DNA from: a virus
Taxonomy: Duplodnaviria > Caudoviricetes
Direction: 5' to 3' (one strand)
DNA length: 58,730 bases
IMG/VR virus record: IMGVR_UViG_3300008110_000203
Coordinates: 1-58,730 of that record
Shown here one piece after another: positions 1 to 58,730 of this stretch (position 1 is its first letter; the number at the start of each line of letters is the position of its first letter). The notes below the pieces were generated by a model. The model was not told the DNA's origin and ran no database searches. It worked only from the letters and a program-made list of their open reading frames with translations. A program made the position numbers and the translations under genes.

Positions 1-108
1 GTCCTCGGGCGAGGGTGTGACAACGGCGGGTGGACTGACGTCGGGGAACTGAATCTGCGGCGGCTCATCCGCCGCCAACAAGGCGAGGAATGTGATTATC
101 AGCAGCAT
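1..108 (-). CDS. 5' part of a secreted/membrane protein, truncated by the window edge
   Basis: ATG at 108 gives MLLIITFLALLAADEPQIQFPDVSPP..., a signal-peptide-like N-terminus, open to position 1. Confidence 0.55.
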   Translation of the reverse strand, partial: MLLIITFLALLAADEPPQIQFPDVSPPAVVTPSPED

Positions 109-118
109 GCGGCACCAG

Positions 119-586
119 TCAGCCGTCCTGCAGATCGATGGTAATGGAAATCGCCTCGCCCATCGAGGAGATCATGTCAAGCTGTTCAACCGGCTGTGCG
201 GCCAGCTCGTGCAGACCGGCTGTCGCGAGTGTCTGGGACATCCCTCGATCCATCAACCAATCTCGACGACGGAAGGTGATGTTATTCTCCTGACAGTATC
301 GCCGACCTCCGTTGATGTACGCCGTCCGCAGGGACTGAGCAGAGGTGACCGGGGCTGTTCCAGCAACGACAGCCTGCTGCGGCACCGTGGAGTCGTTCTT
401 CTTGCCGCACCTGTCCAGCAAGTTCGTCATTATTGGTACGACGAACTGAGCCAGAATTGCCCCAATCGCGGGGTTTCCTACGCCGCTGGCCCGCGGGAGG
501 TTATCCACGGAGACGCTATCCCCGCAGCGATAAAACACGCCTTCAACAATATCAGGACAACAGTCCTTTTTCCTCTTCTTCGCCAT
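119..586 (-). CDS. hypothetical protein (lysis/late region)
   Basis: ORF 119..643; likely start MAKKRKK at 586 after GAGGGG; fits the minus-strand gene chain. Confidence 0.6.
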   Translation of the reverse strand: MAKKRKKDCCPDIVEGVFYRCGDSVSVDNLPRASGVGNPAIGAILAQFVVPIMTNLLDRCGKKNDSTVPQQAVVAGTAPVTSAQSLRTAYINGGRRYCQENNITFRRRDWLMDRGMSQTLATAGLHELAAQPVEQLDMISSMGEAISITIDLQDG

Positions 587-639
587 AACACAGCCCCTTC
601 TAAACAAAACAAAAAGTCGGAACACTCTGCTCCGATCAG

Positions 640-807
640 TCACTTGCGGAATTTGCTCTGCACACTCCAGCCGACAGCGAGGAGGGACATGATCGCACCA
701 AGCACCTCAGGGACTTGGCCTTCCTCAAGCAGTCCTTTCTGCACCAACATACCGCCTGCGATAGTCAGCACGTGGCGGATCAAACCAAACGTCTGGTCCT
801 TGTTCAT
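640..807 (-). CDS. putative holin, 55 aa with two TM helices (not in the ORF track)
   Basis: Manual translation: MNKDQTFGLIRHVLTIAGGMLVQKGLLEEGQVPEVLGAIMSLLAVGWSVQSKFRK. GGAGG SD upstream; ATGA overlap with the upstream gene; resembles small phage holins with the LIRHxLT..GG motif. Confidence 0.75.
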   Translation of the reverse strand: MNKDQTFGLIRHVLTIAGGMLVQKGLLEEGQVPEVLGAIMSLLAVGWSVQSKFRK

Positions 808-1079
808 GGAGGTCCTCCTTCAATTGGGCCCGCATATCGCGGTCGGTCCGGTACAAGATCTTTCAGAAACTGCAACGTCGCCTGCCGCTCTTCGCGGTGA
901 CTCTGCTCTACCCGCTCATACCCCTGCTGGATAGCAGAGATGTGTCCGGGTATTGCGTCCAACAAATACTTGATGCCGGTGATCATGGTCAACACAAGAG
1001 CCAGCAACAACACGTTGTTGAAGCTTTGCGAGGTGACCCAACCGATAACAGCGTCTGTCGGTGTCTTCTTCTCAGGCAT
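804..1079 (-). CDS. single-TM membrane protein with coiled-coil tail (holin/lysis-associated candidate)
   Basis: MPEKKTP... start after GGAG; hydrophobic NNVLLLALVLTMITGI followed by a charged helix. Confidence 0.65.
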   Translation of the reverse strand: MPEKKTPTDAVIGWVTSQSFNNVLLLALVLTMITGIKYLLDAIPGHISAIQQGYERVEQSHREERQATLQFLKDLVPDRPRYAGPIEGGPP

Positions 1080-1102
1080 CGTAATGCTCCGGTGTCCGGG
1101 CG

Positions 1103-4100
1103 TCAAGGCGATTGACTACGGGAGGCTTCCTGTTTACGCAACAGTTTGAGCAGACGGTCGATTTGTTGCAGCTTTGCAAGCTGCTCAGTGTCGCCTATCT
1201 GCGCCAACCGTTCGCGTAACTTTGCGGTTCCTGTCGCCAGTGTAAGGGGCCTTGCGCCGGCCGCAACCTCCATCGCATTGAGTCTGTCCCGTATTTCCCG
1301 CAATGTCTGTTCTGGGGTTATGGTGTCCACCTTGACTCCGAGCAGGAATCGGGCCACCTTCTCGGTCGCGCTGGTCCTGTCCTCAGGGTTGCTCAGGTAT
1401 TTTGTGGTGCTCAACAGCCTCGACAGTGGCGACGCCGACGCTACTGCTTCTACGGTAGGACCCAAAAACGGGGTGGCTTTACCGCTGGGCGCCACGTCCG
1501 TAATACCCAAGTTTACTAAAATTCTCCCAATTGTCGGGTCGAGGTCGTCCAAGCGGCGACCGCCCATAGGTGTAGCGGCGAACAGTGATGTGTTTGTCGC
1601 TTGTTCGACTACGCTCTTGAGTGCCGGGTTGCCTGACGCGATCAGCTTCTGCAGCAGGCCTTTGACGTCCGCCTGCAGAATGTCGCCGGCGTACCTCACA
1701 GCATCCTCGTGCATTAGACCCAAGCTGGTCAAGAACTTCGCCCGCCCGTCGTCATAGGTGCCGAGGGGTATGGCCGTAGTGTCCTGCAACCCGAACGGCA
1801 CATATTCCTCGTCATCGCCTTGTGCCAATCGGGTCGCTCGCACAGCAATGCCGAGATTCCCGCCGGGGTTGAAGGCCAACTCCCGCAGGAACATTGGCAT
1901 GCTCTGCCGCATAAACGCATAGAAGGGGATCAGCGACCGCATCCAGGTGTTTTCGAACCGGGAGAAATTCCGCGGGTCATTGTTTGTCAGCACTTTGTCT
2001 GCGAACGCAAACGCATCCGACAAACGAGCCCCGGACCCTTGCCGCTGCAAGTATTCGAGGACGACAGCGGTGCGCGTCGTGGTGTCCAGAGTGCCGCGGA
2101 ATGAGTTCAGCGAGTCTGCTAGGAAGTTCCCCCTCGAGGAACGCACAATACGGGAGGACTTACTCTGCAGCACTCGAGGTGGGGCAGCGAACTTCTGCGT
2201 ACCGGGAGCTTGCGTGGTCCAGTCCTTTACGCCCGACTCAGTGACGTATCGCCCCACAACATTCATTGGGTTGAGGAATTCGTTAGCCAAAGCCCCCGCT
2301 CGACCAGCGACCGTCGGCTGCGACAGACCCCCGCGGAGGCGCTGCATGAAGTCCCGCCCTACGTTTACGGAACCACCAGCAACCGCCTCCACAAACGTCG
2401 GTATGGCATCCTGTACGGCCCCGGCCCCTTCCCCCGGAACAGCATTGAGCACGGCTTCCGCCGAGCCGGATATGGCTTGAGCTTCTACGTCAGCGGTCAT
2501 CAGGCTGGCGTGCCGAAACGGTGCCCTGTGGTGGGCGGCAAACAACGCTTGAAACGCTCGCCCTCGGTTCGCCGGAGTGTCCGCCCACCCCTTAGTCGCC
2601 AGCAACCGGGAGATCTCAGGGATGTTTACCCCCGTCAATTCGGTAGGATCGATCGGAGCTCCGCGGGCGAAGTTCAGGCCGGCTTTGGCGAACTTGGTGA
2701 CAACGCCGAGATTCGACCCGCCGACCAAGCTGGCGTTGATCGCGGAGCCCAGGACGTCTCGAATTGCCGTACTGATGGCAAGCAGGAATCCGCTCTTGGA
2801 TGCTGCCGTGATATTCGCTGTGGTTCGAAGGAACATACCGAGTTCGGGCATCTGCATCATTGCAGGTAATTCGGTGAACGTCCTCAACTGTTCTGCTTGC
2901 TCGGAGGTGAGCTCCATTGTTCGCAGGATGTCGTGGGCGTACGCTCTCGCCGCCTCCATTGCGGATCCAGTCAGCGGAGCTCCTGCCCCATCGACAAACA
3001 GATCTACCGGGTCGAGGCGATACCGGACAGGCCAGTTAGCGTCCACAAACGTAGACGCGTTGACGTCTCGGGTCCCACTAAAGACGCGGCTTTCGGCGAT
3101 GCTGCGGAGTAGGTTGTCAAGGAACTGGCCCTCCACCAGGTTGTCCGGCCACAGCCCCCGCCGAGCGGCTTTGCCGAGGTAGTCCTTCTGCGGGCTCAGC
3201 CATTCCCCTAGAGTGGTGGTGCCGGGAATTTCCGTCTTCGAGGTGAACAGTCTTCTCGGGGTCGGACGGTACAGCGTGGTCAGCGCACCAACCGCCCCTC
3301 GCAGATACTGAGCCTGCATTGTTTGCTTTTGAATGCCGTCGGCAACCTGCACGAGCGGGTCGTCACCAAACAAACCAGTCTGCCGCCGTTCAGCTCTGTC
3401 TGTAAGTTCGGCGGCGAGGGCTCTGTATCGAGACACCGTGTCGATCGTGTAATCTGCCGGGATCTCCTCCGCATACCGGGTGAGGTTTGCTGCGATCACG
3501 CCGTTCACGTCGGCGCGCACGCGATCCAGTTCGTCGATCACCGCCCGTGGTAGGCCTATCGCTTGGATCGCTTTTGCGTCGAACCGAAACGCAGACATCA
3601 GCTTCGGTCGCTGCTCGAGCAGTCGCAGGAACTCCTGCGCTGCCGGACCTATCCCCCCGGGCACGGTGGAGAGAGTGCGGTTCCACGTGTCGATGAGTTC
3701 GGTGACGGCCCCGATCCACGCAGGGCGGCTCAAGCTCAGAGGTGCTGCGGCATCTGCCGGATTCGCCGCAGCGCTCCCTCGCGTGACCGGAGTCCCGTCG
3801 GGTAAGCGTGCAACTATCCCATGGGTCTGGGGGTCGAACCGAGGCATGTATTCATCGACGGCGTTGCCGTAGGACCGCCCCAAGTGGTTGTAGATATCCT
3901 CCATTGCTGCCTCGGACTGCAGCACTGGGGCCATATTTGCCGAGTTCGCTACTGTGTCCAGATGATACCGCAAACTCCCCGGACGTGTCAGAGGCGACCG
4001 GAGCGCAGGCTGCACCACGTACGGTTGAGGCCCACCACCAGCTCGCCGATGGGTGCCGTAGTACGCAACGTCGTCCGGGGCCGGCGTGACTCCCGGGGCC

Positions 4101-6619
4101 GCACCGCGGTCTATCCTTGCCTGCATCTGGATCATATCGGGGTCTGTAAGGTCCACCCCGTTGGCGGTAGCCCAACTGGCAAACCCCGGATAGGCCGGGT
4201 CAAACGAAGTGGGGACTCGTGCCCACGGAACACGCGTCGTCCCTGCTGGAGTCCACATCGTTGACACTGGCACCGCCAGCCCATTGGGCCCGGGGGCAAA
4301 CTCCAGATACACTCCCGGAGGTACCGGAGATACCGCCCCGGGAGCAGGTTTTGCGACAGGACCGATGTGCTGATTGAACATCGCTCGGTTGCCGAGGATG
4401 AATTGGGTGGCGTTAGCGCCCGGCGTGACGGGCACCCCCAAACGGTTTTGCCTGTCCACAAACCGGGAGAACGCTCGCTCAAAGATCGCAAACTCCATCG
4501 TGCCGGGGAATGCAAACTTCTCGGGAACCTCCCGCCAAACGTCGCCTTGCGGGCTGGGCTGAACGCGGCGTACCCAATCCTCAACGCCGGCTGTCCCGGA
4601 CGCTGCGGGAACGGGTTCGAAGCCCTGCGGGCGGTACAGCACATCACCGGCACCCACCGGAACGTCTACAGCTCGCAGAGATTCGATGCTGGCGGCTCGG
4701 TACTCGGGGGATTTTCGCAGCCCGTTTATGGCGGCGTCTACGTAGGTCGCTCCTTCGGCAGTCGGAGCCATGTTCAGGGACTGCAGCACGCCTGCGGAAT
4801 TCGTGTACCCTCCGCCAAGGAGTTTCACCTCGGTATCCGTCGGCAGAATCCGGCCAGCCCGCAGCAACCCTGTCGGCGGAGGCAAACGCGACACTCCGTC
4901 CCAGCGGGCTTTGTCCAGCACTCCGATGTGGCCGGTGGCAGCATCGTATATGCCGGTCAAACGGTCGGGTATATCGTTCTCGGCAAGCTTCCAGATCTCG
5001 GCCCAAAACTCATCAGGATCCATACCGATCTGGTCGGCAAGGTCTTCGGCATGGCGTCGGCCAACCGGGTATTGTTTACCCGTCGGCAACAGAGTGGAGG
5101 GGCTGTCGCTGGTGGGCTCGGTGACCAGCGACCCGCCTTGGCTTGGAGGCCGGTACTTCGTGGCGATTTGTTCGTAGGCCTCATCCATGTACAGCTTGCG
5201 GATGCCTACTGTGCCTTCGCGGAAATTGGAGTACAACAACTCGCGAGCACCCGGTACCTGCAAGGCCTCCGCAACGCCGTGTCGGGCACGAGCCCAGGCC
5301 TGCGGCGTTTGCCCAATGGCTATCTCCGAAGAGCGGGCAACGTCGGACTTTTGTCTGGGGGCGTATTCGGTGTAAGGGTCCCGCCACACCGGAACGTTCC
5401 ACCCCGCATCGACGGCTTCTTCCCTCGCTCTTGCAATTGCTGGGATCCAATAGGTATCAAGTTCGTCGTACACGGTTGCAGGCAGGGTCACCTGCTTGGG
5501 TCTGAATGCCGGAGTCAGCCTGTCTTCGTCAAACAATTCGGCTGAGTCTGCCAGCTTAATCTGCCACCGCCCGTCTGCCGATCTTGTTGCGTACTCTACC
5601 TCACGCAAGTCGGAGGTTCCGACAAATGTCACCAAATCCCCCCGGTCGTAAGAGGTAAGGCCGGCCAGCGGGTCCGCGGTGGGGGTGCCGGAGAGTGTAG
5701 CCCGCACCATGTCGCGGTGCTCCGGGCTCTCCAAGTACCGAGACACGGCGTCTCTGTTAGCCTGCACCCGAAGTGGCGACCCTTCGGCGAAGAAATTGCT
5801 CGGGTCTTTGAGGTCCAGTCCGGGGTCAACGGTGAACCGTATGCCCAAGTCGTACCCCGACCGGAGGTGAAACGCCGCAAGCTGCGCTTGCGTTTGGTCA
5901 GCAGTCGCTCTCGCCGCTTCCCGGACAGCCGAGGATGTGTCTTGCAATACCGGATCCGTCAGACCCCAGGCATACTTGTCGAACACGGCCTTGGTTCCGG
6001 TCTTGACGCCTTGAAACGCCTTCTTTATGGCGTCAAGACCCATCGGAGACAGCGGGTCGAACGCTGCTTTTGTCGCCACCCCGAGACCGTAGATCAGCGG
6101 ATGCAGGGTCTGCCCTGCCTCCGGCATTTTAGGCAACCGTTGCAACACCTTGGGGGTGGTGACAGCTCGAGCCGCAGCTCGAGCTGATGCAGTCCTCGCC
6201 ATTGCACCGGTCAGACCCGCTGCCCGAGATACCCACCCTCCGATCGGCCCGAACGGGTCTGTCAACACCTCAAACCCGAATCCGGCTAAGTCGCGCAGGC
6301 CTTCCCCCGGGTCGTCGATCCAGCCGGATATTCCCGTCTCTTTGTTAGGCCTCATGCCGTACCGTTCGAGCACGTCACGACCGGACAGCCTCCCCTCGCC
6401 AGAGATAGGAGACCCCCACGCTGTGGTGGGGCTCTCGCCGGCAAGCAGTGCTCGCACCGATGCCGCGGGGGTATCGATGAAGTTTCCCACCGTGGCGACA
6501 GCACCAACACCGGTCGAACCGATCTGGGACAGCAGAGACCCGATCGTCTCTTTTGAGTCAGAGGACGGCCCGGGTTGCTGCTGCCGCGAGGCGGAGAGTA
6601 TGTCTCTTAGAGTAGGCAT
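1103..6619 (-). CDS. very large (1838 aa) putative internal virion/ejection protein
   Basis: Long ORF at the end of the structural operon; Ala/Gly-rich; C-terminal LIPFYAFMRQSMP...YVPFGL segment resembles large phage ejection/polyvalent protein tails. Confidence 0.65.
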   Translation of the reverse strand: MPTLRDILSASRQQQPGPSSDSKETIGSLLSQIGSTGVGAVATVGNFIDTPAASVRALLAGESPTTAWGSPISGEGRLSGRDVLERYGMRPNKETGISGWIDDPGEGLRDLAGFGFEVLTDPFGPIGGWVSRAAGLTGAMARTASARAAARAVTTPKVLQRLPKMPEAGQTLHPLIYGLGVATKAAFDPLSPMGLDAIKKAFQGVKTGTKAVFDKYAWGLTDPVLQDTSSAVREAARATADQTQAQLAAFHLRSGYDLGIRFTVDPGLDLKDPSNFFAEGSPLRVQANRDAVSRYLESPEHRDMVRATLSGTPTADPLAGLTSYDRGDLVTFVGTSDLREVEYATRSADGRWQIKLADSAELFDEDRLTPAFRPKQVTLPATVYDELDTYWIPAIARAREEAVDAGWNVPVWRDPYTEYAPRQKSDVARSSEIAIGQTPQAWARARHGVAEALQVPGARELLYSNFREGTVGIRKLYMDEAYEQIATKYRPPSQGGSLVTEPTSDSPSTLLPTGKQYPVGRRHAEDLADQIGMDPDEFWAEIWKLAENDIPDRLTGIYDAATGHIGVLDKARWDGVSRLPPPTGLLRAGRILPTDTEVKLLGGGYTNSAGVLQSLNMAPTAEGATYVDAAINGLRKSPEYRAASIESLRAVDVPVGAGDVLYRPQGFEPVPAASGTAGVEDWVRRVQPSPQGDVWREVPEKFAFPGTMEFAIFERAFSRFVDRQNRLGVPVTPGANATQFILGNRAMFNQHIGPVAKPAPGAVSPVPPGVYLEFAPGPNGLAVPVSTMWTPAGTTRVPWARVPTSFDPAYPGFASWATANGVDLTDPDMIQMQARIDRGAAPGVTPAPDDVAYYGTHRRAGGGPQPYVVQPALRSPLTRPGSLRYHLDTVANSANMAPVLQSEAAMEDIYNHLGRSYGNAVDEYMPRFDPQTHGIVARLPDGTPVTRGSAAANPADAAAPLSLSRPAWIGAVTELIDTWNRTLSTVPGGIGPAAQEFLRLLEQRPKLMSAFRFDAKAIQAIGLPRAVIDELDRVRADVNGVIAANLTRYAEEIPADYTIDTVSRYRALAAELTDRAERRQTGLFGDDPLVQVADGIQKQTMQAQYLRGAVGALTTLYRPTPRRLFTSKTEIPGTTTLGEWLSPQKDYLGKAARRGLWPDNLVEGQFLDNLLRSIAESRVFSGTRDVNASTFVDANWPVRYRLDPVDLFVDGAGAPLTGSAMEAARAYAHDILRTMELTSEQAEQLRTFTELPAMMQMPELGMFLRTTANITAASKSGFLLAISTAIRDVLGSAINASLVGGSNLGVVTKFAKAGLNFARGAPIDPTELTGVNIPEISRLLATKGWADTPANRGRAFQALFAAHHRAPFRHASLMTADVEAQAISGSAEAVLNAVPGEGAGAVQDAIPTFVEAVAGGSVNVGRDFMQRLRGGLSQPTVAGRAGALANEFLNPMNVVGRYVTESGVKDWTTQAPGTQKFAAPPRVLQSKSSRIVRSSRGNFLADSLNSFRGTLDTTTRTAVVLEYLQRQGSGARLSDAFAFADKVLTNNDPRNFSRFENTWMRSLIPFYAFMRQSMPMFLRELAFNPGGNLGIAVRATRLAQGDDEEYVPFGLQDTTAIPLGTYDDGRAKFLTSLGLMHEDAVRYAGDILQADVKGLLQKLIASGNPALKSVVEQATNTSLFAATPMGGRRLDDLDPTIGRILVNLGITDVAPSGKATPFLGPTVEAVASASPLSRLLSTTKYLSNPEDRTSATEKVARFLLGVKVDTITPEQTLREIRDRLNAMEVAAGARPLTLATGTAKLRERLAQIGDTEQLAKLQQIDRLLKLLRKQEASRSQSP

Positions 6620-6654
6620 CGACTATAGTGGTGCGTAAAAACCAAAGGTGAGGA

Positions 6655-9600
6655 TTAAAAACCGGAGCCGCCCGTCCTACCAAAACTTGACCAAAAATTT
6701 GACGCGTCCGCGTTTGCGGCCCTTTCTCTACTTTTACGCTCTTCTCGGTCTTTCTTGACCCTTTCCAAAAACGCTTGATGTCCCTCTTCCGAACCAAGGT
6801 CCGCGTCCAACAGTGCTGTCAGACCGGGAGTCCACTCGGGCCTAAAAGAGTCGCGGTGTTCTGGAGACACCGCCGCAGCTCTTGCATACATCTGCAACGC
6901 CTGCAGGTTTTCCCGGGTCAATTTGAGAGAACCTTCTTCGTTGTTCAAGTCACGCTGCATTTTACTTTCAATAGTCCCCGGGTCTCCAAATGCCCCGGGT
7001 TGGTCCGCCCGGTAAGCGTCAAACACGTCATACCCTGCCCCCGGAATAGACTCGTAGGTGTCGGCATTTAGGCGAGACAGTAGCATCTGCGACTCAGCCA
7101 TTTGAGTCGTTGTCGGGCTACTTCTCGAAGTAACACCCGACAGAGGGCTCTGCATGTCGGAGGTCTGCGACTGCTCGCCCGCATCAAACCCGTAGGCCTG
7201 CCGCTGGCCGGCACCGAGATTGTCCGCCCATCTTTGCACAGCGCCGGGGAACCGCTGCTGCAAAAACGGATCTGTTGGACTGTAACCCTGCTTCAAGTAT
7301 CGGGACAACGCCCGGTCTTCGGAGGTCGCTTTCTTCTGCGCGGCTCTCGCCTGCAGTGTCTCCCGAACAGAGTTACGGTACGTTTCGGAACGCCGGGCTT
7401 CGCGATTTCCGCGAGCTACGGTCTCCTCCTGCCGCAATTCTTCCGCCAGCTCCGGCCTGCCCTCCAACTGCCCTTGGGCTTGCATCATACGGAGCATGCC
7501 GAGGCGGTTTGTACCGGTAATCCCCAGAGGATTGTTGGCTCCTGCGTTTGCTGGATTCGCGAACGCGAACGTAGAAGACCGTCGCTGGAATGGGTCGGTC
7601 GGGGAGGCCGGCATGCGGCCCTCTGTGATGTTGGCCAACCCCTCTTCGGTCATAGGGTTTGACATGTCGATCAATCGCTGGTCCGCAGCTACCCTGCTCC
7701 GCATACGGAAGGCCTGTTCTGCATCCCGCTCGCTCTGCTGTGCAGCCAAGGCCTGCAGCCCCATAGGACCTCCACGCCCAAACCGGGACACCAGCCCGCC
7801 CGGCGTCATCATGGACCCCTGCCGGTATTGCTCGGTGTTACGAATACCAGCCATCTCCGCTTCCGACAGCGGTGACTGGTTTGGGTTAAACTCGCCGCCG
7901 GGGGACCAGCGGGTGTCGTATCCGCCGAGGGATTGGGCTGCTGACCGCAGGACGTTTGGGTTGTACCCCTGCGCGTCCGCCAGCAACGCCGCCGCACGGT
8001 TCGGATTATCCCGGAACCCTCTTTGCCGCAAAACGTTTAGGCCCTGCGTAAACGCGTCGGAGTTCTGATCGATGGACTGCACAGCTTGCGCTGAGTCATA
8101 CCCCCCGCGTGGCGTTAACGGATTATCCATCTGCGACTGCTGCACCGCGGCGTCTATTGCGGAGGTACTGCTATCACCCCAATAGCCCAGCTGAGAGTCC
8201 CGTATTGCTTGGGGGGCGAGGTTCAAGCCCATCTGAATAGCGTTGCCGATTCCGGCTAAGGGGTATCCGAGACTCATAGCAAGCGACAGAGGAGACCTGT
8301 TTTGCGGTAAAGACCGTGGGGCATATTCGTCATAGGCTTGTTCCCCTTCAATCTTGGGGCCGTAATATCTCCTGACCACCGGCCCGAGATACCCCTGCGT
8401 AGAGTACGTAGGTGGTCCTCCCTCATCCGGATTATAGTTTGTCACACCGAGATTTCGCGGTCCGGCAGGCACGACTCCCGTAGCGGGGGCACCTTGTGCG
8501 GGCGAGGTAGCGGCTGCCGGTGGCTCGAAAGGCGAGGGGGTTGCAACAGAACCGCTTGGTGCCGGTAATGCGGGGACTACCGGCGAAGGACCGCCCGGTT
8601 GCAAGGCCTGATGCAGTCGTATGAGGTCTTGGGTCTGACGATCTTGTTCGGTCGCCGCGTTGTTGCCGGACGCACCCAACCCATAGCCCAGAGCCCCTGC
8701 AGCCAGACCTAGCCCAAGAGCCCCAACACCTCGCACAGACCGCTGGGCCCCCGCAGGTGCGGTAATCGGCGGTGCGCCCGCAGGTGCGGTAATCGGCGGT
8801 GCGCCCGCAGACCGCGGCGGTGGGAGGGGCGGCGAAAGGGTTGTGGGCGTTCGTGCTGGCACGACAGTAGGCGTTCGTGCTGGCACGACAGTAGACGTTC
8901 GCGGAGGAGCCACCGCTGCTGGTATCGCCCCCGGCGGCGGACCCGGTACGGGCAGCAAAGGCGGTGGTGGCTGGGGCGGCAATGGTCCTGCCGTAGTTAC
9001 GGTTGACGACGTAGGCAAAGGATCTGGCTCTGCCGCCAACATCGCACTAAGATCATCATCTGGCGAAAACGAACTCTGCGCACTGGCCGGGGGTGACAGC
9101 GGGCTGTCCATGGCGGCTGGCTGCGGCGAAGAGCTCCGAGGCGTTGCCGTCGCCACCCGAGCGAACTCCTCGTCATCTATTCTCCCATTGATCAACTCTT
9201 GGTAGTCCTCAAAAGCGAGCTTTGTCGGGGTACTGTGATACTTTTCCCGGGCCTGACGGAGTGCGTCCACGCTCATGCCGAGCTGCATGGCTGCTTCCAC
9301 CTCCGTCAAATATTTTTTGCCGTCGAGTGTCTGCATTGAGTCTATCTCATCGTCAGAGAGCCTTCTCGTAGCAGGGGGCTCCGGGGGCGCCAACGGGCTC
9401 TGCATGCCCGCCGGTGCAGAAGGTTTCGGCTTTACCACCCGCGGTTTTTTTACGGCTGCAGGTGCCGGTGCCGGTGCCGGTGCAGGTGCTGCTTGTGCCG
9501 GTGCAGGTGCTGCTTGTGCTGGTGCGGGAGGCGGTGCGGAATTGTCGTCAAACAAACCTCGTTGGCCAGGCAAGGGGTTTGCCATACCTCCGCCCACGTC

Positions 9601-9897
9601 TCTGAGTACCTCAGAAGGAGTCTTCTTAGTGGCGCGGGGTTTGCGTGCCGGGGTGGCCGAAGCGGGTGGCGACGCTGGTGGGGTGGTCTTCTTAGCAGCT
9701 TTCGTAGCCGGTGCCGCAGGCTTCGACGCAGCGGGGGTTGGAACCTTCTTCGCCGCCTTCTTTGCAGCCGCTGGTGCAGGTGTTGGGGCAGGCACGGCTT
9801 TCGCCGCGGCTTTTACCCCCTTGACACCTTTTGGCGGGCCCGGGGAGGGTTGTGCAGGTACGACCGGAAAAAACGACGCGATAGGGCGTGCCATCAT
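6655..9897 (-). CDS. large low-complexity Pro/Ala/Lys-rich putative virion/ejection protein with a central hydrophobic segment
   Basis: ORF 6655..10005; likely start MMARP at 9897 after GGAG; histone-like AAKK N-terminus; GALGLGLAAGALGYGLG segment. Confidence 0.65.
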   Translation of the reverse strand: MMARPIASFFPVVPAQPSPGPPKGVKGVKAAAKAVPAPTPAPAAAKKAAKKVPTPAASKPAAPATKAAKKTTPPASPPASATPARKPRATKKTPSEVLRDVGGGMANPLPGQRGLFDDNSAPPPAPAQAAPAPAQAAPAPAPAPAPAAVKKPRVVKPKPSAPAGMQSPLAPPEPPATRRLSDDEIDSMQTLDGKKYLTEVEAAMQLGMSVDALRQAREKYHSTPTKLAFEDYQELINGRIDDEEFARVATATPRSSSPQPAAMDSPLSPPASAQSSFSPDDDLSAMLAAEPDPLPTSSTVTTAGPLPPQPPPPLLPVPGPPPGAIPAAVAPPRTSTVVPARTPTVVPARTPTTLSPPLPPPRSAGAPPITAPAGAPPITAPAGAQRSVRGVGALGLGLAAGALGYGLGASGNNAATEQDRQTQDLIRLHQALQPGGPSPVVPALPAPSGSVATPSPFEPPAAATSPAQGAPATGVVPAGPRNLGVTNYNPDEGGPPTYSTQGYLGPVVRRYYGPKIEGEQAYDEYAPRSLPQNRSPLSLAMSLGYPLAGIGNAIQMGLNLAPQAIRDSQLGYWGDSSTSAIDAAVQQSQMDNPLTPRGGYDSAQAVQSIDQNSDAFTQGLNVLRQRGFRDNPNRAAALLADAQGYNPNVLRSAAQSLGGYDTRWSPGGEFNPNQSPLSEAEMAGIRNTEQYRQGSMMTPGGLVSRFGRGGPMGLQALAAQQSERDAEQAFRMRSRVAADQRLIDMSNPMTEEGLANITEGRMPASPTDPFQRRSSTFAFANPANAGANNPLGITGTNRLGMLRMMQAQGQLEGRPELAEELRQEETVARGNREARRSETYRNSVRETLQARAAQKKATSEDRALSRYLKQGYSPTDPFLQQRFPGAVQRWADNLGAGQRQAYGFDAGEQSQTSDMQSPLSGVTSRSSPTTTQMAESQMLLSRLNADTYESIPGAGYDVFDAYRADQPGAFGDPGTIESKMQRDLNNEEGSLKLTRENLQALQMYARAAAVSPEHRDSFRPEWTPGLTALLDADLGSEEGHQAFLERVKKDREERKSRERAANADASNFWSSFGRTGGSGF

Positions 9898-9961
9898 TAG
9901 CTCCAAAGAAGAGGCGTTGCGTACGATACCACCGACCGCTGGCGTAGTCCAGAGATCGTGG

Positions 9962-10804
9962 TCACGGCCCGCCGAGACCAGGGTCTGGGGGTGTGGGGCC
10001 GCCACCGGACGTCAGAGTAATGGCCACCCGAGCGGCGTTTACCCCAAGATCCAGTGAGACTCGGGTGTCCGCACCCGCTGCTGCTGATCCGATATCTCGG
10101 ATCAGCAACTGTATGGGGGATGTTGCCGACCAACCGGTCACCGCTTTCAGTTCATCCAGTATTGCTTTGATGTCGAACGTCATCCAAGGGGTGGTGTTCG
10201 TCGTCCAGTCGGCATACGCCGTCGTGGTCGTCTTGCCGATGAGGGTAGCCCAGCTCGTGATCGACCCGGACTGGTCCGTGGCGTACTTCAACGCACGCAC
10301 CCGGAACGTGCGATTCGGCACGAAGTAGTCGGCAACGAACACGGCAATGGCGAATTGAATCGTGTCCGTGACCAACAGGCCGGGTGCCGGGACGTGAGCG
10401 TACGTGGCAAACTCATACGGGTTGGCCGCGGCTCGGGGCGTGATGTTGTCAAACCCCGCGGTCGGTGTGGGGGTCTGAACCCACCCAGTATCGCTGCCTG
10501 CACCTCCGGTGAACGCGTTGCCCGACAACGTTAGCGAGAATGAGGGGCCGTCCTTTTTATCGTAGTAGATCGTGACGGAACCGGAAGTAATGCGGAGGTA
10601 CAGTTTTGCCCCAGCAATGGGTGAGGGCATCCCGTACGCGTTTGGACTGATCAGCGGTGCTCCGTAAAAAGTTGACGGAGGCATGCCGACAGACCACGCA
10701 TACTCGACGGTTCCCGTGCCGGCCAAAGAAAAAGTTGGAGCGTCTGGGTTCAGCCAATCGGAGGCTGTCCACCAAGACGACGTCAGTGGTAGGGAGATTG
10801 CCAT
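9962..10804 (-). CDS. putative tail/receptor-binding or minor virion protein
   Basis: 280-aa ORF rich in beta-strand, Thr/Gly/Trp residues, within the tail cluster. Confidence 0.55.
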   Translation of the reverse strand: MAISLPLTSSWWTASDWLNPDAPTFSLAGTGTVEYAWSVGMPPSTFYGAPLISPNAYGMPSPIAGAKLYLRITSGSVTIYYDKKDGPSFSLTLSGNAFTGGAGSDTGWVQTPTPTAGFDNITPRAAANPYEFATYAHVPAPGLLVTDTIQFAIAVFVADYFVPNRTFRVRALKYATDQSGSITSWATLIGKTTTTAYADWTTNTTPWMTFDIKAILDELKAVTGWSATSPIQLLIRDIGSAAAGADTRVSLDLGVNAARVAITLTSGGGPTPPDPGLGGP

Positions 10805-10805
10805 T

Positions 10806-12227
10806 TTACGGGGGGCTCACTGTTATTGATGTGGGGAAGTCTGAATAGATAGAATCGCCCGGGGTCCACGAAGGTGGGGTGTTTCCGGATCCTGCAAAGT
10901 CTTTCCACTGCTGTGGCGGTAGGTTGAGAGAAGGCTGGTGGTAAAACCCTTGGGCGTAGGGTACGAACACTGTTGACCCAGACTGGTTCCACTCCCCTTG
11001 GGTGTGCCGATATCCGCTGGGCATAACCAGATCTGAAAACTTGTTGTTATTTTGTGGTGCATACCACACGACTCGTTTTGCAACAGAACCAGACACAGCG
11101 CCCGGTGTGGGTTTGAAAACTTGAATTATCGGAACCTCGCTGTTGCTTACGAACCTAAACCCTTCGCCAGAGTTGGACGTGACCTCAGGAAAAGGCCACA
11201 CCCCGAATAACTCAGCACCTGCTAGGCCGTCGTAAAACCACCCGGTTGGTGGTGTGCCCACAATGGCTTGCGAAACCCCACCAACCAAAGGCCCCGCAAC
11301 AACAATCTTGTAGTTTTGAAACACAGAAGACCTTGTGAAGCCCCCCACTTCGACAATGTTTTCTCCGGGCCAAGAGCCAATATACCCCACCTGATCGACC
11401 AACCCCCCGGCAGACCCCGGGGCTGGGTGTACAGTAGCCGCGTGCCACAGATCGATGTGTATTGTTTTCCCTCGGTGCGCGGCCAGCTCTACGTCAAACC
11501 ATCTAAGTTCGCTTGCGTCCCCGAACTCTGGAGATTTTACTTGGACAACCCCCGTGACGTCCACACCATCCGCCAGCAAACGCGCATACGTCGTGCCGTT
11601 GCCTACGCCGTATGCGAGTTGTAGAACCCCCTTAACGTTTACATACACCCCGCCTATCACGGGGAAACCAATTCTTCGGAGCAGCCTATCATTGCCTTGG
11701 CTCCTGACAGACCACCGCACCCTAGTCGCAGAAAAATTCTGCAAATGAGTTATGCTGTCTGATACATACTTTTTCGTTGGTGGAGCCTTTTGGTACGTGT
11801 TGTATGTGCCTAAGTCAGATACAGTACCCGTTCTCCTAGACGCATCGTACGGTTGTGGGTACTGGTTGTCGTGGTTGTACGGGTACGGACTAAAAGGGTT
11901 GTTCTGCCTTTGCAGAAACCCGTAGAAACCCTCCGACCAATCGTGCAGCTCATACCGAAAAGGCTGCGCTAATACTGCTGTTGACGTGGGGTAGGGGTTT
12001 GCCACTACGCCCGGCGGTAGTGTCAAATAATACCCAACCCTATTTCTGTATGGCTCAAGAGCCAGATTTGAGTTGACCGACTGAGTGCGTATGTTGAAAG
12101 GCCCCCACACATACTGCCCGGTGTCCGTACCAAGTTCTGAAGGTAAAGGCCCGACCGCCCGTAAGTGCCTATGCACAAAGTCCGTGACCGGGTTTTGGTT
12201 GCACTTACAACATCGCCCGAGCTGCAT
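10806..12227 (-). CDS. putative tail fibre/receptor-binding protein
   Basis: 473 aa; Cys-rich start (GRCCKC); aromatic/Gly-rich; visibly more AT-rich than neighbours. Confidence 0.5.
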   Translation of the reverse strand: MQLGRCCKCNQNPVTDFVHRHLRAVGPLPSELGTDTGQYVWGPFNIRTQSVNSNLALEPYRNRVGYYLTLPPGVVANPYPTSTAVLAQPFRYELHDWSEGFYGFLQRQNNPFSPYPYNHDNQYPQPYDASRRTGTVSDLGTYNTYQKAPPTKKYVSDSITHLQNFSATRVRWSVRSQGNDRLLRRIGFPVIGGVYVNVKGVLQLAYGVGNGTTYARLLADGVDVTGVVQVKSPEFGDASELRWFDVELAAHRGKTIHIDLWHAATVHPAPGSAGGLVDQVGYIGSWPGENIVEVGGFTRSSVFQNYKIVVAGPLVGGVSQAIVGTPPTGWFYDGLAGAELFGVWPFPEVTSNSGEGFRFVSNSEVPIIQVFKPTPGAVSGSVAKRVVWYAPQNNNKFSDLVMPSGYRHTQGEWNQSGSTVFVPYAQGFYHQPSLNLPPQQWKDFAGSGNTPPSWTPGDSIYSDFPTSITVSPP

Positions 12228-12231
12228 CGCA

Positions 12232-12864
12232 TCACCCGCAATCTGCTACGTACAGCCGCCACTCCCCGTCAACCATTTCCGCCTCCGCCCAAGCTCCGGA
12301 CACAATCGATATGTTCTTCATTCGACTGAACACCGTGATGTTCTCACCAGAGTCTTCGAACGTTCCCGCCGGCGTTCTCCGCCACACCCGAAACGATGCC
12401 GTTGCGGGGGCATTCGCGGGGTTGGAAGACGCTGCTAGGTTTCCGCTCAACCGTCCGAAGTATTTCGGCGTAGCCTCGCCTGTCGCAATAACAACCGCGG
12501 TCGTGTCCGCAGACGGGGCGGGATACAGCACGCGAAAACCACCACCGCCCCGGCCAATACCCCAAGACCCTGGGATCGGGCCGACCAAGGACCCCGCATC
12601 CGGAGCCCCTATTATCTTTACCCTCCGGGGTGTTGTCCAGAGGTACGCCTCACCGAACGTGTTCGCTGCTATCGGGCGGGCACCGTTGACCAAATACAGG
12701 GCGGAACCCGTAGCGTTTGGCTTGTTGGCCTGGAGAATTCCGGCTACCGGGTTTGAGCGAAAACTCATAACCGCATACGGAGGTATGGCCTCTCCAGACA
12801 CGTTTCGAAACCTCAACGCGTACTGCGGCTCTGCTGGGGCTCTCGAGTATGTTGGTTCAACCAT
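12232..12864 (-). CDS. putative tail protein
   Basis: 210-aa ORF in the tail cluster (FRNVSGEAIPPYAVM motif; ends GEWRLYVADC). Confidence 0.55.
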   Translation of the reverse strand: MVEPTYSRAPAEPQYALRFRNVSGEAIPPYAVMSFRSNPVAGILQANKPNATGSALYLVNGARPIAANTFGEAYLWTTPRRVKIIGAPDAGSLVGPIPGSWGIGRGGGGFRVLYPAPSADTTAVVIATGEATPKYFGRLSGNLAASSNPANAPATASFRVWRRTPAGTFEDSGENITVFSRMKNISIVSGAWAEAEMVDGEWRLYVADCG

Positions 12865-14515
12865 CGACGGTATCCAGTCGGGCTTGGTCCAAATCTCTCA
12901 CTGAGTATTCCGCCATTGCCGCCACGCGTCTCTCCCGACGAGAAGGAATCCCCCGGTCGAATTCCCAGTTTCGAGAAGCAACGGTGCGGTTCACCGCGTG
13001 CTCAAACTCTCCGCAAGTCAGCACATGCTGTACCTGCAGAATAGCGCCGTCGCATCGCAGAGTCAACTGTGGCTGCGAATACACTACTTGCTGGGCGGCT
13101 CCTGTGGCGTAAAGGCCAGACACTGCCGTTGCGTTGCTGTCGGCAATTGTCTGCAGATCTGTCTGGTTTGTGGTTTGCCCGGTCATTGCGTGATTGCCTG
13201 AATAGTTGGCGATGATCTCAAACCGAGACTCGCCCGAGACCACAGCGTATCCGCTACCCTGCGGGTACACATCGACATCCACGAACTGCTGGTGTGTCGC
13301 GTACGTGGAGGGGCTGCGGATTTGAAAGGCACATTCGAGGTACAGTTGGGCGGGCTCAAAATAGTTGCTGGTCGGGTTGAAGATCACCTGCGGCTCCGAG
13401 AATATCACCATCCCGTACTCCGGCTCTGTTCGGAAAAAGTCTGTGACTTGATCCGTCACCGCAGTGTCCTGCAGGTCCTCTCCCGCCGCGAATGTGGGAT
13501 CCTGCCACGACAACCGTTTTGTCCGCTTGCCGTAGACCCGCGGCCAGCCTCGCGTATCCCAATCACGTATCGTCTGCTTTTCCAACAGCCCGGATTGGAG
13601 CGGCAGGATGAAGTCCAACCCCGGAACAGCCGTACCAAAGAACGGCAACACCCACGTGGGGGCTTGTGCCGTGTCGTTGACAAACCCTCGAATCCTGTAG
13701 GCCCTGCGAACAAAGCCCAGGCTGGTCTCTCGAGTTTGAGCCGTGATGCTGTTGTCTTCGTCTTGCAGGGCGTACGGAGATGTTGTACCCCACCCGCCAG
13801 CAGGCTTGTAGGACAGGTCGTCAATCGGCTTCCAGCGACCGTCAGTGTCTAGGCCTACAGCCTCTAACGCCATACGAGCCTGCATACACGTTCGACCAAA
13901 CACAGTGCGCACGTAGCGGGGGGCGACTTTTGGGTCGAGGCCTTCGGTACGCAGAAACACGTCATTCGTCGGCAACGTCGCCCCAGTACCAAGCCGTACC
14001 ACCTTCACAGGCTCATTGCCAAAGTTCAAAGCGATTGTGTACCCTCGATCCTCTAACAGCTTGCGAAGATGCACCGCAGGAGATGCCTGCTCGAACGTGA
14101 CTCGGGGGTAGACGTTGGTCGGCAACACAGACACGTCAGCACTGGGCTCCCCCATAGCCGTCAACAATATCGTCGCGATCTGCCGCAGGTTTTTCTCCGT
14201 AGCCGTGACGCGCTTTCCGCCCATCACCAGGTTGTAGTCTCCAGAGATCGTTGGTAGACGCGACCAATGGTCGCGTCTGTCGAGCAGGATGATGTCTAGG
14301 AATTTACCCTCGACCAACTTAAACGAGGCCACGTCTACGACGCAATTCGGCAGAGTGATTGTGGTCCCGCCCCACACCATCGTCAAAGTGCCTGACGTCG
14401 GAAAGTTCCCGATCTGCGGCAAGGCGCGTAGTTGAACCTTGTCGGGATCAAAACCGGAATGCTGCGTGTACACCATCTCGCACGGGTACGATATACCCGG
14501 AAACGACCACGGCAT
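12857..14515 (-). CDS. putative tail/baseplate hub protein
   Basis: 552-aa ORF downstream of the tail tube cluster. Confidence 0.5.
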   Translation of the reverse strand: MPWSFPGISYPCEMVYTQHSGFDPDKVQLRALPQIGNFPTSGTLTMVWGGTTITLPNCVVDVASFKLVEGKFLDIILLDRRDHWSRLPTISGDYNLVMGGKRVTATEKNLRQIATILLTAMGEPSADVSVLPTNVYPRVTFEQASPAVHLRKLLEDRGYTIALNFGNEPVKVVRLGTGATLPTNDVFLRTEGLDPKVAPRYVRTVFGRTCMQARMALEAVGLDTDGRWKPIDDLSYKPAGGWGTTSPYALQDEDNSITAQTRETSLGFVRRAYRIRGFVNDTAQAPTWVLPFFGTAVPGLDFILPLQSGLLEKQTIRDWDTRGWPRVYGKRTKRLSWQDPTFAAGEDLQDTAVTDQVTDFFRTEPEYGMVIFSEPQVIFNPTSNYFEPAQLYLECAFQIRSPSTYATHQQFVDVDVYPQGSGYAVVSGESRFEIIANYSGNHAMTGQTTNQTDLQTIADSNATAVSGLYATGAAQQVVYSQPQLTLRCDGAILQVQHVLTCGEFEHAVNRTVASRNWEFDRGIPSRRERRVAAMAEYSVRDLDQARLDTVDG

Positions 14516-14527
14516 GTTGACCTCAGA

Positions 14528-15280
14528 TTACGGAGGGAGAAACCCGGGAAACAATTGGGACACCGTGGCCTCCTGCACATACTTCCACGAGATCGGGTAC
14601 ATCTCGGGGTTCCCTGCTGCGTTCAAATCCTGGGGCGAGTCGTACGCCAACTCTCGCAGAGGGCCGTGCTCGAGAGTAGGGAACAGTGGGGCTGGGGGTG
14701 TTGGGTATGCCTGACGCCCGATCGCTTGGCCTTCTTGTATGTAGAAAAATGTTGTCGCAGTCTGGAGTGTCTGCTTCTGTGGGTCGCCGACCTCTTGGGG
14801 GCTGTACCGCCACCGCGGGCCGCCGTTGCCTTTAATGGTCAGCCTCTCCCGGTAGGAATGCACGCCTGTCCCAGTGCGAACCTCTGCACGCAGGACGATG
14901 GAGTAAGACCTGCGGTTGAGGTATTCGATTTGGCCGGTCCACGGCCCTTCGATGTATGTGGGGGGTTGGATAACTTTGACACCGCCGAAGGTGTTTGCGC
15001 TGGTCAACACGTGAGCTGTGGCCGTAACGCCGTCGGGCAAATACAGACCGCAGTTTTGGTTATCAACCGCGTACGCCGCTTCCAAGCTCTGCAGGGCGGT
15101 AGTCAACAAGGCCTTGGTCTGATCTGGGGTGGCTTGAGTCGGTACGATCTTGACGCCCACGATAGTGTACTCAAAAATCGTGCCCATCCTGCGGCGGTAG
15201 CCGTCCATAATCGCCGTAGCAGCGACACGCAACCCGCACTCACAGTTGTCGTGGGCGTAGTTTCCGTATTTGAAAATCAC
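14528..15280 (-). CDS. putative distal tail-like protein
   Basis: 250-aa beta-rich ORF; position in the tail operon. Confidence 0.45.
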   Translation of the reverse strand: MIFKYGNYAHDNCECGLRVAATAIMDGYRRRMGTIFEYTIVGVKIVPTQATPDQTKALLTTALQSLEAAYAVDNQNCGLYLPDGVTATAHVLTSANTFGGVKVIQPPTYIEGPWTGQIEYLNRRSYSIVLRAEVRTGTGVHSYRERLTIKGNGGPRWRYSPQEVGDPQKQTLQTATTFFYIQEGQAIGRQAYPTPPAPLFPTLEHGPLRELAYDSPQDLNAAGNPEMYPISWKYVQEATVSQLFPGFLPP

Positions 15281-15281
15281 G

Positions 15282-16226
15282 TCAGTACCTCCTGTCTAAC
15301 TGACTCGACTGACGTGACACAAAATGCTGCGACACCATCTCAGACGTGCTTTCGACTCCCGCGGCGACGGGGGGCTGAAACAGATTCCTCGGCGTAACGT
15401 CGGTCGGGGCGTTGGGTGCCGTCCGAGCGGTGAGTCTGTCAGCAGCCTCAAACATCGCCTTTGCATCGAAAACAGTTGGCGGGGGTACTACAAAATCTAC
15501 TCGGATATTGGGCGTCACCTGCACGCCGCTTACCATATACGGCTGTTGTGGGTTGGCGGGATCTCCGACGTTCGGGCGAGGTATTGCTGCGGTGGCCAAC
15601 ACGCCGGCGGCGTACTCCGGAGATACAACTTTTGCAATCGCGCCTTGCGATTGGTTGGCCGGGGTGTATTCTGCAGGAGGGGCGGACACGAACCGTGCCG
15701 CCGCGAATTCCGCGGACTGTTGCCGGGACGCTTCCCGCTCTGCCGGCGTTGCGAACGGGGATACAGCCTCTCGGGGTGCGTTTACCTCCGCAGGGTTTTG
15801 AGTGTACCACTCATATCGAGAGGGCTTAGCCGGACCGACCGTCTGAAAAACTGCCGAGATTGGCGATGCAGGTGCAGCCGTCGCGGGTTCTGACGGTCGA
15901 GCTGTAGCAACTCGACCGGTAGATTCAGGCCGCTGGGTGCCGACCGCCGGAGCGGCGCTGGTTTGCACATTCGTGGCGACCCCTGCGACAGGGGTCGCAA
16001 TCTGCTGCTGTGTGGCCGGCAACGCGGGTGTTACGCTTCCGTACTCATTACTTGCGACACTCGCCGGACTGACAGGCTGGGTTCCCACAGAAGAGGCACG
16101 GGACGTCTGGAGGCGAAACTGCGCCGCGTGAAGAAGATCCATCGGGTTTGGTAAAACCCGCTCCTCGGGAGGCGCCTCGGCCAGCAAGCGGATCAGTTCC
16201 GGGATTGTTTCCACGCTGCACCACAT
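15282..16226 (-). CDS. hypothetical Ala/Pro/Ser-rich protein (position where a tape measure would be expected)
   Basis: 314-aa ORF overlapping the upstream ORF by 179 nt. Confidence 0.5.
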   Translation of the reverse strand: MWCSVETIPELIRLLAEAPPEERVLPNPMDLLHAAQFRLQTSRASSVGTQPVSPASVASNEYGSVTPALPATQQQIATPVAGVATNVQTSAAPAVGTQRPESTGRVATARPSEPATAAPASPISAVFQTVGPAKPSRYEWYTQNPAEVNAPREAVSPFATPAEREASRQQSAEFAAARFVSAPPAEYTPANQSQGAIAKVVSPEYAAGVLATAAIPRPNVGDPANPQQPYMVSGVQVTPNIRVDFVVPPPTVFDAKAMFEAADRLTARTAPNAPTDVTPRNLFQPPVAAGVESTSEMVSQHFVSRQSSQLDRRY

Positions 16227-16869
16227 TGTCTAAGACTGAGCGGTATGTCATATATCTCGGGCAGTTGCTGAGTTTATGGACCTGAAACCGGTACGTCCAA
16301 TAATGTTGCCACAGTTTCCGAAACTGCGGGTTTGACACCCCCAAGCTGACCTCAGGGCTGCCTTTGGCGCAGGACCCTCCGGGTGTCAGGCAATGCGGCA
16401 CACTCCCCGGCGGAAGTTTGTACGGTTGCCCCGAGTGGTCGAGCCCCACTGTGAAGTGTACCAGATCGACTCGGTATTCCGAGCACAGACTACACGAGAA
16501 GCGGCTGACCTCTGGTTGTTGGGCTTGCATGACAGCGTGATCTCGAACCTGCTCAGGCGTCAAGGCGGGTTTTGCCATCGCCTGCAACACTGCGATAAAA
16601 TCTTCGCTACTGGAGACCACCGTTTTGATAAGGTCTTCGATGGAATCGACCGGACGTAACGTGAAAACGTACGGGGGTTGGAATACCGGCAAAAGCCAAC
16701 GCCTGTTTTTATCGAACCTCGTATACGCGGCAAACAGCTCTGTCGGTTCCACCAATCCGACCGTGGATCTGACGTACAGCACAGGCGACATCTCAGCCGC
16801 TCTGGACTTAAGATTGACGGCTGCTGTCGCCCCGTCATCAATCTCCGCGGGTATCAGTGTGGGGGTCAT
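16048..16869 (-). CDS. hypothetical protein, tail assembly chaperone candidate
   Basis: Directly follows the tail tube gene; contains CxxC motifs. Confidence 0.45.
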   Translation of the reverse strand: MTPTLIPAEIDDGATAAVNLKSRAAEMSPVLYVRSTVGLVEPTELFAAYTRFDKNRRWLLPVFQPPYVFTLRPVDSIEDLIKTVVSSSEDFIAVLQAMAKPALTPEQVRDHAVMQAQQPEVSRFSCSLCSEYRVDLVHFTVGLDHSGQPYKLPPGSVPHCLTPGGSCAKGSPEVSLGVSNPQFRKLWQHYWTYRFQVHKLSNCPRYMTYRSVLDNVVQRGNNPGTDPLAGRGASRGAGFTKPDGSSSRGAVSPPDVPCLFCGNPACQSGECRK

Positions 16870-16881
16870 CTCAAAACCTCG

Positions 16882-17763
16882 TCAAGTGCCGTACAGCGAA
16901 AACGTAAACGCCGGGTCGTTGCCGCTTCGGTACGCCTCCCATGTTTCGTTGATCCTGATCTCTTCCGTAGCGCCCGGCACCGACGGGCTTTGGGGCACAA
17001 GCACGCCATACCCCATGCTGAATGTGAGAGAGTCGTTCCCGTTAGTGATACGGTGAGACAAAGCGCGGGGCGTGACAGCTCGGTTCAGCCAGTAGTGGTC
17101 TTTGTTCGCTGCGATGTACGGGCAAGCGAAGGCCAGCAGTACCTGTCGCGGCCCGGGACCGACGTCGGTCACCGTCTCGCTGGCATTCCAGCTCGGCACC
17201 AACCTGTTGTCAATCACGATAGCGTAGCGGTCATGGGCCGCGGCCACCCCGCCGACAGTAAGATCCGCCCCCGGGAATGCGATCAGGTTGTCAACGGTCC
17301 CGTCCACAAACGAGAACGCGGCGTCCTCAATTTCATCTGTCGCAATCCAAGTGGACTCGGCTTGGATAGGCATAGTGCCGACCTGACCGCGCAACACCAA
17401 CCGCTGCAGTCGGCAAGACGTGTATTTGTGCTTAGCGCCAACCTTGTCAACGCAGATCTCGGTGGTGCCTACAGACTCATTCGCCGTGTACAACCACGGA
17501 GACGCCTGCGTACCGGCTCCCGTGCGAGTAGTGCCGGCCAACGCGAGCAGTTGGTCAAGGATCGGTCGAGTAGCGTCGTGTGTGAGCTGGAACTGCACCA
17601 GCTTGCGGCCAGTGGCTACCCGCTGCACAATCGGATCGCGACTACCGCAAATAGCCGACGGGTTTACCACACGCTCTTGCGTCGAGCTGTCTTCAAACGA
17701 AGCGAAACAGAAAGCGTTTCCTCCGATACTGACCCGACTGCTGACGCCCGTGCTTACTGGCAT
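16882..17763 (-). CDS. major tail tube protein (putative)
   Basis: 293 aa; beta-rich pattern typical of tube proteins (ICVDKVG..KYTSCRLQRLVLRG; IVIDNRL); canonical position after head-tail genes. Confidence 0.6.
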   Translation of the reverse strand: MPVSTGVSSRVSIGGNAFCFASFEDSSTQERVVNPSAICGSRDPIVQRVATGRKLVQFQLTHDATRPILDQLLALAGTTRTGAGTQASPWLYTANESVGTTEICVDKVGAKHKYTSCRLQRLVLRGQVGTMPIQAESTWIATDEIEDAAFSFVDGTVDNLIAFPGADLTVGGVAAAHDRYAIVIDNRLVPSWNASETVTDVGPGPRQVLLAFACPYIAANKDHYWLNRAVTPRALSHRITNGNDSLTFSMGYGVLVPQSPSVPGATEEIRINETWEAYRSGNDPAFTFSLYGT

Positions 17764-17766
17764 GTC

Positions 17767-18303
17767 TCACGCTCCACGAGGGTGCCGCACCATAACCTGA
17801 AACACAAACTGTGCCACAACTTGAGCACTCCGCACAAACGATGCAGGGTCTACGCTCGTGCGTCGCACGGTCTGAACAACGTAAGGATCATACTCTGTTG
17901 GACTGGCGTCCTGCAAGAACGGATTGGGTGTGGTCAAAAGCGATTGGCGGATTATTGACTGCCACTGAGAAAAAGACTCGAACGTCGTCAAATTGGATTG
18001 AGGGCAGTTCTCGACGATGAGGATAGCGACACGAACAATCTCGTCATCCGCTGTCGAGACGCCGGACGGGGTGGCTGTGTCAACCGGTAACGCCGACACA
18101 AGAATGGCCGGCAACGGGATGTTCCCTACACCGCTCGAAGTGCGTGTCTGCTCGGACCCTTCCAACGCTCGGACTTGGCGGATTGCAGAAGGGTGAACCT
18201 GCCGGCACCGCTCCCCCTCGACCGGCACAAATTTGTTTTGTGCGGCCAAGGTCTGCAGAATCGTCAGGGTGCGAGACAGGATTCTCGTTTCAGGAGACGA
18301 CAT
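17767..18303 (-). CDS. putative tail terminator/head-tail joining protein
   Basis: 178 aa immediately upstream of the tube gene; LPAILVS segment. Confidence 0.45.
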   Translation of the reverse strand: MSSPETRILSRTLTILQTLAAQNKFVPVEGERCRQVHPSAIRQVRALEGSEQTRTSSGVGNIPLPAILVSALPVDTATPSGVSTADDEIVRVAILIVENCPQSNLTTFESFSQWQSIIRQSLLTTPNPFLQDASPTEYDPYVVQTVRRTSVDPASFVRSAQVVAQFVFQVMVRHPRGA

Positions 18304-19447
18304 ATCCGATATCCTTCAGCCGCAGCCCGTACCAATACTGAAGTTCAGAACGCATGTTGGTGACGTTTCGGTTATCCGCGGCTAAGGCTTCGCGGACTGC
18401 GTCCGCGAGATTGGACTTCGACACCAGTTTTTCGTTGTGGTTCCCCACCGGGCGTGTGCCATATTCGTCTTCGGCTAAGCGGAACACCAGGCTTTGCATG
18501 GCCCCGCCCGCGCAGTCAATGTGGGTGGACGCCACGTAAGCCACCCCGCTCGCCGATGCGGTTGTGTCTGACACTCGCACTTGCGTGGAGGATAAGAACG
18601 CTGTCACCAGCATTTCCGACACGGGGGTTTCTAAGACCGACGGGTCTTGTGCGTAATCGCCGTACGAGCCGACAGGGGGTGTCGTCGCGCTAGCCGACAG
18701 CCTCAACACCGCACCAACAAAAGCGGGTGTCACTATCGGGTCTGAAAAGGTGGCGATCCCGTCGGCAACGCTGACCGTTCCTCTCGACTCCCGGACAAGT
18801 AACTGCGACGGGCGTCGGGCTTGGTACATGTACGCCAGTTCTGTGGGTGTGTAGATCTCGCACGGTATCCACAGGCACCATCGCCCAGGGTGCCGGGGGT
18901 CCGCAAAAATCGAATACTGCGTCGGCAACGTCGGCGACCACGAAAACCCCTCTTGGATTTGAAACGCTGTTGTCGGAGAAACCCGCCACATCCGGATGTT
19001 TTGGTGGCCTTCGTACACCACTATGACATCACTTACCTCAGCAGGTAGGGGGTACAGTACCTGCTGCAGCACATAACTCACGTTAGTCAGGTCTACGGCA
19101 GGTCTGGTCTCTGGGTACAGCTCAACCTGTGTAGAGCTGAGCCTACGGAAAATAGGGTACCACGTGCGATCTATGAGAAGGTGTTGGGTAGGAGCCATCT
19201 CCGGAAACGTGTTCCCGGTGAGGGTGACCAACCCGGTGTTTTTGGAGAACGACACAGTGCCTGTGTTTTGGCCGGGATACACCCGCAGCACTCCCGAACG
19301 GTGGAAGTAACTCCAGCTTGCGAGAGTGTGCATGCGCCCCCACGCCATCTGCACAGCGTTACGTACGCGCTGCTCCAGACTGCCCGACAGTATGGTGTCG
19401 AGCTGGGTGGCCAAAAAACTCATGACGTCCGCAAAGCTAAGTAGCAT
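18290..19447 (-). CDS. putative head-tail adaptor protein
   Basis: 385 aa; N-terminal helix followed by WSYF; YPLPAEV motif typical of adaptor proteins. Confidence 0.5.
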   Translation of the reverse strand: MLLSFADVMSFLATQLDTILSGSLEQRVRNAVQMAWGRMHTLASWSYFHRSGVLRVYPGQNTGTVSFSKNTGLVTLTGNTFPEMAPTQHLLIDRTWYPIFRRLSSTQVELYPETRPAVDLTNVSYVLQQVLYPLPAEVSDVIVVYEGHQNIRMWRVSPTTAFQIQEGFSWSPTLPTQYSIFADPRHPGRWCLWIPCEIYTPTELAYMYQARRPSQLLVRESRGTVSVADGIATFSDPIVTPAFVGAVLRLSASATTPPVGSYGDYAQDPSVLETPVSEMLVTAFLSSTQVRVSDTTASASGVAYVASTHIDCAGGAMQSLVFRLAEDEYGTRPVGNHNEKLVSKSNLADAVREALAADNRNVTNMRSELQYWYGLRLKDIGYVVS

Positions 19448-20096
19448 CTTTGAAAACCTTGGCGCACTGCTCCAGTGTCGTGGGTGCGTTTCGAACGTCG
19501 TCAGCGGTTACCAGCTTGGTGTGCTGGTAAATCACCTCTTCCTTCAGGTCTGCATCCGACACATTGCGGTACGTGTCTGGCTGCTCCTGACGGTATTCGT
19601 TCATATACCTCTGAACAATGTCAGGGGCCATGCGAACAATCTGCGGGGTGGGCGTGACTTGGTCGCCGACTACTTCCCAGTCGCCCTGCACATCGCGGCC
19701 CCGCTCCCGAGCATACTCCTGCACACTCTGCAGAGAGTTTTTGTGGGTGACGACCGCACGAGGGTCCCCGGGGTACTCAACCAGGCCGCGGTACACCACA
19801 GCGTCGGCTGGCAAATCCTCGCCGGTTTTTGCCCGGTAGTTTTTGCGGTACAGCGCCAACATCTCAGGGCAACCCCGGAACGTTTTCTCGACATTGCCCT
19901 CGTTCGCCATCACCATGCGATCATCGACCCCGGTTGTGGGGGCCTTCCGACACGCCAGCATGGCCGCCATACGCACGCCCTCGCGGGCTACTATGGTGTC
20001 AAAGAACGCCACGGCTTCCGGCCCGCAGGCCCACACCGCCTCAAACTCAGACTGATCCGACAAACGACTGTACCGCTGTGGGGGTTTACTGGACAC
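19437..20096 (-). CDS. hypothetical protein
   Basis: 219-aa ORF coupled to the portal gene. Confidence 0.6.
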   Translation of the reverse strand: MSSKPPQRYSRLSDQSEFEAVWACGPEAVAFFDTIVAREGVRMAAMLACRKAPTTGVDDRMVMANEGNVEKTFRGCPEMLALYRKNYRAKTGEDLPADAVVYRGLVEYPGDPRAVVTHKNSLQSVQEYARERGRDVQGDWEVVGDQVTPTPQIVRMAPDIVQRYMNEYRQEQPDTYRNVSDADLKEEVIYQHTKLVTADDVRNAPTTLEQCAKVFKDAT

Positions 20097-22245
20097 GGTT
20101 ATTCCTTTCCATTTCGGCTTGCTCTTGCGCGAACAACAGATTCTGAATGTGGGTCTCGTCCTGCTGCCTCATCTTTTGTGCGTGCTGCAGTTCGGCGAAC
20201 CGCATTCGCTGCATCGCCGGGGCAGTAGCCCCCTGCGATTTGAAATTCGCATCCACCAGTCGGGCCGTGGTTTTGGCGCGGGTTTCGTCCGTATCTGCTG
20301 CAAGTTTCGCCAACTGAGCCGCCGTCATCTGCTGCTGCAACTGCATCGCTGCCGGGTCTGGCTGCTGTGACCACCCCTGCATGACAAACGCGGCAGGGTC
20401 TTTCAACTGCATCGCACTGAAATACCGTTGCGTCAGATTGTTCAGGGGCGTGGTGTCCCCTGTAGTCTGAGCGTACGACTGCAGCACCGGCAGCAGGAAC
20501 GGAAGGATCCTCTCGTGGTCTGCGATCTCTTTGTCGTTGTCGGGACGCCGCATTTCCGTGACCTCGACGGAAGCGTCAAACTGCCTGACGAGCTGCTCAA
20601 ACGGGATAGCACGGACCTGCTGCTCCCACACCTGAGAACCGTACGGGCCAAGCAGAGGAGTCAGGGACTCCCCGGTTACGTACTGAGCGCACAACCACAG
20701 CTCTTTGGTAGCGACGCGGCGAAGGAATTCGGCAACGTCTTCCGCCATTTTGTCTGGCCGGACCGCACTCTTTTGTTGTCGCAACTGCACATCAGCAACT
20801 ACGCGGGATTGCTTTGTTGCGATCCCGTAGCTGAGGTCGTCAAGCCCAGTGGCCTTCTGGAATTGCCTGTCAAGGTACTCGACCCACTGCAACAAGTCGC
20901 CCCCGACCGCGGGCCTCTGCAGGTACGTCATCACCTCAGAAATGGACTGCTGAGCTGCTGAGGTCAGTTTGATAACGCAGGGTGTGGCTTCGCTGTTAAG
21001 CGCCTCGTTGACCTGCTGCGCCATGTGCTCGTAAACGCCGATTATATCTCTTCGACGGTCGTAGCTCATCTGCAGGTGACTGACAAGCAGGATGTTCATC
21101 GCCAACAGGTAGGGCAGGCCCGGTGCCAAGGGCGCTATCGGCCACGGACTTCCGGCTAGCGGGTAAAACTCCAGGAACTCACAGGGCCACCGGCGGTCTT
21201 TCCAGCATTCGAAGACGCTCCCAAAGCGAGATGTCCTCCACCGCAGTGCTTCTCGGATCGCATCAGGAGGAGCTTGTTCGACCAGAGTCGGGGGGAGATT
21301 CAACGGGTGAGGCAGGTTTTTGGTAAACGCAATGTAACAGTATTCCCCAGCGACCTCATCCATCGCTTGACCCAAGGCCGCGTCTATCCCATGCACACGA
21401 GCGCCGATCCCGCCACAACTCCAGACCTCGTGCCATTCGACCATGTCTTGGTAGTACTGATGGGATTGCTGGACTTGGCTCTGTTGCCACGCCCACTCCG
21501 CGCTCACGCTGGTGCCTTTTCCGGCTAAATACCCCGGGGGGTAACCAAAACGCCTCTCGACCACCCACGCAGGTTCGACGTGCGTCCTCGAGATCCACTT
21601 TGCTGAGGCTCGCGTCGCGTCGCGACAGTCCGGGTCGATCAGTAGCTCATCCTGCCGACCGGCGAATGAGCCCACCATAGGGGATCCGTCAGCCCTGTGA
21701 GTGTAGGTTTCGGTCCACAAAAGGCCAAGGCCCGACACCAACGCATCTTGGACCACGAGCTGTGCTTCGGCTAAAGCCGTGCCCGTCGGGTGCGAGTCCA
21801 GCATGTAGTTAAGCACTTTCTCACACAGCTTGTCCCGCACAGCGGTAGTCGCCGACTGAGATTGCTCCATTGCCTGCATCTGCTGGAGAAAAGCTTCGTC
21901 CTGAACACCAAACACCTGCGAGAGTATCTCGGTCTGGGACGGCGGTGTTATCGAATGGACTTGCCTCCGAGGGTTACGCCATAGCATGCTCGGCCCAATC
22001 ACCGAGACAAGCTCAAACGATTTGTTTATGGAGATCGCAAACTGCGGCTTGGGGACTTGCGGGTAGAACTCCTTGCGAACATCGTCACCCCACTGAGCCC
22101 CCGGGTCCGACCCGTAGAACTTGCGGCACAGGCGCGCGCAGGTGTCAAAACGGCTCTTGGCCGCTTTTGCCGCCTGTAGCCGGGCAGACCACTGCGTCAC
22201 CAATGGCCCCAGCAGCGCACGCTGTACCTGTTCGTATGTGATCAT
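20086..22245 (-). CDS. portal protein
   Basis: 719 aa, largely helical, with a Gln-rich C-terminal tail; lies just downstream of the terminase. Confidence 0.75.
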   Translation of the reverse strand: MITYEQVQRALLGPLVTQWSARLQAAKAAKSRFDTCARLCRKFYGSDPGAQWGDDVRKEFYPQVPKPQFAISINKSFELVSVIGPSMLWRNPRRQVHSITPPSQTEILSQVFGVQDEAFLQQMQAMEQSQSATTAVRDKLCEKVLNYMLDSHPTGTALAEAQLVVQDALVSGLGLLWTETYTHRADGSPMVGSFAGRQDELLIDPDCRDATRASAKWISRTHVEPAWVVERRFGYPPGYLAGKGTSVSAEWAWQQSQVQQSHQYYQDMVEWHEVWSCGGIGARVHGIDAALGQAMDEVAGEYCYIAFTKNLPHPLNLPPTLVEQAPPDAIREALRWRTSRFGSVFECWKDRRWPCEFLEFYPLAGSPWPIAPLAPGLPYLLAMNILLVSHLQMSYDRRRDIIGVYEHMAQQVNEALNSEATPCVIKLTSAAQQSISEVMTYLQRPAVGGDLLQWVEYLDRQFQKATGLDDLSYGIATKQSRVVADVQLRQQKSAVRPDKMAEDVAEFLRRVATKELWLCAQYVTGESLTPLLGPYGSQVWEQQVRAIPFEQLVRQFDASVEVTEMRRPDNDKEIADHERILPFLLPVLQSYAQTTGDTTPLNNLTQRYFSAMQLKDPAAFVMQGWSQQPDPAAMQLQQQMTAAQLAKLAADTDETRAKTTARLVDANFKSQGATAPAMQRMRFAELQHAQKMRQQDETHIQNLLFAQEQAEMERNNRVQ

Positions 22246-22559
22246 GTGTCAATGATTTGTGGCCACAACGCCCGCGGCAGCCACACCCCTCTGTTAAGGA
22301 CATTAACGTTGGTCAACCGCTCGTCGCCGAAAATGCACACGCCAGTTTTTGACACCCAAGAACTGGTTCCCTGATCCCACACAGTCAGACTCACCTGTCC
22401 CTGATCACACAGCTCAACGACAGTCGCCACGCTGGGTCTCGCTGTCATATCTCCCCGGTGGAAATACCACACTGTGTCCCCCAGCGTGACCGGCACAGAC
22501 TGGTGCCCGCCGTTTGGGATCGGGACTGAAAACGACCGCGTCAAAATTTCTTGTCTCAT
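22242..22559 (-). CDS. hypothetical protein
   Basis: Likely start MRQEI at 22559, overlapping the terminase stop. Confidence 0.55.
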   Translation of the reverse strand: MRQEILTRSFSVPIPNGGHQSVPVTLGDTVWYFHRGDMTARPSVATVVELCDQGQVSLTVWDQGTSSWVSKTGVCIFGDERLTNVNVLNRGVWLPRALWPQIIDT

Positions 22560-24289
22560 ACTGCCCCCGGAGCGCCTAACATGATCATCTGTTTTGCAGG
22601 GGAGTTGTTCCCCGACAGGTTCTGCCAAAATATACCTTCCTGTTCGAACATCCGCAACCCTGGGTTGTTTCTGGATTCGGGGCTCACCACGCGAAAGGTT
22701 GGGTCGGAACCCGCCCAGTACTCCAGAGTGTCGAGCACGTCATGCACTTGCCCTTCGGCGATCTTGTCCTGCACCTCGTCCCGGCGAAGCATTTTCCGGA
22801 TGGATTTGAGCTGGTCTATCAGCTTAGGGCAAGAGCGGGCGTAGATCCGCAACTGCGGTCGAGGACAATCGACCCGACCCCGCATCCACGCACGTAGTTT
22901 GAGTGTTCGCACCGCCCAGACGTGCTCGCTCGGCATGAACTCAAAACCCGTGGCCACGTTGCGGACACCAACGGCCCGGAATTCCTGAGAGTATTGGTAG
23001 GCTACCCGATGTGCAAAACCCATCGGTGTTTGGGCGCCGGCTTTTTTGTCGATGATGAACCGGGCGTAGGTGCGGGTGGGTTCTATCGCTCTGATCCGCA
23101 GCGCCATGTCACGAGCGTCGATACGGGGAATGTTCATCTCCCGGTAGACGATGTAGTAGGGCATTCCGCAGTCCCAGTAATCGGGCGTCGGGATCGCACA
23201 CCACAACACGGCGGGGCTGGTTGTTCCGGGGTCCAGTATCAAATCGACCGGCCAATCGTCAGGAACCGTCCCGTTCAGGCGTCGCATGACGTCAGTGACC
23301 CTGTCGTTCATGTCGTCGTTATCTCCGTAATCAACGACGTGGAGGTCCTCGCTGAATTCCGGGTACGCCAATATTCCTTCCGTGGGGAACTCCCCAAAAT
23401 CTCGAGCCAGTCTTTCGGCTTCGCTCCAACCTTCAGACCGTTTTCGGATTTCGTCCTTATCGACAAACGGGGAGTTTGACCCGACAAAAGTAAACCTGAC
23501 GACGTCCGCGGTTTTTCTCTCCCCTCTGGCGACCTCGCGGGCTTGGGTTTTGGCACGATCGCATAGTCTCAACAACGCCGGGGTCTTCAAGTCTGGCCAC
23601 GACGTCCAATACAGCCTGCCTTTGCGGTCGCTGAGACGGCTCTGCCATTCCGAGTAGTACTCGGAAAACTGGATTTCTTCGTCGATCCACAGGATGTTCA
23701 CCGGGTCGCCGCGCTTGACCTTTGCGGTCGAAGCAAATGCGTATATCATGGAGCCATTACGTAGGGTCATACTGGTGAGCTTGTGCTCGGCCTTGTTCTC
23801 CCAGGTTTCGTTTATGACCTCTTCGTCGGGGATCAGGGGAGGTGCTGGCACTCTGCCGTCCGGACCGATCTTGTCGTCCCCGGGCACAACACCGGGTTGC
23901 CACGCGCGTAGTTTCCCTGTCACAGGGTCTTGCACGCAGTCGTACGCCCCAGGCTGCCGCAGCAGGCGGTAAAGCGTTTGGCCGATGTGGCTGAGCTGCA
24001 GCCCCACAAGCCACACAACAACGGGCCGATTAGCCCACGCCTTCTCGCGGATATTGTGCTTAGACCCGTCGGAAAACGTGATGGGTCTGTTTCGGGCGTA
24101 CGCAGCTATGAGCGCGGCGACGATGGTGCTCTTGCCAGACCGCGTGCCCCCCTGCACCAGATGTTCTGTGGCTTTGGCTAGAATCACTGGCTCTTGGTAC
24201 GATGTTGGCCGGAAGATTTCAAGGCCGTCGTTCCCCCGCTGGAGGAGTCTGGCGGCGGCCATCAGAGCCTGTGTGAGCTGATCTGTCAT
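22556..24289 (-). CDS. terL: terminase large subunit
   Basis: Walker A GGTRSGKS, Walker B ILWIDEE, and an RNase H-like nuclease domain (LILDPG ... HDVLDTLEY). Confidence 0.9.
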   Translation of the reverse strand: MTDQLTQALMAAARLLQRGNDGLEIFRPTSYQEPVILAKATEHLVQGGTRSGKSTIVAALIAAYARNRPITFSDGSKHNIREKAWANRPVVVWLVGLQLSHIGQTLYRLLRQPGAYDCVQDPVTGKLRAWQPGVVPGDDKIGPDGRVPAPPLIPDEEVINETWENKAEHKLTSMTLRNGSMIYAFASTAKVKRGDPVNILWIDEEIQFSEYYSEWQSRLSDRKGRLYWTSWPDLKTPALLRLCDRAKTQAREVARGERKTADVVRFTFVGSNSPFVDKDEIRKRSEGWSEAERLARDFGEFPTEGILAYPEFSEDLHVVDYGDNDDMNDRVTDVMRRLNGTVPDDWPVDLILDPGTTSPAVLWCAIPTPDYWDCGMPYYIVYREMNIPRIDARDMALRIRAIEPTRTYARFIIDKKAGAQTPMGFAHRVAYQYSQEFRAVGVRNVATGFEFMPSEHVWAVRTLKLRAWMRGRVDCPRPQLRIYARSCPKLIDQLKSIRKMLRRDEVQDKIAEGQVHDVLDTLEYWAGSDPTFRVVSPESRNNPGLRMFEQEGIFWQNLSGNNSPAKQMIMLGAPGAV

Positions 24290-26808
24290 ATCCCACCATG
24301 TTGGCTGAACCGGGACAGCAGATTGCGAACCAACGCCATGCCAGCCGGTGTGATTAGGTCAGGAGCCTGCTTCGGGTCCAGTGGCGAGGCGGTTTCGGTG
24401 ACACCCAGAAGATCTGCGTAGTCGTACCCGCCTCTGGCCGGGAGATTTCGGTAGCCCATTTGCGGGTCGTACACTTTCGGGATTTCTTGGTTGAAGTACT
24501 GAAACGCCGCAGACATCGCAGGGCTGCTGGTGGATGTTGTTGCGGCGAAGTTCTCGAACCCTCCGGCAAAGGCTTCCTCTCGGTCTCGAGTCCACGGATT
24601 GCCCGGCATAAACCGGCGGCGCAGGTAGTGGGACATCTCGTGCGGTGCTGTTGACGGATCCGGACCAAAAGCCATCAACGTTGTCCCGTCCGGACTGAAT
24701 TGAATAGCTCCTCGAGGTGTTTGGTCGGCTAGCGGCGATTGCGTGTAGAGGTTCGGGTCGGGTCCCTCTGGGTTCAATCCGGCCAACAACCTCGCTATTT
24801 TTTCGTTTGGTGTGTTGGCGGGCGCCATACCTATTCTGTTAAGCAACGACGGGTCGTGGACTGCGGCCTCAATAAGCCCCGGAAACCCATCGCCTTGGGC
24901 TGGGAGCATCTCCACTCTTAGCCTATAGTTTACTTTATTTGCGTCACTGAGCCTTCTGGCCTCAGCAAACGCAGCCGATCGTTCGCTCCCGACGGGGAGA
25001 GAGTTTGCGTGTTCGTACAGGTCTCCAATACGTTTTTGTGTGTCTGTAAATAGATAGTCCGGAGCGTGTTGCCCCGCCCACGACGTGTGGCCTACCGGAG
25101 GTTGTATAGAAAACAAGTGTATTTGGGGGTCGCCCCCTCCGTACTCGTTGGCGTACACCTTGGCGCCTGAAATAGCTCTTAACAATTCTTCGTCGTTTCT
25201 GGCTGCGTACCCGTACAGCCCATTTCCCAGAGGGCGTAGTCCTCCGGGCTCCCCGGATCCAAGAAAGCTTTTGTCAAAATCTCGCCAGTTACTACCCCCA
25301 TGAACAAACACCCAATTTTTATCATCCATCAGAGTGTTCTGTGGATTTAATGGAGACTGGTACAGCATCCGCGGGTCGGCATCTTCCGGACCCACCCCAG
25401 CCGCCGCCAAACGGTCTCGAACGCCTTCAGAAGACATCATCTCCGTGCGCGGGTTTTTCGCCAAAACAAAGTCGCCGAATTGCAGCACCTCGTCGGCGTC
25501 AACAACACGCGACCGGTGGTCGTCCGACAGGTAGAAGTAGGAGTGCCGCTCGGGGTTGTACCCAACCTGCCGCCATTGCGGATCCCGCATCTTCGCTTGA
25601 ATCTCGCTAAGCACTTGATCCGGGGACGTGAGAGCCCCCACCCGACCCGCAACCACGGCCCACGAGTTTTTACTGGCTTCTCCCGCCGCAACTGCTGCCG
25701 GGCCCCGAGGCCCGGCAGAAAACTGGTACTCTTCCAAAGGCGATTTTACGTTTGTTTTGTTTCCTCCGGCCAGCCCAAAACTTACTTTGCCTGTTTCGTC
25801 CGGCAGGAGCTGAACAGCTCGGGCGTAGTTGAGCCCGTCTTTCCCGTGCAACGTGACGACAGGGTTATTCCGCGCGTACTCATTGATGTCCAGACGGGCC
25901 CCTACCGGCATACCAACAACCGGGGAAAGGTCATCCAAACCCTTTGCCGCAATCCGCTCCGGGCTGTTGGAAAAACCCGGAGGCATGCGGTCGCGCAAGG
26001 TTGTCAGGTGGTCTTCTGACCGAGGAACTGGCGCCCTCCCCGACTCACCCATCAAGCGGTTGTACTGGTCTTGGTCGATTCTGCCGGCAAACAGGTCGTT
26101 CGCCTCGTCCTGCATCAATCGTGGTCGAGGTATTGCCGGCTGTTGCAGGGGCGATTCCATCAACTGATCAGCAACCGCGGAAGTCGCTGCGATCCCGGCA
26201 ACAGCGCCCTCCAGCCGCTTAGCGGTTACGCCGCCGTAGACCAAGTTTGGGTCTTTCTTCTGCGCAATCGTGGCGGCATCGAGCAGTGTCATTGTGTGCT
26301 CGCCAGACTCGCCGTACGCCTCTACCATCTCTCGACCAAGGCGTTGCCGTTCCGGGTTTCGTTGCAAGGCCTCCAAAGCTGCGTTGTGGGTTGTGGCCTT
26401 TTTCCCCGCACGAAATAGCTTGCCGAGTTTTAGCGCAGAAACCACGTTCAGCGGGTCCGTCAGGATCTCCACCCCAAACCCAGCCAGGTCGCGAAGGCCT
26501 TCCATCGGATCGTCGAGCCAGCCAGCCATGCCGGTCTCTTTGTTCGGGGCTGTAACACCCCAGTGATCCAGAACATCTCTCCCCGTCACTCGGTTGTCGG
26601 CGCTGAACGGAGACGCAAATTGGTCGAGTGGGTTTCTCCCGACGAGCAGGTCTCTGACGGAGCTGCCGGGCAGGTCGAAGGCGTTCCCCACGGCGTCCAG
26701 CACCGGGCTGTAATACTCGCTGCCGGGGGCTCCGGCCACAGCACCTGCAGTAAGTCCGTACGTCGCGTACGGTGCGTACCTACCAGCTCGTTGGAGAAAC
26801 GTTCGCAT
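24286..26808 (-). CDS. multidomain polyvalent-type virion protein with an ART-like domain and an HExxH metallopeptidase-like domain
   Basis: HGGSNWRDFDKSFLGSGE...LGNGLY...AKVYA segment; STAPHEMSH...EEAFA segment; N-terminal domain shared with the 1838-aa protein. Confidence 0.6.
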   Translation of the reverse strand: MRTFLQRAGRYAPYATYGLTAGAVAGAPGSEYYSPVLDAVGNAFDLPGSSVRDLLVGRNPLDQFASPFSADNRVTGRDVLDHWGVTAPNKETGMAGWLDDPMEGLRDLAGFGVEILTDPLNVVSALKLGKLFRAGKKATTHNAALEALQRNPERQRLGREMVEAYGESGEHTMTLLDAATIAQKKDPNLVYGGVTAKRLEGAVAGIAATSAVADQLMESPLQQPAIPRPRLMQDEANDLFAGRIDQDQYNRLMGESGRAPVPRSEDHLTTLRDRMPPGFSNSPERIAAKGLDDLSPVVGMPVGARLDINEYARNNPVVTLHGKDGLNYARAVQLLPDETGKVSFGLAGGNKTNVKSPLEEYQFSAGPRGPAAVAAGEASKNSWAVVAGRVGALTSPDQVLSEIQAKMRDPQWRQVGYNPERHSYFYLSDDHRSRVVDADEVLQFGDFVLAKNPRTEMMSSEGVRDRLAAAGVGPEDADPRMLYQSPLNPQNTLMDDKNWVFVHGGSNWRDFDKSFLGSGEPGGLRPLGNGLYGYAARNDEELLRAISGAKVYANEYGGGDPQIHLFSIQPPVGHTSWAGQHAPDYLFTDTQKRIGDLYEHANSLPVGSERSAAFAEARRLSDANKVNYRLRVEMLPAQGDGFPGLIEAAVHDPSLLNRIGMAPANTPNEKIARLLAGLNPEGPDPNLYTQSPLADQTPRGAIQFSPDGTTLMAFGPDPSTAPHEMSHYLRRRFMPGNPWTRDREEAFAGGFENFAATTSTSSPAMSAAFQYFNQEIPKVYDPQMGYRNLPARGGYDYADLLGVTETASPLDPKQAPDLITPAGMALVRNLLSRFSQHGGI

Positions 26809-27445
26809 CAATCACCACCACCTTCGGCGGGGACAAAACCTGCATCGCGGATGAAACCACCAATTGAGGGTCTATCTGGGATATTCTGCTCAAAATGTCA
26901 ACCCGAAACAAGGGGTCGTGCTCGAGGCGGGCGAAAGCGGCCTGGGAGGCCACCGCCATGAGCTGCCCCTCGTCCATATCTCCGAGAGGGTCCGAGTCTC
27001 CCACCAGCTTATCGCGGGAATTTATGAGTGTGCTCAGCAGCTCGTACAGCCCTTTGACGAGCTTGAGGTCAACGGACTGGAACATTGCCTGCTCTGGCGT
27101 CAGGCCCTCCCCTCGTGCCGTCTTGAAGTCCTCGACGAGGCGGTCGGCGAGCTTTTCCGGACCCCCGAGGTTTTCTATCACGCGGTCGGCGAGGTCGAGG
27201 CCGTACGGGCGGCCTTTTTTCCGCACCGCTGCCAGGGCTTTTCGCCACTCAGAGGGATGCTCTCCGCTTAGCAAAGACGCGGCGGTGCGCTCCGCCAACT
27301 CAGTGCATGACATGCAAGATGCTCCATCAGCCCGTGGAGTGTATGGCATACCACAAATGGGGCAGATCACTCGCCCCGGGAATTGCTCACTAAACACAAT
27401 CGGCGGGCTGTGGCCCGCCGATTGCGTTGCGTCTCCGCCTGACAC
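26780..27445 (-). CDS. Zn-finger plus helical protein, terminase small subunit candidate
   Basis: CPICG...CMSC followed by a helical domain; upstream of terL. Confidence 0.45.
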   Translation of the reverse strand: MSGGDATQSAGHSPPIVFSEQFPGRVICPICGMPYTPRADGASCMSCTELAERTAASLLSGEHPSEWRKALAAVRKKGRPYGLDLADRVIENLGGPEKLADRLVEDFKTARGEGLTPEQAMFQSVDLKLVKGLYELLSTLINSRDKLVGDSDPLGDMDEGQLMAVASQAAFARLEHDPLFRVDILSRISQIDPQLVVSSAMQVLSPPKVVVIDANVSPTSW

Positions 27446-27449
27446 GGAG

Positions 27450-27560
27450 TCACCGAGTGCTGACCGGAGTCAGCGGGTTCTGGATAGGGTTGCCTGGCTG
27501 GACGTTTGTCACGCTGGAACTGCCGTGAATCCCGGTCGGCGGAACTGGTTTGTCAACCAC
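27450..27560 (-). CDS. 36-aa micro-protein (not in the ORF track)
   Basis: AGGAG SD then GTG: MVDKPVPPTGIHGSSSVTNVQPGNPIQNPLTPVSTR; fills the intergenic gap. Confidence 0.5.
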   Translation of the reverse strand: MVDKPVPPTGIHGSSSVTNVQPGNPIQNPLTPVSTR

Positions 27561-27607
27561 AACTAAACTCCTGTAAGAGGGAACCTTGCGACATCAGCCG
27601 GCACAAA

Positions 27608-28138
27608 TCAGCAGTCGAGTGGGCTGAACGGGGTGCGGACGTACGCCCGACCGCGTGCTGCCGCCGCGGTAGTACTCGAGGAATACCCGCAATGACCCAC
27701 GGGGTTGGTTCCCTCGGTACCTGCCACAAACGTGCCGTTGGCGGAAGTTTGCAGGACGGCCCCGGGGGTCAGACCCCCTGTGCCGGCCAACACCCGAGTA
27801 GGTCCTTCGACAATCATCCAGAAAATACTGCCGACCGGGACGGGGGCTGACAACCACGGATCGACAACTCCGTGCAGGGCCTGATTTGCCCCGCACAGAC
27901 CCCCCACAAGCGTGACGGTGGTGTCCGCGGCTTTCATCCGCACACCAACGCCCGGGGCCAATGTCGCTCCGCTGTCGTTCTTCACCAAGACTGCACAGAC
28001 TTTCTGCTGAGACTGCAGTACCGGAAATTCCGGGTTTGTGTAGTCGAGGTCTTGAAACTCGGCTCCCTGACCCAGAGCCTGCGGGTCATCATAGATATCA
28101 ACCGCACCCAACTTCGCCAGAATCGTGTGGCCTGCCAT
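27608..28138 (-). CDS. capsid decoration/cement protein
   Basis: 176-aa Gly-rich beta protein directly after the capsid gene (VKNDSGATL; FWMIVEGP). Confidence 0.6.
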   Translation of the reverse strand: MAGHTILAKLGAVDIYDDPQALGQGAEFQDLDYTNPEFPVLQSQQKVCAVLVKNDSGATLAPGVGVRMKAADTTVTLVGGLCGANQALHGVVDPWLSAPVPVGSIFWMIVEGPTRVLAGTGGLTPGAVLQTSANGTFVAGTEGTNPVGHCGYSSSTTAAAARGRAYVRTPFSPLDC

Positions 28139-28200
28139 ACATCACCTTCAGAAAAAGTAAACCGATTGTTTTGGGAACGTAAAATCAGGCGATCCGACGA

Positions 28201-29346
28201 TCAGGTCTTGCTCACAAACCGGCACAGGTACTTCGGCAAGAACTTGAAATTGCCGTAGCTCGAGGCGTAGTACAGGTACCCAGTGTGGCTTGTGCTCCAC
28301 TCGGGGCCGTGTGGTCCGTAAATATCGTTGTGCAGGAAGAAGCCCTCCAAGAACTGCGGGAGGTACATGTAGGCGTTGTTCTGCGGAATGGCGTAGTCCA
28401 TTGAGTAGACGGCACCGTCAACCATCAGCGTTTCGCCCGGATAGCCCAGGTCGCCGTCCTTCCACGGCATGATCTGCCGGTTGTTGGCGCGGAAGCTGTC
28501 CTTGAACTGGGGGAACAGATTGCTGCTCATAGCGACCTGCGGAGGAGCGCCAATCATCGACTGGCCGCCACGGTGCAGCATGGCTGTCATCGCGTAGGAG
28601 GCAGCAGACACAATGTTTTTCGCAAAACCTGTACCGCCATTGCCCCAGATGTTGGGGCCATAATTGATGATCAGCGGCGAAGTACCATCATACTCAGGGC
28701 TACCCTGACCAAACGGGAAGTCGTTCCCGAGAGAGGCATTCGGCGGGGTGTCGCCGGCGGTCACCGACCACGTTCCGCCCAGAGACCCGAGGGCTGTATT
28801 CTGACCGCAGTAGGACCCTGTCGGACGAGCGACCTTATCGGCGTTGGTGAGCGTATTGTTGTCGTACGCGGTAGCCGTACCAATACCAGCGAAATCGTAG
28901 GCAAACGCTGAATCGTTGCCGTTACACCAAAACGCTCGCTGAATTCTCTCGCTCATTGCCTGAGCGAGTTCCTCCGATTTGCGGGTGTAGCGGTCGGTGA
29001 TTGCGATGTCGCCAGCGCCATCTCGCATCAAGTACTCCTGCTCGCCCATGAAATCGGACGTGCGGTAGCCCTTGATCCCAATAAAATACTGGATGTCGGT
29101 GTCGGTGTTGACAAACTGCAACGGCTGGTTTTCGACCGCAGGGAATACGGACGGCTGCTTGACGCGAGCGTTCCAGACCTGAGTATGCCCGCGTGCTTTG
29201 AACGAGAGCCGACCGAATCGCCGCAGGTTGTACATCGTCAAGAAGTTTCGGACCGTGAGATCCGACACTGCTTTCCAGTACTTGGGGGCCAAGTCGCGTA
29301 CTACGTTGACATGCCCCGCTACGTTTTGCGGTACAATAGCAACCAT
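28201..29346 (-). CDS. major capsid protein
   Basis: 381 aa; strongly biased codon usage; follows the scaffold-like gene; size and position fit an HK97-fold capsid. Confidence 0.75.
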   Translation of the reverse strand: MVAIVPQNVAGHVNVVRDLAPKYWKAVSDLTVRNFLTMYNLRRFGRLSFKARGHTQVWNARVKQPSVFPAVENQPLQFVNTDTDIQYFIGIKGYRTSDFMGEQEYLMRDGAGDIAITDRYTRKSEELAQAMSERIQRAFWCNGNDSAFAYDFAGIGTATAYDNNTLTNADKVARPTGSYCGQNTALGSLGGTWSVTAGDTPPNASLGNDFPFGQGSPEYDGTSPLIINYGPNIWGNGGTGFAKNIVSAASYAMTAMLHRGGQSMIGAPPQVAMSSNLFPQFKDSFRANNRQIMPWKDGDLGYPGETLMVDGAVYSMDYAIPQNNAYMYLPQFLEGFFLHNDIYGPHGPEWSTSHTGYLYYASSYGNFKFLPKYLCRFVSKT

Positions 29347-29358
29347 TTTCGAATCCTA

Positions 29359-30390
29359 TTAAGAGGGTACCTGTTGAGAAGCGGCGGCCATCAACGTGAA
29401 ATCCGGAAATCCGGCGTTGTTTACTGGAACCGAACCCGCCGGAGGGCCGTTGTTGACGATGCTTCCGGGAGCAGAAAACGCAGGGTTTGCCGACTGTGTG
29501 GTCACAGTCTGCAACCAAGGCTTTTGCGCAGCCGCCGGTGGCTGTTGCGCCGGCGGGGGTGTTTGAGTGTTCAGCAGCGGCTTAGCCGCCAAGTGGGCGA
29601 TATTGTGTGCAGCAGTGCGGTCTCGAACGCCGGCGGCGGTTGCTGCCTCCCAAGCAGCGTGATAGGCCTGTCCGGCAGCCGTCAAAGCTCCGTCTGGCCC
29701 CACCAAAGCGGGTCGGTTCGTCTGCACAAAAGTCGTCGCTGGGTCTGGTACGGCCTGTCGCGCGACGGCGGCGAGCTGTTCCCGAAGCGTTGCAATCTCT
29801 TGCTGTAACGGGGCTGTGACTTCAGCGACAAACCCTTGACCGTAGTTACGGATAAACCGCTCCGGGTCTGCGAGTTCTGCCTGGATCGCCCGCTGACGCG
29901 CGAGGTTGTCATTCAGGGCTGATGCGACCTGGGTAGCGAGCGGGTTTGAGGCAACATACGCACCGTCGCGGAACGCCAGCATGCCCGCTTGCTGGAACGA
30001 AAGAGCCGCAGCAGACAGATCCGCGGGTGAGGGGGCTGGCGTCTCTGCCGGGGCTGTCTGCTGCGGAGGCGCTGGTTCTGGCGTCTGAGAGGCTTCCGCC
30101 AAATACTGGAGTACCTGCAGGTCGTCCGTGAACCCATGCCCTTGGGGAAGAGTCCCGTTGGCCTCCAGCCGGCGGATCATCGCGATGTTGCTCGACGCTG
30201 CTGCAGGGGCACTTGGCGCTGCCGGCGCAGGGGTCGGGGCTGTCGGTGCTGTCGGTGCGGGGGTTGGCGCTGGCTGCGGTGGAGGGAAAGCTGCCCCCGA
30301 CGCAGGCTGGGGCTGCTGCGTCGGGGGGTTCACTCCCCCCACGGGAGCGGTCGCGGATAAATCGGCAAAATTTGGGAAAGGCATAGACAT
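29359..30390 (-). CDS. capsid scaffolding protein (putative)
   Basis: Pro/Ala/Gln-rich termini around a coiled-coil core, directly upstream of the capsid gene. Confidence 0.6.
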   Translation of the reverse strand: MSMPFPNFADLSATAPVGGVNPPTQQPQPASGAAFPPPQPAPTPAPTAPTAPTPAPAAPSAPAAASSNIAMIRRLEANGTLPQGHGFTDDLQVLQYLAEASQTPEPAPPQQTAPAETPAPSPADLSAAALSFQQAGMLAFRDGAYVASNPLATQVASALNDNLARQRAIQAELADPERFIRNYGQGFVAEVTAPLQQEIATLREQLAAVARQAVPDPATTFVQTNRPALVGPDGALTAAGQAYHAAWEAATAAGVRDRTAAHNIAHLAAKPLLNTQTPPPAQQPPAAAQKPWLQTVTTQSANPAFSAPGSIVNNGPPAGSVPVNNAGFPDFTLMAAASQQVPS

Positions 30391-30533
30391 AGTTTAAGGC
30401 TCCAGTGCAAAGTGGGGGGAGAAACGATTCTTCCGAATCGTGCCCACTATCAGACTGGACGGCAACGCTGCCTCTGAACTATTCTACCGACATTCCCGTT
30501 TTGCCCGTTTCCCTACACGATAACCTGACCCCC

Positions 30534-30779
30534 ATGAGCGAACAATTACTGACACCAAAAGAAGTCGTGACGCTGATCAAACAACAGTTTGGTGTTAGCG
30601 TAGACGTATCTACTGTTCGGAAGTGGTGTACCCGCGGTATTGGCGGGGCGAATTCAAAGTGTTGCCTGCCTCGCGTGCATGTCGGCGGGCGGGTATTTGT
30701 GAAGCTCAGTCGGCTGCAGAATTGGCTGCAGCGGAAACAACTCCGATCACTGTTGGATGGTTCCGAAACATCTCTGTGA
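30534..30779 (+). CDS. DUF1580-like/excisionase-type winged HTH protein
   Basis: MSEQLLTPKEVV...VSTVRKWCTRG...LPRVHVGGRVFV, a MerR/Xis-like pattern; convergent with and overlapping the recombinase. Confidence 0.7.
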   Translation: MSEQLLTPKEVVTLIKQQFGVSVDVSTVRKWCTRGIGGANSKCCLPRVHVGGRVFVKLSRLQNWLQRKQLRSLLDGSETSL

Positions 30780-32211
30780 GGCTCAGAGATCGCTGCTCTC
30801 TCGGAAGCTGCTGGTGGATGTCCATGAATTCTTTGAACCTTGCAGCGTTCCTCATGAAACGGTTCGGGTTCACGGGAGAAGCTACGTGCGTGTGACTATC
30901 AACTACGGCAGCAACGCGTTTGCATAACGCGGTACCCTTCCGCCGCAAGGCTCGAGCGTACTCCGCCGCATTTGTGTACGGCATGGCGATCAGAGGGGGT
31001 AGGCCTTTCTCATGCAGCGCCTGATTGCAAACGCACGATACGCACGCCGGCACGTTCCGGTATTGTTTGTACGTCAGGTACACTTTGAGCCACAAATCAG
31101 ACATTTCCTGCGGCGTGAACACATCTTGAAACACGTAATGCTTCTGGCGGAGTGGGATCCTGTTCGACAACGCTCTCGGTAACCGTTGTTGCAACAGGTT
31201 CTCATTTGTCGCAAGAGCAATTGCTGCCGCATGCTTCGTGGCTCGGCTAGTTTCCTCGGACTCGAGCTGGGCGAATGCGGAGAGCATGCCCATCAGCAGC
31301 CTGCCAAACAGGTCGTCAGTGCGGATCCCGCTTTCCGCGATCGCGAGAATGGCACCTTTGGCGTGAATGGCGTCGATTTGGTTGGCCGCGTCTTTCAGAG
31401 ACCGAAACAGTCTGTCCGGCCTCAGAGCAACGACGACATCACCGGGTTGCAGGATCTGCAGCATTTGCCCACCAGCGGGCCGGTTCTGCAGAGGGGTTTT
31501 CCACGCGCTGACCCCTTCGTCCACAAACTCCAGGGCGTCTGGGTACTTCTGCCGCAAAATCTGTAGTTGAGTGCTTGCGGACTGATCGTCCGTGGACACT
31601 CTGGCATACAAAAACGTCCGCCCTTTGGCGACCGCTGCCGGGGTCGCAGCCATTATCCGAAGAGTTTCAACCGCAGAAAGTTGGGACGGAGGTACTGGCG
31701 GCCTGGTCGCTGGTCGGCGATCTTGTGGGGTCGCGGTTGCATCCTTCTTTCGCGCCTTTGCCTCCCGTATTCGAGCAGAAATAAGCTCGCTTTTGAGCTG
31801 AGCAACTGCCGCCATGCAGTACACCAGACACCGACCGTTGGCCGAGTTGAAACTCAGCGAAGGGTAGTCCACAAAAGTGACGTGGACTCCGGCCTCGACC
31901 CACCGTTCGAGGATGCTGCACGCATCAGAGACACGGCGAAATAGCCGTGTCAGGCTCGTGACGACTACGGTGTCACCCGGTCGAACCGAGTTTGCCAGCA
32001 ACAAAGCGCCGGGTCTTGTCTCAAAAGACTTTTTGTACGCGCTCCTGCCCCCGTCGATTATCACGCCGGGGCTGTCGCAATTCGAGGCCGAAGCCAAAAC
32101 AAGGTTTGTCGATGTGCAGTAGTCCCGACAGGACTTCACCTGACCCTCGAGACTCTGCCCGTTCAGCATTTGCTCAGGCGTTGAGACGCGTGCGTAAATG
32201 TACGCCACCAT
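30706..32211 (-). CDS. serine recombinase with two tandem resolvase catalytic domains
   Basis: YIYARVST...RPG...GDTVVV..LTRLFR and FLYARVST...RPAG...GDVVVA..PDRLFRS...FAQLESE; AGGAG SD. Confidence 0.9.
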   Translation of the reverse strand: MVAYIYARVSTPEQMLNGQSLEGQVKSCRDYCTSTNLVLASASNCDSPGVIIDGGRSAYKKSFETRPGALLLANSVRPGDTVVVTSLTRLFRRVSDACSILERWVEAGVHVTFVDYPSLSFNSANGRCLVYCMAAVAQLKSELISARIREAKARKKDATATPQDRRPATRPPVPPSQLSAVETLRIMAATPAAVAKGRTFLYARVSTDDQSASTQLQILRQKYPDALEFVDEGVSAWKTPLQNRPAGGQMLQILQPGDVVVALRPDRLFRSLKDAANQIDAIHAKGAILAIAESGIRTDDLFGRLLMGMLSAFAQLESEETSRATKHAAAIALATNENLLQQRLPRALSNRIPLRQKHYVFQDVFTPQEMSDLWLKVYLTYKQYRNVPACVSCVCNQALHEKGLPPLIAMPYTNAAEYARALRRKGTALCKRVAAVVDSHTHVASPVNPNRFMRNAARFKEFMDIHQQLPREQRSLSLTEMFRNHPTVIGVVSAAANSAAD

Positions 32212-32224
32212 GTCGTGCTCCTAA

Positions 32225-32263
32225 AAAGATAGCCGGAGAGGGGTGTGCGGACCCCTCTCCGGC
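32225..32263 (-). terminator. intrinsic terminator-like hairpin directly upstream of the recombinase RBS
   Basis: Perfect 13-bp stem GCCGGAGAGGGGT/ACCCCTCTCCGGC followed by TATCTTTTT on the minus strand. Confidence 0.7.
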
Positions 32264-32349
32264 CACCTGCCCCTCCGGTTAATGGATGGACAGCAAAGGA
32301 ACAGGACCAACCGCTGCCAAAAGCACCGCACATGCTTTTGACAACAAAA

Positions 32350-32438
32350 CACGCTGGGCAGGGCTCGAACCTGCACAAGTGGCCTCAACGCACCCACTAC
32401 CTTGCGGCCACTTACTCTACCAATTGAGATACCAGCAT
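32350..32438 (-). ncRNA. tRNA-like RNA with an extended, non-canonical anticodon arm
   Basis: Acceptor ATGCTGG/CCAGCGT; D arm TCTC-AATTGGTA-GAGT; T arm GCAGG-TTCGAGC-CCTGC; the middle arm is AAGTGGCC-21nt-GGCCACTT; no encoded CCA. Confidence 0.75.
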
Positions 32439-32449
32439 GCACCTGCGAC

Positions 32450-33301
32450 TCAGTTCGCCGGTTTCGACCGGAGCATCCTACTACGGGACAAACGAGACGT
32501 CAACCATTTTTGTGTAATTAGCACCGCAGCCACCACAAAAACCGCAGCCAACACCCCGGGTTCGGGCACTGAGTTGGTCTGGGGGACTTGCCCGGCATAC
32601 AAGTCTCCGTTGGTCAGGACGATCCTGTCCAGTCGATAGTTTGGGTGGGCGCCTGAACCTTCGATCGGCATCGGATCAACCTCGTCGATTGAGATATACC
32701 CAACCCCTTGATAGACGCGGTCGAACAGGCCTGTCGGTGCTCTGCCGACCCAGCTACGCCACAAAAAGGGGATGTAGATGGGGTTGTTTGCCGGCAGGTC
32801 TGTCAGACTGTCATAGACTCGCAGGAAATCGCTGTAGGTGTCCCCGGCGCCTACAGGAGTCCCGTACGGCAGCAACACCGCCTGATCCCAACCCCGAGTG
32901 TATGTGGTCTGCACCTGAATCTGCTGCTCCCCGTCTTCGGTGCCATACCTATCCGAGAAACTTCCGGTGCTTATGAACGCCATCCCACCACCCTCCGCAA
33001 TCTGAGCGAAAGAGATCCACCCCAGCGGTCGCCCAAAACCGGAAAGATTCTGACCAATCTCTGCCGTGTACCAGCCCGTGTCTGGGTTTATGGTAACCCC
33101 GTACTCCTGAACCTCCACGATGAGGTCTCCTTTTACGGCGTCGCAACCTCCAAGAGCCAGCAATATCACCAGCAATATGACAAGGAGGTTTCCGATCTCT
33201 GGGTGGATTGACAACCACCCCGGATCCCCGACCCAAATTTTACAGCACAGATGCCCATACAGCCTTTTCAAGTACTTGTCGCCGCCCCGTTGCTCGCTCA
33301 T
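32450..33301 (-). CDS. PEP-CTERM sorting-domain surface protein
   Basis: C-terminal VPEPGVLAAVFVVAAVLITQKW..RLSRSR (PEP, TM helix, basic tail); N-terminal hydrophobic signal-like segment. Confidence 0.75.
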   Translation of the reverse strand: MSEQRGGDKYLKRLYGHLCCKIWVGDPGWLSIHPEIGNLLVILLVILLALGGCDAVKGDLIVEVQEYGVTINPDTGWYTAEIGQNLSGFGRPLGWISFAQIAEGGGMAFISTGSFSDRYGTEDGEQQIQVQTTYTRGWDQAVLLPYGTPVGAGDTYSDFLRVYDSLTDLPANNPIYIPFLWRSWVGRAPTGLFDRVYQGVGYISIDEVDPMPIEGSGAHPNYRLDRIVLTNGDLYAGQVPQTNSVPEPGVLAAVFVVAAVLITQKWLTSRLSRSRMLRSKPAN

Positions 33302-33516
33302 GGATCCCAGCCCTCCTCGTATTCCGAATACGTCATCGCACTACTACCGTAATCTGCGTACTCCTGCTCCCACCCCGGATCTGCCGGGACTTCCTCCGAG
33401 GCTATCAATACCTCCCAAAGACGCCCGAGAATTCGGAACGCCCACACACCCAAAGGCACTCCCGCCAGTACAAGAACAAACCACAGAAACCCTGAAACCC
33501 CAAGCCTGTCTTGCAT
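33298..33516 (-). CDS. small membrane protein
   Basis: 72 aa; N-terminal TM helix and acidic tail; overlaps both neighbours at the start/stop. Confidence 0.6.
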   Translation of the reverse strand: MQDRLGVSGFLWFVLVLAGVPLGVWAFRILGRLWEVLIASEEVPADPGWEQEYADYGSSAMTYSEYEEGWDP

Positions 33517-34160
33517 TATTGACTCCTGTGAAAAACGCCATCCCAGACAACAGACGTGATTCGCGTCCGCGGTGAACCGTCAGGCTCTAAGCGGCTCAAA
33601 CCAAAGTCCCGAACAAATTGACACATCGCCCGGGCAAGCGGTGCCGGGGTCAGCTCTCTGACAGCTTTTGAGCAACAGAGCACCTGCTTCGGTTTTTGCG
33701 GACGCTTTACCCTGGCCCCCAGCCGACCCAATTCGTACGCCGCCTGCATCGCCGTCATTGCCGGCAACCCGACCAGATACAGCGTCGTCAGCTTGCGGGC
33801 TTCGTGACCGTAGTCATACTGGTCGATTGTGATACGCAACCCGCCAAACTGGTCCCTCCGACCCCCGTCGGGGATCCCCGCAAATTCCCACAGGGTACTG
33901 TCTTTCGGGTGCTCGAGAATCCCGCCGCATCTGCGTACCTCCTGCAGGCAGAGCAAAGCCAAGGATTTTTGTGATATGTTTTTGTTTGCCAACGGGGCGG
34001 TACGACCCCACTGGGCGCACGGTGGGTGTGCGATGACTGGGTAATTATCCCGACATTTGCGAAAATCCTTACGTTTGTCCCACGGCACTACGCCGGGTAT
34101 GTGGTAATAGGCGCTATCCATTCGAACGCAGGCCGCGGTTATCGTCTGTATCCCTGTCAA
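33516..34160 (-). CDS. DNA cytosine-C5 methyltransferase-like protein
   Basis: VIAHPPC (motif IV-like), ILEHP (motif VI-like), Q..YGH..RK.T.L (motif VIII-like); TTG start at 34160 after GGAG. Confidence 0.6.
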   Translation of the reverse strand: MTGIQTITAACVRMDSAYYHIPGVVPWDKRKDFRKCRDNYPVIAHPPCAQWGRTAPLANKNISQKSLALLCLQEVRRCGGILEHPKDSTLWEFAGIPDGGRRDQFGGLRITIDQYDYGHEARKLTTLYLVGLPAMTAMQAAYELGRLGARVKRPQKPKQVLCCSKAVRELTPAPLARAMCQFVRDFGLSRLEPDGSPRTRITSVVWDGVFHRSQ

Positions 34161-34308
34161 TCGTCTTCTCCATCTTTTCGACGTGGTGGGGTAGGTGGTT
34201 GTGGGACCACGGGATGTACAGCACATCCCTGGGGATGAGCCACTGAAAAGGTAAGTACTTCTCCGCATGGCTATTTGCTTGCCACCATTTCGATTGCTTT
34301 TCTGTCAT
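34114..34308 (-). CDS. hypothetical protein
   Basis: 64-aa ORF with ATGA coupling to the upstream gene. Confidence 0.4.
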   Translation of the reverse strand: MTEKQSKWWQANSHAEKYLPFQWLIPRDVLYIPWSHNHLPHHVEKMEKTIDRDTDDNRGLRSNG

Positions 34309-34637
34309 CCGAACTCCGATATGATGATTCGTCTGAGCCGGTACACTTCCTGCAATACGACAGACATATCCTGGTTATCGAAGGTGGTTTCGTTGGCCTC
34401 ACATCGTTGCAGGATCCGATGCAGCTCCTCTGTCATGCCTGCATCCGGATCGAGCCGGATGTACTGCTGCTTTTCCCCTACAGCGTCCCCGACGCGGTGT
34501 GTCGGATATCGTCTCCCGTCGTCGATCTGTACAATCTGATCACCAGGCTGCAGTATCTCACCGACTTGCAGCCTTCGCCAGCCCTCGGGTATTGTGAACT
34601 CCGGCTGTGGTTCTGGCGTTTTGTCCGGCTCACTCAT
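34305..34637 (-). CDS. hypothetical protein
   Basis: 110 aa; PEGWRRLQVGEILQPGD motif. Confidence 0.65.
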   Translation of the reverse strand: MSEPDKTPEPQPEFTIPEGWRRLQVGEILQPGDQIVQIDDGRRYPTHRVGDAVGEKQQYIRLDPDAGMTEELHRILQRCEANETTFDNQDMSVVLQEVYRLRRIIISEFG

Positions 34638-34688
34638 TGCTCACCCCCTGCCCGTAGAGTCTCAAAAGACTGCTGCATGCCACATTCA

Positions 34689-34946
34689 TCACATGTTACG
34701 ATCAGGACGTTTTGCCGCATCTCTGTATCCCCTCGACCAGCGGAACCAATGTCGCGGTGTCATTATTTCAAGTCGCGGCCCTGAACCTTTGATTCCGCGA
34801 CCGACGTACATTGCCACCGATCCAACATGCAAACAGAACCAGCATCCGTATGATGCCGTGTAAGCCACGTTACCCTTAATCACAACCATCATTGTCGCTC
34901 CTATAAAACGTTTTAAAACGCCATCCTGTGCAAAGTAGGGTGTCAC
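34689..34946 (-). CDS. hypothetical protein
   Basis: 85 aa; GTGA coupling to the upstream ORF. Confidence 0.45.
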   Translation of the reverse strand: MTPYFAQDGVLKRFIGATMMVVIKGNVAYTASYGCWFCLHVGSVAMYVGRGIKGSGPRLEIMTPRHWFRWSRGYRDAAKRPDRNM

Positions 34947-35188
34947 TGCTGCCCCTCCTGCAGACGTTCCACGGCGAACTCAATCTCCAACTCCTGCCGC
35001 TTTACTTCGTCCATCAGATCCTTTAGTGTCAGGCCCATCGACTGCACCACTGCCAACCACGACGCTACTGTTCCGGTGGCTGGTCTGCTCAGTCGCATTA
35101 TCGTGGCCAGATGTGGCAGCAACTCCGCCGCCAACTGTTTGCGTTCGTCACTCACTGCTGCTGCTGTGGTGATGGTCCCAACATGCAC
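34943..35188 (-). CDS. hypothetical coiled-coil protein (start uncertain)
   Basis: Non-overlapping part of ORF 34943..35272. Confidence 0.5.
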   Translation of the reverse strand: MHVGTITTAAAVSDERKQLAAELLPHLATIMRLSRPATGTVASWLAVVQSMGLTLKDLMDEVKRQELEIEFAVERLQEGQQ

Positions 35189-35190
35189 TC

Positions 35191-37452
35191 TTAGTCCCTC
35201 CCCTGTTGTTCTTCGAACTGAACTCGGAAACGATACGCAATGGGGTCTGTATCCGGAATCTCTTCGATCCAACCCAAACTCTTGAACAATGTGATCTCGT
35301 ACTCAGCAGCCCCCCGCCCAAGGTTGTTGAACCGTGAGTAGTGCCTGAAGGTGAATGTGGGGTACCCACGTGTCTGCAGCTTCCGCGATCTCTGGGACGC
35401 AGTGGTTTGCAGCATGTCCGTGACAGCCTGCGTTTGAGCCCCGGCAGCCCCGCACAGCTTAGCGTACGCCTGATCCACCTTGCTGTCGAGCATGCGTTGT
35501 TTGTGTGACCACAGCCACTCCATCAGATCTATGGCACGGTGTACGTAGGCGGTCGGAATTGTCGGGTTGACAAACCCCCGGGTTGGGTTTACGGCAGAAG
35601 TCCACACCTGTTCTTCGATCGCGAGGTCGAGCACCCACAAAACTGCCGACATTCGCAAGGCCACTTCCGCATGCCTGAGCACCTCGCTCCGCCAAGGATG
35701 CTCGTCCGGCCACTGAGCCAGGTACGCCGCGCTGCGTTTGTGTTTGGCGTACCCCTGCCAGACGGCGTTGGCTTCGGAGGACAGGGTGAGGATCGACGGG
35801 TCGATGTCGGTCCCTGACGCCGCGGCGAGGGCCATAGCATCGACGCTCTGGATCGCCTGCTTGTGGGTGTTCAGGCGTCGGGCCATTTGATCCCAGTGCG
35901 ACCACCACGCCGTCATGGCTCTCTGGCTTTCCTGAGCCGGCTCCTCCGGAATACGGCCCAGAGGGAAGAGCTGCATTCGCTGGATCAAACCGTCGATCAG
36001 GTCAATCCCGGGGATTTGGTTCAGGTTCACGCCCTGAATAGCCCCCACGATAGAGCAGAACGGCGACCGGACGACAGTGTTCCCGGTCTTGCGGAACTGG
36101 ACGATTGAGTCCCCGGACCATGCTCGCAGCCACATGCCGGTGTTTGACGAGCTGCCGGCAAGGGCCTGAGAGTATCGACCGAACATCCCGAGGAAGTCCT
36201 TGCCTTCAGTGAGCACAACCAGCAGTCCTCGGGGGAATTTCGACATGCCGTGGGCGAAGGCCTCCGGCGTAGCGTCGGTCAGAACCCGTTCAGATCCGCG
36301 CAGCGGAGCTGTGACCTGATTGATGGTCAGCGATTTCCCCGCACCCGACGGTCCAACCCCGAAAATGTACGACTGCACTCCGGTCGCTGGGGCGTCGGGG
36401 GTTGTGCGGACCTGCACCGACGACCCCAGCAGACCGGAGGCTACTGCTAATGTGCTCAACAGGAACAAATTCCTGGGGTATTGAGCTGCTCTTGCGTGCA
36501 AACTGACCGCCTGAATACGGCTATCAAAGACATTTTGCGGAATTTCGGGGAAAATTGCAGATTCTTCCTGCAATTCCGCCGCCTGGCGTGCCTTTATTAC
36601 GTCAGACGTGGCGTCCGCGAAGTCGATTTCGGTAAATTCCGCGGCGGGAGTGGGCGTAACCGCCAGTTTTGCCACCAGATTCTGCAATTCCAGCTCGCCA
36701 CGCCCCTTTTCATGCAGCGTCCCGAGCTTGTCCGCCAGTGGCCGCATCATATCCACGACCAAAGTCTTCGGAAGTCGCAGATCCGCGGCCAGAATCTTGC
36801 TCAACCGCAGCAGGTACTCGTGCCTGTTTCCCACTTCTGGCAACAAACCGTCGTCTTCAGCACAGACAGTGGTTGTTCTCTTCACTGCCGTGCGAGTTTT
36901 GCTGTAGTTGGTCAGAAACCAGTGCTTCAGGGGCCCCGGAATCAGGGCAATTCTGGTCTCCCACGGCGCACAACCCGGCAACCAACTGTAGTACTGTTGG
37001 GTCAGAGGGTGTATGGAGGGCGGGCAAGCTGAGTAAACGGCGGAATCCTGTTGCCCCAGTCGGCATTCCAAGTAATCGGCTTTGACAACGGACACACCGA
37101 AAGCGGCCAGATCCGCGTCCCACTGGAACCAGTAGTGATTCCCCCGGGCTGCTCGGTACGCAACGGTACGTATCTGAGCCTGCTGAATCATTTGTTCCAG
37201 CAGAGCATAAGCCTCCGGGCTGTCCGGCTCGCAGTCCATCACCCCACTGGACGGACCCATTAGTGCGGCTAGACCCCAGTTCTGCCCTTTCGGGAACATC
37301 GCCGGCAACGCCTGCACGTTGTTCGTAGCCTCAACGTCCCATTTGCAGCCGTGTTTTGGTAGCTTTGTACCCGGTTGCAAGGCAAACACGCGGACACCCA
37401 AATCCGCAAGGCACTTCGCCGTGCCCATCAAACACTCATAGTGATTCACCAT
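35191..37452 (-). CDS. bifunctional DNA primase-polymerase fused to a DUF3987-like P-loop helicase
   Basis: N-terminal VFALQPGTKLP...NWGLA...GVMDCEPD...GNHYWF...PPSIHP; GNRH (PriCT-like); GPSGAGKS Walker A and DATPEA. Confidence 0.85.
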   Translation of the reverse strand: MVNHYECLMGTAKCLADLGVRVFALQPGTKLPKHGCKWDVEATNNVQALPAMFPKGQNWGLAALMGPSSGVMDCEPDSPEAYALLEQMIQQAQIRTVAYRAARGNHYWFQWDADLAAFGVSVVKADYLECRLGQQDSAVYSACPPSIHPLTQQYYSWLPGCAPWETRIALIPGPLKHWFLTNYSKTRTAVKRTTTVCAEDDGLLPEVGNRHEYLLRLSKILAADLRLPKTLVVDMMRPLADKLGTLHEKGRGELELQNLVAKLAVTPTPAAEFTEIDFADATSDVIKARQAAELQEESAIFPEIPQNVFDSRIQAVSLHARAAQYPRNLFLLSTLAVASGLLGSSVQVRTTPDAPATGVQSYIFGVGPSGAGKSLTINQVTAPLRGSERVLTDATPEAFAHGMSKFPRGLLVVLTEGKDFLGMFGRYSQALAGSSSNTGMWLRAWSGDSIVQFRKTGNTVVRSPFCSIVGAIQGVNLNQIPGIDLIDGLIQRMQLFPLGRIPEEPAQESQRAMTAWWSHWDQMARRLNTHKQAIQSVDAMALAAASGTDIDPSILTLSSEANAVWQGYAKHKRSAAYLAQWPDEHPWRSEVLRHAEVALRMSAVLWVLDLAIEEQVWTSAVNPTRGFVNPTIPTAYVHRAIDLMEWLWSHKQRMLDSKVDQAYAKLCGAAGAQTQAVTDMLQTTASQRSRKLQTRGYPTFTFRHYSRFNNLGRGAAEYEITLFKSLGWIEEIPDTDPIAYRFRVQFEEQQGRD

Positions 37453-37812
37453 TTCGCTCTCCGCACAAGAGTGATGCCAGTGTGGCGGGGATTTGGGAGA
37501 TTGTCAACCGTGATTCTCCGCAATTTGTAGAAAGGCTTCCGGTCGAGTGAACGCGAAGCGTTCACGTCGAGGAAAAACTTCGATGGAATTTGAAAATAAA
37601 ACTTGGGGTGACTTGACGGGGTGGGGTTGTGTGTGACTAAAATCGGGTAAATACTGGTATTTGCCGGTGATTACGGGGAGCAACCGAGCTTGGGTCTCCC
37701 TTCGCTCGGCTCTCGCTGGCGCTTCGCCGATCGAAGACCGGTAAGACTTGTGCCCGGCTGTTACGGGATCCACATACGGTCACTACGGTATTACTTTAAG
37801 GGGGCTGTGACA

Positions 37813-38007
37813 ATGGTAGACACCTTCGCTCGGCTGAGGGCATGCACCACTTGCGACGAAAACGGTAATGTGGTTATCCGGCACGGCGATAAGTCGGTCG
37901 TCCTGATCCCGGCAAAGTCCGACAAAGGTCGGTCAACGCACGAAATGCTGAATGACACGATCACAGGGTTGGCTGATCTGCTGGATGAGGTTCTTACCCA
38001 ATCCTGA
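37813..38007 (+). CDS. small hypothetical protein
   Basis: MVDTFARL... start after AAGGGG. Confidence 0.45.
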   Translation: MVDTFARLRACTTCDENGNVVIRHGDKSVVLIPAKSDKGRSTHEMLNDTITGLADLLDEVLTQS

Positions 38008-38143
38008 TCAAAGGTTTGAGCTGGCAAACACGCCAGCTTTTTTTACGCGCTGTGGCCGGTATACGGCCAAATTGGTCTGCAGTCTGTGTAATAGCCGGAA
38101 GTGCTGTGGTCGGCTGCTATTGCCTTGACCGCCCTGATTGCTG

Positions 38144-38319
38144 GTGTTTACCGGTATTGCCCTGTGTTTACCGGTATTTCCTTGTGTTTACCGGTATTTC
38201 CCTGTGTTTACCGGTATTGCCCTGTGTTTACCGGTATTTCCTTGTGTTTACCGGTATTTCCCTGTGTTTACCGGTATTGCCCTGTGTTTACCGGTATTGC
38301 CCTGTGTTTACCGGTATTT
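38144..38319. repeat. tandem 20-bp repeat GTGTTTACCGGTATTKCCYT, 8 full copies plus 1 partial
   Basis: Directly visible; palindromic core TACCGGTA; 60-bp higher-order period. Confidence 0.97.
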
Positions 38320-38437
38320 TGGAAAATTAAAAAATTCCGGGAGAGTAACCAAAATAAACCCCTCCTGCCCGACCGGTCCAGCCAGCCCCCCTCTTTAAAG
38401 CCGATCTAACTTCCCTGGCAAGCTTTTCTAAGGAATC

Positions 38438-38477
38438 CCGTGTTTACCTTCGCGGTCTACGTGATAGGTAAACACGG
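38438..38477. repeat. 12-bp inverted repeat CCGTGTTTACCT/AGGTAAACACGG reusing the GTGTTTAC motif
   Basis: Directly visible; further GTGTTTAC copies at 38492 and 38534. Confidence 0.85.
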
Positions 38478-38546
38478 CTACGCCTAGTCTCGTGTTTACT
38501 TTCTGAAGTCTCCCCTGCACTCACCCCGCCGCAGTGTTTACCGCGC

Positions 38547-38579
38547 AAAAAAAAACACCACCAGGAATTCCCGGTGGTG
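38547..38579 (-). terminator. intrinsic terminator
   Basis: Minus strand CACCACCGGG-AATT-CCTGGTGGTG followed by 9 T, downstream of ORF 38609..39292. Confidence 0.85.
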
Positions 38580-38608
38580 CTGTCGTTGTGTGGAGTTGTG
38601 GCTAGGTT

Positions 38609-39292
38609 CTAGGTTTTTGCTTTACCTTTCTTTGTGGTGGTTGCTGCAGGTCCGTAGTGCGTTGTAACCACCTGTTCTGCAAGCTTCCGCCGTGCGTCGT
38701 CGTCGTCGGCATTTATTTTGCATACCCACAAAATGGAATCCGCCAGCAGTACACTGAGGGTGCGGGCGTCGGTCTGCGTTGCGGGTTGTTTAGCCTGGCC
38801 AGGTTCGTCTTTAGGTTGCAGCCAAAAGCTAGCCCCACGACTTCGCCACAACAGGACCGTTTGCCATGCGTCGTTCTGTGTGATCAATTCATCTTCTGTC
38901 TGGGGTTTCGTTTCTTTCCTGCTGCTACTGCTGCGCCCGCCGATGATTCTGCTGACGTGTTCCGAGCGCGGGAAATGAATTGTCAGCGCGCGGGAGTAGT
39001 GCGTCGTTGATCCGCTAGTTGTTGTGGTTTCTCCGCACTCTGCAGCGAGGCAGATTGCCGGATTGTCGGTCGGGTTGCGCTTTGTTCCGGGCTCGGTGGG
39101 TGTCCGGGCAGTGGGGTGTACGTTATCGGGCAAGGGGGCGCGGGTCTTTGTCTTTGCGTGGGTTGCTGCGGTCTGGGTGGAGGCGACTTCACGCGCGCCG
39201 GTCTCAACCGCCAGCAGCCGATTGTTCACACCTTCGAGTGCACCTGACAGTTCCGTCATTTTGCTTAAGATCAAGTTCAAGGCGTCGTTCAT
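38609..39292 (-). CDS. hypothetical protein
   Basis: 227 aa; N-terminal coiled coil; followed by a terminator. Confidence 0.6.
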   Translation of the reverse strand: MNDALNLILSKMTELSGALEGVNNRLLAVETGAREVASTQTAATHAKTKTRAPLPDNVHPTARTPTEPGTKRNPTDNPAICLAAECGETTTTSGSTTHYSRALTIHFPRSEHVSRIIGGRSSSSRKETKPQTEDELITQNDAWQTVLLWRSRGASFWLQPKDEPGQAKQPATQTDARTLSVLLADSILWVCKINADDDDARRKLAEQVVTTHYGPAATTTKKGKAKT

Positions 39293-39296
39293 TGTC

Positions 39297-39815
39297 TTAA
39301 CCCTTTATGGATTTGAGATTGGAAAGATAGTCCGCATTTCTGCGGGCGATATGCTGCCGGTGTCCGGCCGTCTCTGTTGGTTCCGGCTTTTTGCCGTTGC
39401 CTAGTTCTGTCAGGTCTTTGTTCGTGTTTTCTTTGGGTGTCGTCTTCCTCCTAGCTAGTTGGTGAAGGGTGGCGTAAAGCCGTTCAATGCTGCATAAGCT
39501 TTTCCGGGTCTTAAAACACCTAAGGAAAGTTTGCGCAACTAGTGCTGTTTGCTGGTAGTCGTCTCGAGGGCAGATTTTCCGGGCAGTGGAGTAGACTTCC
39601 CCCCAGTCAATCCAGTCTGCTGGCAGAATCGGCAATTCGCCAGATAGTTCCAAGTCTAAAAGTCTGCCGATATGTTCCCCCTTTCGTAAGTCAGGTCGGT
39701 TGCAGTTCCCCGGTCTGCCACATTCATCGACCGTCGGCAGGGGAAGTCTACACTCTTTCCCCCTCCCACACAACGGAAAGCAAAACATTTCCCGAAACAG
39801 AGAAAAAACGTTCAC
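39297..39815 (-). CDS. hypothetical protein
   Basis: 172-aa ORF adjacent to the downstream ORF. Confidence 0.45.
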   Translation of the reverse strand: MNVFSLFREMFCFPLCGRGKECRLPLPTVDECGRPGNCNRPDLRKGEHIGRLLDLELSGELPILPADWIDWGEVYSTARKICPRDDYQQTALVAQTFLRCFKTRKSLCSIERLYATLHQLARRKTTPKENTNKDLTELGNGKKPEPTETAGHRQHIARRNADYLSNLKSIKG

Positions 39816-39899
39816 TATGGGTGTGCGTTTGTCACCCGTAGGGGTGACACCCGGCCTTACGGGTTACGTGCGCGGTCGGCGAGGGAAACCCGAGCGGCT

Positions 39900-39988
39900 G
39901 CCCAGAAAGCGGGACGCCTAAGAGGCCGGTCGGAAAGCGGATGCGTAACGCGTCGCCCAGAAAGCGGATGCGTAACGCAGAAAGCAGG
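39900..39988 (+). promoter_or_regulatory. array leader with four CRGAAAGCRG boxes
   Basis: Boxes at about 39903, 39931, 39958 and 39978; GAAAGCGGATGCGTAACGC occurs twice. Confidence 0.6.
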
Positions 39989-40058
39989 TCGTTTGCAGTA
40001 TGGTCCCGGCGACGCTGTGTCGCCGGGTTTTTGTGTTCCAGTAGGGAGCTTTGTTATG
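39973..40058 (+). repeat. cassette repeat A1 (box, hairpin with U-tract, SD hairpin, start codon)
   Basis: TAACGCAGAAAGCAGGTC...GCAGT...CCCGGCGACGCTGTGTCGCCGGGTTTTT...TTCC-N5-GGAG...ATG. Confidence 0.95.
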
Positions 40059-40640
40059 GGAACAGATGATTCTGGACGGCTTTTGGGTTGTGCGGTCGAA
40101 ATGGCCCTCCTCAAGCGCGATCAAAAGGACCGGTTGTCATGGTCGGCGGGGTATACCAACCGCGTTACGGTCATCGGCCCCAACAACCTCGTTACAGGAG
40201 GCTACGACACCTTTTACACGAGCAGCGAGCAGATGTTGCGCCGCAACCTCGGGCCGCTTTCGGAACGGTTGTCGGCTGCGGAAGTTGACATGTGCGTGTT
40301 GCCCCTGTGTGATAGGAAACGCCACCTGCTTACTGCCGACGGGTTTCCCGGGAAACACGTACTGAGATCCCTGCATCGTGAACCTGGGGCCGATGCGAGT
40401 TTTTGCGCAGCCGATTTGGTGGACACCACTGACTCTGCGGTGATGGACAACTTCTGGCTTAACGCCCGGAACAAACTCCGCGAGCGTTACAAGTGGTCGC
40501 AGGGCCAGTTCACAATGATTGACGCACTGGACGGGGTGTACGACGAGCCGACTAAGGGCACCCCTTATGTGTGCGTTTTTAGGAGTAGCGGGCGTTTGTC
40601 TACCCTCGTTCGGTCTAAATCCATTCTGATCATCAAGTGA
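40056..40640 (+). CDS. cassette gene, hypothetical (paralogue of the next gene)
   Basis: ATG at the end of A1; MGTDDSG... Confidence 0.8.
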   Translation: MGTDDSGRLLGCAVEMALLKRDQKDRLSWSAGYTNRVTVIGPNNLVTGGYDTFYTSSEQMLRRNLGPLSERLSAAEVDMCVLPLCDRKRHLLTADGFPGKHVLRSLHREPGADASFCAADLVDTTDSAVMDNFWLNARNKLRERYKWSQGQFTMIDALDGVYDEPTKGTPYVCVFRSSGRLSTLVRSKSILIIK

Positions 40641-40648
40641 CTCGTGGC

Positions 40649-40706
40649 CGTGTAAGGCGAGCGTGTGATAGACAGCCGCTGCGGCGGCTGTCGTTCGTGT
40701 GCTTTC
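40649..40706 (+). repeat. cassette repeat B1
   Basis: 58 bp identical to 41562-41619; hairpin GACAGCCGC-TGCG-GCGGCTGTC. Confidence 0.95.
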
Positions 40707-40736
40707 CGTTTTTGTGTTCCAGTAGGGAGCTTTGTT

Positions 40737-41264
40737 ATGTCCGAGGAAACTGAGGCGTGCCCGTTTACGGAGCGATGGGGCGTCAACCGGATCAAAATGG
40801 CCCGTAAGGGGTATACGCTCATCGTCACCATGATCGGGCCTAAAAGCCTGATCAAAGACGGGGTAGATTCAATCTACGTGAAGAACGGTAGCGATATGAT
40901 GGACTGGCTTAAGGACTACCACCCTACCGTCCACCACAGCCCGGCGGCGCGTGAGGCACAGGGGGTGACCGTCTCTTACGAACACCTCGACGCCTTTACC
41001 GGCCCGAACGTTCGGCCCATCGACGACGCGATCCTGATCTGGCGTCTGGTGGATTTCAACAACCCAGACGCTAAGGGTAATCCGTGGGTAACCATGCAGA
41101 ACGCCTTGAGGGAGCGTTTTGGGTGGACCAACGGCCACTTTACGTCGATCGAGTCTCTTACAGGGGTTGACTACAGCGCCCCTGAAGACGCCGTGTATGG
41201 GGTCAGGTTCCGTAAGGAGCACATCAAGGGTGCGGAAACGAAAAACCTGCTGATCCTCTGCTAA
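40737..41264 (+). CDS. cassette gene, hypothetical (paralogue of the previous gene)
   Basis: MSEETEAC...; its TAA stop is the first codon of repeat A2. Confidence 0.8.
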   Translation: MSEETEACPFTERWGVNRIKMARKGYTLIVTMIGPKSLIKDGVDSIYVKNGSDMMDWLKDYHPTVHHSPAAREAQGVTVSYEHLDAFTGPNVRPIDDAILIWRLVDFNNPDAKGNPWVTMQNALRERFGWTNGHFTSIESLTGVDYSAPEDAVYGVRFRKEHIKGAETKNLLILC

Positions 41265-41347
41265 CGCGGAAAGCAGGTCTTCGGCAGTTCTTCCCGGCGA
41301 CGCTGTGTCGCCGGGTTTTTTGCGGTTCCATTATGGAGTTTGTCATG
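41262..41347 (+). repeat. cassette repeat A2
   Basis: Same consensus as A1. Confidence 0.95.
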
Positions 41348-41557
41348 GCAACGTTGACCCCAGCTTACGGACGTGATTACACGAGGGCAGACGCAGCCCG
41401 CGAGGCATTTCTCGCGGGTAAAGATTTCATCTTTAACGAGGTCGGCAGTCGCTGGGATGGAAAGCCCTGTTCGATCCGTGACTTCAAGGCGGACGAAACG
41501 CCCAGCGTGACGATCCGCTACAACCACCTCAGATCGTCGATCGTCGTCGATCTGTGA
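41345..41557 (+). CDS. cassette gene, small phage protein (TLTPAYGRDY...GKDF)
   Basis: ATG at the end of A2. Confidence 0.8.
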   Translation: MATLTPAYGRDYTRADAAREAFLAGKDFIFNEVGSRWDGKPCSIRDFKADETPSVTIRYNHLRSSIVVDL

Positions 41558-41561
41558 CGTG

Positions 41562-41619
41562 CGTGTAAGGCGAGCGTGTGATAGACAGCCGCTGCGGCGG
41601 CTGTCGTTCGTGTGCTTTC
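41562..41619 (+). repeat. cassette repeat B2
   Basis: Identical to B1; followed by TTCCACTAAGGAG and ATG. Confidence 0.95.
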
Positions 41620-41639
41620 TTTCCACTAAGGAGAAACCA

Positions 41640-42242
41640 ATGTGTGAGTACTGGGCTGATAAAGACGGGTGCGTGACGTACTGCGACGGCGATGCTGGTG
41701 CTGACGTGGCCAACCACGAGGGTGTGGCCCGCCAGCACGCGGCGCGTAACGTGGCGGATGCGTTGCAGTCTTTGAGCGGCGACGAACCTCTGGTGGACGC
41801 CATCAACCGTGTGTTTACGGACCACATCAATCACGATGGGGTTCTGGATTGTACCGCTTTGCGTTGCGATTTAGGAAACCTCGACGAATTCGCTGGCGAT
41901 GAAACCCCGGTTGAGGCGATCACGCGCCTTACGGGGCTGCCTGAGCTGGAGGTTCGGTTTGCGCTGCAGGCCGAACCCACTGACGAGGACGTGAGGCTCT
42001 ACGCGATGCGTGTGTGGGGTTGGCACCGCATCGTGTGCAAAGGCTCGTTTTATACGATTGAGAGCTGGAAAGTGTCCCGCTCTCTTATCAAGATGATGTA
42101 CTACGTGATCGGCGAGATTGAGGACGAATGCGGCGTTACCTCGCCTACGTGGACGTGGTACGTGAGGGGTAACGGGAGGCGGTTTGAGATCGCCAACGCG
42201 GACATGGAGGCTGGGATTATCCCCCGCGCTGAGGTGTCCTAA
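41640..42242 (+). CDS. cassette gene, hypothetical
   Basis: MCEYWAD...; its stop starts A3. Confidence 0.8.
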   Translation: MCEYWADKDGCVTYCDGDAGADVANHEGVARQHAARNVADALQSLSGDEPLVDAINRVFTDHINHDGVLDCTALRCDLGNLDEFAGDETPVEAITRLTGLPELEVRFALQAEPTDEDVRLYAMRVWGWHRIVCKGSFYTIESWKVSRSLIKMMYYVIGEIEDECGVTSPTWTWYVRGNGRRFEIANADMEAGIIPRAEVS

Positions 42243-42324
42243 CGCGGAAAGCAGGTTGTTTGCAGTATGTCCCGGCGGCACTGTGTCGCCGGGTTTTTGT
42301 GATTCCATTATGGAGTTTGTTATG
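42240..42324 (+). repeat. cassette repeat A3
   Basis: Same consensus; stem variant CCCGGCGGCA. Confidence 0.95.
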
Positions 42325-42618
42325 GGTCTGGGAAAAAAACCGCTTCCTAAGGTGGAATACGTCACCGGAGACTACCGGTTGGTTTCAAACGATGCCACGC
42401 GTGTTGTGGGCAGGCGGGGGCAGGATGAGATGGGCTATGGCCTTGCCATCACCACGGGCATCGTGCTGCAGTTCGCCGAAACGAAGCGAAAGCATCATGT
42501 GTATTGCACGTGCTTTAGCAACATCGGGTCGCTGTGGATCAAGGTGAAGGGCAAACGCCTTTACTTGGGCACCGTGTTTAGCAGTGACCTCAAAGAAACC
42601 TTTTATGCGGGAGACTGA
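42322..42618 (+). CDS. cassette gene, hypothetical
   Basis: MGLGKKPLP...VYCTCFSNIGSLWI. Confidence 0.8.
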   Translation: MGLGKKPLPKVEYVTGDYRLVSNDATRVVGRRGQDEMGYGLAITTGIVLQFAETKRKHHVYCTCFSNIGSLWIKVKGKRLYLGTVFSSDLKETFYAGD

Positions 42619-42619
42619 T

Positions 42620-42892
42620 GTGTCCGAGAAGCAAGAGATTACGCTGCACTTCCCACACCTCCCGCACTACGTGAGGGCAGTAGCGACAATCGTCAAAGAT
42701 GAATTCGAGCGGGAGGGTGGGGGCGTATCGGTAACGGTATACTCAGACATACACGTCCCTAAAGAGACCAAGATGGACATGGGCTGGTCATACCACTTTT
42801 TCCGCGATCGCCGTAACGAGTTCATGTCTGATGTTGCGGGCTTTATGATCAAGATTTATGGTCTGACGCCCATGCCTACGCGGTACTGGTGA
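42620..42892 (+). CDS. cassette gene, hypothetical
   Basis: GTG start after GGGAG; its TGA starts A4. Confidence 0.7.
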   Translation: MSEKQEITLHFPHLPHYVRAVATIVKDEFEREGGGVSVTVYSDIHVPKETKMDMGWSYHFFRDRRNEFMSDVAGFMIKIYGLTPMPTRYW

Positions 42893-42975
42893 CGCGGAAA
42901 GCAGGTCGTTTGCAGTCTCTCCCGGCGACGTTGTGTCGCCGGGTTTTTTGCGGTTCCATTATGGAGTTTGTCATG
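42890..42975 (+). repeat. cassette repeat A4
   Basis: Same consensus; 3' half identical to A2. Confidence 0.95.
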
Positions 42976-43278
42976 GATCTCAATAACGTAGAGTTCCCCG
43001 AGCGGTTCGTTAGGACAGCGGGTGAGTGGTACGGCGGGCAGGGCTGCATCCTGTACGCGGTGAGTTCTACGGGCGGTCTCACCCGTGGCAGCATCAGGCC
43101 GGACTTGTGCGATGATGACGGGAACTACACGCCCGCTACGGATGAGGCGTGGATCAGATACTTGTGGGACGAGCTGGACATCACGCCGAGTTCTGCTGTA
43201 CTGGAAGTGCGCTCGGTGCGGGCGTTACGTGAGTGCCACAGGGTCCGCCATTCAGGAGTCGGGGATTCCGCTGTGTGA
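42973..43278 (+). CDS. cassette gene, possibly chimeric or frameshifted
   Basis: MDLNNVEFP...; an alternative frame to 43345 encodes a Zn-ribbon-like tail. Confidence 0.6.
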   Translation: MDLNNVEFPERFVRTAGEWYGGQGCILYAVSSTGGLTRGSIRPDLCDDDGNYTPATDEAWIRYLWDELDITPSSAVLEVRSVRALRECHRVRHSGVGDSAV

Positions 43279-43322
43279 ATGCGCTGAAACCTCGTATGAC
43301 ATGGTGTACGTTGGCGTCAGCG

Positions 43323-43410
43323 TAAAGCGGAAAGCAGGTCGGTAGCAGTCTTTCCCGGCGACGTCGTGTCGCCGGGTTTTTGTTTTGTTCTACTAAGGAG
43401 CTTCGTTGTG
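43323..43410 (+). repeat. cassette repeat A5
   Basis: TAAAGCGGAAAGCAGGTCGGTAGCAGT...hairpin...TTCTACTAAGGAG...GTG. Confidence 0.93.
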
Positions 43411-43974
43411 GGATCGTACTTGTTTCAAACCTTGTTTGCGATGAACAACCAGGGTACGGTTAAGGAGTTGCTTGAAGGGGCGTGTGACGGGGGTGAAGCC
43501 TCGCACGGACTTGCGAAAGTCGAGATGTGCTACTCAGGAACCCTGTCTTACGAGCACGTAAGGTTCACGGTTGCAGACGGGCACGTCACCTTCCGAGGGA
43601 AGCGTCGTAAGATAGAGCGACAGCCCGGCGGTGAGTTTATCCGCCAGCCCAACGAGAGCATGGACGACTTCTGGGAAAAAGCCCTCAAGTTTGCGAAAGC
43701 GGAATACAAAAAATTTCGGCAGCATGACACGCGACACCCATCTCACACAGCGTCTATGGTCCTGTCGAGCACGGAACGGTTTTTCCCCGAGCTAAAGACG
43801 CACGGGGTGGAGGGGTTTGCCCTCGATGCGGGTGGGCGTGATGGCCTGACATACCTCAACACTGGCGATACGTACCAGAGGACGATCCTGTTCAGGTCAA
43901 AATCAGAGCGTATGTGGCTCGGAAGTTGGGGTGACTTTGTTGAGAGTAACCCGAAGCTGTGCGGTAACGGGTAG
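43408..43974 (+). CDS. cassette gene, hypothetical
   Basis: GTG at the end of A5; C-terminal HGVE...YLNTGDTY...SWGDFVE. Confidence 0.8.
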   Translation: MGSYLFQTLFAMNNQGTVKELLEGACDGGEASHGLAKVEMCYSGTLSYEHVRFTVADGHVTFRGKRRKIERQPGGEFIRQPNESMDDFWEKALKFAKAEYKKFRQHDTRHPSHTASMVLSSTERFFPELKTHGVEGFALDAGGRDGLTYLNTGDTYQRTILFRSKSERMWLGSWGDFVESNPKLCGNG

Positions 43975-43977
43975 CGT

Positions 43978-44067
43978 TTACGCAGAAAGCAGGTCGTTTG
44001 CAGTAGGTTCCCGGCGACGCTGTGTCGCCGGGTTTTTTGTTGTCGTTCCATGAAGGAGTTTGCCATG
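43978..44067 (+). repeat. cassette repeat A6
   Basis: Same consensus; 3' half shared with A8. Confidence 0.95.
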
Positions 44068-44631
44068 TACATGGTTGGTTTCTACGGTCGTCCTATCGGT
44101 TCCGACGGGGTTGTGCGTTGGATCTACACGCACATCAACAACAATCCAGAGAAGTTTGCTGAACGAGACTGCCCTGACGACGATCCGGCGATGCTGGAGA
44201 TTTATTCCAGGTATGAACACATCTCCGGGTTCACGAGCGTTTCTCACGCTCGTTACGTGCTGGTATCCCTCGCGGACGACAAGAAAGTTCTCGAGAAGGT
44301 TGAGCCGTCCGTGATGTTTGTTGTGAACGATGCAGGAGACGGGCGTGCTTGGTCCGAGAGCGACCGCCGGCAGGGCATTCAACCGTTGGACCGCGTCGTA
44401 CGGTGGCCGGCTCGGTACAGCGCCGATAGGCCCCTCGACGCCCGGTTTTGGGTGGCTGTGGTTGTTAGGAGTTTCCTCCCGAACACCCGGATTGACGACG
44501 ACTGGGAGGCCATGCTGCTCGCCCTCGACTACCTGTTTGAGATGCGGGAGAAAGACCCAAAGTTAGACAAAATCTGTGGCCGCTCGGGGTTGCCCGGGTA
44601 CGCCTTGCAACCGATACAGTTGCTCGTCTAA
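44065..44631 (+). CDS. cassette gene, hypothetical
   Basis: MYMVGFYG...; its stop starts A7. Confidence 0.8.
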   Translation: MYMVGFYGRPIGSDGVVRWIYTHINNNPEKFAERDCPDDDPAMLEIYSRYEHISGFTSVSHARYVLVSLADDKKVLEKVEPSVMFVVNDAGDGRAWSESDRRQGIQPLDRVVRWPARYSADRPLDARFWVAVVVRSFLPNTRIDDDWEAMLLALDYLFEMREKDPKLDKICGRSGLPGYALQPIQLLV

Positions 44632-44719
44632 CGCGGAAAGCAGGTCCTCGGCAGTATGTTCCCGGCGACGTTGTGTCGCCGGGTTTTTTGCAATTCCATT
44701 ATGGAGTTCCCTCGCTATG
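44629..44719 (+). repeat. cassette repeat A7
   Basis: Same consensus. Confidence 0.95.
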
Positions 44720-45364
44720 TCAGAACATCTCATCGTAAGTATTGGCAGTGATTATTGTGAGAACCCAGCAGAGTCTGGATGCAACTGGCGGTTGATTAGC
44801 TACAGCACGCGGCACGCCGCTTTCGAGCACCCGGACAAGCTGTTTAATGTCACCCGTGAAAACGGCTGGCTCGTGTTCAACCCCCGCGAACTGGGCTTGC
44901 GACGCCGCCTCGACGTGGGGCTGGCGTTTCACTTGTCCTACTACGAACACGGCCTGTGTAGCTGGTTCCGTAAAGGCAACGGTCGGCCCGGCACAAACTG
45001 TCGGTTCGATGGCGTTACCTACGCCGGCCTGCTGGTGTTCGAGCACGGACCTGCCGCCATCGGCTCTAAGACGTACGCTGAACGAGCGGCGGACGCTGAC
45101 AGGTTCCTCGAGCAGTACACCGACTGGTGTAACGGGAACGGGCTGTCTGTCGATGTCCGCACTAACACCGGCGAATACGTCGATGGGGGTTGCGGCGGGT
45201 ACTACGGCAGCGACTACAAGACCGCGGTCAACGACGCCGTAGGGGTTGTCTCTGACCTGATCGCGCAGGGTATGCCGTGGACTGTGTCCCCGGAGTCTCT
45301 GCACGAGTACGAACTCAATGCAGCCCTCAGGAAATTGTTCCCAACGCAGGAGTACAAGGCATGA
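44717..45364 (+). CDS. cassette gene, hypothetical
   Basis: MSEHLIVS...YTDWCNG...GCGGYYG. Confidence 0.8.
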   Translation: MSEHLIVSIGSDYCENPAESGCNWRLISYSTRHAAFEHPDKLFNVTRENGWLVFNPRELGLRRRLDVGLAFHLSYYEHGLCSWFRKGNGRPGTNCRFDGVTYAGLLVFEHGPAAIGSKTYAERAADADRFLEQYTDWCNGNGLSVDVRTNTGEYVDGGCGGYYGSDYKTAVNDAVGVVSDLIAQGMPWTVSPESLHEYELNAALRKLFPTQEYKA

Positions 45365-45576
45365 TTTCCTTCCGGGTAGGCGAGAAAGTGTGGGTGGGGC
45401 CTAACCGCACGCGGGTTGGAGAGCCCGGCTACTACGGCACCGTGACAGCGGTGCATGCCGCAACGAGCGGGCGGTTTGTGTTTAGTGTCCGGCCAGACGA
45501 CACCCCAGACATTCTGCGACTGGTAAGTCTACACCACCTTAGGGGTATTCCAAAACACGAGGAGAACGAGTCATGA
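45361..45576 (+). CDS. small SH3/KOW-like beta protein
   Basis: MISFRVGEKVWV...GTVTAVH; ATGA coupling. Confidence 0.65.
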   Translation: MISFRVGEKVWVGPNRTRVGEPGYYGTVTAVHAATSGRFVFSVRPDDTPDILRLVSLHHLRGIPKHEENES

Positions 45577-45800
45577 GTGAGCAGCGTAAATCCCCTGCAG
45601 TAGGCGAGCGTGTACGCGTTCGGCCCTACACAGTACCGGGTCATGAACAGCCCGCGTATTCCGGGACTGTGGGTCACGTTCACGGGCCCGATGAGGCGGG
45701 TCGTTACTTGGTAGGTTTGGACCGATGCTCTGGCGATAGGGGGCAGTCGCGGGTGGAGTGGTTGCATTTTATCTCAGGATATGAAGGGCACAGATCATGA
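45573..45800 (+). CDS. small SH3/KOW-like beta protein
   Basis: AVGERVRV...GTVGHVH; GAGGAG SD; ATGA coupling. Confidence 0.65.
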   Translation: MSEQRKSPAVGERVRVRPYTVPGHEQPAYSGTVGHVHGPDEAGRYLVGLDRCSGDRGQSRVEWLHFISGYEGHRS

Positions 45801-46270
45801 ATAGTGAGAAGAAACCCAGCACTGTACGTGTGAAGTGCTACGACGCCGGTGATGGTGTCTTAGACAGGTACGTAGTGTTCTTTTCCGGTAGCACGCGGAG
45901 GTGGTGTTCGAGTTCGGTGGCCATGTCTTCGAACCCTCACCACCCGCAAGGGTTTTGGTGTTCAGCAGGGAACTCAACTATCGGCAAACACCTCGGAAAA
46001 CGGGTCGCGTTTAGTGAATTGCCGGAGGCGTGTCAAACAGCGGTATGCCAGTACCTCGTACTCAATGTCGCAAGCACCGCGGTTCTTGCCCCCCACGTCA
46101 TTGACGCCTGCGGGATCAAACGATTCTGCGTGGGGCGCATAGACCAGCGTCCAGTGTACGGAAACAAACGCCGGCGATGGTTCGCTACCGAAGATCAGGC
46201 GGAACAGTTCTTGGGCACTCTCCCGGAGGCCGACGTGGCTGCCGGGCTGTACTATCTCGAGAGGAGGTGA
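45797..46270 (+). CDS. hypothetical protein
   Basis: YDAG...DRYVV...PHHPQGF...HLGKRVAFSELP. Confidence 0.75.
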   Translation: MNSEKKPSTVRVKCYDAGDGVLDRYVVFFSGSTRRWCSSSVAMSSNPHHPQGFWCSAGNSTIGKHLGKRVAFSELPEACQTAVCQYLVLNVASTAVLAPHVIDACGIKRFCVGRIDQRPVYGNKRRRWFATEDQAEQFLGTLPEADVAAGLYYLERR

Positions 46271-46274
46271 TTCT

Positions 46275-46595
46275 GTGGAAGGTCTTGAGTGTTACGTAAT
46301 TCAGATGGACTTTAAGGCCTTGAAAGGCCTTGAGGATAGCCTCAAACCGGTGTTTTTCAAACGGTTCAAGGGCGAAGACATTGACAACGGTCCGACAGAA
46401 CTCGGCGACATAACGCAAGCACACCGCTTTGCGACGGCTGGCAATGCGGTGTCAACAGTGCGTCGATTGTTGAACAACCCGTCAGTGTGCAATGACACGC
46501 TGGACTCTTACGAGATCTCTATTCGCAAGCTGGTGTGTGGGGTTGCAATGTCCGCACGTTTGTCGGACGACGGTCGAGTTTCACTCTTTGGATGA
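46275..46595 (+). CDS. hypothetical protein
   Basis: GTG after GGAGG. Confidence 0.65.
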   Translation: MEGLECYVIQMDFKALKGLEDSLKPVFFKRFKGEDIDNGPTELGDITQAHRFATAGNAVSTVRRLLNNPSVCNDTLDSYEISIRKLVCGVAMSARLSDDGRVSLFG

Positions 46596-46601
46596 AAGGC
46601 G

Positions 46602-46835
46602 GTGCGTGTGAGAACTTTTGACGAAGAGTTGTTTGACGAGCGTGTAAATGAGGCCGAACATGAAGCACGCGAACTGTTCGAAGCGATCACTACGCTGGCG
46701 GACCCCGAGTGTTACGCGAAAGAGGACAGCCGGCTGGGTCAAATCGCAGAAGTTATGGGCGGGTTGGTGAGTTTGACGACCGCGGTTCGCAAACTCGTCC
46801 GAGCCGGACGCATAACGCAGAAAGCAGGTCGGTAG
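46602..46835 (+). CDS. hypothetical acidic protein (reads into repeat A8)
   Basis: 77 aa; ends ITQKAGR inside the repeat. Confidence 0.6.
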   Translation: MRVRTFDEELFDERVNEAEHEARELFEAITTLADPECYAKEDSRLGQIAEVMGGLVSLTTAVRKLVRAGRITQKAGR

Positions 46836-46902
46836 CAGTATGTTCCCGGCGACGCTGTGTCGCCGGGTTTTTTGTTGTCGTTCCATGAAGGAGTTTGTTA
46901 TG
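46813..46902 (+). repeat. cassette repeat A8
   Basis: 5' half like A5, 3' half like A6. Confidence 0.95.
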
Positions 46903-47514
46903 TCAGATCACCACGCAATCACACTCACCCCTCCCATGCTGGCCCACGCAAAGGCCTACGCTTGGGCCCACCATGTCAGCACCATTCTCGTGCCCGATAT
47001 GCGGACCGTTTGTGAGAATTTCCTCGGCAAGAAGGTGCTCAAGGTGGATGGCACGTTCGGTAAGGCGTTTACCGGCATGGTAAACGATGCGGTGAGGGAC
47101 AACGTGACTAACCTCCCGCATGTCGATAAGGAGCGACCGGACGACCCGAACACTACCCGGTTTGTCCGGGCACTGCTGCGGTTCTGGAGGTCGGGTGCTG
47201 GCTGTGGTTCAATATACCTGCACGTGACAGCCACAGCCCACGCCGGCGGTGAAGGCGGTCGGTTCGACCACAATGAGTACAACATCTGCGAGACGCGGCT
47301 CGGGGCCGTTACGCATCTTACGCTCTCTGAGATTGAGTGCAATGTGTCTCCTCTTAACAACCCAGCGAGGGAGGGGCGGCTGGCCACGCCGCTGCTCGAG
47401 AAGCAGTTGGCCGACTACAACGCCGCAGTCGCGGAGTTTGAGGCGATGCGGGAGCGTGTTGATGGGCTGCGTCACGACATCAAGCACCTGCTTTTTGGCA
47501 ACAGCAAGTGGTGA
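46900..47514 (+). CDS. cassette gene, hypothetical
   Basis: MSDHHAIT... Confidence 0.8.
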   Translation: MSDHHAITLTPPMLAHAKAYAWAHHVSTILVPDMRTVCENFLGKKVLKVDGTFGKAFTGMVNDAVRDNVTNLPHVDKERPDDPNTTRFVRALLRFWRSGAGCGSIYLHVTATAHAGGEGGRFDHNEYNICETRLGAVTHLTLSEIECNVSPLNNPAREGRLATPLLEKQLADYNAAVAEFEAMRERVDGLRHDIKHLLFGNSKW

Positions 47515-47543
47515 TGCGGGTGGTGATGCGGGTGGTTTATGTG

Positions 47544-47602
47544 CCCGGCGACACGGTGTCGCCGGGTTTTTTGTTGGTGTTCCAATAAGGAAACGCGTCG
47601 TG
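47544..47602 (+). repeat. partial cassette repeat A9 (hairpin and SD part only)
   Basis: CCCGGCGACACGGTGTCGCCGGGTTTTTT...TTCCAATAAGGAA...GTG; preceded by a tandem 12-mer. Confidence 0.9.
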
Positions 47603-47911
47603 GGAAAACAAACGTTCTTTAACGTGGTCGATGAGCCACATGTTGGGGTCCGAATTGTGGTTGTCGGATACAACTCATGGGGTGCGGGCGGTACTCGAAG
47701 TGAGGCCCTGAAAAACTGGCGGAGGAACGCCCCTCAGGGCGCTCGGGTTGACAAGACCGCCACATACGTAGCCATCGACGAGCGGGTGCTCACCCGCGGC
47801 GACATGCCCGACAACAACTGGGCGGACGTAGATGACCGCAACGCCGCGTGGATCAGCATTGATGACATGGGTCGGGTAAAGATCCGCCACTGCATCGTGA
47901 TCAGGCATTGA
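47600..47911 (+). CDS. cassette gene, hypothetical
   Basis: GTG at the end of A9; NSWGAGGTRSEALKN. Confidence 0.7.
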   Translation: MGKQTFFNVVDEPHVGVRIVVVGYNSWGAGGTRSEALKNWRRNAPQGARVDKTATYVAIDERVLTRGDMPDNNWADVDDRNAAWISIDDMGRVKIRHCIVIRH

Positions 47912-47936
47912 CCGGGTTCAACTGTTTTTGTAGAAT
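47908..47936 (+). promoter_or_regulatory. sigma70-like promoter for csrA
   Basis: TTGACC-17 bp-TAGAAT, followed by hairpin GTGCCGGC/GCCGGCAC (47944-47965) and AAGGAG. Confidence 0.7.
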
Positions 47937-47988
47937 GTCCAATGTGCCGGCGTGTTTGCCGGCACGATTCTTTACGAAGGAGAATGTC

Positions 47989-48171
47989 ATGTTAGTGTTG
48001 AAGCGCAAGCGGGGCGAAAAGATCAGCATCGTGGTTAAGGTTCCGGGGTCCGACACCCCGATCACGATAACGTTGCTGACCCACCTGATAAGCAAAGGCA
48101 GCGTGTCGTTGGGCTTTGAGGCACCTCGCAAATCGGTAACGATCATTCGCAACGAGATCGCGAAGCAGTAA
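47989..48171 (+). CDS. csrA: CsrA/RsmA-family RNA-binding protein homologue
   Basis: MLVLKRKRGEKISI...ITITLL...VSLGFEAP..VTIIRNEI matches the CsrA pattern MLxLxR..GE.I.I...V.LG..AP....I.R.E. Confidence 0.85.
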   Translation: MLVLKRKRGEKISIVVKVPGSDTPITITLLTHLISKGSVSLGFEAPRKSVTIIRNEIAKQ

Positions 48172-48214
48172 ACTCGCGACGTGTTGATTCTTTCACCCAT
48201 TATGGAGAGCTATT

Positions 48215-48997
48215 ATGGCTGGCGTAGTGTTCTATGAAGGTCCCTCAGCGATCGACGGCAAGCCTATCGTTGCGATAGCGACCACCGGCACTCGCAACAA
48301 GAAGACCGGACCCTTGGTCCAGACGTGGATTCTGAGAGCGGATGTGAGCCCGGTGAATGCCATCAACACTGGTGCTGACAGTAGCGTGTGCGGTTCCTGC
48401 CCTTTGCGGGGGATCATCGCCAACAGTACCCGGGTCAAGAGGAAGAAAGTCAACCGGTTCAGGTCCTGCTATGTGCGGGTTGGTCAGGCACCGAACCAAA
48501 TCTGGAAGGCTTACCGACGCGGTGCTTACCCGACACTCGACGCCCTGTCACCGGCCATGAGGCGGGCTCTGAGGAACAGCCTGCTTCGGCGTGGGTCTTA
48601 CGGTGACCCAGTCGCCGTACCTCGGGCAGCGTGGGACGCCTTGGCGGAGTTGGTCAAACCCGGCAAGCACCCGGGTTACACGCACCAGTGGGACAGTCCG
48701 GCAGCCGCCGGCTGGCAGACGGACCTGATGGCCAGCGTGCAGACGCTGGATGAGCGGGCCCGAGCTGTCGCCGCAGGGTGGCGTACGTTCCGCATCGTCA
48801 AGAGCGTGGACGAGCTGCAGGACGGCGAGATCCTGTGTCCGGCCAGCCCTGAGGCGGGCAGCACAAAGACCTGCGAACAGTGCGGTGCGTGCAACGGTCG
48901 GCGTGACAGCCGAGACCTCCGGCACTCGGTCGCTATCCCCGGGCACGGGTCGCGGTTTGCCGTGCTGCCCAGTCTGCTGCGACTGTTCGACAATTGA
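48215..48997 (+). CDS. Cys-rich phage protein (GP88-like, putative Fe-S or metal binding)
   Basis: NKKTG, CGSCP, CYV, R.GSYGD, YTHQW, CPA...TCEQCGAC; RBS CCATTATGGAG matches the repeat A tail. Confidence 0.65.
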   Translation: MAGVVFYEGPSAIDGKPIVAIATTGTRNKKTGPLVQTWILRADVSPVNAINTGADSSVCGSCPLRGIIANSTRVKRKKVNRFRSCYVRVGQAPNQIWKAYRRGAYPTLDALSPAMRRALRNSLLRRGSYGDPVAVPRAAWDALAELVKPGKHPGYTHQWDSPAAAGWQTDLMASVQTLDERARAVAAGWRTFRIVKSVDELQDGEILCPASPEAGSTKTCEQCGACNGRRDSRDLRHSVAIPGHGSRFAVLPSLLRLFDN

Positions 48998-49010
48998 CGT
49001 GGTTTTATCT

Positions 49011-49038
49011 GGCGGGGGCGAATGCCCCCGCCTTTCTT
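49011..49038 (+). terminator. intergenic hairpin with T-rich tail
   Basis: GGCGGGGGC-GAAT-GCCCCCGCC-TTTCTT. Confidence 0.7.
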
Positions 49039-49062
49039 GTGTCCATTTCTTTGGAGATCGAT

Positions 49063-49578
49063 ATGCAAACGAGCATACTCACAATCCGCAACGAGCCCCG
49101 GCTTGGTGAGAACGTACCACGAACGTTTCGCCCCTTTGAAGGGGGACCACCTCGCGACGTCGAGGAGGTCATTATTCGTAAGGAATTTTGTTTTACCAAC
49201 CCTTCTGTGGTAGCAGAGGCAGGTGTAGAGCTGCAATTCTCTGTGGTCTTGCAGTCCCTCCGCAAAAACGGAAGGCCCGAGGTTGTACGCCCATATAGTC
49301 GGATGCATGACCCCCGCGAAATCGAGAAGGACAGGCTGGTGTTTATCCACGCAGATTACTTCTACGACTTTGTGCTGCGGTGGCTTCTTGCCTGCGAGTA
49401 TCGCCTCGCCAACGCTTCTCGGACGACGCAACCCACACTTTGTACAATCCCGTACGACACGGATATTGCCACCAAGGACCGAGAGCTGCATGACGCCGTG
49501 ATTTTCGTTCGTCGGTTCATCACCGACACGCAACGCCACATGAAAGCCCTTGGACTGGAGGTGTCGATTGGATTCTAA
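49063..49578 (+). CDS. hypothetical protein
   Basis: MQTSILT... after TGGAG. Confidence 0.7.
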   Translation: MQTSILTIRNEPRLGENVPRTFRPFEGGPPRDVEEVIIRKEFCFTNPSVVAEAGVELQFSVVLQSLRKNGRPEVVRPYSRMHDPREIEKDRLVFIHADYFYDFVLRWLLACEYRLANASRTTQPTLCTIPYDTDIATKDRELHDAVIFVRRFITDTQRHMKALGLEVSIGF

Positions 49579-49652
49579 GCGGGTCGCCGAAGCGTTTTGC
49601 GTAGCCGTATGGCTGTTCCTTGTTTTGTTTGTCATCTTTAAGTGAGGTCCTC

Positions 49653-50171
49653 ATGTCTCTGCGAACATCAGACCCCCCTGTCTACGTGCCACCGGAAGGG
49701 CCGGAGAAAGCCCCCTTCTTCGTTCAGGTCCTGCCTGTTGGGTTTTTTGCCTGGCAAGCGGCGTACGTTGTTTCCTATACGATAGATGACTATCGATTGC
49801 GACAGCTCGAATTGCGGGACAGAGGAACCCCTGCTGGGGAAGTGTATTGCCGACTTGGTGTGCCCCTCCCACCGGCAGTTAGCGAGGACTCGAAGGTCAT
49901 CGTGCGGCGTGTCGATGGGCCTCTGTCGTTGGCGGCTTTGGACCACGAAGCCGCTTACGCTTGGCTCGATCGACTCACTCGGGGCCAGTTGATTGATTGT
50001 CTGGCGGGTTGTCTCGAGCTTTTGAAGGGGTCGAAAGAGCCTCTGTCTGAGCAATTCGTGGCCAATCAGATGCACGACGTACTCCGCAGACGGGCAGAGT
50101 ACAACAAGACCGGCGTACAAACAGTCTTAAAAGACCATTCCGAATTCATCAGCGGGGGGGCCTATCAGTGA
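49653..50171 (+). CDS. hypothetical protein
   Basis: MSLRTSD... after GAGG. Confidence 0.65.
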   Translation: MSLRTSDPPVYVPPEGPEKAPFFVQVLPVGFFAWQAAYVVSYTIDDYRLRQLELRDRGTPAGEVYCRLGVPLPPAVSEDSKVIVRRVDGPLSLAALDHEAAYAWLDRLTRGQLIDCLAGCLELLKGSKEPLSEQFVANQMHDVLRRRAEYNKTGVQTVLKDHSEFISGGAYQ

Positions 50172-50365
50172 CAGAGATGAGCTTTTATGGGTTCATACTA
50201 ATGGCGGTTGTGGCGTTTGCGGTGCTCGTGTGGGGCACCCATCACGAACTTAAGACAGGAGGCGACTTCAGTGGAGTGTCTGAATTGGACCCATGCGATG
50301 GTGGCGGTGATCTCAGCAGTCGCGACCTTACTGGCGGTGGTGATTGTGACTATTTGCCTGGATAG
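50168..50365 (+). CDS. small membrane protein with an acidic/Gly tail
   Basis: N-terminal TM helix; GTGA coupling. Confidence 0.55.
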   Translation: MTEMSFYGFILMAVVAFAVLVWGTHHELKTGGDFSGVSELDPCDGGGDLSSRDLTGGGDCDYLPG

Positions 50366-50466
50366 GTGGTTGCCATGAGAGAGCATGTCATCTTGGTGTG
50401 TCTCCTGTTGCTGCTGTGGTACATCTCACCCCGTCTGCCTCCCCGCCTGCCCCCAACGAGGTTGTC

Positions 50467-50928
50467 ATGAGAAAACCTTACCCGTGTAGATGGAACTGTT
50501 TCGCCACCGGAGTTGAGAACGCTATTCCGGTGCGATGGGAGGTGCTGCTGAACCGCATCAGCCGGCAATGGTTTGTGCGGAAGGTGATGCAGTTTCCTTG
50601 GGGTGAAACGCCCGGCAAGTCTATTCCGGTCAACCCGGGCACTGGCCGGTCGTGTCACGCTGCGACCGTGAAGAGAGAGAGCCTTCAGTCGGCATACCCC
50701 TCCATGTTCGGAGGGGGGCCTCCGGTACCAGACAGCACACCAGACATCGCTCCCGTCGTAGACCCGACGTGGTGCGATGGGCGGGTCTGGGAGATGCCGG
50801 CAGTGTACGGACTTCGGCAGGCGCTCATGGCGTACTGCCGAGAACATCATATCCGGGCGACGTTTCCGTCCGGCGGCAAAGCCGCCGGCGTCACCGGCTT
50901 TTATTTTCAAGCTGTAAGGGGTGAGTGA
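50467..50928 (+). CDS. hypothetical protein
   Basis: MRKPYPCRW... after GAGG. Confidence 0.6.
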   Translation: MRKPYPCRWNCFATGVENAIPVRWEVLLNRISRQWFVRKVMQFPWGETPGKSIPVNPGTGRSCHAATVKRESLQSAYPSMFGGGPPVPDSTPDIAPVVDPTWCDGRVWEMPAVYGLRQALMAYCREHHIRATFPSGGKAAGVTGFYFQAVRGE

Positions 50929-51189
50929 ATGGGAGAACGGAACGAGGACCAATTCGACTACTCAAACGTGGTTGTGTCCGACGCCACTCGGCTGGTCAGC
51001 ATCGCGAACCAGCTCGTAAATGTGTCACGCAATGTGGTAGTCCACCACGATGGGGAGAACAAGCACCTGCGGGGCGTCGTGTTTGACACCAGCGGTGTCC
51101 GGTGTGTGCTTGGTGAGGGTGACGGAGGCTCTAACGTGGAGGCTCCTATGGTAGATTGCATGGATTTGCGGGAGGCAAAAGGTGCTTGA
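50929..51189 (+). CDS. hypothetical protein
   Basis: 86 aa; abuts the upstream stop. Confidence 0.6.
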   Translation: MGERNEDQFDYSNVVVSDATRLVSIANQLVNVSRNVVVHHDGENKHLRGVVFDTSGVRCVLGEGDGGSNVEAPMVDCMDLREAKGA

Positions 51190-51424
51190 AATTAGCTTTG
51201 AAATACAACAGACCAGCAAGGGGGCTACGCTACGGACGACGTTCCCAAGCCGAGGCGGTGGGGGTCGCACAACAACGAAGCGGTGGCGAAACACCCCCTA
51301 TAGGGATGCGGTGCATCAGGCCCTTGGTTGGTGCCACACCACCATAGCCAACCTGTTTGATCTCGCTGTTGGTGGCCCGCCAAAGGAAGTTACGTGGACA
51401 ATCCACTACAAGCCGGCTGAGTAG
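51182..51424 (+). CDS. hypothetical protein
   Basis: GTG after GGAGG. Confidence 0.6.
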   Translation: MLEISFEIQQTSKGATLRTTFPSRGGGGRTTTKRWRNTPYRDAVHQALGWCHTTIANLFDLAVGGPPKEVTWTIHYKPAE

Positions 51425-51504
51425 GTCGCGGGGGTGCTTTAAGGTAGTGCGGTACGACAACACCCGCTGCACAGTGCGGCGGGTTTCTCGAAGGAGGAAG
51501 GACA

Positions 51505-51708
51505 ATGCTACAACAGGTGCGGGTAGTGGCGACCGCTGATGGTGTGACACAAGTGCAACAGCGGGTCGGGACGTTTGAGGTTGATGCCTCTGGTGCATTC
51601 TGCGGAGTGCGATGGGCTAAGTGGGAGGCGATGCCGATAGTATTGGTGAGCGAGCTGCTGCCCGATCAGATGGTTGTCAATTCGCTGGGGTTGCAGCACA
51701 GCGGCTGA
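51505..51708 (+). CDS. C-cassette gene, hypothetical
   Basis: Strong AAGGAGG SD; lies between C1 and C2. Confidence 0.7.
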   Translation: MLQQVRVVATADGVTQVQQRVGTFEVDASGAFCGVRWAKWEAMPIVLVSELLPDQMVVNSLGLQHSG

Positions 51709-51768
51709 CACACAGCCCCGCTGCACAGTGCGGCGGGTGTGTTTTTAATCGCTTTGGGGGTCGTGACG

Positions 51769-52215
51769 ATGAAGCCGGGTGATTCTGTGAATGAGGGTGG
51801 CTATTCTGTGTGTGAGTCGTCTTTGGGTGTTGGCAGGTGGAGGATCGAACACTGTGTGGTTGGTGAGATTGTGGCTGATGCTGTGTTTGCGTATGACGTC
51901 AGCAACTTCGCCTCTAAGTTTGTGTTCGCCGAAAATGAACTGTTTGTGCGCTGCCGTGTCCTGTGTCTGAGATTCAGGATTGATGACACTGGTGAGGAAG
52001 TGGATGCCGTTTCGCGCATCAAAATGCTGAAGAATGGCGGAAGTGGAAGAGCAGACGCTGAGCTGAAGGAACTGCTGGAGTCTCTGGTGGCCGACGCCGT
52101 CCAGCGGTTCAACGCGTGCTCTGTGCCGCTGATTTGCCGGCAGGCGTGGGCGTCGCACCCGCGGAATCCGGCGAACGCTCGCCGGGTGGCCCGTGATCCG
52201 GAGACTGGGATCTGA
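51769..52215 (+). CDS. C-cassette gene, hypothetical
   Basis: MKPGDSV...; lies between C2 and C3. Confidence 0.65.
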   Translation: MKPGDSVNEGGYSVCESSLGVGRWRIEHCVVGEIVADAVFAYDVSNFASKFVFAENELFVRCRVLCLRFRIDDTGEEVDAVSRIKMLKNGGSGRADAELKELLESLVADAVQRFNACSVPLICRQAWASHPRNPANARRVARDPETGI

Positions 52216-52271
52216 GTTTCCTTGCTGCGAGTGCGGCGGGGCGTTTTGGAAAACTATCAGAGGGGTAGATA

Positions 52272-52676
52272 ATGAGTGACGCATACGCAACGACCTACCA
52301 TCGAGATCGGACCGTGACTGTGTGGGATGTGTATTCTCAGCAGTGGTTGAGAACAGGCAACCCGAGCGACCGAGTGCTTGCCAGTCTGTCAGGCAGTGAG
52401 CGGCATCGCGTGGTTCTGCACTGCTCGGGCGTACCGGTGCTGACGAATAAATTCACCACGATCGCGACGATAGCCTACAGCGGCAGCGTGAGTGTCAACC
52501 AAAACAGGGCGGCACATGGGGCGGTGTGCCACCTCCAAGCACGCAAAAAGGCTGATGGCCAGCTCGTCGGTCGTCACGTCAACAGCAACGGACGACACCG
52601 CGAGACCGGTAGAGCTTTCCCGCTCGACGTTGACACGCTGGCACAGTGGCAGCGGATGGACCACTGCTCACGCTGA
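52272..52676 (+). CDS. C-cassette gene, hypothetical
   Basis: MSDAYATTYHRD...; lies between C3 and C4. Confidence 0.75.
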   Translation: MSDAYATTYHRDRTVTVWDVYSQQWLRTGNPSDRVLASLSGSERHRVVLHCSGVPVLTNKFTTIATIAYSGSVSVNQNRAAHGAVCHLQARKKADGQLVGRHVNSNGRHRETGRAFPLDVDTLAQWQRMDHCSR

Positions 52677-52729
52677 CCGACAACACAGCCCCGCTGCGAG
52701 TGCGGCGGGGCATTTTGCGAGCAATCATT

Positions 52730-52981
52730 ATGACAACAGCAGCAATGATACCGATGAAGTGGTCAGGCAAAGACACAAACGGCAGCATCGAGCATTGTGT
52801 GTGCTGCGGGCGCAAGCTGACAGGCACGCCGGTGTACGTAGAGGTCATCGACGGCGGCGGGCAGGTCGCTGCTCCCGGCCTCGATCCAGACCAGACCGAT
52901 GCAGGGTATATGGGGTTCTTTCCGGTGGGTCGGCATTGTGCAAAGAAGCATTTTCGAGGATACACGCACGACTCGATTTGA
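52730..52981 (+). CDS. C-cassette gene, small Zn-ribbon protein
   Basis: CVCCGRKL...FPVGRHCAKK; lies between C4 and C5. Confidence 0.75.
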   Translation: MTTAAMIPMKWSGKDTNGSIEHCVCCGRKLTGTPVYVEVIDGGGQVAAPGLDPDQTDAGYMGFFPVGRHCAKKHFRGYTHDSI

Positions 52982-53041
52982 CACAACAACAACACAGCCC
53001 CGCTGCGAGTGCGGCGGGGCCTTTTGCGGGAGGGATCGACC

Positions 53042-53452
53042 ATGATTTGGTGGTGCGGGTATTTCTGCGGCGTAACGACTGCTCTGGTTGTTGCTGCGAT
53101 TGTGTTCTGGGTTGTGGACGAGAGCGTTGAGATGCAAAACTTTGACGATACACAGAGGTCGGCAGGGTGTGGTCAATCTCGAGATGAGTTTGCTGCGTTA
53201 AAGACACTGTGCGATTCATTGGCGGATGAGGTGCATCGGCTGCAGGCTGATCGTGAAAAGTTTCTAACCGAAATGGACACCCTACGCTGTCAGTTAACCG
53301 CATTCAACATCGTCTTACCTGCACCTGCGAAAGGTCCGCCGCCAAGTGGGTGGCGGGCAGTGGCGGCAGGGGATCGCTTGCAGAAAGGGGATACCTACAG
53401 TTGGGGAACACGTGGCTACATCCGCCGGATTGAGGGGCCGGGTGGCGGTTGA
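53042..53452 (+). CDS. C-cassette gene, TM plus coiled-coil protein
   Basis: MIWWCGYFCG...; GGAGG SD. Confidence 0.7.
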   Translation: MIWWCGYFCGVTTALVVAAIVFWVVDESVEMQNFDDTQRSAGCGQSRDEFAALKTLCDSLADEVHRLQADREKFLTEMDTLRCQLTAFNIVLPAPAKGPPPSGWRAVAAGDRLQKGDTYSWGTRGYIRRIEGPGGG

Positions 53453-53459
53453 GTACCCA

Positions 53460-54905
53460 CTACCCGACAGGCTGTTGCTTGCGTTTAGCCTGGGCGTACT
53501 CTCGGAGGACTTGCAGGAGACTTTCCTGCACGTCCTCTTTTTGATCTGTGCGGTCCCAGACGAGGTCGCACACGGTGCCCGTTACACGGGGTCGGTGAAT
53601 CCGCACGGTGCTTGTGACCCCCTGCCTGTAGATGCGGGCATTGAGCTGCAGGTAATCGATCAGGTTATCGGTTGGGCTGGTCCAAATGATGTCGCGGCCA
53701 GAGCCCGCCTGCATGTTCACGCCGAAGCTGAGAGCCGCGGGGTGTACCGCCAGGTACGGGGGGTCCAGCTCGTCCTTGTTCCACCGGTCTACAAGCTTGG
53801 CGACGTCCGCAGCTCGCATCCCCCCTCGAATAGCGTGCAGCTTAGGGATCCTCTTCCGCAGCATCTCCAGCTCGTACGTGTATTGGTACGCGATGAGTGC
53901 CGGCTTTCCTCCAAGCTCTTGCAAGATGCCCATTACGCTGTCCACCACGGTGGTGTGGATCGGGTGGCCGGTCTTGTTCTCGTCGTACAAAAACCCGGCG
54001 GCGATCTGTTTGCATAGCTGGTAACGTGCGCTCGCGTTTGCCGCTGCCCGTATGTTCCCCTCGTCGAGTTCAAGGAACAACTGCTGCTCCATCTCCTCAT
54101 AGGCTTTTGCCGCGTCGCCCTCAAGCTGCAAAGGGATATCGTGAGTGACAAGCTGCGGCATGCTGAGGTAGTCGTTCTTCTCCAGCCTCAGGCACAGCGG
54201 TTGTATCCGCGAGTGGAATTGAGGCAACCTGTCGCTGCGGACATGAAAGCTCTGGCCCCGGCCCGCCGAATGCTCGAAGCAGAAATGGGCCCGGAATTGT
54301 TCCACGGTAGGCCCCAGCGCCTCCCCTTGGTCGAGCATGTATAGCTGCGAGTACAGGTCGGCCAAATTCTTTGGGCTCGGGGTGCCGGTAAGGATCACTC
54401 TGCGTGGGATTTTTGCAATCAGTTTTGCCAGAGCTTTAGTGCGCCGGCTTTCCCAGTTCCGGAAGTTCGTGCTTTCGTCGATGATTATCCCGTGCCACGG
54501 CAGTCTCTTGTGCGTTGCCGTAAGTCTGGCCAACCAGTCTAAGGCGTCGTGGTTGATGATGGCGAGATTTGTAGGAAGGCTCAGGCGTTTGCGTCGAGTC
54601 TGGTCCTGCCCCATACACACTGCGTACGTCAAATGCCGGAAGTTCTGCCACTTCTGGATCTCGTTTGGCCACACGAGATGACAAACTGCCTTCGGTGCGA
54701 CCACCAGAAAGCGAGACGCTACGCCGAACAATATGCAGTCAGACATCCACTGCAGCATGCATGCGGTTTTTCCCATGCCGGGGTCCAGCAGGACGGCTGC
54801 GCCGTCTCCGGGCCGCTGGCTCCACGTCGTTCGGCTGTGTATAAAATTTAGCACAGTCTTTTGATATTCGTGCGGCGTCCACACCGGAGGAGAACAGGAT
54901 TGCAT
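53460..54905 (-). CDS. SNF2-family superfamily 2 helicase
   Basis: LDPGMGKT, IIIDES, LTGTP, FGVNMQ, QLNARIYRQG. Confidence 0.92.
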   Translation of the reverse strand: MQSCSPPVWTPHEYQKTVLNFIHSRTTWSQRPGDGAAVLLDPGMGKTACMLQWMSDCILFGVASRFLVVAPKAVCHLVWPNEIQKWQNFRHLTYAVCMGQDQTRRKRLSLPTNLAIINHDALDWLARLTATHKRLPWHGIIIDESTNFRNWESRRTKALAKLIAKIPRRVILTGTPSPKNLADLYSQLYMLDQGEALGPTVEQFRAHFCFEHSAGRGQSFHVRSDRLPQFHSRIQPLCLRLEKNDYLSMPQLVTHDIPLQLEGDAAKAYEEMEQQLFLELDEGNIRAAANASARYQLCKQIAAGFLYDENKTGHPIHTTVVDSVMGILQELGGKPALIAYQYTYELEMLRKRIPKLHAIRGGMRAADVAKLVDRWNKDELDPPYLAVHPAALSFGVNMQAGSGRDIIWTSPTDNLIDYLQLNARIYRQGVTSTVRIHRPRVTGTVCDLVWDRTDQKEDVQESLLQVLREYAQAKRKQQPVG

Positions 54906-55227
54906 GTGCCAACTCGGTAAAAATTTTTGCTGACTGCAGGGTGTCCGCCCACCCGGCTATGTACCCAGCAGACAACAGGATGTGAATCCGTTCATGCTGC
55001 AGCGGGGTCGGTTTTTTCTTTGGTCTCTTCAATTCCAGCCAAGCGACCTTACCGTCGCCAAATAAAATCTGCCTGTCCGGGTAACCTTGGTTCCCCATTG
55101 GCGTACATTTGAGGGTTTGCCACCCTCGACTTTTACACCAATCCCGGTAGGCCTTCTCGATGCTTTTCTCTAAGGGTGCCCGGGCCTTTACCCGACCTTG
55201 AAACAGGGGGTCGATGTCATTTGCCAT
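54739..55227 (-). CDS. VRR-NUC (PD-D/ExK) nuclease
   Basis: EKSIE...GYPDRQIL...WLELKRP...PTPLQ. Confidence 0.85.
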   Translation of the reverse strand: MANDIDPLFQGRVKARAPLEKSIEKAYRDWCKSRGWQTLKCTPMGNQGYPDRQILFGDGKVAWLELKRPKKKPTPLQHERIHILLSAGYIAGWADTLQSAKIFTELAHAILFSSGVDAARISKDCAKFYTQPNDVEPAARRRRSRPAGPRHGKNRMHAAVDV

Positions 55228-57334
55228 ACCGGGGTTTCCCTTCGCTCTCGCAATCGTTCGGCAAACCCGCCGCCCATTCTGGCACAGCGACCATCATCTC
55301 GTGGAATTTTTCAACGATGCTTTCACCCGGCGGACCCTCTGCCACGACTTCGTCGTGGACAGACAGGATCACAGGCAGGCCGGCAGAATCCACACGTCGG
55401 ATGGCCGCCACTAACAGATCACAGGCGACGGCTTGCACGGCGTTTTCGACCAACGTACCGCCCCACGTAGGCATGCGGACCCACTTACGACTTACCGGGT
55501 GCTCGCTCTCAAACGAGATCTCTTGCACTGTTCGAGTCTGCTTACCCACCTGCTTCCGCACCTCGGTCACCTTGGGTCGCGAATACCAAATTTGCCTGCC
55601 GCTGGGCAACATGACTGAGGTCCACTCCCCGTCTCCTGTCGTGAGCACGAGCAGGCGACCACACTGCACAGGCTTGCGGTTGAGTACGCTCTGACGGAAT
55701 GCATTTTCTAACGCCGACCAGAAGGCGGGTATCTCTGCATATGTTTTACGAAACAGATCTACAATGCGGATACTTTCGGGGTCTGTCAGGGTCAAAAAGT
55801 AGGGGCTTGCGGCAGCAGCCGCTTGGAACGTGCTGAGTGGGTACGTGGCGCTACCGGCTCGTGGCCTGCCCCCCATTCCGTAACCGAGGCCGAGCACGGC
55901 GACCTTCCCGAGTTGTCTCTCCTTGTCTTTCTTTCCGATTTGAGAGGCGGGTTTTCCGGTCGCACGTTCGGCAAACTGCCGGTACACACACTCTTTGCGA
56001 CGGAAAGCATCCAGCAACAGGGTACACCCGGATAACCAAGCCAGCACCCGACACTCGATAGAGCTGAAGTCCGAGATCAAAAGCTGTCTTCCCTGCCTCG
56101 GTATAATCAGCCCGCGCAACGCCTTGGACAATGTTTCCGGGACCACCTCCGGCTGCTGCGTCTCCCACTCTTTCGTTTCGAAAGCGGACCCGTCCCTCAG
56201 GCACGAGATCAGCGTGTTGTAATCCTTCAGGCTCAGCGTGTCCCGCACCAGGTTGTGTAACTGCACGCCCCGTCCAGTGTATCGTCCGGTGCTGGCCCCG
56301 TGCCAAACCAAAGAATCACGTATCACCCCGTCGTCATCAATAAAACTCAAGAAACTGTCCAGCTTGGCGATGGAGGATTTCCCCGCCTGCTGGCGGCACA
56401 ACAACAGTTGCCGGCAGTCGTCTGGTAAATCCTGCCGTGACAACAGGTCGGTGATGGTGTCTTTGGTCACGTCTGAGACCCACACACCCCGCATCGACAA
56501 GTACTCTCGGACGCACGCCACTTGGTTGATAGTCTGAACAAACCCCCGAGGGTACGCAGATGAGGCGGTAATCCGTCGGACCTTGGCGTCATACTCCTCC
56601 AGCGCTGATACCTTCCGCCCGTACATGCCGAACAGAGTGGGCACATCGATACGCACCCCACGCTCGTTGATCTTACGGTCGAGTTCCCAATCAGCCTGTC
56701 TGGCCGGAGGCAACGGACCCATTCTGTTGAGGAATTCGCACTGCGTGTTGATGTCCTGAACACAGTACCGGTACACCGCAGCGAGCTTGTCTGGCTGGTC
56801 AAACCAATGCAGAGGCCACCGGGTTTCGTCGTCGCCGAAAACTGCGGCGTATCCGGCCTTCTGCGACTTAGTGTACGGCTTTGGCCTGCTAACCTGAGCC
56901 AGCACACGACTGCCTGCACTATCTTTTTGTTCGCGCTGCCCCAAGGCTATAGCCAGCCGAGACAAAGATCTGGGGAGGGCGTAGTACGCGGCCAACGCCA
57001 TCGTACACCGCCACAAATCATCGGGGATATCCTGCCACCCCAGCTTTTGCACGGCTTGGTGGCGGTAAACGCGGCGGTCGAACGCTACGTTGTGTGCGTA
57101 AACAGGGATCCGGTGCTGAACAGCGTAAACGATCTCGGGAGGAGTATCGCTGGCCGTCAGCACCGGACCCTCTGCGGGGGTTACAACTCTGGTATCAGAA
57201 CCGTCGAGGGATACACCCAAACACAACACATCGGTAGATGCGTGACCTGCATACCGGTCGTAGCTAACATCCCGAAGGGATGCCGCAGACCGAGTCTCGA
57301 AGTCAATCATCAGGTACCGAGGTATCGATCGCAT
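55217..57334 (-). CDS. phage DNA polymerase, family A, with 3'-5' exonuclease
   Basis: IDFETRS, AHNVAFDR, TGRYTG...QLHNL, SDFSSIECRVLAW, RQLGKVAVLGLGYG, ENAVQAVA, SVHDEV. Confidence 0.95.
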   Translation of the reverse strand: MRSIPRYLMIDFETRSAASLRDVSYDRYAGHASTDVLCLGVSLDGSDTRVVTPAEGPVLTASDTPPEIVYAVQHRIPVYAHNVAFDRRVYRHQAVQKLGWQDIPDDLWRCTMALAAYYALPRSLSRLAIALGQREQKDSAGSRVLAQVSRPKPYTKSQKAGYAAVFGDDETRWPLHWFDQPDKLAAVYRYCVQDINTQCEFLNRMGPLPPARQADWELDRKINERGVRIDVPTLFGMYGRKVSALEEYDAKVRRITASSAYPRGFVQTINQVACVREYLSMRGVWVSDVTKDTITDLLSRQDLPDDCRQLLLCRQQAGKSSIAKLDSFLSFIDDDGVIRDSLVWHGASTGRYTGRGVQLHNLVRDTLSLKDYNTLISCLRDGSAFETKEWETQQPEVVPETLSKALRGLIIPRQGRQLLISDFSSIECRVLAWLSGCTLLLDAFRRKECVYRQFAERATGKPASQIGKKDKERQLGKVAVLGLGYGMGGRPRAGSATYPLSTFQAAAAASPYFLTLTDPESIRIVDLFRKTYAEIPAFWSALENAFRQSVLNRKPVQCGRLLVLTTGDGEWTSVMLPSGRQIWYSRPKVTEVRKQVGKQTRTVQEISFESEHPVSRKWVRMPTWGGTLVENAVQAVACDLLVAAIRRVDSAGLPVILSVHDEVVAEGPPGESIVEKFHEMMVAVPEWAAGLPNDCESEGKPRYGK

Positions 57335-57527
57335 GGAGTACACTTTCAAACAGCTCTCGGGTCCACCGTCGCCTGCCGAGTTCCAAAGCAGATAAGTAGC
57401 TCAGGGACACGCCAACTCTTGTGGACAGGTTACGTAACGACAGGCCTTTTCTTTTGCGGGCCTGCCTCACCACATCGCCGCACCGTCTGTGGTCTACAGT
57501 TGATGTCTGTTTATGAGGCATCTTCAC
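57303..57527 (-). CDS. XRE-family HTH regulator
   Basis: VRQARKRKGLSLRNLSTRVGVSLSYLSALELGRR. Confidence 0.85.
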   Translation of the reverse strand: MKMPHKQTSTVDHRRCGDVVRQARKRKGLSLRNLSTRVGVSLSYLSALELGRRRWTRELFESVLHAIDTSVPDD

Positions 57528-57542
57528 TGTGACCTACTCCTT

Positions 57543-58487
57543 TCACGCCGGCCAGCCCGGAGCAGCGGGAGGACCCGGCTGCCACGAAGCGGGAGGCGGG
57601 CCCGGTGGTGCAGAAGGGACCACCGTGGCCGGCTGCTGCCACACTGTTGGAGGGCCTCCCGTCCAAGCCTGCTGCCACGCTGGTGGCGCCTCCCCGGCGG
57701 GCTGCTGCCATACAGATGGCTGCGGAGAAGGCGGGGCCACTGGTGCCGGCTGCTGCCACGGAGTCGTCTGGGGGGCAGAAGAGGGTGGAGCGGCCTGCGT
57801 TGGCTGCTGCCACGGAGGCGGGGAAGGCGGGGCCGCTGGTGCCGGCTGCTGCCACGGAGGCGGGGAGCTTGGAGACACATCCGAAAAGGCGGAAGCCTGT
57901 GACGGGGGTGTGGTGAACTCGGACAAATGCATCGGAGTCGCTGAGAACACCGCTGCAAAGTTTGGCTTTGCCGCAGCCAGACGAGGGCCATCCCCTGTCT
58001 GACACACGGCGTTCAAGTAAAATTTCACGCCTTTGGCAATACCCCCTGCTGGCGGTCGAAAATCGTAGTACGCGGCCTTCACGCTGACATAAACCAAGCA
58101 CCCAGCGTACATGTTGTCGGCGGCGTTGGCCGGCTCCAAGGAGCCTCCAGCACTTCGACGCACAAACAGCTCAGGGGCCTGATTGCTGTTGGCTCGAAAG
58201 AAGTACACCACCTTACCCCCAGTGCGCTCCGGATCCACGGGCTTAAGGGCAGGCATGGTGTGGGGGTTGTACTGCACCTTTTTCTCCGCACACGCTTCCG
58301 CCATCGCTGACGACAGTTTGGCGTGAATCTCCCCGGCGTGCGGGTTATCTGAGTACAACCAAAATTCAGCGGAGTACCGCGCGTCCTGTCCCCCCTCTTC
58401 GCTCGCACGAGGAGTAAACAGTGCCGGATAACTCAGCGTCAAAGGCCCAACCACCACTCGAGTGGGGTCATCAACAGTCGTCGCCAT
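57543..58487 (-). CDS. phage ssDNA-binding protein (DUF2815/gp2.5-like) with a PWQQP-repeat tail
   Basis: LSYPALFTPR...YSAEF...MYAGCLV...GVKFYLNAVCQTGDGPRL; start MATT at 58487. Confidence 0.85.
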   Translation of the reverse strand: MATTVDDPTRVVVGPLTLSYPALFTPRASEEGGQDARYSAEFWLYSDNPHAGEIHAKLSSAMAEACAEKKVQYNPHTMPALKPVDPERTGGKVVYFFRANSNQAPELFVRRSAGGSLEPANAADNMYAGCLVYVSVKAAYYDFRPPAGGIAKGVKFYLNAVCQTGDGPRLAAAKPNFAAVFSATPMHLSEFTTPPSQASAFSDVSPSSPPPWQQPAPAAPPSPPPWQQPTQAAPPSSAPQTTPWQQPAPVAPPSPQPSVWQQPAGEAPPAWQQAWTGGPPTVWQQPATVVPSAPPGPPPASWQPGPPAAPGWPA

Positions 58488-58730
58488 GACTAGCGTGCTC
58501 CTCAAGAATTTCCAAGAATTTGACCACAGCTTCCGGCTGAATCTCATCGCCGGCAGCACTGGCGTCACACAACCGTACACCACGCACACGCGTAGTGACC
58601 AAATTACCGACAGCCTCAGTCGCCTCACGGCGTTTGAGACCATACCTCGCCATCAGACGCCGTTCGACTTCAGCCGGGGTGGCTGCCGAGGTTTCGGCAA
58701 ACACCTCGGGCGGCACTGACAAAGCTTGCG
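58471..58730 (-). CDS. 3' end of a gene truncated by the window edge (DUF2800/Cas4-like exonuclease expected from synteny)
   Basis: Open frame ...TPAEVERRL...LVTTRVRGVRL...; this gene type usually precedes DUF2815 SSB and DNA polymerase A. Confidence 0.45.
   Translation of the reverse strand, partial: QALSVPPEVFAETSAATPAEVERRLMARYGLKRREATEAVGNLVTTRVRGVRLCDASAAGDEIQPEAVVKFLEILEEHASHGDDC

Follow-up and report, generated by a model that had tools for sequence, protein, structure and literature searches.

We found that a gene in the genome of an uncultured freshwater phage encodes a serine recombinase whose single chain contains two catalytic domains. The gene lies in a 58,730-nucleotide stretch of DNA (hereafter the window; IMG/VR record IMGVR_UViG_3300008110_000203, Caudoviricetes), and our reading, to which we give about an even chance, is that both domains are complete and probably active and that a basic, helical domain of no known fold comes after them. 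To our knowledge, the described classes of serine recombinase have one catalytic domain per chain and use four chains per reaction. The gene and its parts are as follows:

30706–32211, minus strand: tandem-domain serine recombinase gene, 501 aa plus stop (ORF list, translation).
32218–32221, minus strand: Shine-Dalgarno sequence GGAG, 6 nt before the ATG at 32211 (sequence reading).
31756–32211, minus strand: catalytic domain 1, residues 1–152, with Y6, R8, S10, D53, R89 and R92 (alignments, HMM).
31627–31755, minus strand: linker, residues 153–195, Pro-rich and basic (pI 11.4), predicted to be disordered.
31207–31626, minus strand: catalytic domain 2, residues 196–335, with Y202, R204, S206, D231, D266, R267 and R270.
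30709–31206, minus strand: C-terminal domain, residues 336–501, basic (pI 9.85) and mostly helical (AlphaFold2).

The gene is genuine, has the look of one that is expressed, and codes for a serine site-specific recombinase. The frame opens with ATG, has no internal stop (ORF translation) and keeps exactly the bounds that an earlier, sequence-only reading of this DNA had given it. Metagenome contigs from independent freshwater runs span the whole gene (X3, 27306–35267; X4 and X5, 30093–34613), and run X6 covers it piecewise only. The sole difference among X3, X4 and X5 over the gene is one synonymous SNP (Y418). A stop or frameshift between the domains, named at the outset as grounds for abandoning the idea of a fused protein, was looked for in these three contigs, which proved intact, with zero indels in the gene.

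The resolvase family PF00239 matches the protein in two separate stretches (Pfam; E 2.5e-53, 180.5 bits, cut-off 23.3), and the motif YARVST stands at residues 6–11 and 202–207, bearing out the claim of two resolvase domains that each carry it. The motif LTRLFR that had been singled out in domain 1 was found at residues 87–92, where Thr88 occupies the position of D67 in gamma-delta resolvase (alignments A1 and A2). Both halves match gamma-delta/Tn3 resolvase sequences in the PDB: residues 3–149 of domain 1 match 3guv and residues 62–152 match 2gm4, while domain 2 aligns with residues 2–132 of gamma-delta resolvase (E 2.4e-9). Structural comparison with the PDB (Foldseek; E 1e-7, TM up to 0.86 on the target) returned 41 matches at E ≤ 0.001, and those listed were all serine recombinases, among them 2rsl (TM 0.86 on the target; rmsd 2.2). 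Long helices close both catalytic domains in the AlphaFold2 model (124–158 and 301–335). Between them, the linker contains 7 Pro among its 43 residues, as the description Pro-rich implies, and is modelled with pLDDT <50 over 159–194, with a short helix at 180–187; across 173 family members its length is 29–75 aa (median 43). The whole-chain model (pTM 0.41) has no confident arrangement of the domains, and a complex prediction of domain 1 (1–158) with domain 2 (196–340), run from alignment A1 without controls, gave a score of 0.14 and a mark of 0.32, which argues in neither direction on their binding.

The C-terminal domain was modelled well by itself (residues 337–501; pLDDT 92.4, pTM 0.81). 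It has no match to HTH_7, PF07508 or PF13408, in keeping with the earlier description of this end as neither an evident HTH nor the Recombinase/zinc-ribbon region of large integrases, and its ~165 aa gave zero matches in Pfam or NCBIfam. Searches with the model found no fold match in the PDB (Foldseek; best E 1.5) or BFVD (best E 1.9), no usable feature match in the ESM Atlas (TM ≤ 0.36) and no chain at Z ≥ 5 among 48,161 compared by VIA-align (best Z 3.9); a missing match of this kind does not prove a new fold. Integrase chains did not appear among the structural matches, although distant kinship may escape a fold search. From its charge alone, this domain is presumed to be the DNA-binding part.

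A domain-architecture search, which had been proposed as a check, confirmed the tandem build as that of a large conserved family. At E ≤ 1e-30 a profile search returned 353 representatives, and both domains were present in 150/150 of those listed. Altogether, 173 of the 200 proteins examined, the 150 listed representatives among them, have the same build of two PF00239-type domains, a 29–75-aa linker and a C-terminal extension of ~130–200 aa without a known family, and the window protein fits it. Its own type of C-terminal domain is common to only 18 of the 150 listed representatives (HMM). Apart from two stray single matches, no Pfam family besides PF00239 was found in any of the 95 relatives scanned. 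A split in the tree (support 0.913) places all 173 second-position domains on one side with zero first-position or single-domain sequences among them, and in the window protein domain 1 and domain 2 are 27.7% identical. The phylogeny indicates that the tandem arrangement arose once and has been kept across a large family.

By its own terms, the sequence-only reading would fall if the architecture were already a common, characterised family. Common it is, with at least 150 metagenome clusters at 50% identity; of characterisation we found no sign. Full-text searches of the open literature, and word searches in PMC13552941 and PMC10083194, turned up no account of a natural serine recombinase with two catalytic domains. 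Two-catalytic-domain serine recombinases seem to be an undescribed architectural class. Coverage of at least 80% of the recombinase protein was reached by none of 152 matching records from isolated phages and none of 1884 from plasmids. Phage and plasmid rows at 56–67% cover represent one domain matched twice. Adjacent gene pairs in loci L088, L096 and L111, considered as split relatives, scored alike on both domain models (~50–75 bits) and are non-members, as are two ordinary resolvases in L106 that scored alike in the same range. Among cellular genome contigs, one narrow peptide pattern matched 47 stretches with zero relatives, which says nothing on absence from bacteria; likewise, the 0/401 genomes at E ≤ 1e-30 in the phylum of genome G006, picked only for a tRNA T-arm match, do not imply bacterial absence. 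Runs from 16 studies, 19 in all and for the most part from freshwater or lakes, contain the stretch 29500–39400 of the window; one of them may be the source sample.

Conservation at the active sites was counted over the 150 listed of the 353 representatives (20–43% identity). Domain 1 has R8 in 127/127 and S10 in 132/132 of the non-gap sequences, R89 and R92 in 150/150 and D53 in 144/150. Domain 2 has Y202, R204, S206 and R267 invariant (150/150), D231 in 143/150, D266 in 148/150 and R270 in 145/150. Mutations of Tn3 resolvase have their strongest effects at Y6, R8, S10, D36, R68 and R71, and D67 mutants keep substantial activity in cleavage and recombination (PMC2794168). The equivalents of these six critical residues are complete in both domains of the window protein (Y6/R8/S10/D53/R89/R92 and Y202/R204/S206/D231/R267/R270), and the Asp-to-Thr change in LTRLFR falls at the equivalent of D67, which Tn3 resolvase can dispense with. 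Measured against the window protein in three tiers of relatives, domain 1 is 80/51/34% identical, domain 2 79/46/33% and the poorly conserved linker 44/13/10%; by this comparison the two domains are under equally strong conservation. Since the family as a whole keeps the catalytic residues, the two active sites both appear functional. They may nonetheless be non-equivalent, since domain 1 varies at position 88 (D 99, H 20, E 10, S 9, N 5 and C 5 of 150) and the corresponding Asp is kept in domain 2.

This same position carries the case for a different reading, in which only one domain is catalytic and the other is a structural or regulatory partner that keeps its fold and its dimer or tetramer contacts. 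The D67-equivalent Asp has become Thr in domain 1 of the window protein and is some residue other than Asp in 51/150 relatives, domain 2 retains it in 148/150, and the presumed DNA-binding domain directly follows domain 2 only. A purely structural domain would, however, need neither the nucleophile nor the arginines that domain 1 keeps (R8, S10, R89 and R92 in every covering sequence, with D53 in all but six of 150), its conservation equals that of domain 2, and the Tn3 resolvase mutants at D67 still cleave and recombine; we consider a single active domain improbable. Less credible still, to the point of being negligible, is that the tandem form is an artefact of annotation or assembly, the true product being a 315-aa protein from Met187 or two separate proteins. 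Such a view could draw on the collection's own gene call for this contig (P0006), which is 315 aa, i.e. domain 2 plus the C-terminus. It is already contradicted by the single open frame, with GGAG before the first ATG and no ribosome site comparable to it ahead of Met187 (sequence reading), by the zero indels in contigs of three other runs, by 27 full-length relatives of 476–554 aa and by a search for shorter proteins that returned no close split form (top match 85 bits); both domains also share one chain in every listed representative.

Two further elements flank the recombinase gene:

30534–30779, plus strand: small convergent HTH gene, 81 aa from ATG, in an ORF open from a GTG at 30405, with weak HTH matches.
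32349–32439, minus strand: tRNA-like element whose anticodon loop carries an 18-nt insert; it lies 138 nt ahead of the recombinase start.

The recombinase occurs once per record in 9/9 related virus records, and a scaffold-like or capsid-like homologue lies downstream on the same strand in 7/7 related loci. Identities to related loci are 87/64/59/30/26% for the capsid and 57/38/40/36/34% for the recombinase. On these comparisons the recombinase belongs to the core genes of an uncultured phage lineage, and its divergence parallels that of the capsid. The small gene overlaps the 3' end of the recombinase, as the sequence-only reading had it; the overlap is 74 nt. Its Pfam matches are weak (HTH_33, 25.1 bits, cut-off 25; HTH_17, 17.2 bits, cut-off 27; DUF1580, weak). 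It recurs downstream of the recombinase on the opposite strand in L002–L005 (tblastn, E 2e-18 to 5e-7) and likewise in L082 (tblastn, E 1.3e-6), five loci in total, and its product is a candidate directionality factor or regulator. Pfam scans of the neighbours at the distant loci gave a GNAT acetyltransferase and weak stray matches only. Elsewhere the window encodes a phage replication set (DNA polymerase, primase-helicase, SSB) and has an iteron-like array at 38104–38343. The repeat cassettes at 39975–47602 showed no link to the recombinase. Among 20 ORFs of the early region and neighbourhood, no repressor, excisionase or partition family was found with PHROGs, most of these ORFs matching nothing.

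The tRNA-like element scored 37.6 bits against Rfam RF00005 (gathering score 29) and was also called by ARAGORN with introns allowed; as a recombination site it is only a candidate. No counterpart was found in L002–L006 or in 12 related loci with introns allowed. A call in L084 looks spurious, with a 353-nt 'intron'. Its palindrome has no second copy beyond chance: of three matches, two are the arms themselves and the third is no better than chance. A route to the host and attB was sought through the 23-nt stretch of T-arm and acceptor, which occurs in only two genome records, in both cases within ordinary tRNA-Asn(GTT) genes that differ elsewhere; since it matches only such genes, the element yields no host and no attB.

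Contigs of four runs (X6 in pieces over the gene) are continuous across 30093–34613 and continue straight through the tRNA-like element. The dominant form of the DNA is therefore not joined to host DNA there, a statement about contigs, which lose rare forms. No joints or loose ends were seen at the recombinase or the tRNA-like element in the four contig runs; loose ends at 30054, 34477–34948 and 39539–41348 coincide with repeats or variable stretches. The 10 virus records, counting that of the window, are each classed as 'linear', none as provirus, and searches of genome records, virus records and contigs found no host, attB, provirus or integrated copy.

These observations bear on what the recombinase is for. 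We think it possible, though we stop a little short of an even chance, that it integrates and excises the phage genome with the convergent HTH protein as directionality factor or regulator. Several findings stand against this: no activity, site, host or integrated copy was found; no virus record is a provirus and no lysogeny gene appeared in the 20 early ORFs; the phage encodes a DNA polymerase, a primase-helicase and an SSB of its own, as is more typical of lytic phages; and co-divergence with the capsid at the head of the structural genes is atypical of integrases, which are often swapped. A second reading is that the recombinase processes replicated phage DNA before packaging, by resolving multimers or rearranging the products of replication at a site on the phage genome, and has no part in lysogeny. 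A lineage-wide core gene that directly precedes scaffold-like or capsid-like genes and co-diverges with the capsid, a full replication set with the iteron-like array, the lack of any recognised lysogeny gene and the absence of a provirus flag or host junction all fit such a role. Nevertheless, the neighbourhood of the gene yielded no pair of repeats suited to be res sites, the palindrome of the tRNA-like element stands single, and the conserved HTH neighbour resembles the pairing of integrase with excisionase; no phage is known to use a serine recombinase in this way, and we regard the role as unlikely. Very unlikely, in our estimate, is a DNA invertase that flips a phage segment as a switch, for instance of host range or gene expression. 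PHROGs does put both halves in phrog_125 'DNA invertase' (E 9.4e-56), and JGI labels some relatives 'DNA invertase Pin-like', labels that reflect the catalytic domain only. Yet the 25 longest inverted repeats in the window are either 22–33 nt with 71–91% complementarity or repeated terminator hairpins, none of them encloses a segment close to the recombinase or to the tail genes, the four runs contain zero strand-changing joints over 26000–42000, and the HTH_7 domain is absent.

Whichever role applies, the architecture suggests how the enzyme might work. With known serine recombinases, a tetramer does the cutting and exchange of DNA, two of its four catalytic subunits standing at each crossover site. 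If one chain supplied two of these subunits, two chains should form the four-subunit synapse. Each crossover site would then meet one domain 1, one domain 2 and one C-terminal DNA-binding domain with the basic linker, and given this composition the site should be asymmetric. The 29–75-aa tether might span the rotating interface and so limit exchange to one half-turn, or it might connect the two subunits that turn as a unit. What the sequence-only reading had proposed, a single-chain pseudo-dimer that would recognise asymmetric sites for integration, genome resolution or cassette shuffling, is plausible and consistent with the data. More tentatively, and with more doubt than conviction, we suggest that these proteins make up a fourth class of serine recombinase architecture with a new working principle, in which two active, diverged subunits are covalently tethered. 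Such an enzyme might act with a single chain at each crossover site or as a rotating pair, formed beforehand, that bridges the two sites. It would recognise an asymmetric site with just one DNA-binding domain, itself of a new fold, and would be limited by its tether to a half-turn of exchange; encoded by a core gene fixed ahead of the capsid genes in a widespread lineage, it may act in genome maturation instead of lysogeny.

Serine recombinases are textbook enzymes and important tools of genome engineering. A conserved family with two active domains would raise the question, for subunit rotation, of which subunits can be tethered and what a tether does to rotation. The family may also offer a new DNA-binding domain and possibly recombinases for asymmetric sites that need half the chains, and the tandem recombinase marks a widespread uncultured phage lineage.

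Among known systems, gamma-delta/Tn3 resolvase and the invertases Hin and Gin share the catalytic fold and key residues with both domains of the window protein, each of which closes in a long helix like the E-helix. These small serine recombinases have one ~140-aa catalytic domain followed by a C-terminal HTH_7 in ~185–200 aa and act as dimers at each site; the window protein, in contrast, has two catalytic domains, no HTH_7 and a 165-aa domain without a known fold, and HTH_7 (PF02796), by which the small group is defined, gave no match in it or in 95 relatives. The large integrases of Bxb1, phiC31, TP901-1 and SPbeta resemble it in phage origin, in length (~500 aa) and in an N-terminal catalytic domain of resolvase type. 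The recombinase gene is flanked by replication genes on one side and structural genes on the other and has a small accessory gene close by, an arrangement comparable to that of an integrase with its directionality factor. Unlike the window protein, these enzymes continue from a single catalytic domain into PF07508, the zinc ribbon PF13408 and a coiled coil. Neither family gave a match at E ≤ 0.001 in the window protein or 95 relatives, whereas ordinary large recombinases score, and structures of Bxb1, phiC31 and SPbeta type match the window protein through the catalytic domain only (Foldseek).

The nearest natural precedent for a hetero-pair is CcrA/CcrB of SCCmec, in which two diverged catalytic subunits take part in one reaction. 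These are encoded by separate genes, and each product is a complete large serine recombinase that has a DNA-binding region of its own, whereas the window has one gene, which scored 37.6 and 17.8 bits against the CcrA and CcrB models of NCBIfam (cut-offs 900 and 700). The transposase TnpA of the IS607 family also places a resolvase-type catalytic domain in an unusual domain order, but it has one such domain behind an N-terminally fused HTH, whereas the window chain starts with a catalytic domain; the NCBIfam IS607 model NF033518 gave 31.1 bits against a cut-off of 110. The DNA-binding domain of TnpA is of MerR/HTH_17 type (PMC6188088). The HTH_17 type is also weakly matched by the small gene next to the recombinase. 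By analogy only, a parallel exists with single-chain LAGLIDADG homing endonucleases, in which duplication or fusion turned a homodimeric DNA enzyme into a pseudo-dimer of one chain (PMC3439895). Their fold and chemistry are unrelated, and they are nucleases, not recombinases. Their one-chain form leaves the two LAGLIDADG halves free to diverge and to recognise asymmetric sites.

The recombinase gene was analyzed together with the following features of the phage genome.

28201-29346, minus strand: capsid-like gene, 381 aa, conserved beside the recombinase across the lineage
29359-30390, minus strand: scaffold-like gene, 343 aa, with a Pro/Ala-rich N-terminus, conserved beside the recombinase across the lineage
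30706-32211, minus strand: tandem serine recombinase gene, ATG start, 501 codons, stop-free
32349-32439, minus strand: tRNA-like element, 138 nt upstream of the recombinase (Rfam tRNA 37.6 bits; gathering score 29)
35191-37452: Prim-Pol/DUF3987 primase-helicase gene
Near the recombinase: small convergent ORF with weak Pfam matches to HTH_33, HTH_17 and DUF1580
Other recognizable phage genes: family A DNA polymerase, SNF2 helicase, gp2.5-like SSB and SU10-type portal

The window is the entire IMG/VR virus record (class linear, CheckV completeness 89%), and we compared it over 26000-42000 with contigs from four public metagenome runs, each from another study (X3-X6). The complete recombinase gene is covered by an X3 contig (27306-35267; two differences, no gaps) and by X4 and X5 contigs (30093-34613; no differences), while X6 contigs cover it piecewise. 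Its sole difference is a synonymous G>A at 30958 (X3), and the insertion/deletion table of these contigs lists no indel within the gene. The sequence-only reading had left room for a stop or frameshift between the domains; the gene is intact and indel-free in the spanning contigs of X3, X4 and X5, and the tandem build is not an artefact. The collection's own gene call (P0006, 315 aa) starts at an internal Met187 (window 31653) and omits domain 1. GGAG precedes the upstream ATG with a 6-nt spacer, no comparable ribosome site was found before Met187, and domain 1 is, by alignment, conserved at the protein level. Automatic annotation of this kind may mask the tandem build in some records.

Pfam PF00239 (Resolvase) matches the recombinase in two stretches (E 2.5e-53), and sequence matches to solved structures align residues 198-331 with gamma-delta resolvase 2-132 (E 2.4e-9), residues 62-152 with 2gm4 and residues 3-149 with 3guv. 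The two nucleophile motifs, the LTRLFR of domain 1 and the Pro-rich linker that had been read from the DNA are all present in the translation. In an alignment of 150 listed representatives, domain 1 retains R8 in 127/127 and S10 in 132/132 of the sequences covering each position, the remainder being N-terminally cut, along with R89 and R92 (150/150 each), D53 (144/150) and R66 (148/150). In domain 2, Y202, R204, S206, S235, R244, D258 and R267 are each present in 150/150, D266 in 148/150 and R270 in 145/150. Aligned to gamma-delta resolvase, the conserved catalytic positions correspond to Y6, R8, S10, D36, R68 and R71, where mutations are reported to abolish recombination by Tn3 resolvase (PMC2794168). 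In the window's LTRLFR the altered residue is the D67 equivalent, a position occupied in domain 1 of the 150 sequences by D (99), H (20), E (10), S (9), N (5) or C (5); the remainder includes the window's T. Because residues vary at this position in domain 1 across the family, it is relaxed in domain 1 only, which hints at some asymmetry between the two sites rather than catalytic loss; judged from these residues, both active sites look alive. Over three tiers of relatives, identity to the window protein was 80/51/34% for domain 1, 79/46/33% for domain 2, 44/13/10% for the linker and 59/22/13% for the C-terminal domain; by this measure, conservation of domain 1 equals that of domain 2.

A word-indexed search returned 27 near-full-length relatives (476-554 aa, identity 96% down to 24%), all from metagenome sources (jgi, ena, lgn) and carrying only generic names. 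A profile built from them and scored against 1.84 billion representatives found 353 proteins at E<=1e-30, and separate domain 1 and domain 2 HMMs placed two domains in one chain in 150/150 listed representatives. In 173 tandem proteins, linker length ranges from 29 to 75 aa (median 43), and the median tail past domain 2 is 163 aa; the window's C-terminal domain is common to only 18 of the 150 by HMM. Pfam found PF00239 alone in 95 representatives, except for two stray single matches, and no NCBIfam model came near its cut-off for the recombinase. By these sequence comparisons, the recombinase is a member of a large, conserved family, not a one-off.

The whole-chain model (pLDDT 76, pTM 0.41) shows the resolvase fold twice, with a long helix at the end of each copy (124-158 and 301-335) and linker pLDDT below 50 over 159-194; its top Foldseek matches were serine recombinases only. 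Modelled alone, the C-terminal part was predicted at pLDDT 92.4 and pTM 0.81 as eight helices and two short strands. No fold match to it was found in PDB, BFVD or the ESM Atlas, and VIA-align against 48,161 chains gave a best Z of 3.9. Since the C-terminal domain (pI 9.85) and linker (pI 11.4) are both basic, they are putative DNA-binding parts.

The two domains of the window protein share 27.7% identity. We built a FastTree tree from 166 first-position domains, 173 second-position domains and 26 single-domain recombinases, leaving out P0006 and domain envelopes shorter than 116 residues. All 173 second-position domains fell on one side of a split (support 0.913), and the single-domain sequences, a small sample that the word-indexed search happened to return, formed one clade (support 0.993). 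By this split and clade, the tandem build arose once and its halves have not been homogenized. No close split form was found among shorter proteins (best match 85 bits). Adjacent recombinase gene pairs in four other loci (L088, L096, L106, L111) fall outside the tandem family. Those at L088 10043-11705, L096 9980-11657 and L111 77-1622 are paralogous genes of ~270-300 aa with an overlap of 8 or 17 nt. Each gene encodes a resolvase domain and part of a large-recombinase-like region, and the pairs may be an independent example of paired serine recombinases.

The recombinase lies within a long minus-strand array, with replication genes on one side and the scaffold-like and capsid-like genes on the other; neither of these two proteins has a Pfam or PHROGs match, and most remaining phage genes have no match. 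Beyond the window, the full-length tandem gene occurs in eight IMG/VR records and in one metagenome contig, with one copy per virus record. In 7/7 loci compared for gene order (L002, L003, L082, L171, L172, L006, L170), a scaffold-like or capsid-like homologue follows the recombinase on the same strand within ~1.5 kb. Identity to the window falls together for capsid (87/64/59/30/26%) and recombinase (57/38/40/36/34%); by this measure the gene is a vertically inherited core gene of the lineage rather than a swapped-in module. The convergent HTH ORF keeps its place and orientation in L002-L005 (4/5 loci searched) and L082 and was not found in L006. In a 1.1-kb non-coding gap adjoining the primase-helicase gene, ~11 head-to-tail copies of the 20-nt unit GTGTTTACCGGTATTKCCYT (38104-38343) look like an iteron-type replication origin.

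The region 29500-39400 was detected in 20 public runs, and in 19 of them half or more of its sampled words were present. These 19 runs come from 16 studies (2017-2025), mostly of freshwater or lake water; seven runs are labelled 'fungus metagenome', and one run could be the source sample. Near-identical DNA in so many runs makes the phage seem widespread. At 38816-39883 contig depth drops to 4-14 in all four runs, from about 11-16 (X3) or 28-68 (X4-X6) across the 8 kb before it (30272-38815), and loose ends longer than 100 letters begin at 39770. The genes at 38609-39292 and 39297-39815, which have no family matches, seem to form a strain-variable region.

Given two live catalytic domains per chain, two chains per synapse would be the economical reading. 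Each site would then be occupied by one copy each of domain 1, domain 2 and the C-terminal domain, and should for that reason be asymmetric. If the linked domains occupy one site, the linker would have to stretch over the rotating interface and would permit one half-turn only; alternatively, they might be the pair that rotates together. Neither the whole-chain model nor a predicted complex of domain 1 with domain 2 (score 0.14, mark 0.32, run without controls) discriminated between these two topologies.

Integration or excision with the HTH partner is our first-ranked role, held tentatively and at somewhat below even chances. By analogy with tRNA-type attP sites, the tRNA-like element is the obvious candidate recombination site. 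Default ARAGORN missed it and called tRNA(tga) when introns were allowed; its anticodon loop carries an 18-nt insert that lengthens the anticodon stem, forming a 37-nt imperfect palindrome. The element folds with a z-score of -3.55, and contigs of four runs pass through it. It was absent from the related loci checked, and searches yielded neither a second copy of the palindrome half-site nor a matching host tRNA. Each of the ten virus records is classed 'linear', none (0/10) is provirus-flagged, and PHROGs recognized no lysogeny genes among 20 ORFs of the early region and its neighbours. Processing of replicated phage DNA, which fits the core-gene position, ranks second. Inversion ranks third; the window repeat search found no inverted-repeat pair suggesting an invertible segment. 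Ten ~90-nt cassette copies (families D2, D3, D7) lie between small plus-strand early genes at 39975-47602; in each, a conserved leader and a GC-rich hairpin (CCCGGCGAC...GTCGCCGGG) plus T-run precede a ribosome site and start codon. Public-run contigs break at these cassettes, as expected for repeats exceeding the assembler word, and no link to the recombinase was found.

The full-length tandem form was found in none of 152 matching records of isolated phages and none of 1884 matching plasmid records. Whether this is already a common, characterized family receives a divided answer: it is common in metagenomes (353 proteins at E<=1e-30), but no description of a two-catalytic-domain serine recombinase was found in literature searches covering the main texts of papers outside subscription journals. 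The observation of the tandem recombinase is solid, and the mechanism and role of this large, conserved family are easily testable. Described serine recombinases fall into three architectural groups, namely small resolvases/invertases, large serine recombinases and IS607-type transposases. The recombinase departs from the defining features of the first two by Pfam, applied to it and to 95 relatives, from those of IS607-type transposases by domain order and NCBIfam, and from those of the CcrA/CcrB pair by NCBIfam.

Follow-up and report, generated by a model that had tools for sequence, protein, structure and literature searches.

What are the near-identical repeats between the small genes of this phage for, and what keeps them so alike? 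The window analysed here is a single stretch of 58,730 nucleotides (58.7 kb) from an uncultured phage, which probably infects Planctomycetota and whose portal has no match in 50,697 GenBank phage records.

Layout and gene content of the array

The repeats, termed family A, comprise eight full units of ~86–93 nt each and one hairpin-only unit. The full units begin at 39973, 41262, 42240, 42890, 43323, 43978, 44629/44630 and 46813, as located from the sequence and by a repeat finder. The sequence-only reading of this DNA had counted eight full repeats and one partial repeat at these positions, and the count is confirmed far above chance. The hairpin pattern CCCGGCGAC-N4-TGTCGCCGGG gives 18 matches, nine sites on both strands, with 0.08 expected. 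The box pattern with up to three mismatches gives 29 matches with 11.3 expected, and the eight with zero or one mismatch are the eight full units.

A covariance model trained on 13 units identified, on the plus strand of the window, the eight full units at 88–110 bits and the partial copy at 51 bits, with no further plus-strand copies in the record, and no family in Rfam matches the repeat units. The model's other matches in the window are weak (E 0.018–0.96) and come from the same palindromic hairpins read on the reverse strand.

All nine units are closed by a start codon (ATG or GTG) and four are opened by the stop codon of the upstream ORF (TAA in A2, A3 and A7, TGA in A4), as had been described. 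At the head of the array the A units alternate with a further repeat, family B, whose two 58-nt copies (at 40649 and 41562 by the repeat finder) are 100% identical. The features are listed below; G001 type denotes a related lineage, which includes L040.

39692..39706, +, lone copy of the box 3' half (CAGGTC-N4-GCAGT) in the divergent intergenic region; exact pattern match
39904..39968, +, operon leader with three additional box-core copies (RGAAAGCRGR) at 39904, 39932 and 39959
39973..40058, +, unit A1: box, hairpin 40005-40027, T5, RBS, ATG of g1; 93.4 bits
40056..40640, +, g1, cargo, 194 aa, paralog of g2; missing from the G001-type lineage
40649..40739, +, unit B1: separate hairpin GACAGCCGC-TGCG-GCGGCTGTC and RBS part; repeat finder
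40737..41264, +, g2, cargo, 175 aa
41262..41347, +, unit A2, TAA is the g2 stop codon; 98.5 bits
41345..41557, +, g3, cargo, 70 aa; nucleotide match to L040
41562..41642, +, unit B2; 58-nt repeat, TTCC-N5-GGAG exact
41640..42242, +, g4, cargo, 200 aa, kept in G001 type at 50% aa identity
42240..42324, +, unit A3, TAA is the g4 stop codon; 94.4 bits
42322..42892, +, g5 (98 aa) and g6 (90 aa), cargo, window-specific
42890..42975, +, unit A4, TGA is the g6 stop codon; pattern and covariance-model match
42973..43278, +, g7, cargo, 101 aa
43323..43410, +, unit A5, GTG start; 87.8 bits
43408..43974, +, g8, cargo, 188 aa, window-specific
43978..44067, +, unit A6; 106.4 bits
44065..44631, +, g9, cargo, 188 aa, window-specific in the lineage comparison
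44629..44719, +, unit A7, TAA is the g9 stop codon; 91.3 bits
44717..46835, +, g10-g15, six tightly packed genes with no unit between them
46813..46902, +, unit A8; 110.3 bits
46900..47514, +, g16, cargo, 204 aa
47514..47602, +, hairpin-only unit A9: hairpin 47544-47566, T6, RBS, GTG; 51 bits
47600..47911, +, g17, 103 aa, 42% in G001 type
47908-47936, +, sigma-70-like promoter TTGACC-17-TAGAAT; 10/12 promoter positions
47943-47966, +, hairpin between the csrA promoter and gene
47989-48171, +, CsrA-family gene, 60 aa; Pfam PF02599

Several units have individual features. A6 and A8 are 94% identical over 89 nt, and the RBS parts of B1 and A1 are 100% identical (32 nt). The upstream ORF g15 extends 22 nt into the box of A8, and in A9 the box is replaced by a 12-nt tandem repeat.

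The cargo had been described as unrelated genes. This holds at E 1e-3 in an all-against-all comparison of the flanking genes, with the exception of g1 and g2, which are paralogs (33% identity, E 8e-13). The A3 cassette carries two genes and the A7 cassette six (2.1 kb). Searches with the 19 proteins encoded at 40056-48997 (17 array cargo genes, csrA and g19) yielded one Pfam match over the cut-off, csrA, with sub-cut-off DUF matches for g6 and g19. PHROGs gave five matches, four to families of unknown function and one to a CsrA-like regulator. The anti-host role that had been proposed for the cargo gains no support from these searches. The g3 region (41262-41474) is 73% identical in nucleotides to L040 707-933, and the G001-type counterpart of g3 is the first gene past the leader. 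Counterparts of g10 and g15 are found there at 54% and 39%. Homologs of g9 at 58-80% identity occur on other public contigs, and g7 carries a 152-153-nt insertion at 43184/43185 in strain L045 and run X10.

Unit anatomy and expression

The family A hairpin, 9-10 bp of G+C followed by a T5-6 run, is by these features a predicted intrinsic terminator. All nine units are terminator-like in scoring (10-11 pairs, 8 G-C, T5-6 tail), and the region holds 41 terminator-like sites compared with 16.4 in shuffles. A consensus fold computed for 13 units of the two lineages retains the 10 hairpin pairs in 13/13; stem changes, at three pairs in four sequences, are all to G.U on the plus strand, and no pair is broken. 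Between the window and L040 the B hairpin differs by two double changes, both compensatory. Whole-unit folding energies are not unusual compared with shuffles (z -1.6 to -2.3). The ribosome site is TTCC-N5-GGAG, and the Shine-Dalgarno (SD) and start are conserved across units. The conserved pairing and start context bear out the earlier view that the units fill the intergenic space as control modules.

The box consists of GC-GAAAGCAGGT and GCAGT, invariant in 13/13 units, while the four bases between these halves and the 4-5-nt spacer vary freely. The consensus fold predicts no conserved pairing within it. Since the box is invariant while the bases between its halves vary freely, selection is indicated beyond mere recent copying, and on this comparison the box is a selected site. 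Its core, RGAAAGCRGR, occurs 12 times compared with an expectation of 1.05, and 11 of these matches are on the plus strand (39904-46828). The leader copies are interspersed with GCGTAACGC, and the L040 leader contains four copies at other spacings than those in the window. The lone 3' half at 39692..39706 lies ~280 nt 5' of A1; its flanking bases are similar to the unit spacer and to the beginning of the 5' hairpin arm, and its AAGTCAGGTCGG stretch is kept in L040. The box is most likely the site for a trans-acting factor, a candidate binding site.

Serial duplication of an ordinary terminator and RBS region could instead have produced the array passively, with a functionless box and no role in exchange. 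The units are plainly copies of each other, g1 and g2 are paralogous, Rfam holds no matching family, and the order of the backbone genes is conserved. However, the 16 + 5 box positions are invariant across two lineages whose genes are just 65-75% identical, the flanking genes besides g1/g2 are mutually dissimilar, and the box core recurs in the leaders of both lineages. The conversion tracts and unit-bounded indel between near-identical strains (see below) also argue against passive duplication, which we judge very unlikely.

The reading that we favour, and consider fairly probable, is that family A represents homogenised intercistronic control cassettes of an early rightward operon. Each cassette would combine a strong intrinsic terminator serving the upstream gene, a standard SD and start context serving the downstream gene, with the SD half-buried in a weak TTCC/GGAG mini-hairpin, and the invariant single-stranded box 4-5 nt ahead of the terminator. 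Transcription would enter from the divergent region at ~39.65-39.9 kb and be attenuated at every unit. The factor binding the box, whose core is also present 3-4 times in the leader, would control read-through on the early messages, their stability or their translation.

A sigma-70-type scan identified no promoter inside any unit on the plus strand. The proposal that each cassette has its own expression-control unit is thus retained for terminator, SD and start, but not for a promoter. With nine strong terminators and zero internal promoters, the distal genes would hardly be expressed, barring antitermination or an unrecognised promoter type; no antiterminator was identified.

An unrecognised promoter would make these true PeSL-type cassettes, in which the box, with or without its flanks, serves an unrecognised holoenzyme, for instance one with a phage factor or with one of the host's many ECF sigma factors. 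The cassettes would be transcribed independently, the terminator only insulating each from upstream, and genes otherwise starved by the terminators would be supplied. The invariant element with its free 4-nt gap resembles a two-part recognition site, and PeSLs have been described in which the stem-loop lies between the promoter boxes, over them, or directly ahead of the start site (PMC2839356). However, the scan that is empty in the units does detect the conserved csrA promoter, transcripts starting after the box would open with the whole terminator hairpin and its U-tract, and the leader copies comprise the 9-10-nt core only. In addition, the 46 proteins scanned include no match to a family of RNA polymerases or sigma factors. 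A language model hinted at a link between the divergent protein and a Sigma70_r2 cluster (score 0.91, only 100 shared features), which HMMER did not back: against 1.84 billion proteins the five matches were the query, a pair of short relatives, and two weak ones to long unrelated proteins. We regard independent transcription of this kind as unlikely.

The gene directly past the array provides another candidate factor. Its product matches PF02599 (E 2e-10, 40.9 bits compared with a cut-off of 27) and PHROG 9500, the CsrA-like regulator. Its promoter (TTGACa-17-TAGAaT) and hairpin are also present in G001, and in the G001 type the gene lies inside the array and is followed by a full A unit. This protein might act in trans on GGA leader repeats and the SD regions of the units (AnGGAG), shutting off or timing translation of the early genes. 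CsrA prefers GGA within hairpin loops. The adjoining gene with its own conserved promoter is consistent with such a role, as are the GGA sequences in the window leader (in AAAGCGGAT, twice, and in GCGGGAC) and the GGAG at the SD of every unit. However, the box lacks GGA in 8/13 units (R = A), and a GGA within an SD is no specific signal. The gene product is also divergent, falling under all three NCBIfam CsrA cut-offs and having no PDB sequence match at E 0.01. We therefore find CsrA doubtful as the factor, and the idea quite improbable.

The box might also act in DNA, in the manner of a stoperator, with a phage repressor bound at the leader and gene boundaries blocking elongation through potentially toxic early genes in a lysogen. 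The phage encodes a serine recombinase and a distant relative is integrated in a bacterial contig, which makes a temperate life style plausible. The motif is asymmetric, has a single orientation to transcription, occupies short intergenic spaces and clusters beside the divergent control region, an arrangement described for Cluster A mycobacteriophage stoperators in part of one account (PMC9283540). However, 11 of the 12 motif matches are in one operon and the leftward genes, ~40 kb, have none, the searches gave no candidate for a repressor or HTH protein, and the fixed 4-5-nt spacing to an RNA hairpin suits an RNA-level role at least equally well. Repression at the DNA level is in our view not likely.

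Probable recombination between units

Gene content was compared across two lineages only, the window and the G001 type. At 65-75% nucleotide identity, the relative lineage keeps the units and the backbone order g3-g4-g10-g15-g16-g17-csrA-g19, while the cassettes differ. The window-only block g1-B1-g2 sits between A1 and A2, and g5-g9 are replaced by G_b/G_c, with full A units on either side in both lineages. Differences at g11-g14 and at x1/x2 of L040 occur without full A-unit borders.

Units of one genome share a mean identity of 0.768, compared with 0.709 for units of different genomes (permutation p 0.001), the within-genome value being 0.77 for the whole unit and 0.88 for box and hairpin. 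For all four window units compared, a paralog is nearer than the positional ortholog; the same holds for 3/4 G001-type units, the fourth being tied. The units thus evolve in concert inside each genome. Near-identical strains show patchy exchange between units: A8 of strains L036 and L045 has the N4 and spacer of window A6, and A4 of L045 has the 3' half of window A3, the flanks being otherwise identical. In L046 compared with G001, a 526-bp one-ORF segment is missing exactly between two terminator-RBS units, and the join falls within the RBS-ATG stretch.

The units seem to be homology points for gene gain and loss, and the suggestion of a recombination handle is upheld by this evidence. Under the favoured reading of homogenised control cassettes, general homologous recombination between units would produce unit-to-unit conversion, and would also insert, delete and replace whole genes while leaving expression intact, because ~90 nt of near-identical sequence flanks each cassette from stop to start. 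The term shuffling, which had also been used, fits gain, loss and replacement of cassettes but not their order. The backbone shows no permutation between the two lineages, which suggests that exchange is slow, and cassette order is unchanged in close strains L036, L044 and L045 (95.6-99.8% identity) over the stretches covered, in combination roughly window 42.7-52.6 kb. Among assembled contigs that break at units, no excised circles or skipped-cassette joints were found.

Site-specific recombination, with attC-like units whose palindromic hairpin is the target of a recombinase, would account for cassettes flanked by a 9+5+9 palindrome. The enzyme could be the phage's unusual tandem-domain serine recombinase (501 aa, two resolvase-type stretches, encoded at 30706-32211). 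However, a T-run follows every hairpin on one strand only, the stem changes form G.U on the plus strand and would mismatch on the other, and the exchange tracts and indel join lie in the box/spacer or RBS part, off the palindrome centre. The absence of an integron integrase, as first reported, is also confirmed; tyrosine recombinase PF00589 has no match in the record, and the control was positive in 14/14 genomes. We consider a site-specific mechanism extremely improbable.

Comparison with known systems

Integron attC arrays consist of promoterless genes of unrelated function, each with a flanking palindromic repeat, in a single orientation. Family A is like them in its promoterless genes, palindromic flanks and one orientation. 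However, its record has neither an integron integrase nor attI, and its palindrome forms a perfect terminator hairpin followed by a U-tract, the exchange tracts lying off the palindrome's centre.

Cluster A stoperators, as described in part of PMC9283540, are like the box in being short asymmetric intergenic sites beside an early promoter with transcription-linked orientation. They are genome-wide and bound by a known repressor, whereas the box is confined to one operon.

The sequence-only reading held that no established system matches this layout. This was too strong, as portions of the reports on ESAS (PMC3203893) and PeSLs (PMC2839356) describe close counterparts. The ESAS of Cluster K mycobacteriophages combines an inverted repeat with a conserved RBS motif (Pope et al. 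2011, PMC3203893). According to the same sections, start-associated sequences (SAS) and extended SAS (ESAS) share with family A a conserved asymmetric SD-containing motif a few bases ahead of the start codon, in one orientation and in the non-structural genome half only. Roughly half of these sites are immediately preceded by an inverted repeat of variable spacer, in some cases the motif takes in the stop codon of the preceding gene, and the function is still unknown. The sequences are unrelated, and unlike what is described there, the inverted repeat of family A forms a perfect G+C hairpin followed by a U-tract, a predicted terminator, and its best-conserved part is the box 5' of the hairpin rather than the SD motif.

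PeSLs (promoter-early stem-loop cassettes), as presented in parts of Arbiol et al. 2010 (PMC2839356) and Comeau et al. 2014 (PMC4122927), are ~100-nt composite motifs that, like family A, run from stop codon to ATG, are concentrated among small unknown genes, and bound indels and replacements between relatives. The order is upstream stop codon, stem-loop terminator, SD and ATG, the same sort of indel is mediated, and crossovers map to the interval from the SD or ATG to the -10 box (PMC2839356), similar to the SD/ATG-proximal crossovers in family A. Compared with the PeSLs of those descriptions, family A lacks a sigma-70-type promoter in its units, has an extra invariant box 5' of the terminator that is repeated in the leader, and shows much higher copy-to-copy identity (0.77 for the unit, 0.88 for box and hairpin). 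It also resides in a 58.7-kb phage without a portal match in GenBank phage records, and in the assembled contigs it showed no mini-circles. By analogy, genes would be exchanged on the same principle as in T4-type phage PeSLs, and family A is a variant of the PeSL cassette/ESAS type rather than a new kind of system.

Structure and conservation of the repeated units

The eight full repeats and one hairpin-only copy described in the sequence-only reading are all present (full units A1-A8, window 39973-46902; hairpin-only A9, 47514-47602). The hairpin pattern is found at nine sites in the window compared with 0.08 matches expected, and the box, a conserved element 5' of the hairpin, occurs with 0-1 mismatch solely in the eight full units in a scan of the window. 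On the + strand of the window, a covariance model built from an alignment of 13 units from two lineages recovers the full units at 88-110 bits, the partial copy at 51 bits, and nothing else. Its other rows are weak and come from reading these palindromic hairpins on the reverse strand. The earlier reading had allowed that the repeats might belong to a known Rfam family; no family reaches its gathering threshold across the whole window, and the best sub-threshold match (anti-hemB, 21.5 bits vs a threshold of 49.5, E 0.3) is at chance level.

Each full unit consists of four parts, 5' to 3':

Part 1, the box: TAACGCRGAAAGCAGGTC, then four free bases (N4), then GCAGT
Part 2, a free spacer of 4-5 nt
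Part 3, the hairpin: CCCGGCGAC, loop, GTCGCCGGG, then T5-6
Part 4: 5-13 free bases, TTCC-N5-GGAG, another 6-10 bases, then ATG or GTG

All ten hairpin pairs are kept in the consensus fold in 13 of 13 units, and each of the nine hairpins in the window scores as intrinsic-terminator-like. Stem changes occur at three pairs (four sequences) and every one gives a G.U on the + strand; the hairpin is therefore selected as a sense-strand RNA. By these features it qualifies as a predicted terminator or attenuator stem-loop. The Shine-Dalgarno (SD) sequence pairs weakly, over 3-5 bp, with the TTCC upstream of it (UUCCA/UGGAG in four units), and in G001-type units, which come from a relative lineage, this mini-hairpin has gained one base on each side (CCC/GGG). 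The folding energies of whole units are unexceptional compared with shuffled sequences (z -1.6 to -2.3).

The box shows no conserved pairing. Because 16+5 of its positions are invariant or nearly so across the 13 units and the bases that separate and follow them vary, its conservation reads as the signature of a selected element, putatively single-stranded or protein-read. The core of the box, RGAAAGCRGR, has 12 matches in the window compared with 1.05 expected. The + strand accounts for 11 of them: the units contribute eight and the leader three (39904, 39932, 39959), and the leader copies share only this 9-10-nt core with the box. The leader of L040, a G001-type contig, has four core copies with spacings that differ from those in the window. 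One further copy of the 3' half of the box is located at 39692. With separate copies of the core and of the 3' half near the operon control region, the box is therefore a composite of two motifs.

Several resemblances of the box were considered and rejected. A boxB-like CGC-AGAAA-GCG hairpin forms in the L040 leader copies and is absent from the window copies and the units. Pairing of the A-rich half of the box with the U-tract is seen in single folds, but the GCG/GUG partner is unconserved. The resemblance to ops is confined to the variable N4 of two copies, and the spacing is wrong, by inspection, for a sigma-54 -24/-12 element.

Phage lineage, probable host and cassette turnover

The window is an entire virus record of 58,730 bases (completeness estimate 89%) with a G+C content of 54-62%, and no tRNA genes were found along its length. 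Its genes are laid out as follows:

1 to ~39,800, leftward: portal, large terminase, serine recombinase with two resolvase-type stretches, primase-helicase
40,056 to ~53,400: rightward genes
After the rightward genes, minus strand: helicase, family A DNA polymerase, ssDNA-binding protein

At window 38144-38318, where the primase-helicase side gives way to the divergent control region, the 20-nt unit GTGTTTACCGGTATTGCCCT is repeated in tandem 8.8 times (94% matches), in an iteron-like layout that may represent a replication origin. The 501-aa serine recombinase (30706-32211, -) has its two separate catalytic stretches at residues ~4-158 and 190-340, an unusual tandem architecture. The 1838-aa and 841-aa ORFs have 77% identity over a 96-nt stretch (6254-6349 vs 26452-26547), and these two large virion-region proteins therefore share a module.

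Neither the array DNA (megablast) nor the portal protein (tblastn) has a match in 50,697 GenBank phage records, and the primase-helicase has no relatives in the viral contig collection. A portal homolog (E 5e-93, 29% identity) was identified in one of 401 Planctomycetota genomes sampled, G389, on a 351-kb contig and within a ~29-kb stretch collinear with window 1.5-28.8 kb. This prophage-like region (contig C22, ~190-219 kb; L092-L093) is the sole relative of the virion module found beyond metagenomic contigs, and no repeat arrays occur in it by examination of the sequence and with the covariance model. Based on the portal homolog and the collinear stretch, the host phylum is probably Planctomycetota, an assignment from one distant relative with Planctomycetota genomes alone sampled. 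The array is held at least in part by 20 sequencing runs from 16 studies, 17 of which contain at least half of the sampled words; the runs are labelled lake water, freshwater or fungus metagenome, save three small-share rows.

Pattern scans identified one viral contig (L007, the 57.6-kb G001 record) and metagenome contigs of two kinds. In two scans of the viral contigs with degenerate box and hairpin patterns, L007 alone has more than one copy (1/33 loci in one scan and 1/1 in the other). Contigs L036, L044 and L045 are strains of the window phage at 95.6-99.8% identity, while L038/L041, L046/L047 and the overlapping stretch of L040 (1151-3302) are 98-99.9% identical to G001. G001 is itself collinear with the window, with 65-75% nucleotide identity in conserved genes, and has four full and two hairpin-only units.

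The sequence-only reading had looked to cassette order and content among relatives as a gauge of shuffling. Content does differ between the lineages, but the backbone order is the same: g3, g4, g10, g15, g16, g17, csrA, g19, where g1-g17 are the cargo genes of the array (40056-47911), csrA encodes a CsrA-family protein and g19 lies downstream. This order is from protein comparison, with g3 placed by nucleotide match. The differences consist of gains, losses and replacements. A1-g1-B1-g2, in which B1 belongs to another hairpin family, is found in the window alone, between two A units. In place of the four A-delimited cassettes of window g5-g9, G001 has a single two-gene cassette; in either lineage the block is enclosed by the A units that follow g4 and precede g10. 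Thus full A units lie on both sides of two of the lineage differences. The genes g11-g14 occur in the window alone, two small genes between g3 and g4 in the G001 type alone, and a full A unit between csrA and g19 in G001 alone. More distant phages sharing the g19 protein at ~40% identity (17 relatives in one search, including the G001 record, and 15 in another) have no dispersed repeat arrays in the five loci examined.

Units are more similar within a genome than between genomes (mean identity 0.768 vs 0.709, permutation p 0.001). All four window units compared are nearer to a paralog than to the positional ortholog, as are three of four G001-type units, the fourth being a tie. Strains also carry patches of other units: A8 of L036 and L045 has the N4 and spacer of window A6, and A4 of L045 matches A3 in its loop, T-run and RBS part, with flanks identical between strains in each case. 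The concerted evolution of these units is unusually clear. A whole gene also differs between L046 and G001: 526 bp (one ORF), bounded precisely by two terminator-RBS units from a different family, are missing from L046, and the join falls in the RBS-ATG stretch. Such exchange between units corresponds to the behaviour published for the PeSLs of T4-type phages. Because the units are unusually uniform, metagenomic strains allow conversion tracts, as well as indels bounded by units, to be read off directly. Other-family units of hairpin, T-run and RBS, like those bounding the L046/G001 indel, punctuate the remainder of the rightward operon (window 49011-49032, 51717-51737, and 52211, 52680 and 52989, family C).

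Two further stretches of L040 stand out. At 963-1358 the G001-type lineage has, behind the g3 homolog, an inserted small gene that is richer in A+T, flanked by a ~58-bp direct duplication covering the g3 3' end and accompanied by an A-type T-run and RBS copy without the hairpin; this is the layout that would be expected of a remnant of circle integration by homologous recombination. At 3302-11832 the contig leaves G001 ~30 nt before gA2, an A unit of that lineage, and continues for 8.5 kb in DNA that is unrelated and visibly richer in A+T. This may be a real recombinant or a chimeric assembly, and due to the latter possibility the divergence was left out of the evidence. A 152-153-nt insertion inside g7 at 43184/43185 is present in L045 (153 nt, a multiple of three) and run X10, and loose contig ends occur there in runs X3 and X16.

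In the four runs compared, assembled contigs end inside units and none bridges a unit. Contig joints (39539/39668, 41758/41859, 44252/44458, 44510/44629) are located within genes or lie upstream of the array. Cover in run X10 nearly vanishes over 44005-44738 (cassette g9); as no contig joins across this interval, the gap does not point to a deletion. An RNA-library run, X19, yielded six small contigs on g1, g2, g5/g6, csrA and g19, one of which, on g2, runs through the A2 hairpin to 41336. These contigs may derive from DNA carry-over.

Transcription and candidate readers of the box

Each cassette had been proposed to carry its own expression-control unit. A sigma-70 consensus scan gives no + strand promoter-like site inside any unit, which leaves the proposal without a promoter of this type, and the single row overlapping a unit reads the - strand, at 42334-42307 (A3). 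The scan does identify a TTGACC-17-TAGAAT promoter (47908-47936) directly before csrA (47989-48171, +). This promoter and the ensuing hairpin (47943-47966) are conserved in G001, the hairpin being identical there, and csrA in G001 lies inside the array with a full A unit after it. Finding this promoter, and none in the units, suggests that the host polymerase probably recognises promoters close to consensus, which the units lack. The array would then be an attenuation cascade requiring a read-through factor, or would use a promoter type beyond recognition here.

No RNA polymerase or sigma family matched any of the 46 window proteins scanned. The divergent protein near the leader (39297-39815, -) has no Pfam match, and a protein atlas gave a weak Sigma70_r2 lead. 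A word-index search found six proteins (its own cluster, four at 80-91% identity and one at 66%), and HMMER searches of 1.84 billion proteins returned five hits: itself, two short relatives and two weak hits that are long unrelated proteins. A sigma-factor identity was dropped without HMMER or Pfam backing, and the protein is an orphan.

The CsrA-family protein is a divergent but credible family member, judging from Pfam PF02599 (40.9 bits vs a cut-off of 27) and a PHROG named 'CsrA-like regulator'. It falls under three NCBIfam equivalog cut-offs and has no PDB sequence match. The position of its gene next to the array is suggestive of a role as reader of the box; however, eight of 13 boxes contain no GGA. 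The box could instead be a stoperator-like DNA site, which would fit its asymmetry and orientation as such sites are described in PMC9283540, but the box is restricted to one operon.

We also found that recO carries an exact antisense match to the box (16+4 fixed bases), over codons for ..SALDLLSAS.., in 11 species-level genome records, the majority titled Planctomycetota, and in four metagenome contigs (L048-L058, L037, L039, L042, L043). Two G001-lineage box copies match recO at 24/26 bases. Termination at the eight units would yield the same ~55-nt 3' module (single-stranded box, hairpin, U-tail), resembling an Hfq-type 3'-UTR sRNA. Given this anatomy and the antisense match, the array could double as a multi-copy factory for a phage sRNA silencing host recombinational repair, although we consider this highly improbable. 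By our own arithmetic ~2 chance hits of the box pattern are expected in the 596-Gb collection. In an unbiased sample of 30 recO loci from the 401 Planctomycetota genomes the exact match occurs once, and the remaining loci have 3-9 mismatches at the homologous position. For 10 of the 30 the best match lies elsewhere in the locus (7-9 mismatches), including the prophage-bearing G389 (8), whose recO does not match. The leader copies share only the core. The recO match is a probable coincidence.

Whichever factor reads it, the invariant box, present before every terminator and, as its core, in the leader, offers a well-defined handle for identifying a new regulator that acts in trans on termination, stability or translation. 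To our knowledge there are almost no known gene-regulation parts for the probable host phylum, and the units, which combine a terminator and an RBS, could serve as genetic parts for Planctomycetota. They also provide a clean natural system for measuring the role of intergenic homology in gene turnover of phage early regions.

Comparison with known systems

The sequence-only reading held that no established system matches this layout. However, the units resemble both PeSLs and the ESAS of mycobacteriophages. [quoted passage not shown] PeSLs differ in that their motif includes a strong sigma-70-like early promoter (-35, -10). PeSL crossovers map to the interval delimited by the -10 box on one side and the SD or ATG on the other (PMC2839356), and PeSLs bound indels between phi1 and RB49 (PMC2839356, PMC4122927). 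The units are alike in part: g1-B1-g2 and g5-g9 differ between A units and the L046/G001 indel lies between terminator-RBS units, while two lineage differences are not A-bounded.

The Cluster K SAS, as given in PMC3203893, is a 13-bp consensus, GGGATAGGAGCCC, located 3-7 bp before the start codon. This consensus is absent from the units, which have TTCC-N5-GGAG instead. The ESAS has in addition, upstream of the SAS, an imperfect 17-bp inverted repeat with a 4-13-bp spacer. The units also contain an inverted repeat, but one that is 9-10 bp and perfect, with a 3-5-nt loop and a U-tract. Integron arrays lie beside an IntI-type tyrosine recombinase. As the earlier reading had noted, there is none here: PF00589 has 0 matches in the 89%-complete record, and the control was positive in 14/14 genomes. 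Cluster A stoperators are distributed genome-wide in both transcription units, in contrast to the box core, for which 11/12 copies lie in one 7-kb + strand stretch.

The array is real and functional-looking, and is a variant of the modular regulatory cassettes represented by PeSL and ESAS rather than a new kind of system. What is new compared with these is the invariant box with its leader copies, the lack of a recognisable promoter, the clear concerted evolution, and the probable host phylum together with the phage lineage. This carries the idea of a 'mobile regulatory cassette' past T4-type coliphages and mycobacteriophages, to a phage lineage whose portal is unmatched among the GenBank records and whose only detected relative is in a Planctomycetota genome.

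Follow-up and report, generated by a model that had tools for sequence, protein, structure and literature searches.

The early accessory region of an uncultured freshwater dsDNA phage carries a csrA gene whose product, judged from its sequence, truly belongs to the CsrA/RsmA family, as a divergent and minimal member. This gene appears to form a self-contained expression unit, with a promoter, a leader hairpin and a Shine-Dalgarno (SD) sequence that are each supported by conservation in a diverged relative. The reading that we favour, with guarded confidence, is an autonomous phage CsrA that would bind GGA/Shine-Dalgarno regions, mainly in host mRNAs.

The window, by which we mean the whole stretch of DNA analysed, is an entire IMG/VR virus record of 58,730 bp with a completeness estimate of 89%. 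Its minus strand encodes the portal, terminase, primase-helicase, family-A DNA polymerase and helicase, and a plus-strand run of small genes from ~39.9 to 53.4 kb (the accessory/early region) holds csrA. The other small genes of this region gave no Pfam match above threshold, and their PHROG matches were weak and to families of unknown function. Near-identical DNA was found in lake and freshwater metagenomes from 14 studies; there were no RNA runs among the sequencing runs containing the locus, the two labelled 'RNA-Seq' being probably DNA. Rfam at gathering thresholds gave no match in the window, and so no Csr/Rsm-type RNA, and no tRNAs were found there. A blastn search of positions 46800-49000 against INPHARED phages was without match, and three terminase relatives (fragments 8-38% complete, which probably do not cover the csrA region) showed no CsrA match. 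Our comparisons rely on one related phage, G001 (IMG/VR record, 57,551 bp), which was found only via the DNA pattern of the A hairpin described below. It is collinear with the window at ~65-77% nucleotide identity (about 68%).

Several features elsewhere in the window were recorded along the way. Two giant minus-strand ORFs, 1106-6619 (1838 aa) and 6658-10005 (1116 aa), have no Pfam or PHROG match. A 501-aa protein encoded at 30709-32211 (minus strand) contains two tandem resolvase N-terminal domains (residues 3-156 and 190-340); C-terminal domains of the large-serine-recombinase kind are not recognisable in it. About ten tandem 20-bp units (GTGTTTACCGGTATTKCCYT) occupy 38124-38323, flanked by the primase-helicase side and by a divergent gene pair on the minus strand, and extra single GTGTTTAC copies lie nearby at 38441-38540. 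These tandem units resemble iterons or an operator array, and a replication origin is possible.

The CsrA-family coding sequence occupies positions 47989-48171 on the plus strand (60 aa at 47989-48168, then a TAA stop at 48169-48171). The original prediction had placed the gene at 47908-48171; the true start is the ATG at 47989, and relatives begin at MLVLKR. The longer span is the longest TTG-started frame (87 aa), and its codons 1-27 are promoter and leader. A public gene call, P0001 (78 aa), is over-extended too. Upstream on the same strand lies an ORFan gene of 103 aa with a GTG start (47600-47911), syntenic in G001, whose TGA stop (47909-47911) falls within the csrA -35 hexamer. Downstream, also on the plus strand, a spacer with an A-element remnant and the ribosome-binding site of the next gene (CCCATTATGGAG; 48172-48214) leads into a 260-aa gene of PHROG 2554, function unknown (48215-48997). 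The first strong terminator-like hairpin 3′ of csrA (49011-49032, plus strand) has nine G-C pairs followed by TTTCTTGTGT. Since no terminator lies between them in the window, csrA and the PHROG 2554 gene probably share one transcript that ends at the 49011 terminator. G001 differs here, with a full A element and its terminator 3′ of csrA where the window retains the remnant only.

The 60-aa product had been put forward as a CsrA-pattern protein, and the profile search bore this out: PF02599 matched at 42.7 bits, above its curated gathering threshold of 27 (E 5.6e-11; positions 1-50 of the 53 in the profile), a PF02599 search of the whole record gave 41.7 bits for the same protein, and PHROG 9500, 'CsrA-like regulator', matched at E 4.4e-5. 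The G001 protein (58 aa, 51% identity to that of the window) scores 33.5 bits on PF02599. The NCBIfam equivalog cut-offs were missed by a wide margin (TIGR00202, 33.5 versus 70.1 bits; NF001844, 29.6 versus 106; NF002469, 26.2 versus 73), and functional equivalence with bacterial CsrA is therefore not assured. By these scores the protein is a CsrA/RsmA family member and not an equivalog, an assignment that is sound at superfamily level.

Relatives are few. A word search of 5.8 billion proteins returned three close proteins, and 11 relatives at E≤0.001 were found among 1.84 billion representatives. Neither tblastn of the protein against INPHARED at E≤0.01 nor a scan of viral contigs with the single phage protein as query detected similarity to any phage record or any relative, respectively. 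In the Atlas, the closest clusters (scores 0.86-0.88) are CsrA clusters in which viruses dominate, and we take this as a lead only. A profile built from the 11 relatives matches RsmE (2jpp) at 9.9e-12 and the CsrA structures 1y00, 7yr6 and 1t3o at ~1e-10 (several structures, 1e-11 to 1e-9). Columns L2, L4, R6, G37, L41, P46, V50, R54 and E56 are invariant in these relatives, and strain variants with 98, 90 and 85% identity differ at non-key residues only. Two of the invariant residues, L4 and R54, align to L4 and R44 of RsmE 2jpp; in CsrA, Leu4 (beta1) and Arg44 (beta5) have been named as critical for RNA binding (PMC7652899).

The protein resembles E. coli CsrA and Pseudomonas RsmE and RsmA in its MLxLxR beta1, its ...AP..V.I.R.EI beta5, its five-strand layout and its length of ~60 aa. 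An AlphaFold monomer model has five strands (residues 2-6, 11-16, 25-30, 39-43 and 50-55) and no helix, at a pLDDT of 75.7. Unlike CsrA and RsmE, the phage protein has 7-10 extra residues between strands 2 and 3 (VVKVPGSDTP) and lacks the C-terminal alpha helix, ending six residues past R54, the Arg44 equivalent; it also falls far under the equivalog cut-offs given above. The C-terminal region of CsrA is that used by FliW-type antagonists (PMC7366521). Fold searches with the monomer model did not clearly retrieve CsrA, which is no surprise if the protein folds as a strand-swapped dimer and only one chain is modelled: Foldseek reached E 1.2 at best, with none at E≤0.001 and RsmN (4kji) at rank 2-3 (E 1.6), and the top VIA-align match was an unrelated chain (Z 4.5), 4kji scoring Z 2.8.

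The proposed arrangement upstream of the gene, TTGACC-17-TAGAAT followed by a hairpin and AAGGAG, is present in full and is kept in G001. The -35 hexamer TTGACC (47908-47913, plus strand) reads TTGACA in G001 and the -10 hexamer TAGAAT (47931-47936, plus strand) reads TAGAGT, each 5/6 conserved, and the spacer between them has the same 17-nt length with 11/17 positions identical. The leader stem-loop (47943-47966, plus strand) begins at about the predicted transcript start and can be drawn as 10 pairs, including two G-U, with a tetraloop, or as eight Watson-Crick pairs with a 6-nt loop. It is followed by a small hairpin at 47967-47985 (plus strand), a prediction that would pair anti-SD with SD (AUUCUUU/GGAGAAU) and that is a variant of the TTCC-N5-GGAG module common to the A and B leaders. 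The Shine-Dalgarno sequence AAGGAG (47977-47982, plus strand) lies 6 nt 5′ of the ATG at 47989 and is identical in G001 (6/6). The linkers between these elements are far less alike (2/7 from -10 to hairpin, 4/10 from hairpin to SD and 1/6 from SD to ATG), in contrast to the hairpin, which is identical over 25/25 positions. This 25-mer (47942-47966), loop included, is the third-longest exact match between the two ~58 kb genomes; it occurs once in each of them and in no other IMG/VR record. The csrA leader as a whole folds better than shuffled sequences (z -3.3 to -4.1).

The csrA promoter is the best sigma-70-like match (10/12) among six sites in 37400-54000, and in G001 TTGACA-17-TAGAGT is again the single best, of nine sites in the early region. 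Sites of at least 10/12 are not enriched window-wide (4 versus 1.98±1.46 in 40 shuffles), so the weight of this promoter rests on its position and its conservation in G001. The csrA leader contains one GGA only, within the SD, and multi-site autoregulation of the E. coli type is thus not evident.

A conserved inverted repeat directly behind a -10 hexamer might also be read as a DNA operator, or as the terminator of the upstream array, with csrA expressed only once the block is lifted. The repeat lies at about +1 to +24, a typical operator position. Perfect conservation of the full 25-mer including its loop is what one would expect of sequence-specific recognition more than of a purely structural stem, and in both phages the hairpin was marked as terminator-like (tails ATTCTTTACG and CTTTTCCATT). 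The U-tract is weak, however, no DNA-binding protein is recognisable nearby, and the site is single-copy; moreover, it is invariant in the two diverged sequences on which a covariation analysis would have to draw. We regard this explanation as very unlikely.

The original prediction had also placed csrA at the end of an array of repeated A elements, which is true for the window: the last, degenerate A element lies at 47514-47602 (plus strand; intrinsic terminator 47543-47567), with a TTCC-N5-GGAA ribosome-binding module, and precedes the 103-aa ORFan gene that lies 5′ of csrA. In G001, csrA sits inside the array. There are nine A copies in the window, within 39975-47602 (module ~90 nt), and four full copies in the examined part of G001. 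Each consists of a stop codon, a box ACGCRGAAAGCAGGTC-N4-GCAGT that is conserved with G001, a 10-bp terminator hairpin with a T-run, TTCC-N5-GGAG and an ATG. Contigs from other metagenomes branch at A elements (loose ends at 44628, 44708, 46805 and 46813; also L015 1193-4606), which is compatible with recombination at these repeats and with ambiguous assembly alike. The B element is present in two copies identical over 58 nt (40649-40706 and 41562-41619) and has a different hairpin, GACAGCCGC-TGCG-GCGGCTGTC, in front of a ribosome-binding module of the A kind.

One proposal is that CsrA is a dedicated trans-acting regulator of the repeated leaders, binding the SD-proximal GGA of the A, B and C leaders and switching the translation or stability of all cassette genes together. 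The placement of csrA, within the array in one phage and at its end in the other, speaks for such a role, as does the TTCC/TTCT-N4-6-GGAG/GGAA module common to 12 early genes, csrA included. Every leader carries a GGA within its SD, and a GGA occurs at -20 to -1 in 23/27 early genes compared with 12/26 minus-strand genes, the starts of the latter being those of unrefined longest ORFs. The most specific predictions of the proposal, on the other hand, fail. Outside its SD the A element has a single GGA (in ACGCRGAAAGCAGG), present in five of the nine window copies and in none of the four G001 copies, and we rejected the 5′ box as a CsrA site since its GGA is not conserved. In the copies that have this GGA, its distance from that of the SD is 66-68 nt, which is outside the bridging range of 10-63 nt described for E. 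coli CsrA (PMC7652899). No A or B leader has a second GGA 10-63 nt 5′ of the SD; among early genes generally, 5/27 do, versus 9/26 minus-strand genes. The SD GGAG is predicted to be base-paired and not presented in a loop, and ANGGA motifs in hairpin loops of the early region are at chance level (29 versus 27.1±5.6). The leader at the 5′ end of the array (39860-39990) was considered as a GGA sponge and rejected, as it is not GGA-dense (five GGA per 120 nt, versus a maximum of seven elsewhere; fold z -0.88). CsrA may still bind at the SD GGA in all leaders, but these tests lend such binding no specific support.

The survey of csrA loci bears on the same proposal. Among 77 other viral csrA loci, 58 had no intergenic repeats, 16 had two copies and two had three; an array of at least four copies was found at G001 only (76/77 without), and G001 was likewise the only one of the 77 with A- or C-type hairpins. 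Starting from the cassettes instead of from csrA gives the opposite picture. The C-type hairpin cassette (CCCGCWGCAYAGKGCGGCGGG; 51463-53028 of the window, and L093-L120) is invariant in sequence, and its hairpin is found twice, as exact copies, in the window, seven times in G001 and in 25 IMG/VR records overall, with the same layout in every case (stop codon, ~12 nt, hairpin, U-tract, SD, ATG). A CsrA-family match was found in 20/25 of these records (19/24 without G001), 19 at E≤6.5e-9 and one weak at 0.0017, even though most of the 25 are fragments, 11-57% complete. Four of the five records without CsrA are fragments (11, 12, 14 and 52%); the fifth, G026, is 92% complete. The suggested check of csrA-array co-occurrence thus splits: most csrA loci have no array, whereas records with the C cassette mostly have csrA. 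The possibility that such cassettes commonly occur without csrA is not borne out by these records.

The CsrA region from 11 C-cassette records, with its surroundings in eight, yielded three further CsrA types. Representatives of the three score 65.6, 50.2 and 45.9 bits on PF02599, all above the cut-off, and have N-terminal extensions of 12, 36 and 34 residues before beta1. The extended proteins are encoded at L124 1393-1671 (36 residues), L130 1486-1758 on the minus strand (34) and L126 1465-1668 (12); as the RNA-binding strand of this family is made by its first residues, such extensions are unusual. By their coordinates, the three further types have the C hairpin on the csrA strand, 0.4-3.4 kb upstream of the gene. 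In one of them, at L126 1399-1425 (L122, same range), a hairpin with stem CAGCAGU/ACUGCUG presents GGAUG in its loop ~40 nt 5′ of GGAGGAGG, the ribosome-binding site of that type's csrA. From its sequence this hairpin is a candidate autoregulatory site, and its fold is not better than that of shuffles (z +0.75 in L126 and -0.10 in L122).

Seven C-cassette records compared at the protein level had only 1-3 ORFs in common with the window, mostly in the tail-side region. That the C cassette and csrA, with at least three further CsrA types, are common to several nearly unrelated phages could reflect a shared host, cassette-mediated exchange or a functional link. The co-occurrence speaks for the dedicated leader regulator. 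It may also reflect a shared host, since the genes common with the window lie in the tail-side region, and G026 has the cassette without a CsrA. Weighing these observations with the failed predictions at the A and B leaders, we consider a dedicated leader regulator unlikely.

A related possibility is that CsrA is the protein partner of a mobile stop-hairpin-U-tract-SD cassette and would license or time the translation and stability of all cassette genes, so that this would be a post-transcriptional regulon within the phage and not a hijacking of the host. The C cassette is found in at least five otherwise nearly unrelated freshwater phage lineages, four of which have their own, mutually divergent csrA. 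A role inside the phage accounts better for the co-occurrence in 20/25 records than one directed purely at the host. We nevertheless hold both the partnership and the phage-internal regulon to be quite improbable.

CsrA homologues on phages are already known as a class, and the protein of the window is a new divergent member among the mobile-element homologues. A survey of 2517 phage genomes reported csrA in 30, some of them from phages whose hosts have no csrA (PMC7366521, Sobrero and Valverde 2020). Knock-down of csrA (gp28) in the E. coli phage PTXU04 led to smaller plaques, and its authors describe what CsrA does in a phage life cycle as previously untested (PMC11879866). In the Burkholderia phages JC1 (gp47) and CSP3 (orf23), csrA is reported near the capsid gene (PMC9144972, PMC10269572). 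The gene studied here resembles these homologues as a small CsrA-family gene on a tailed phage. Its position is different from that in JC1, where csrA lies between the portal and capsid genes and not in an early accessory array, and its own conserved promoter and leader hairpin set it apart from the known phage homologues. For the plasmid pQBR103, RsmQ is reported to exert global translational control of the host, with experimental evidence for binding and proteome effects (PMC9928087). Like RsmQ, the phage protein is a divergent CsrA homologue on a mobile element, for which RsmQ is a model of action on host mRNAs; unlike RsmQ, its carrier is a phage and not a plasmid. Within limited, open-access text, we found no literature that deals with this subfamily of proteins or describes a phage csrA with a promoter-hairpin leader.

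The array itself invites comparison with two known kinds of phage module. T4-type PeSL (promoter-early stem-loop) cassettes are short repeated regulatory modules beside small accessory genes, and lambdoid 'morons' are autonomous promoter-gene(-terminator) units inside a phage operon. In contrast to both, the A module consists of a stop codon, a box, a terminator and a ribosome-binding site, without a recognisable promoter; only csrA has a sigma-70-type promoter here.

The csrA unit alone could still be a moron, expressed from the prophage and altering host physiology to the benefit of the lysogen (lysogenic conversion). It has its own promoter, and in G001 a terminator stands directly behind the gene, which is the classic moron layout; in the window, by contrast, there is no terminator after csrA until 49011. 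A precedent exists in the csrA of the Bcep22-like phage JC1, which has been called a moron (PMC9144972). The 501-aa protein with two resolvase domains at 30709-32211 might suggest a capacity for lysogeny, but no recognisable large-serine or tyrosine integrase and no repressor were found, the other early proteins being ORFans. Furthermore, csrA lies on the strand of the early array and in its block, and one genome-contig scan for a related prophage or host clue produced no related prophage, only a single distant match (44% identity) in a MAG. A moron acting in a lysogen is, in our assessment, distinctly unlikely.

We therefore return to an autonomous CsrA directed mainly at host mRNAs. A sigma-70-type promoter would start the transcript at the foot of the invariant stem-loop, whose most likely task is to stabilise the 5′ end, and which may in addition reduce read-through out of the upstream array. 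The short anti-SD/SD hairpin and AAGGAG would then drive csrA translation. From its homologues, the protein is expected to assemble as an interleaved dimer and to recognise GGA, within or close to Shine-Dalgarno sequences, through its beta1/beta5 surfaces. That it dimerises and binds RNA, which targets it has and what the hairpin does are points that we infer. The most likely role is a post-transcriptional takeover or retuning of host mRNAs; feedback on the SD of csrA itself is probable, and any effect on the GGAG-type early ribosome-binding sites of the phage would be a side effect and not a dedicated circuit. Hijacking of a host Csr regulon, as originally suggested, draws its plausibility from analogy only, and it may be that the host has no Csr system at all.

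Phage-borne CsrA has been catalogued since 2020, and the one functional datum that we found on what it does for a phage is the plaque-size defect reported for PTXU04 (PMC11879866). The locus described here is a compact test case, with a 60-aa minimal CsrA, a conserved promoter, a strict hairpin and near-identical candidate target leaders adjoining. The association between the cassette and csrA, if it survives correction for shared host and ancestry, would tie modular gene cassettes of phages to a global regulator of RNA.
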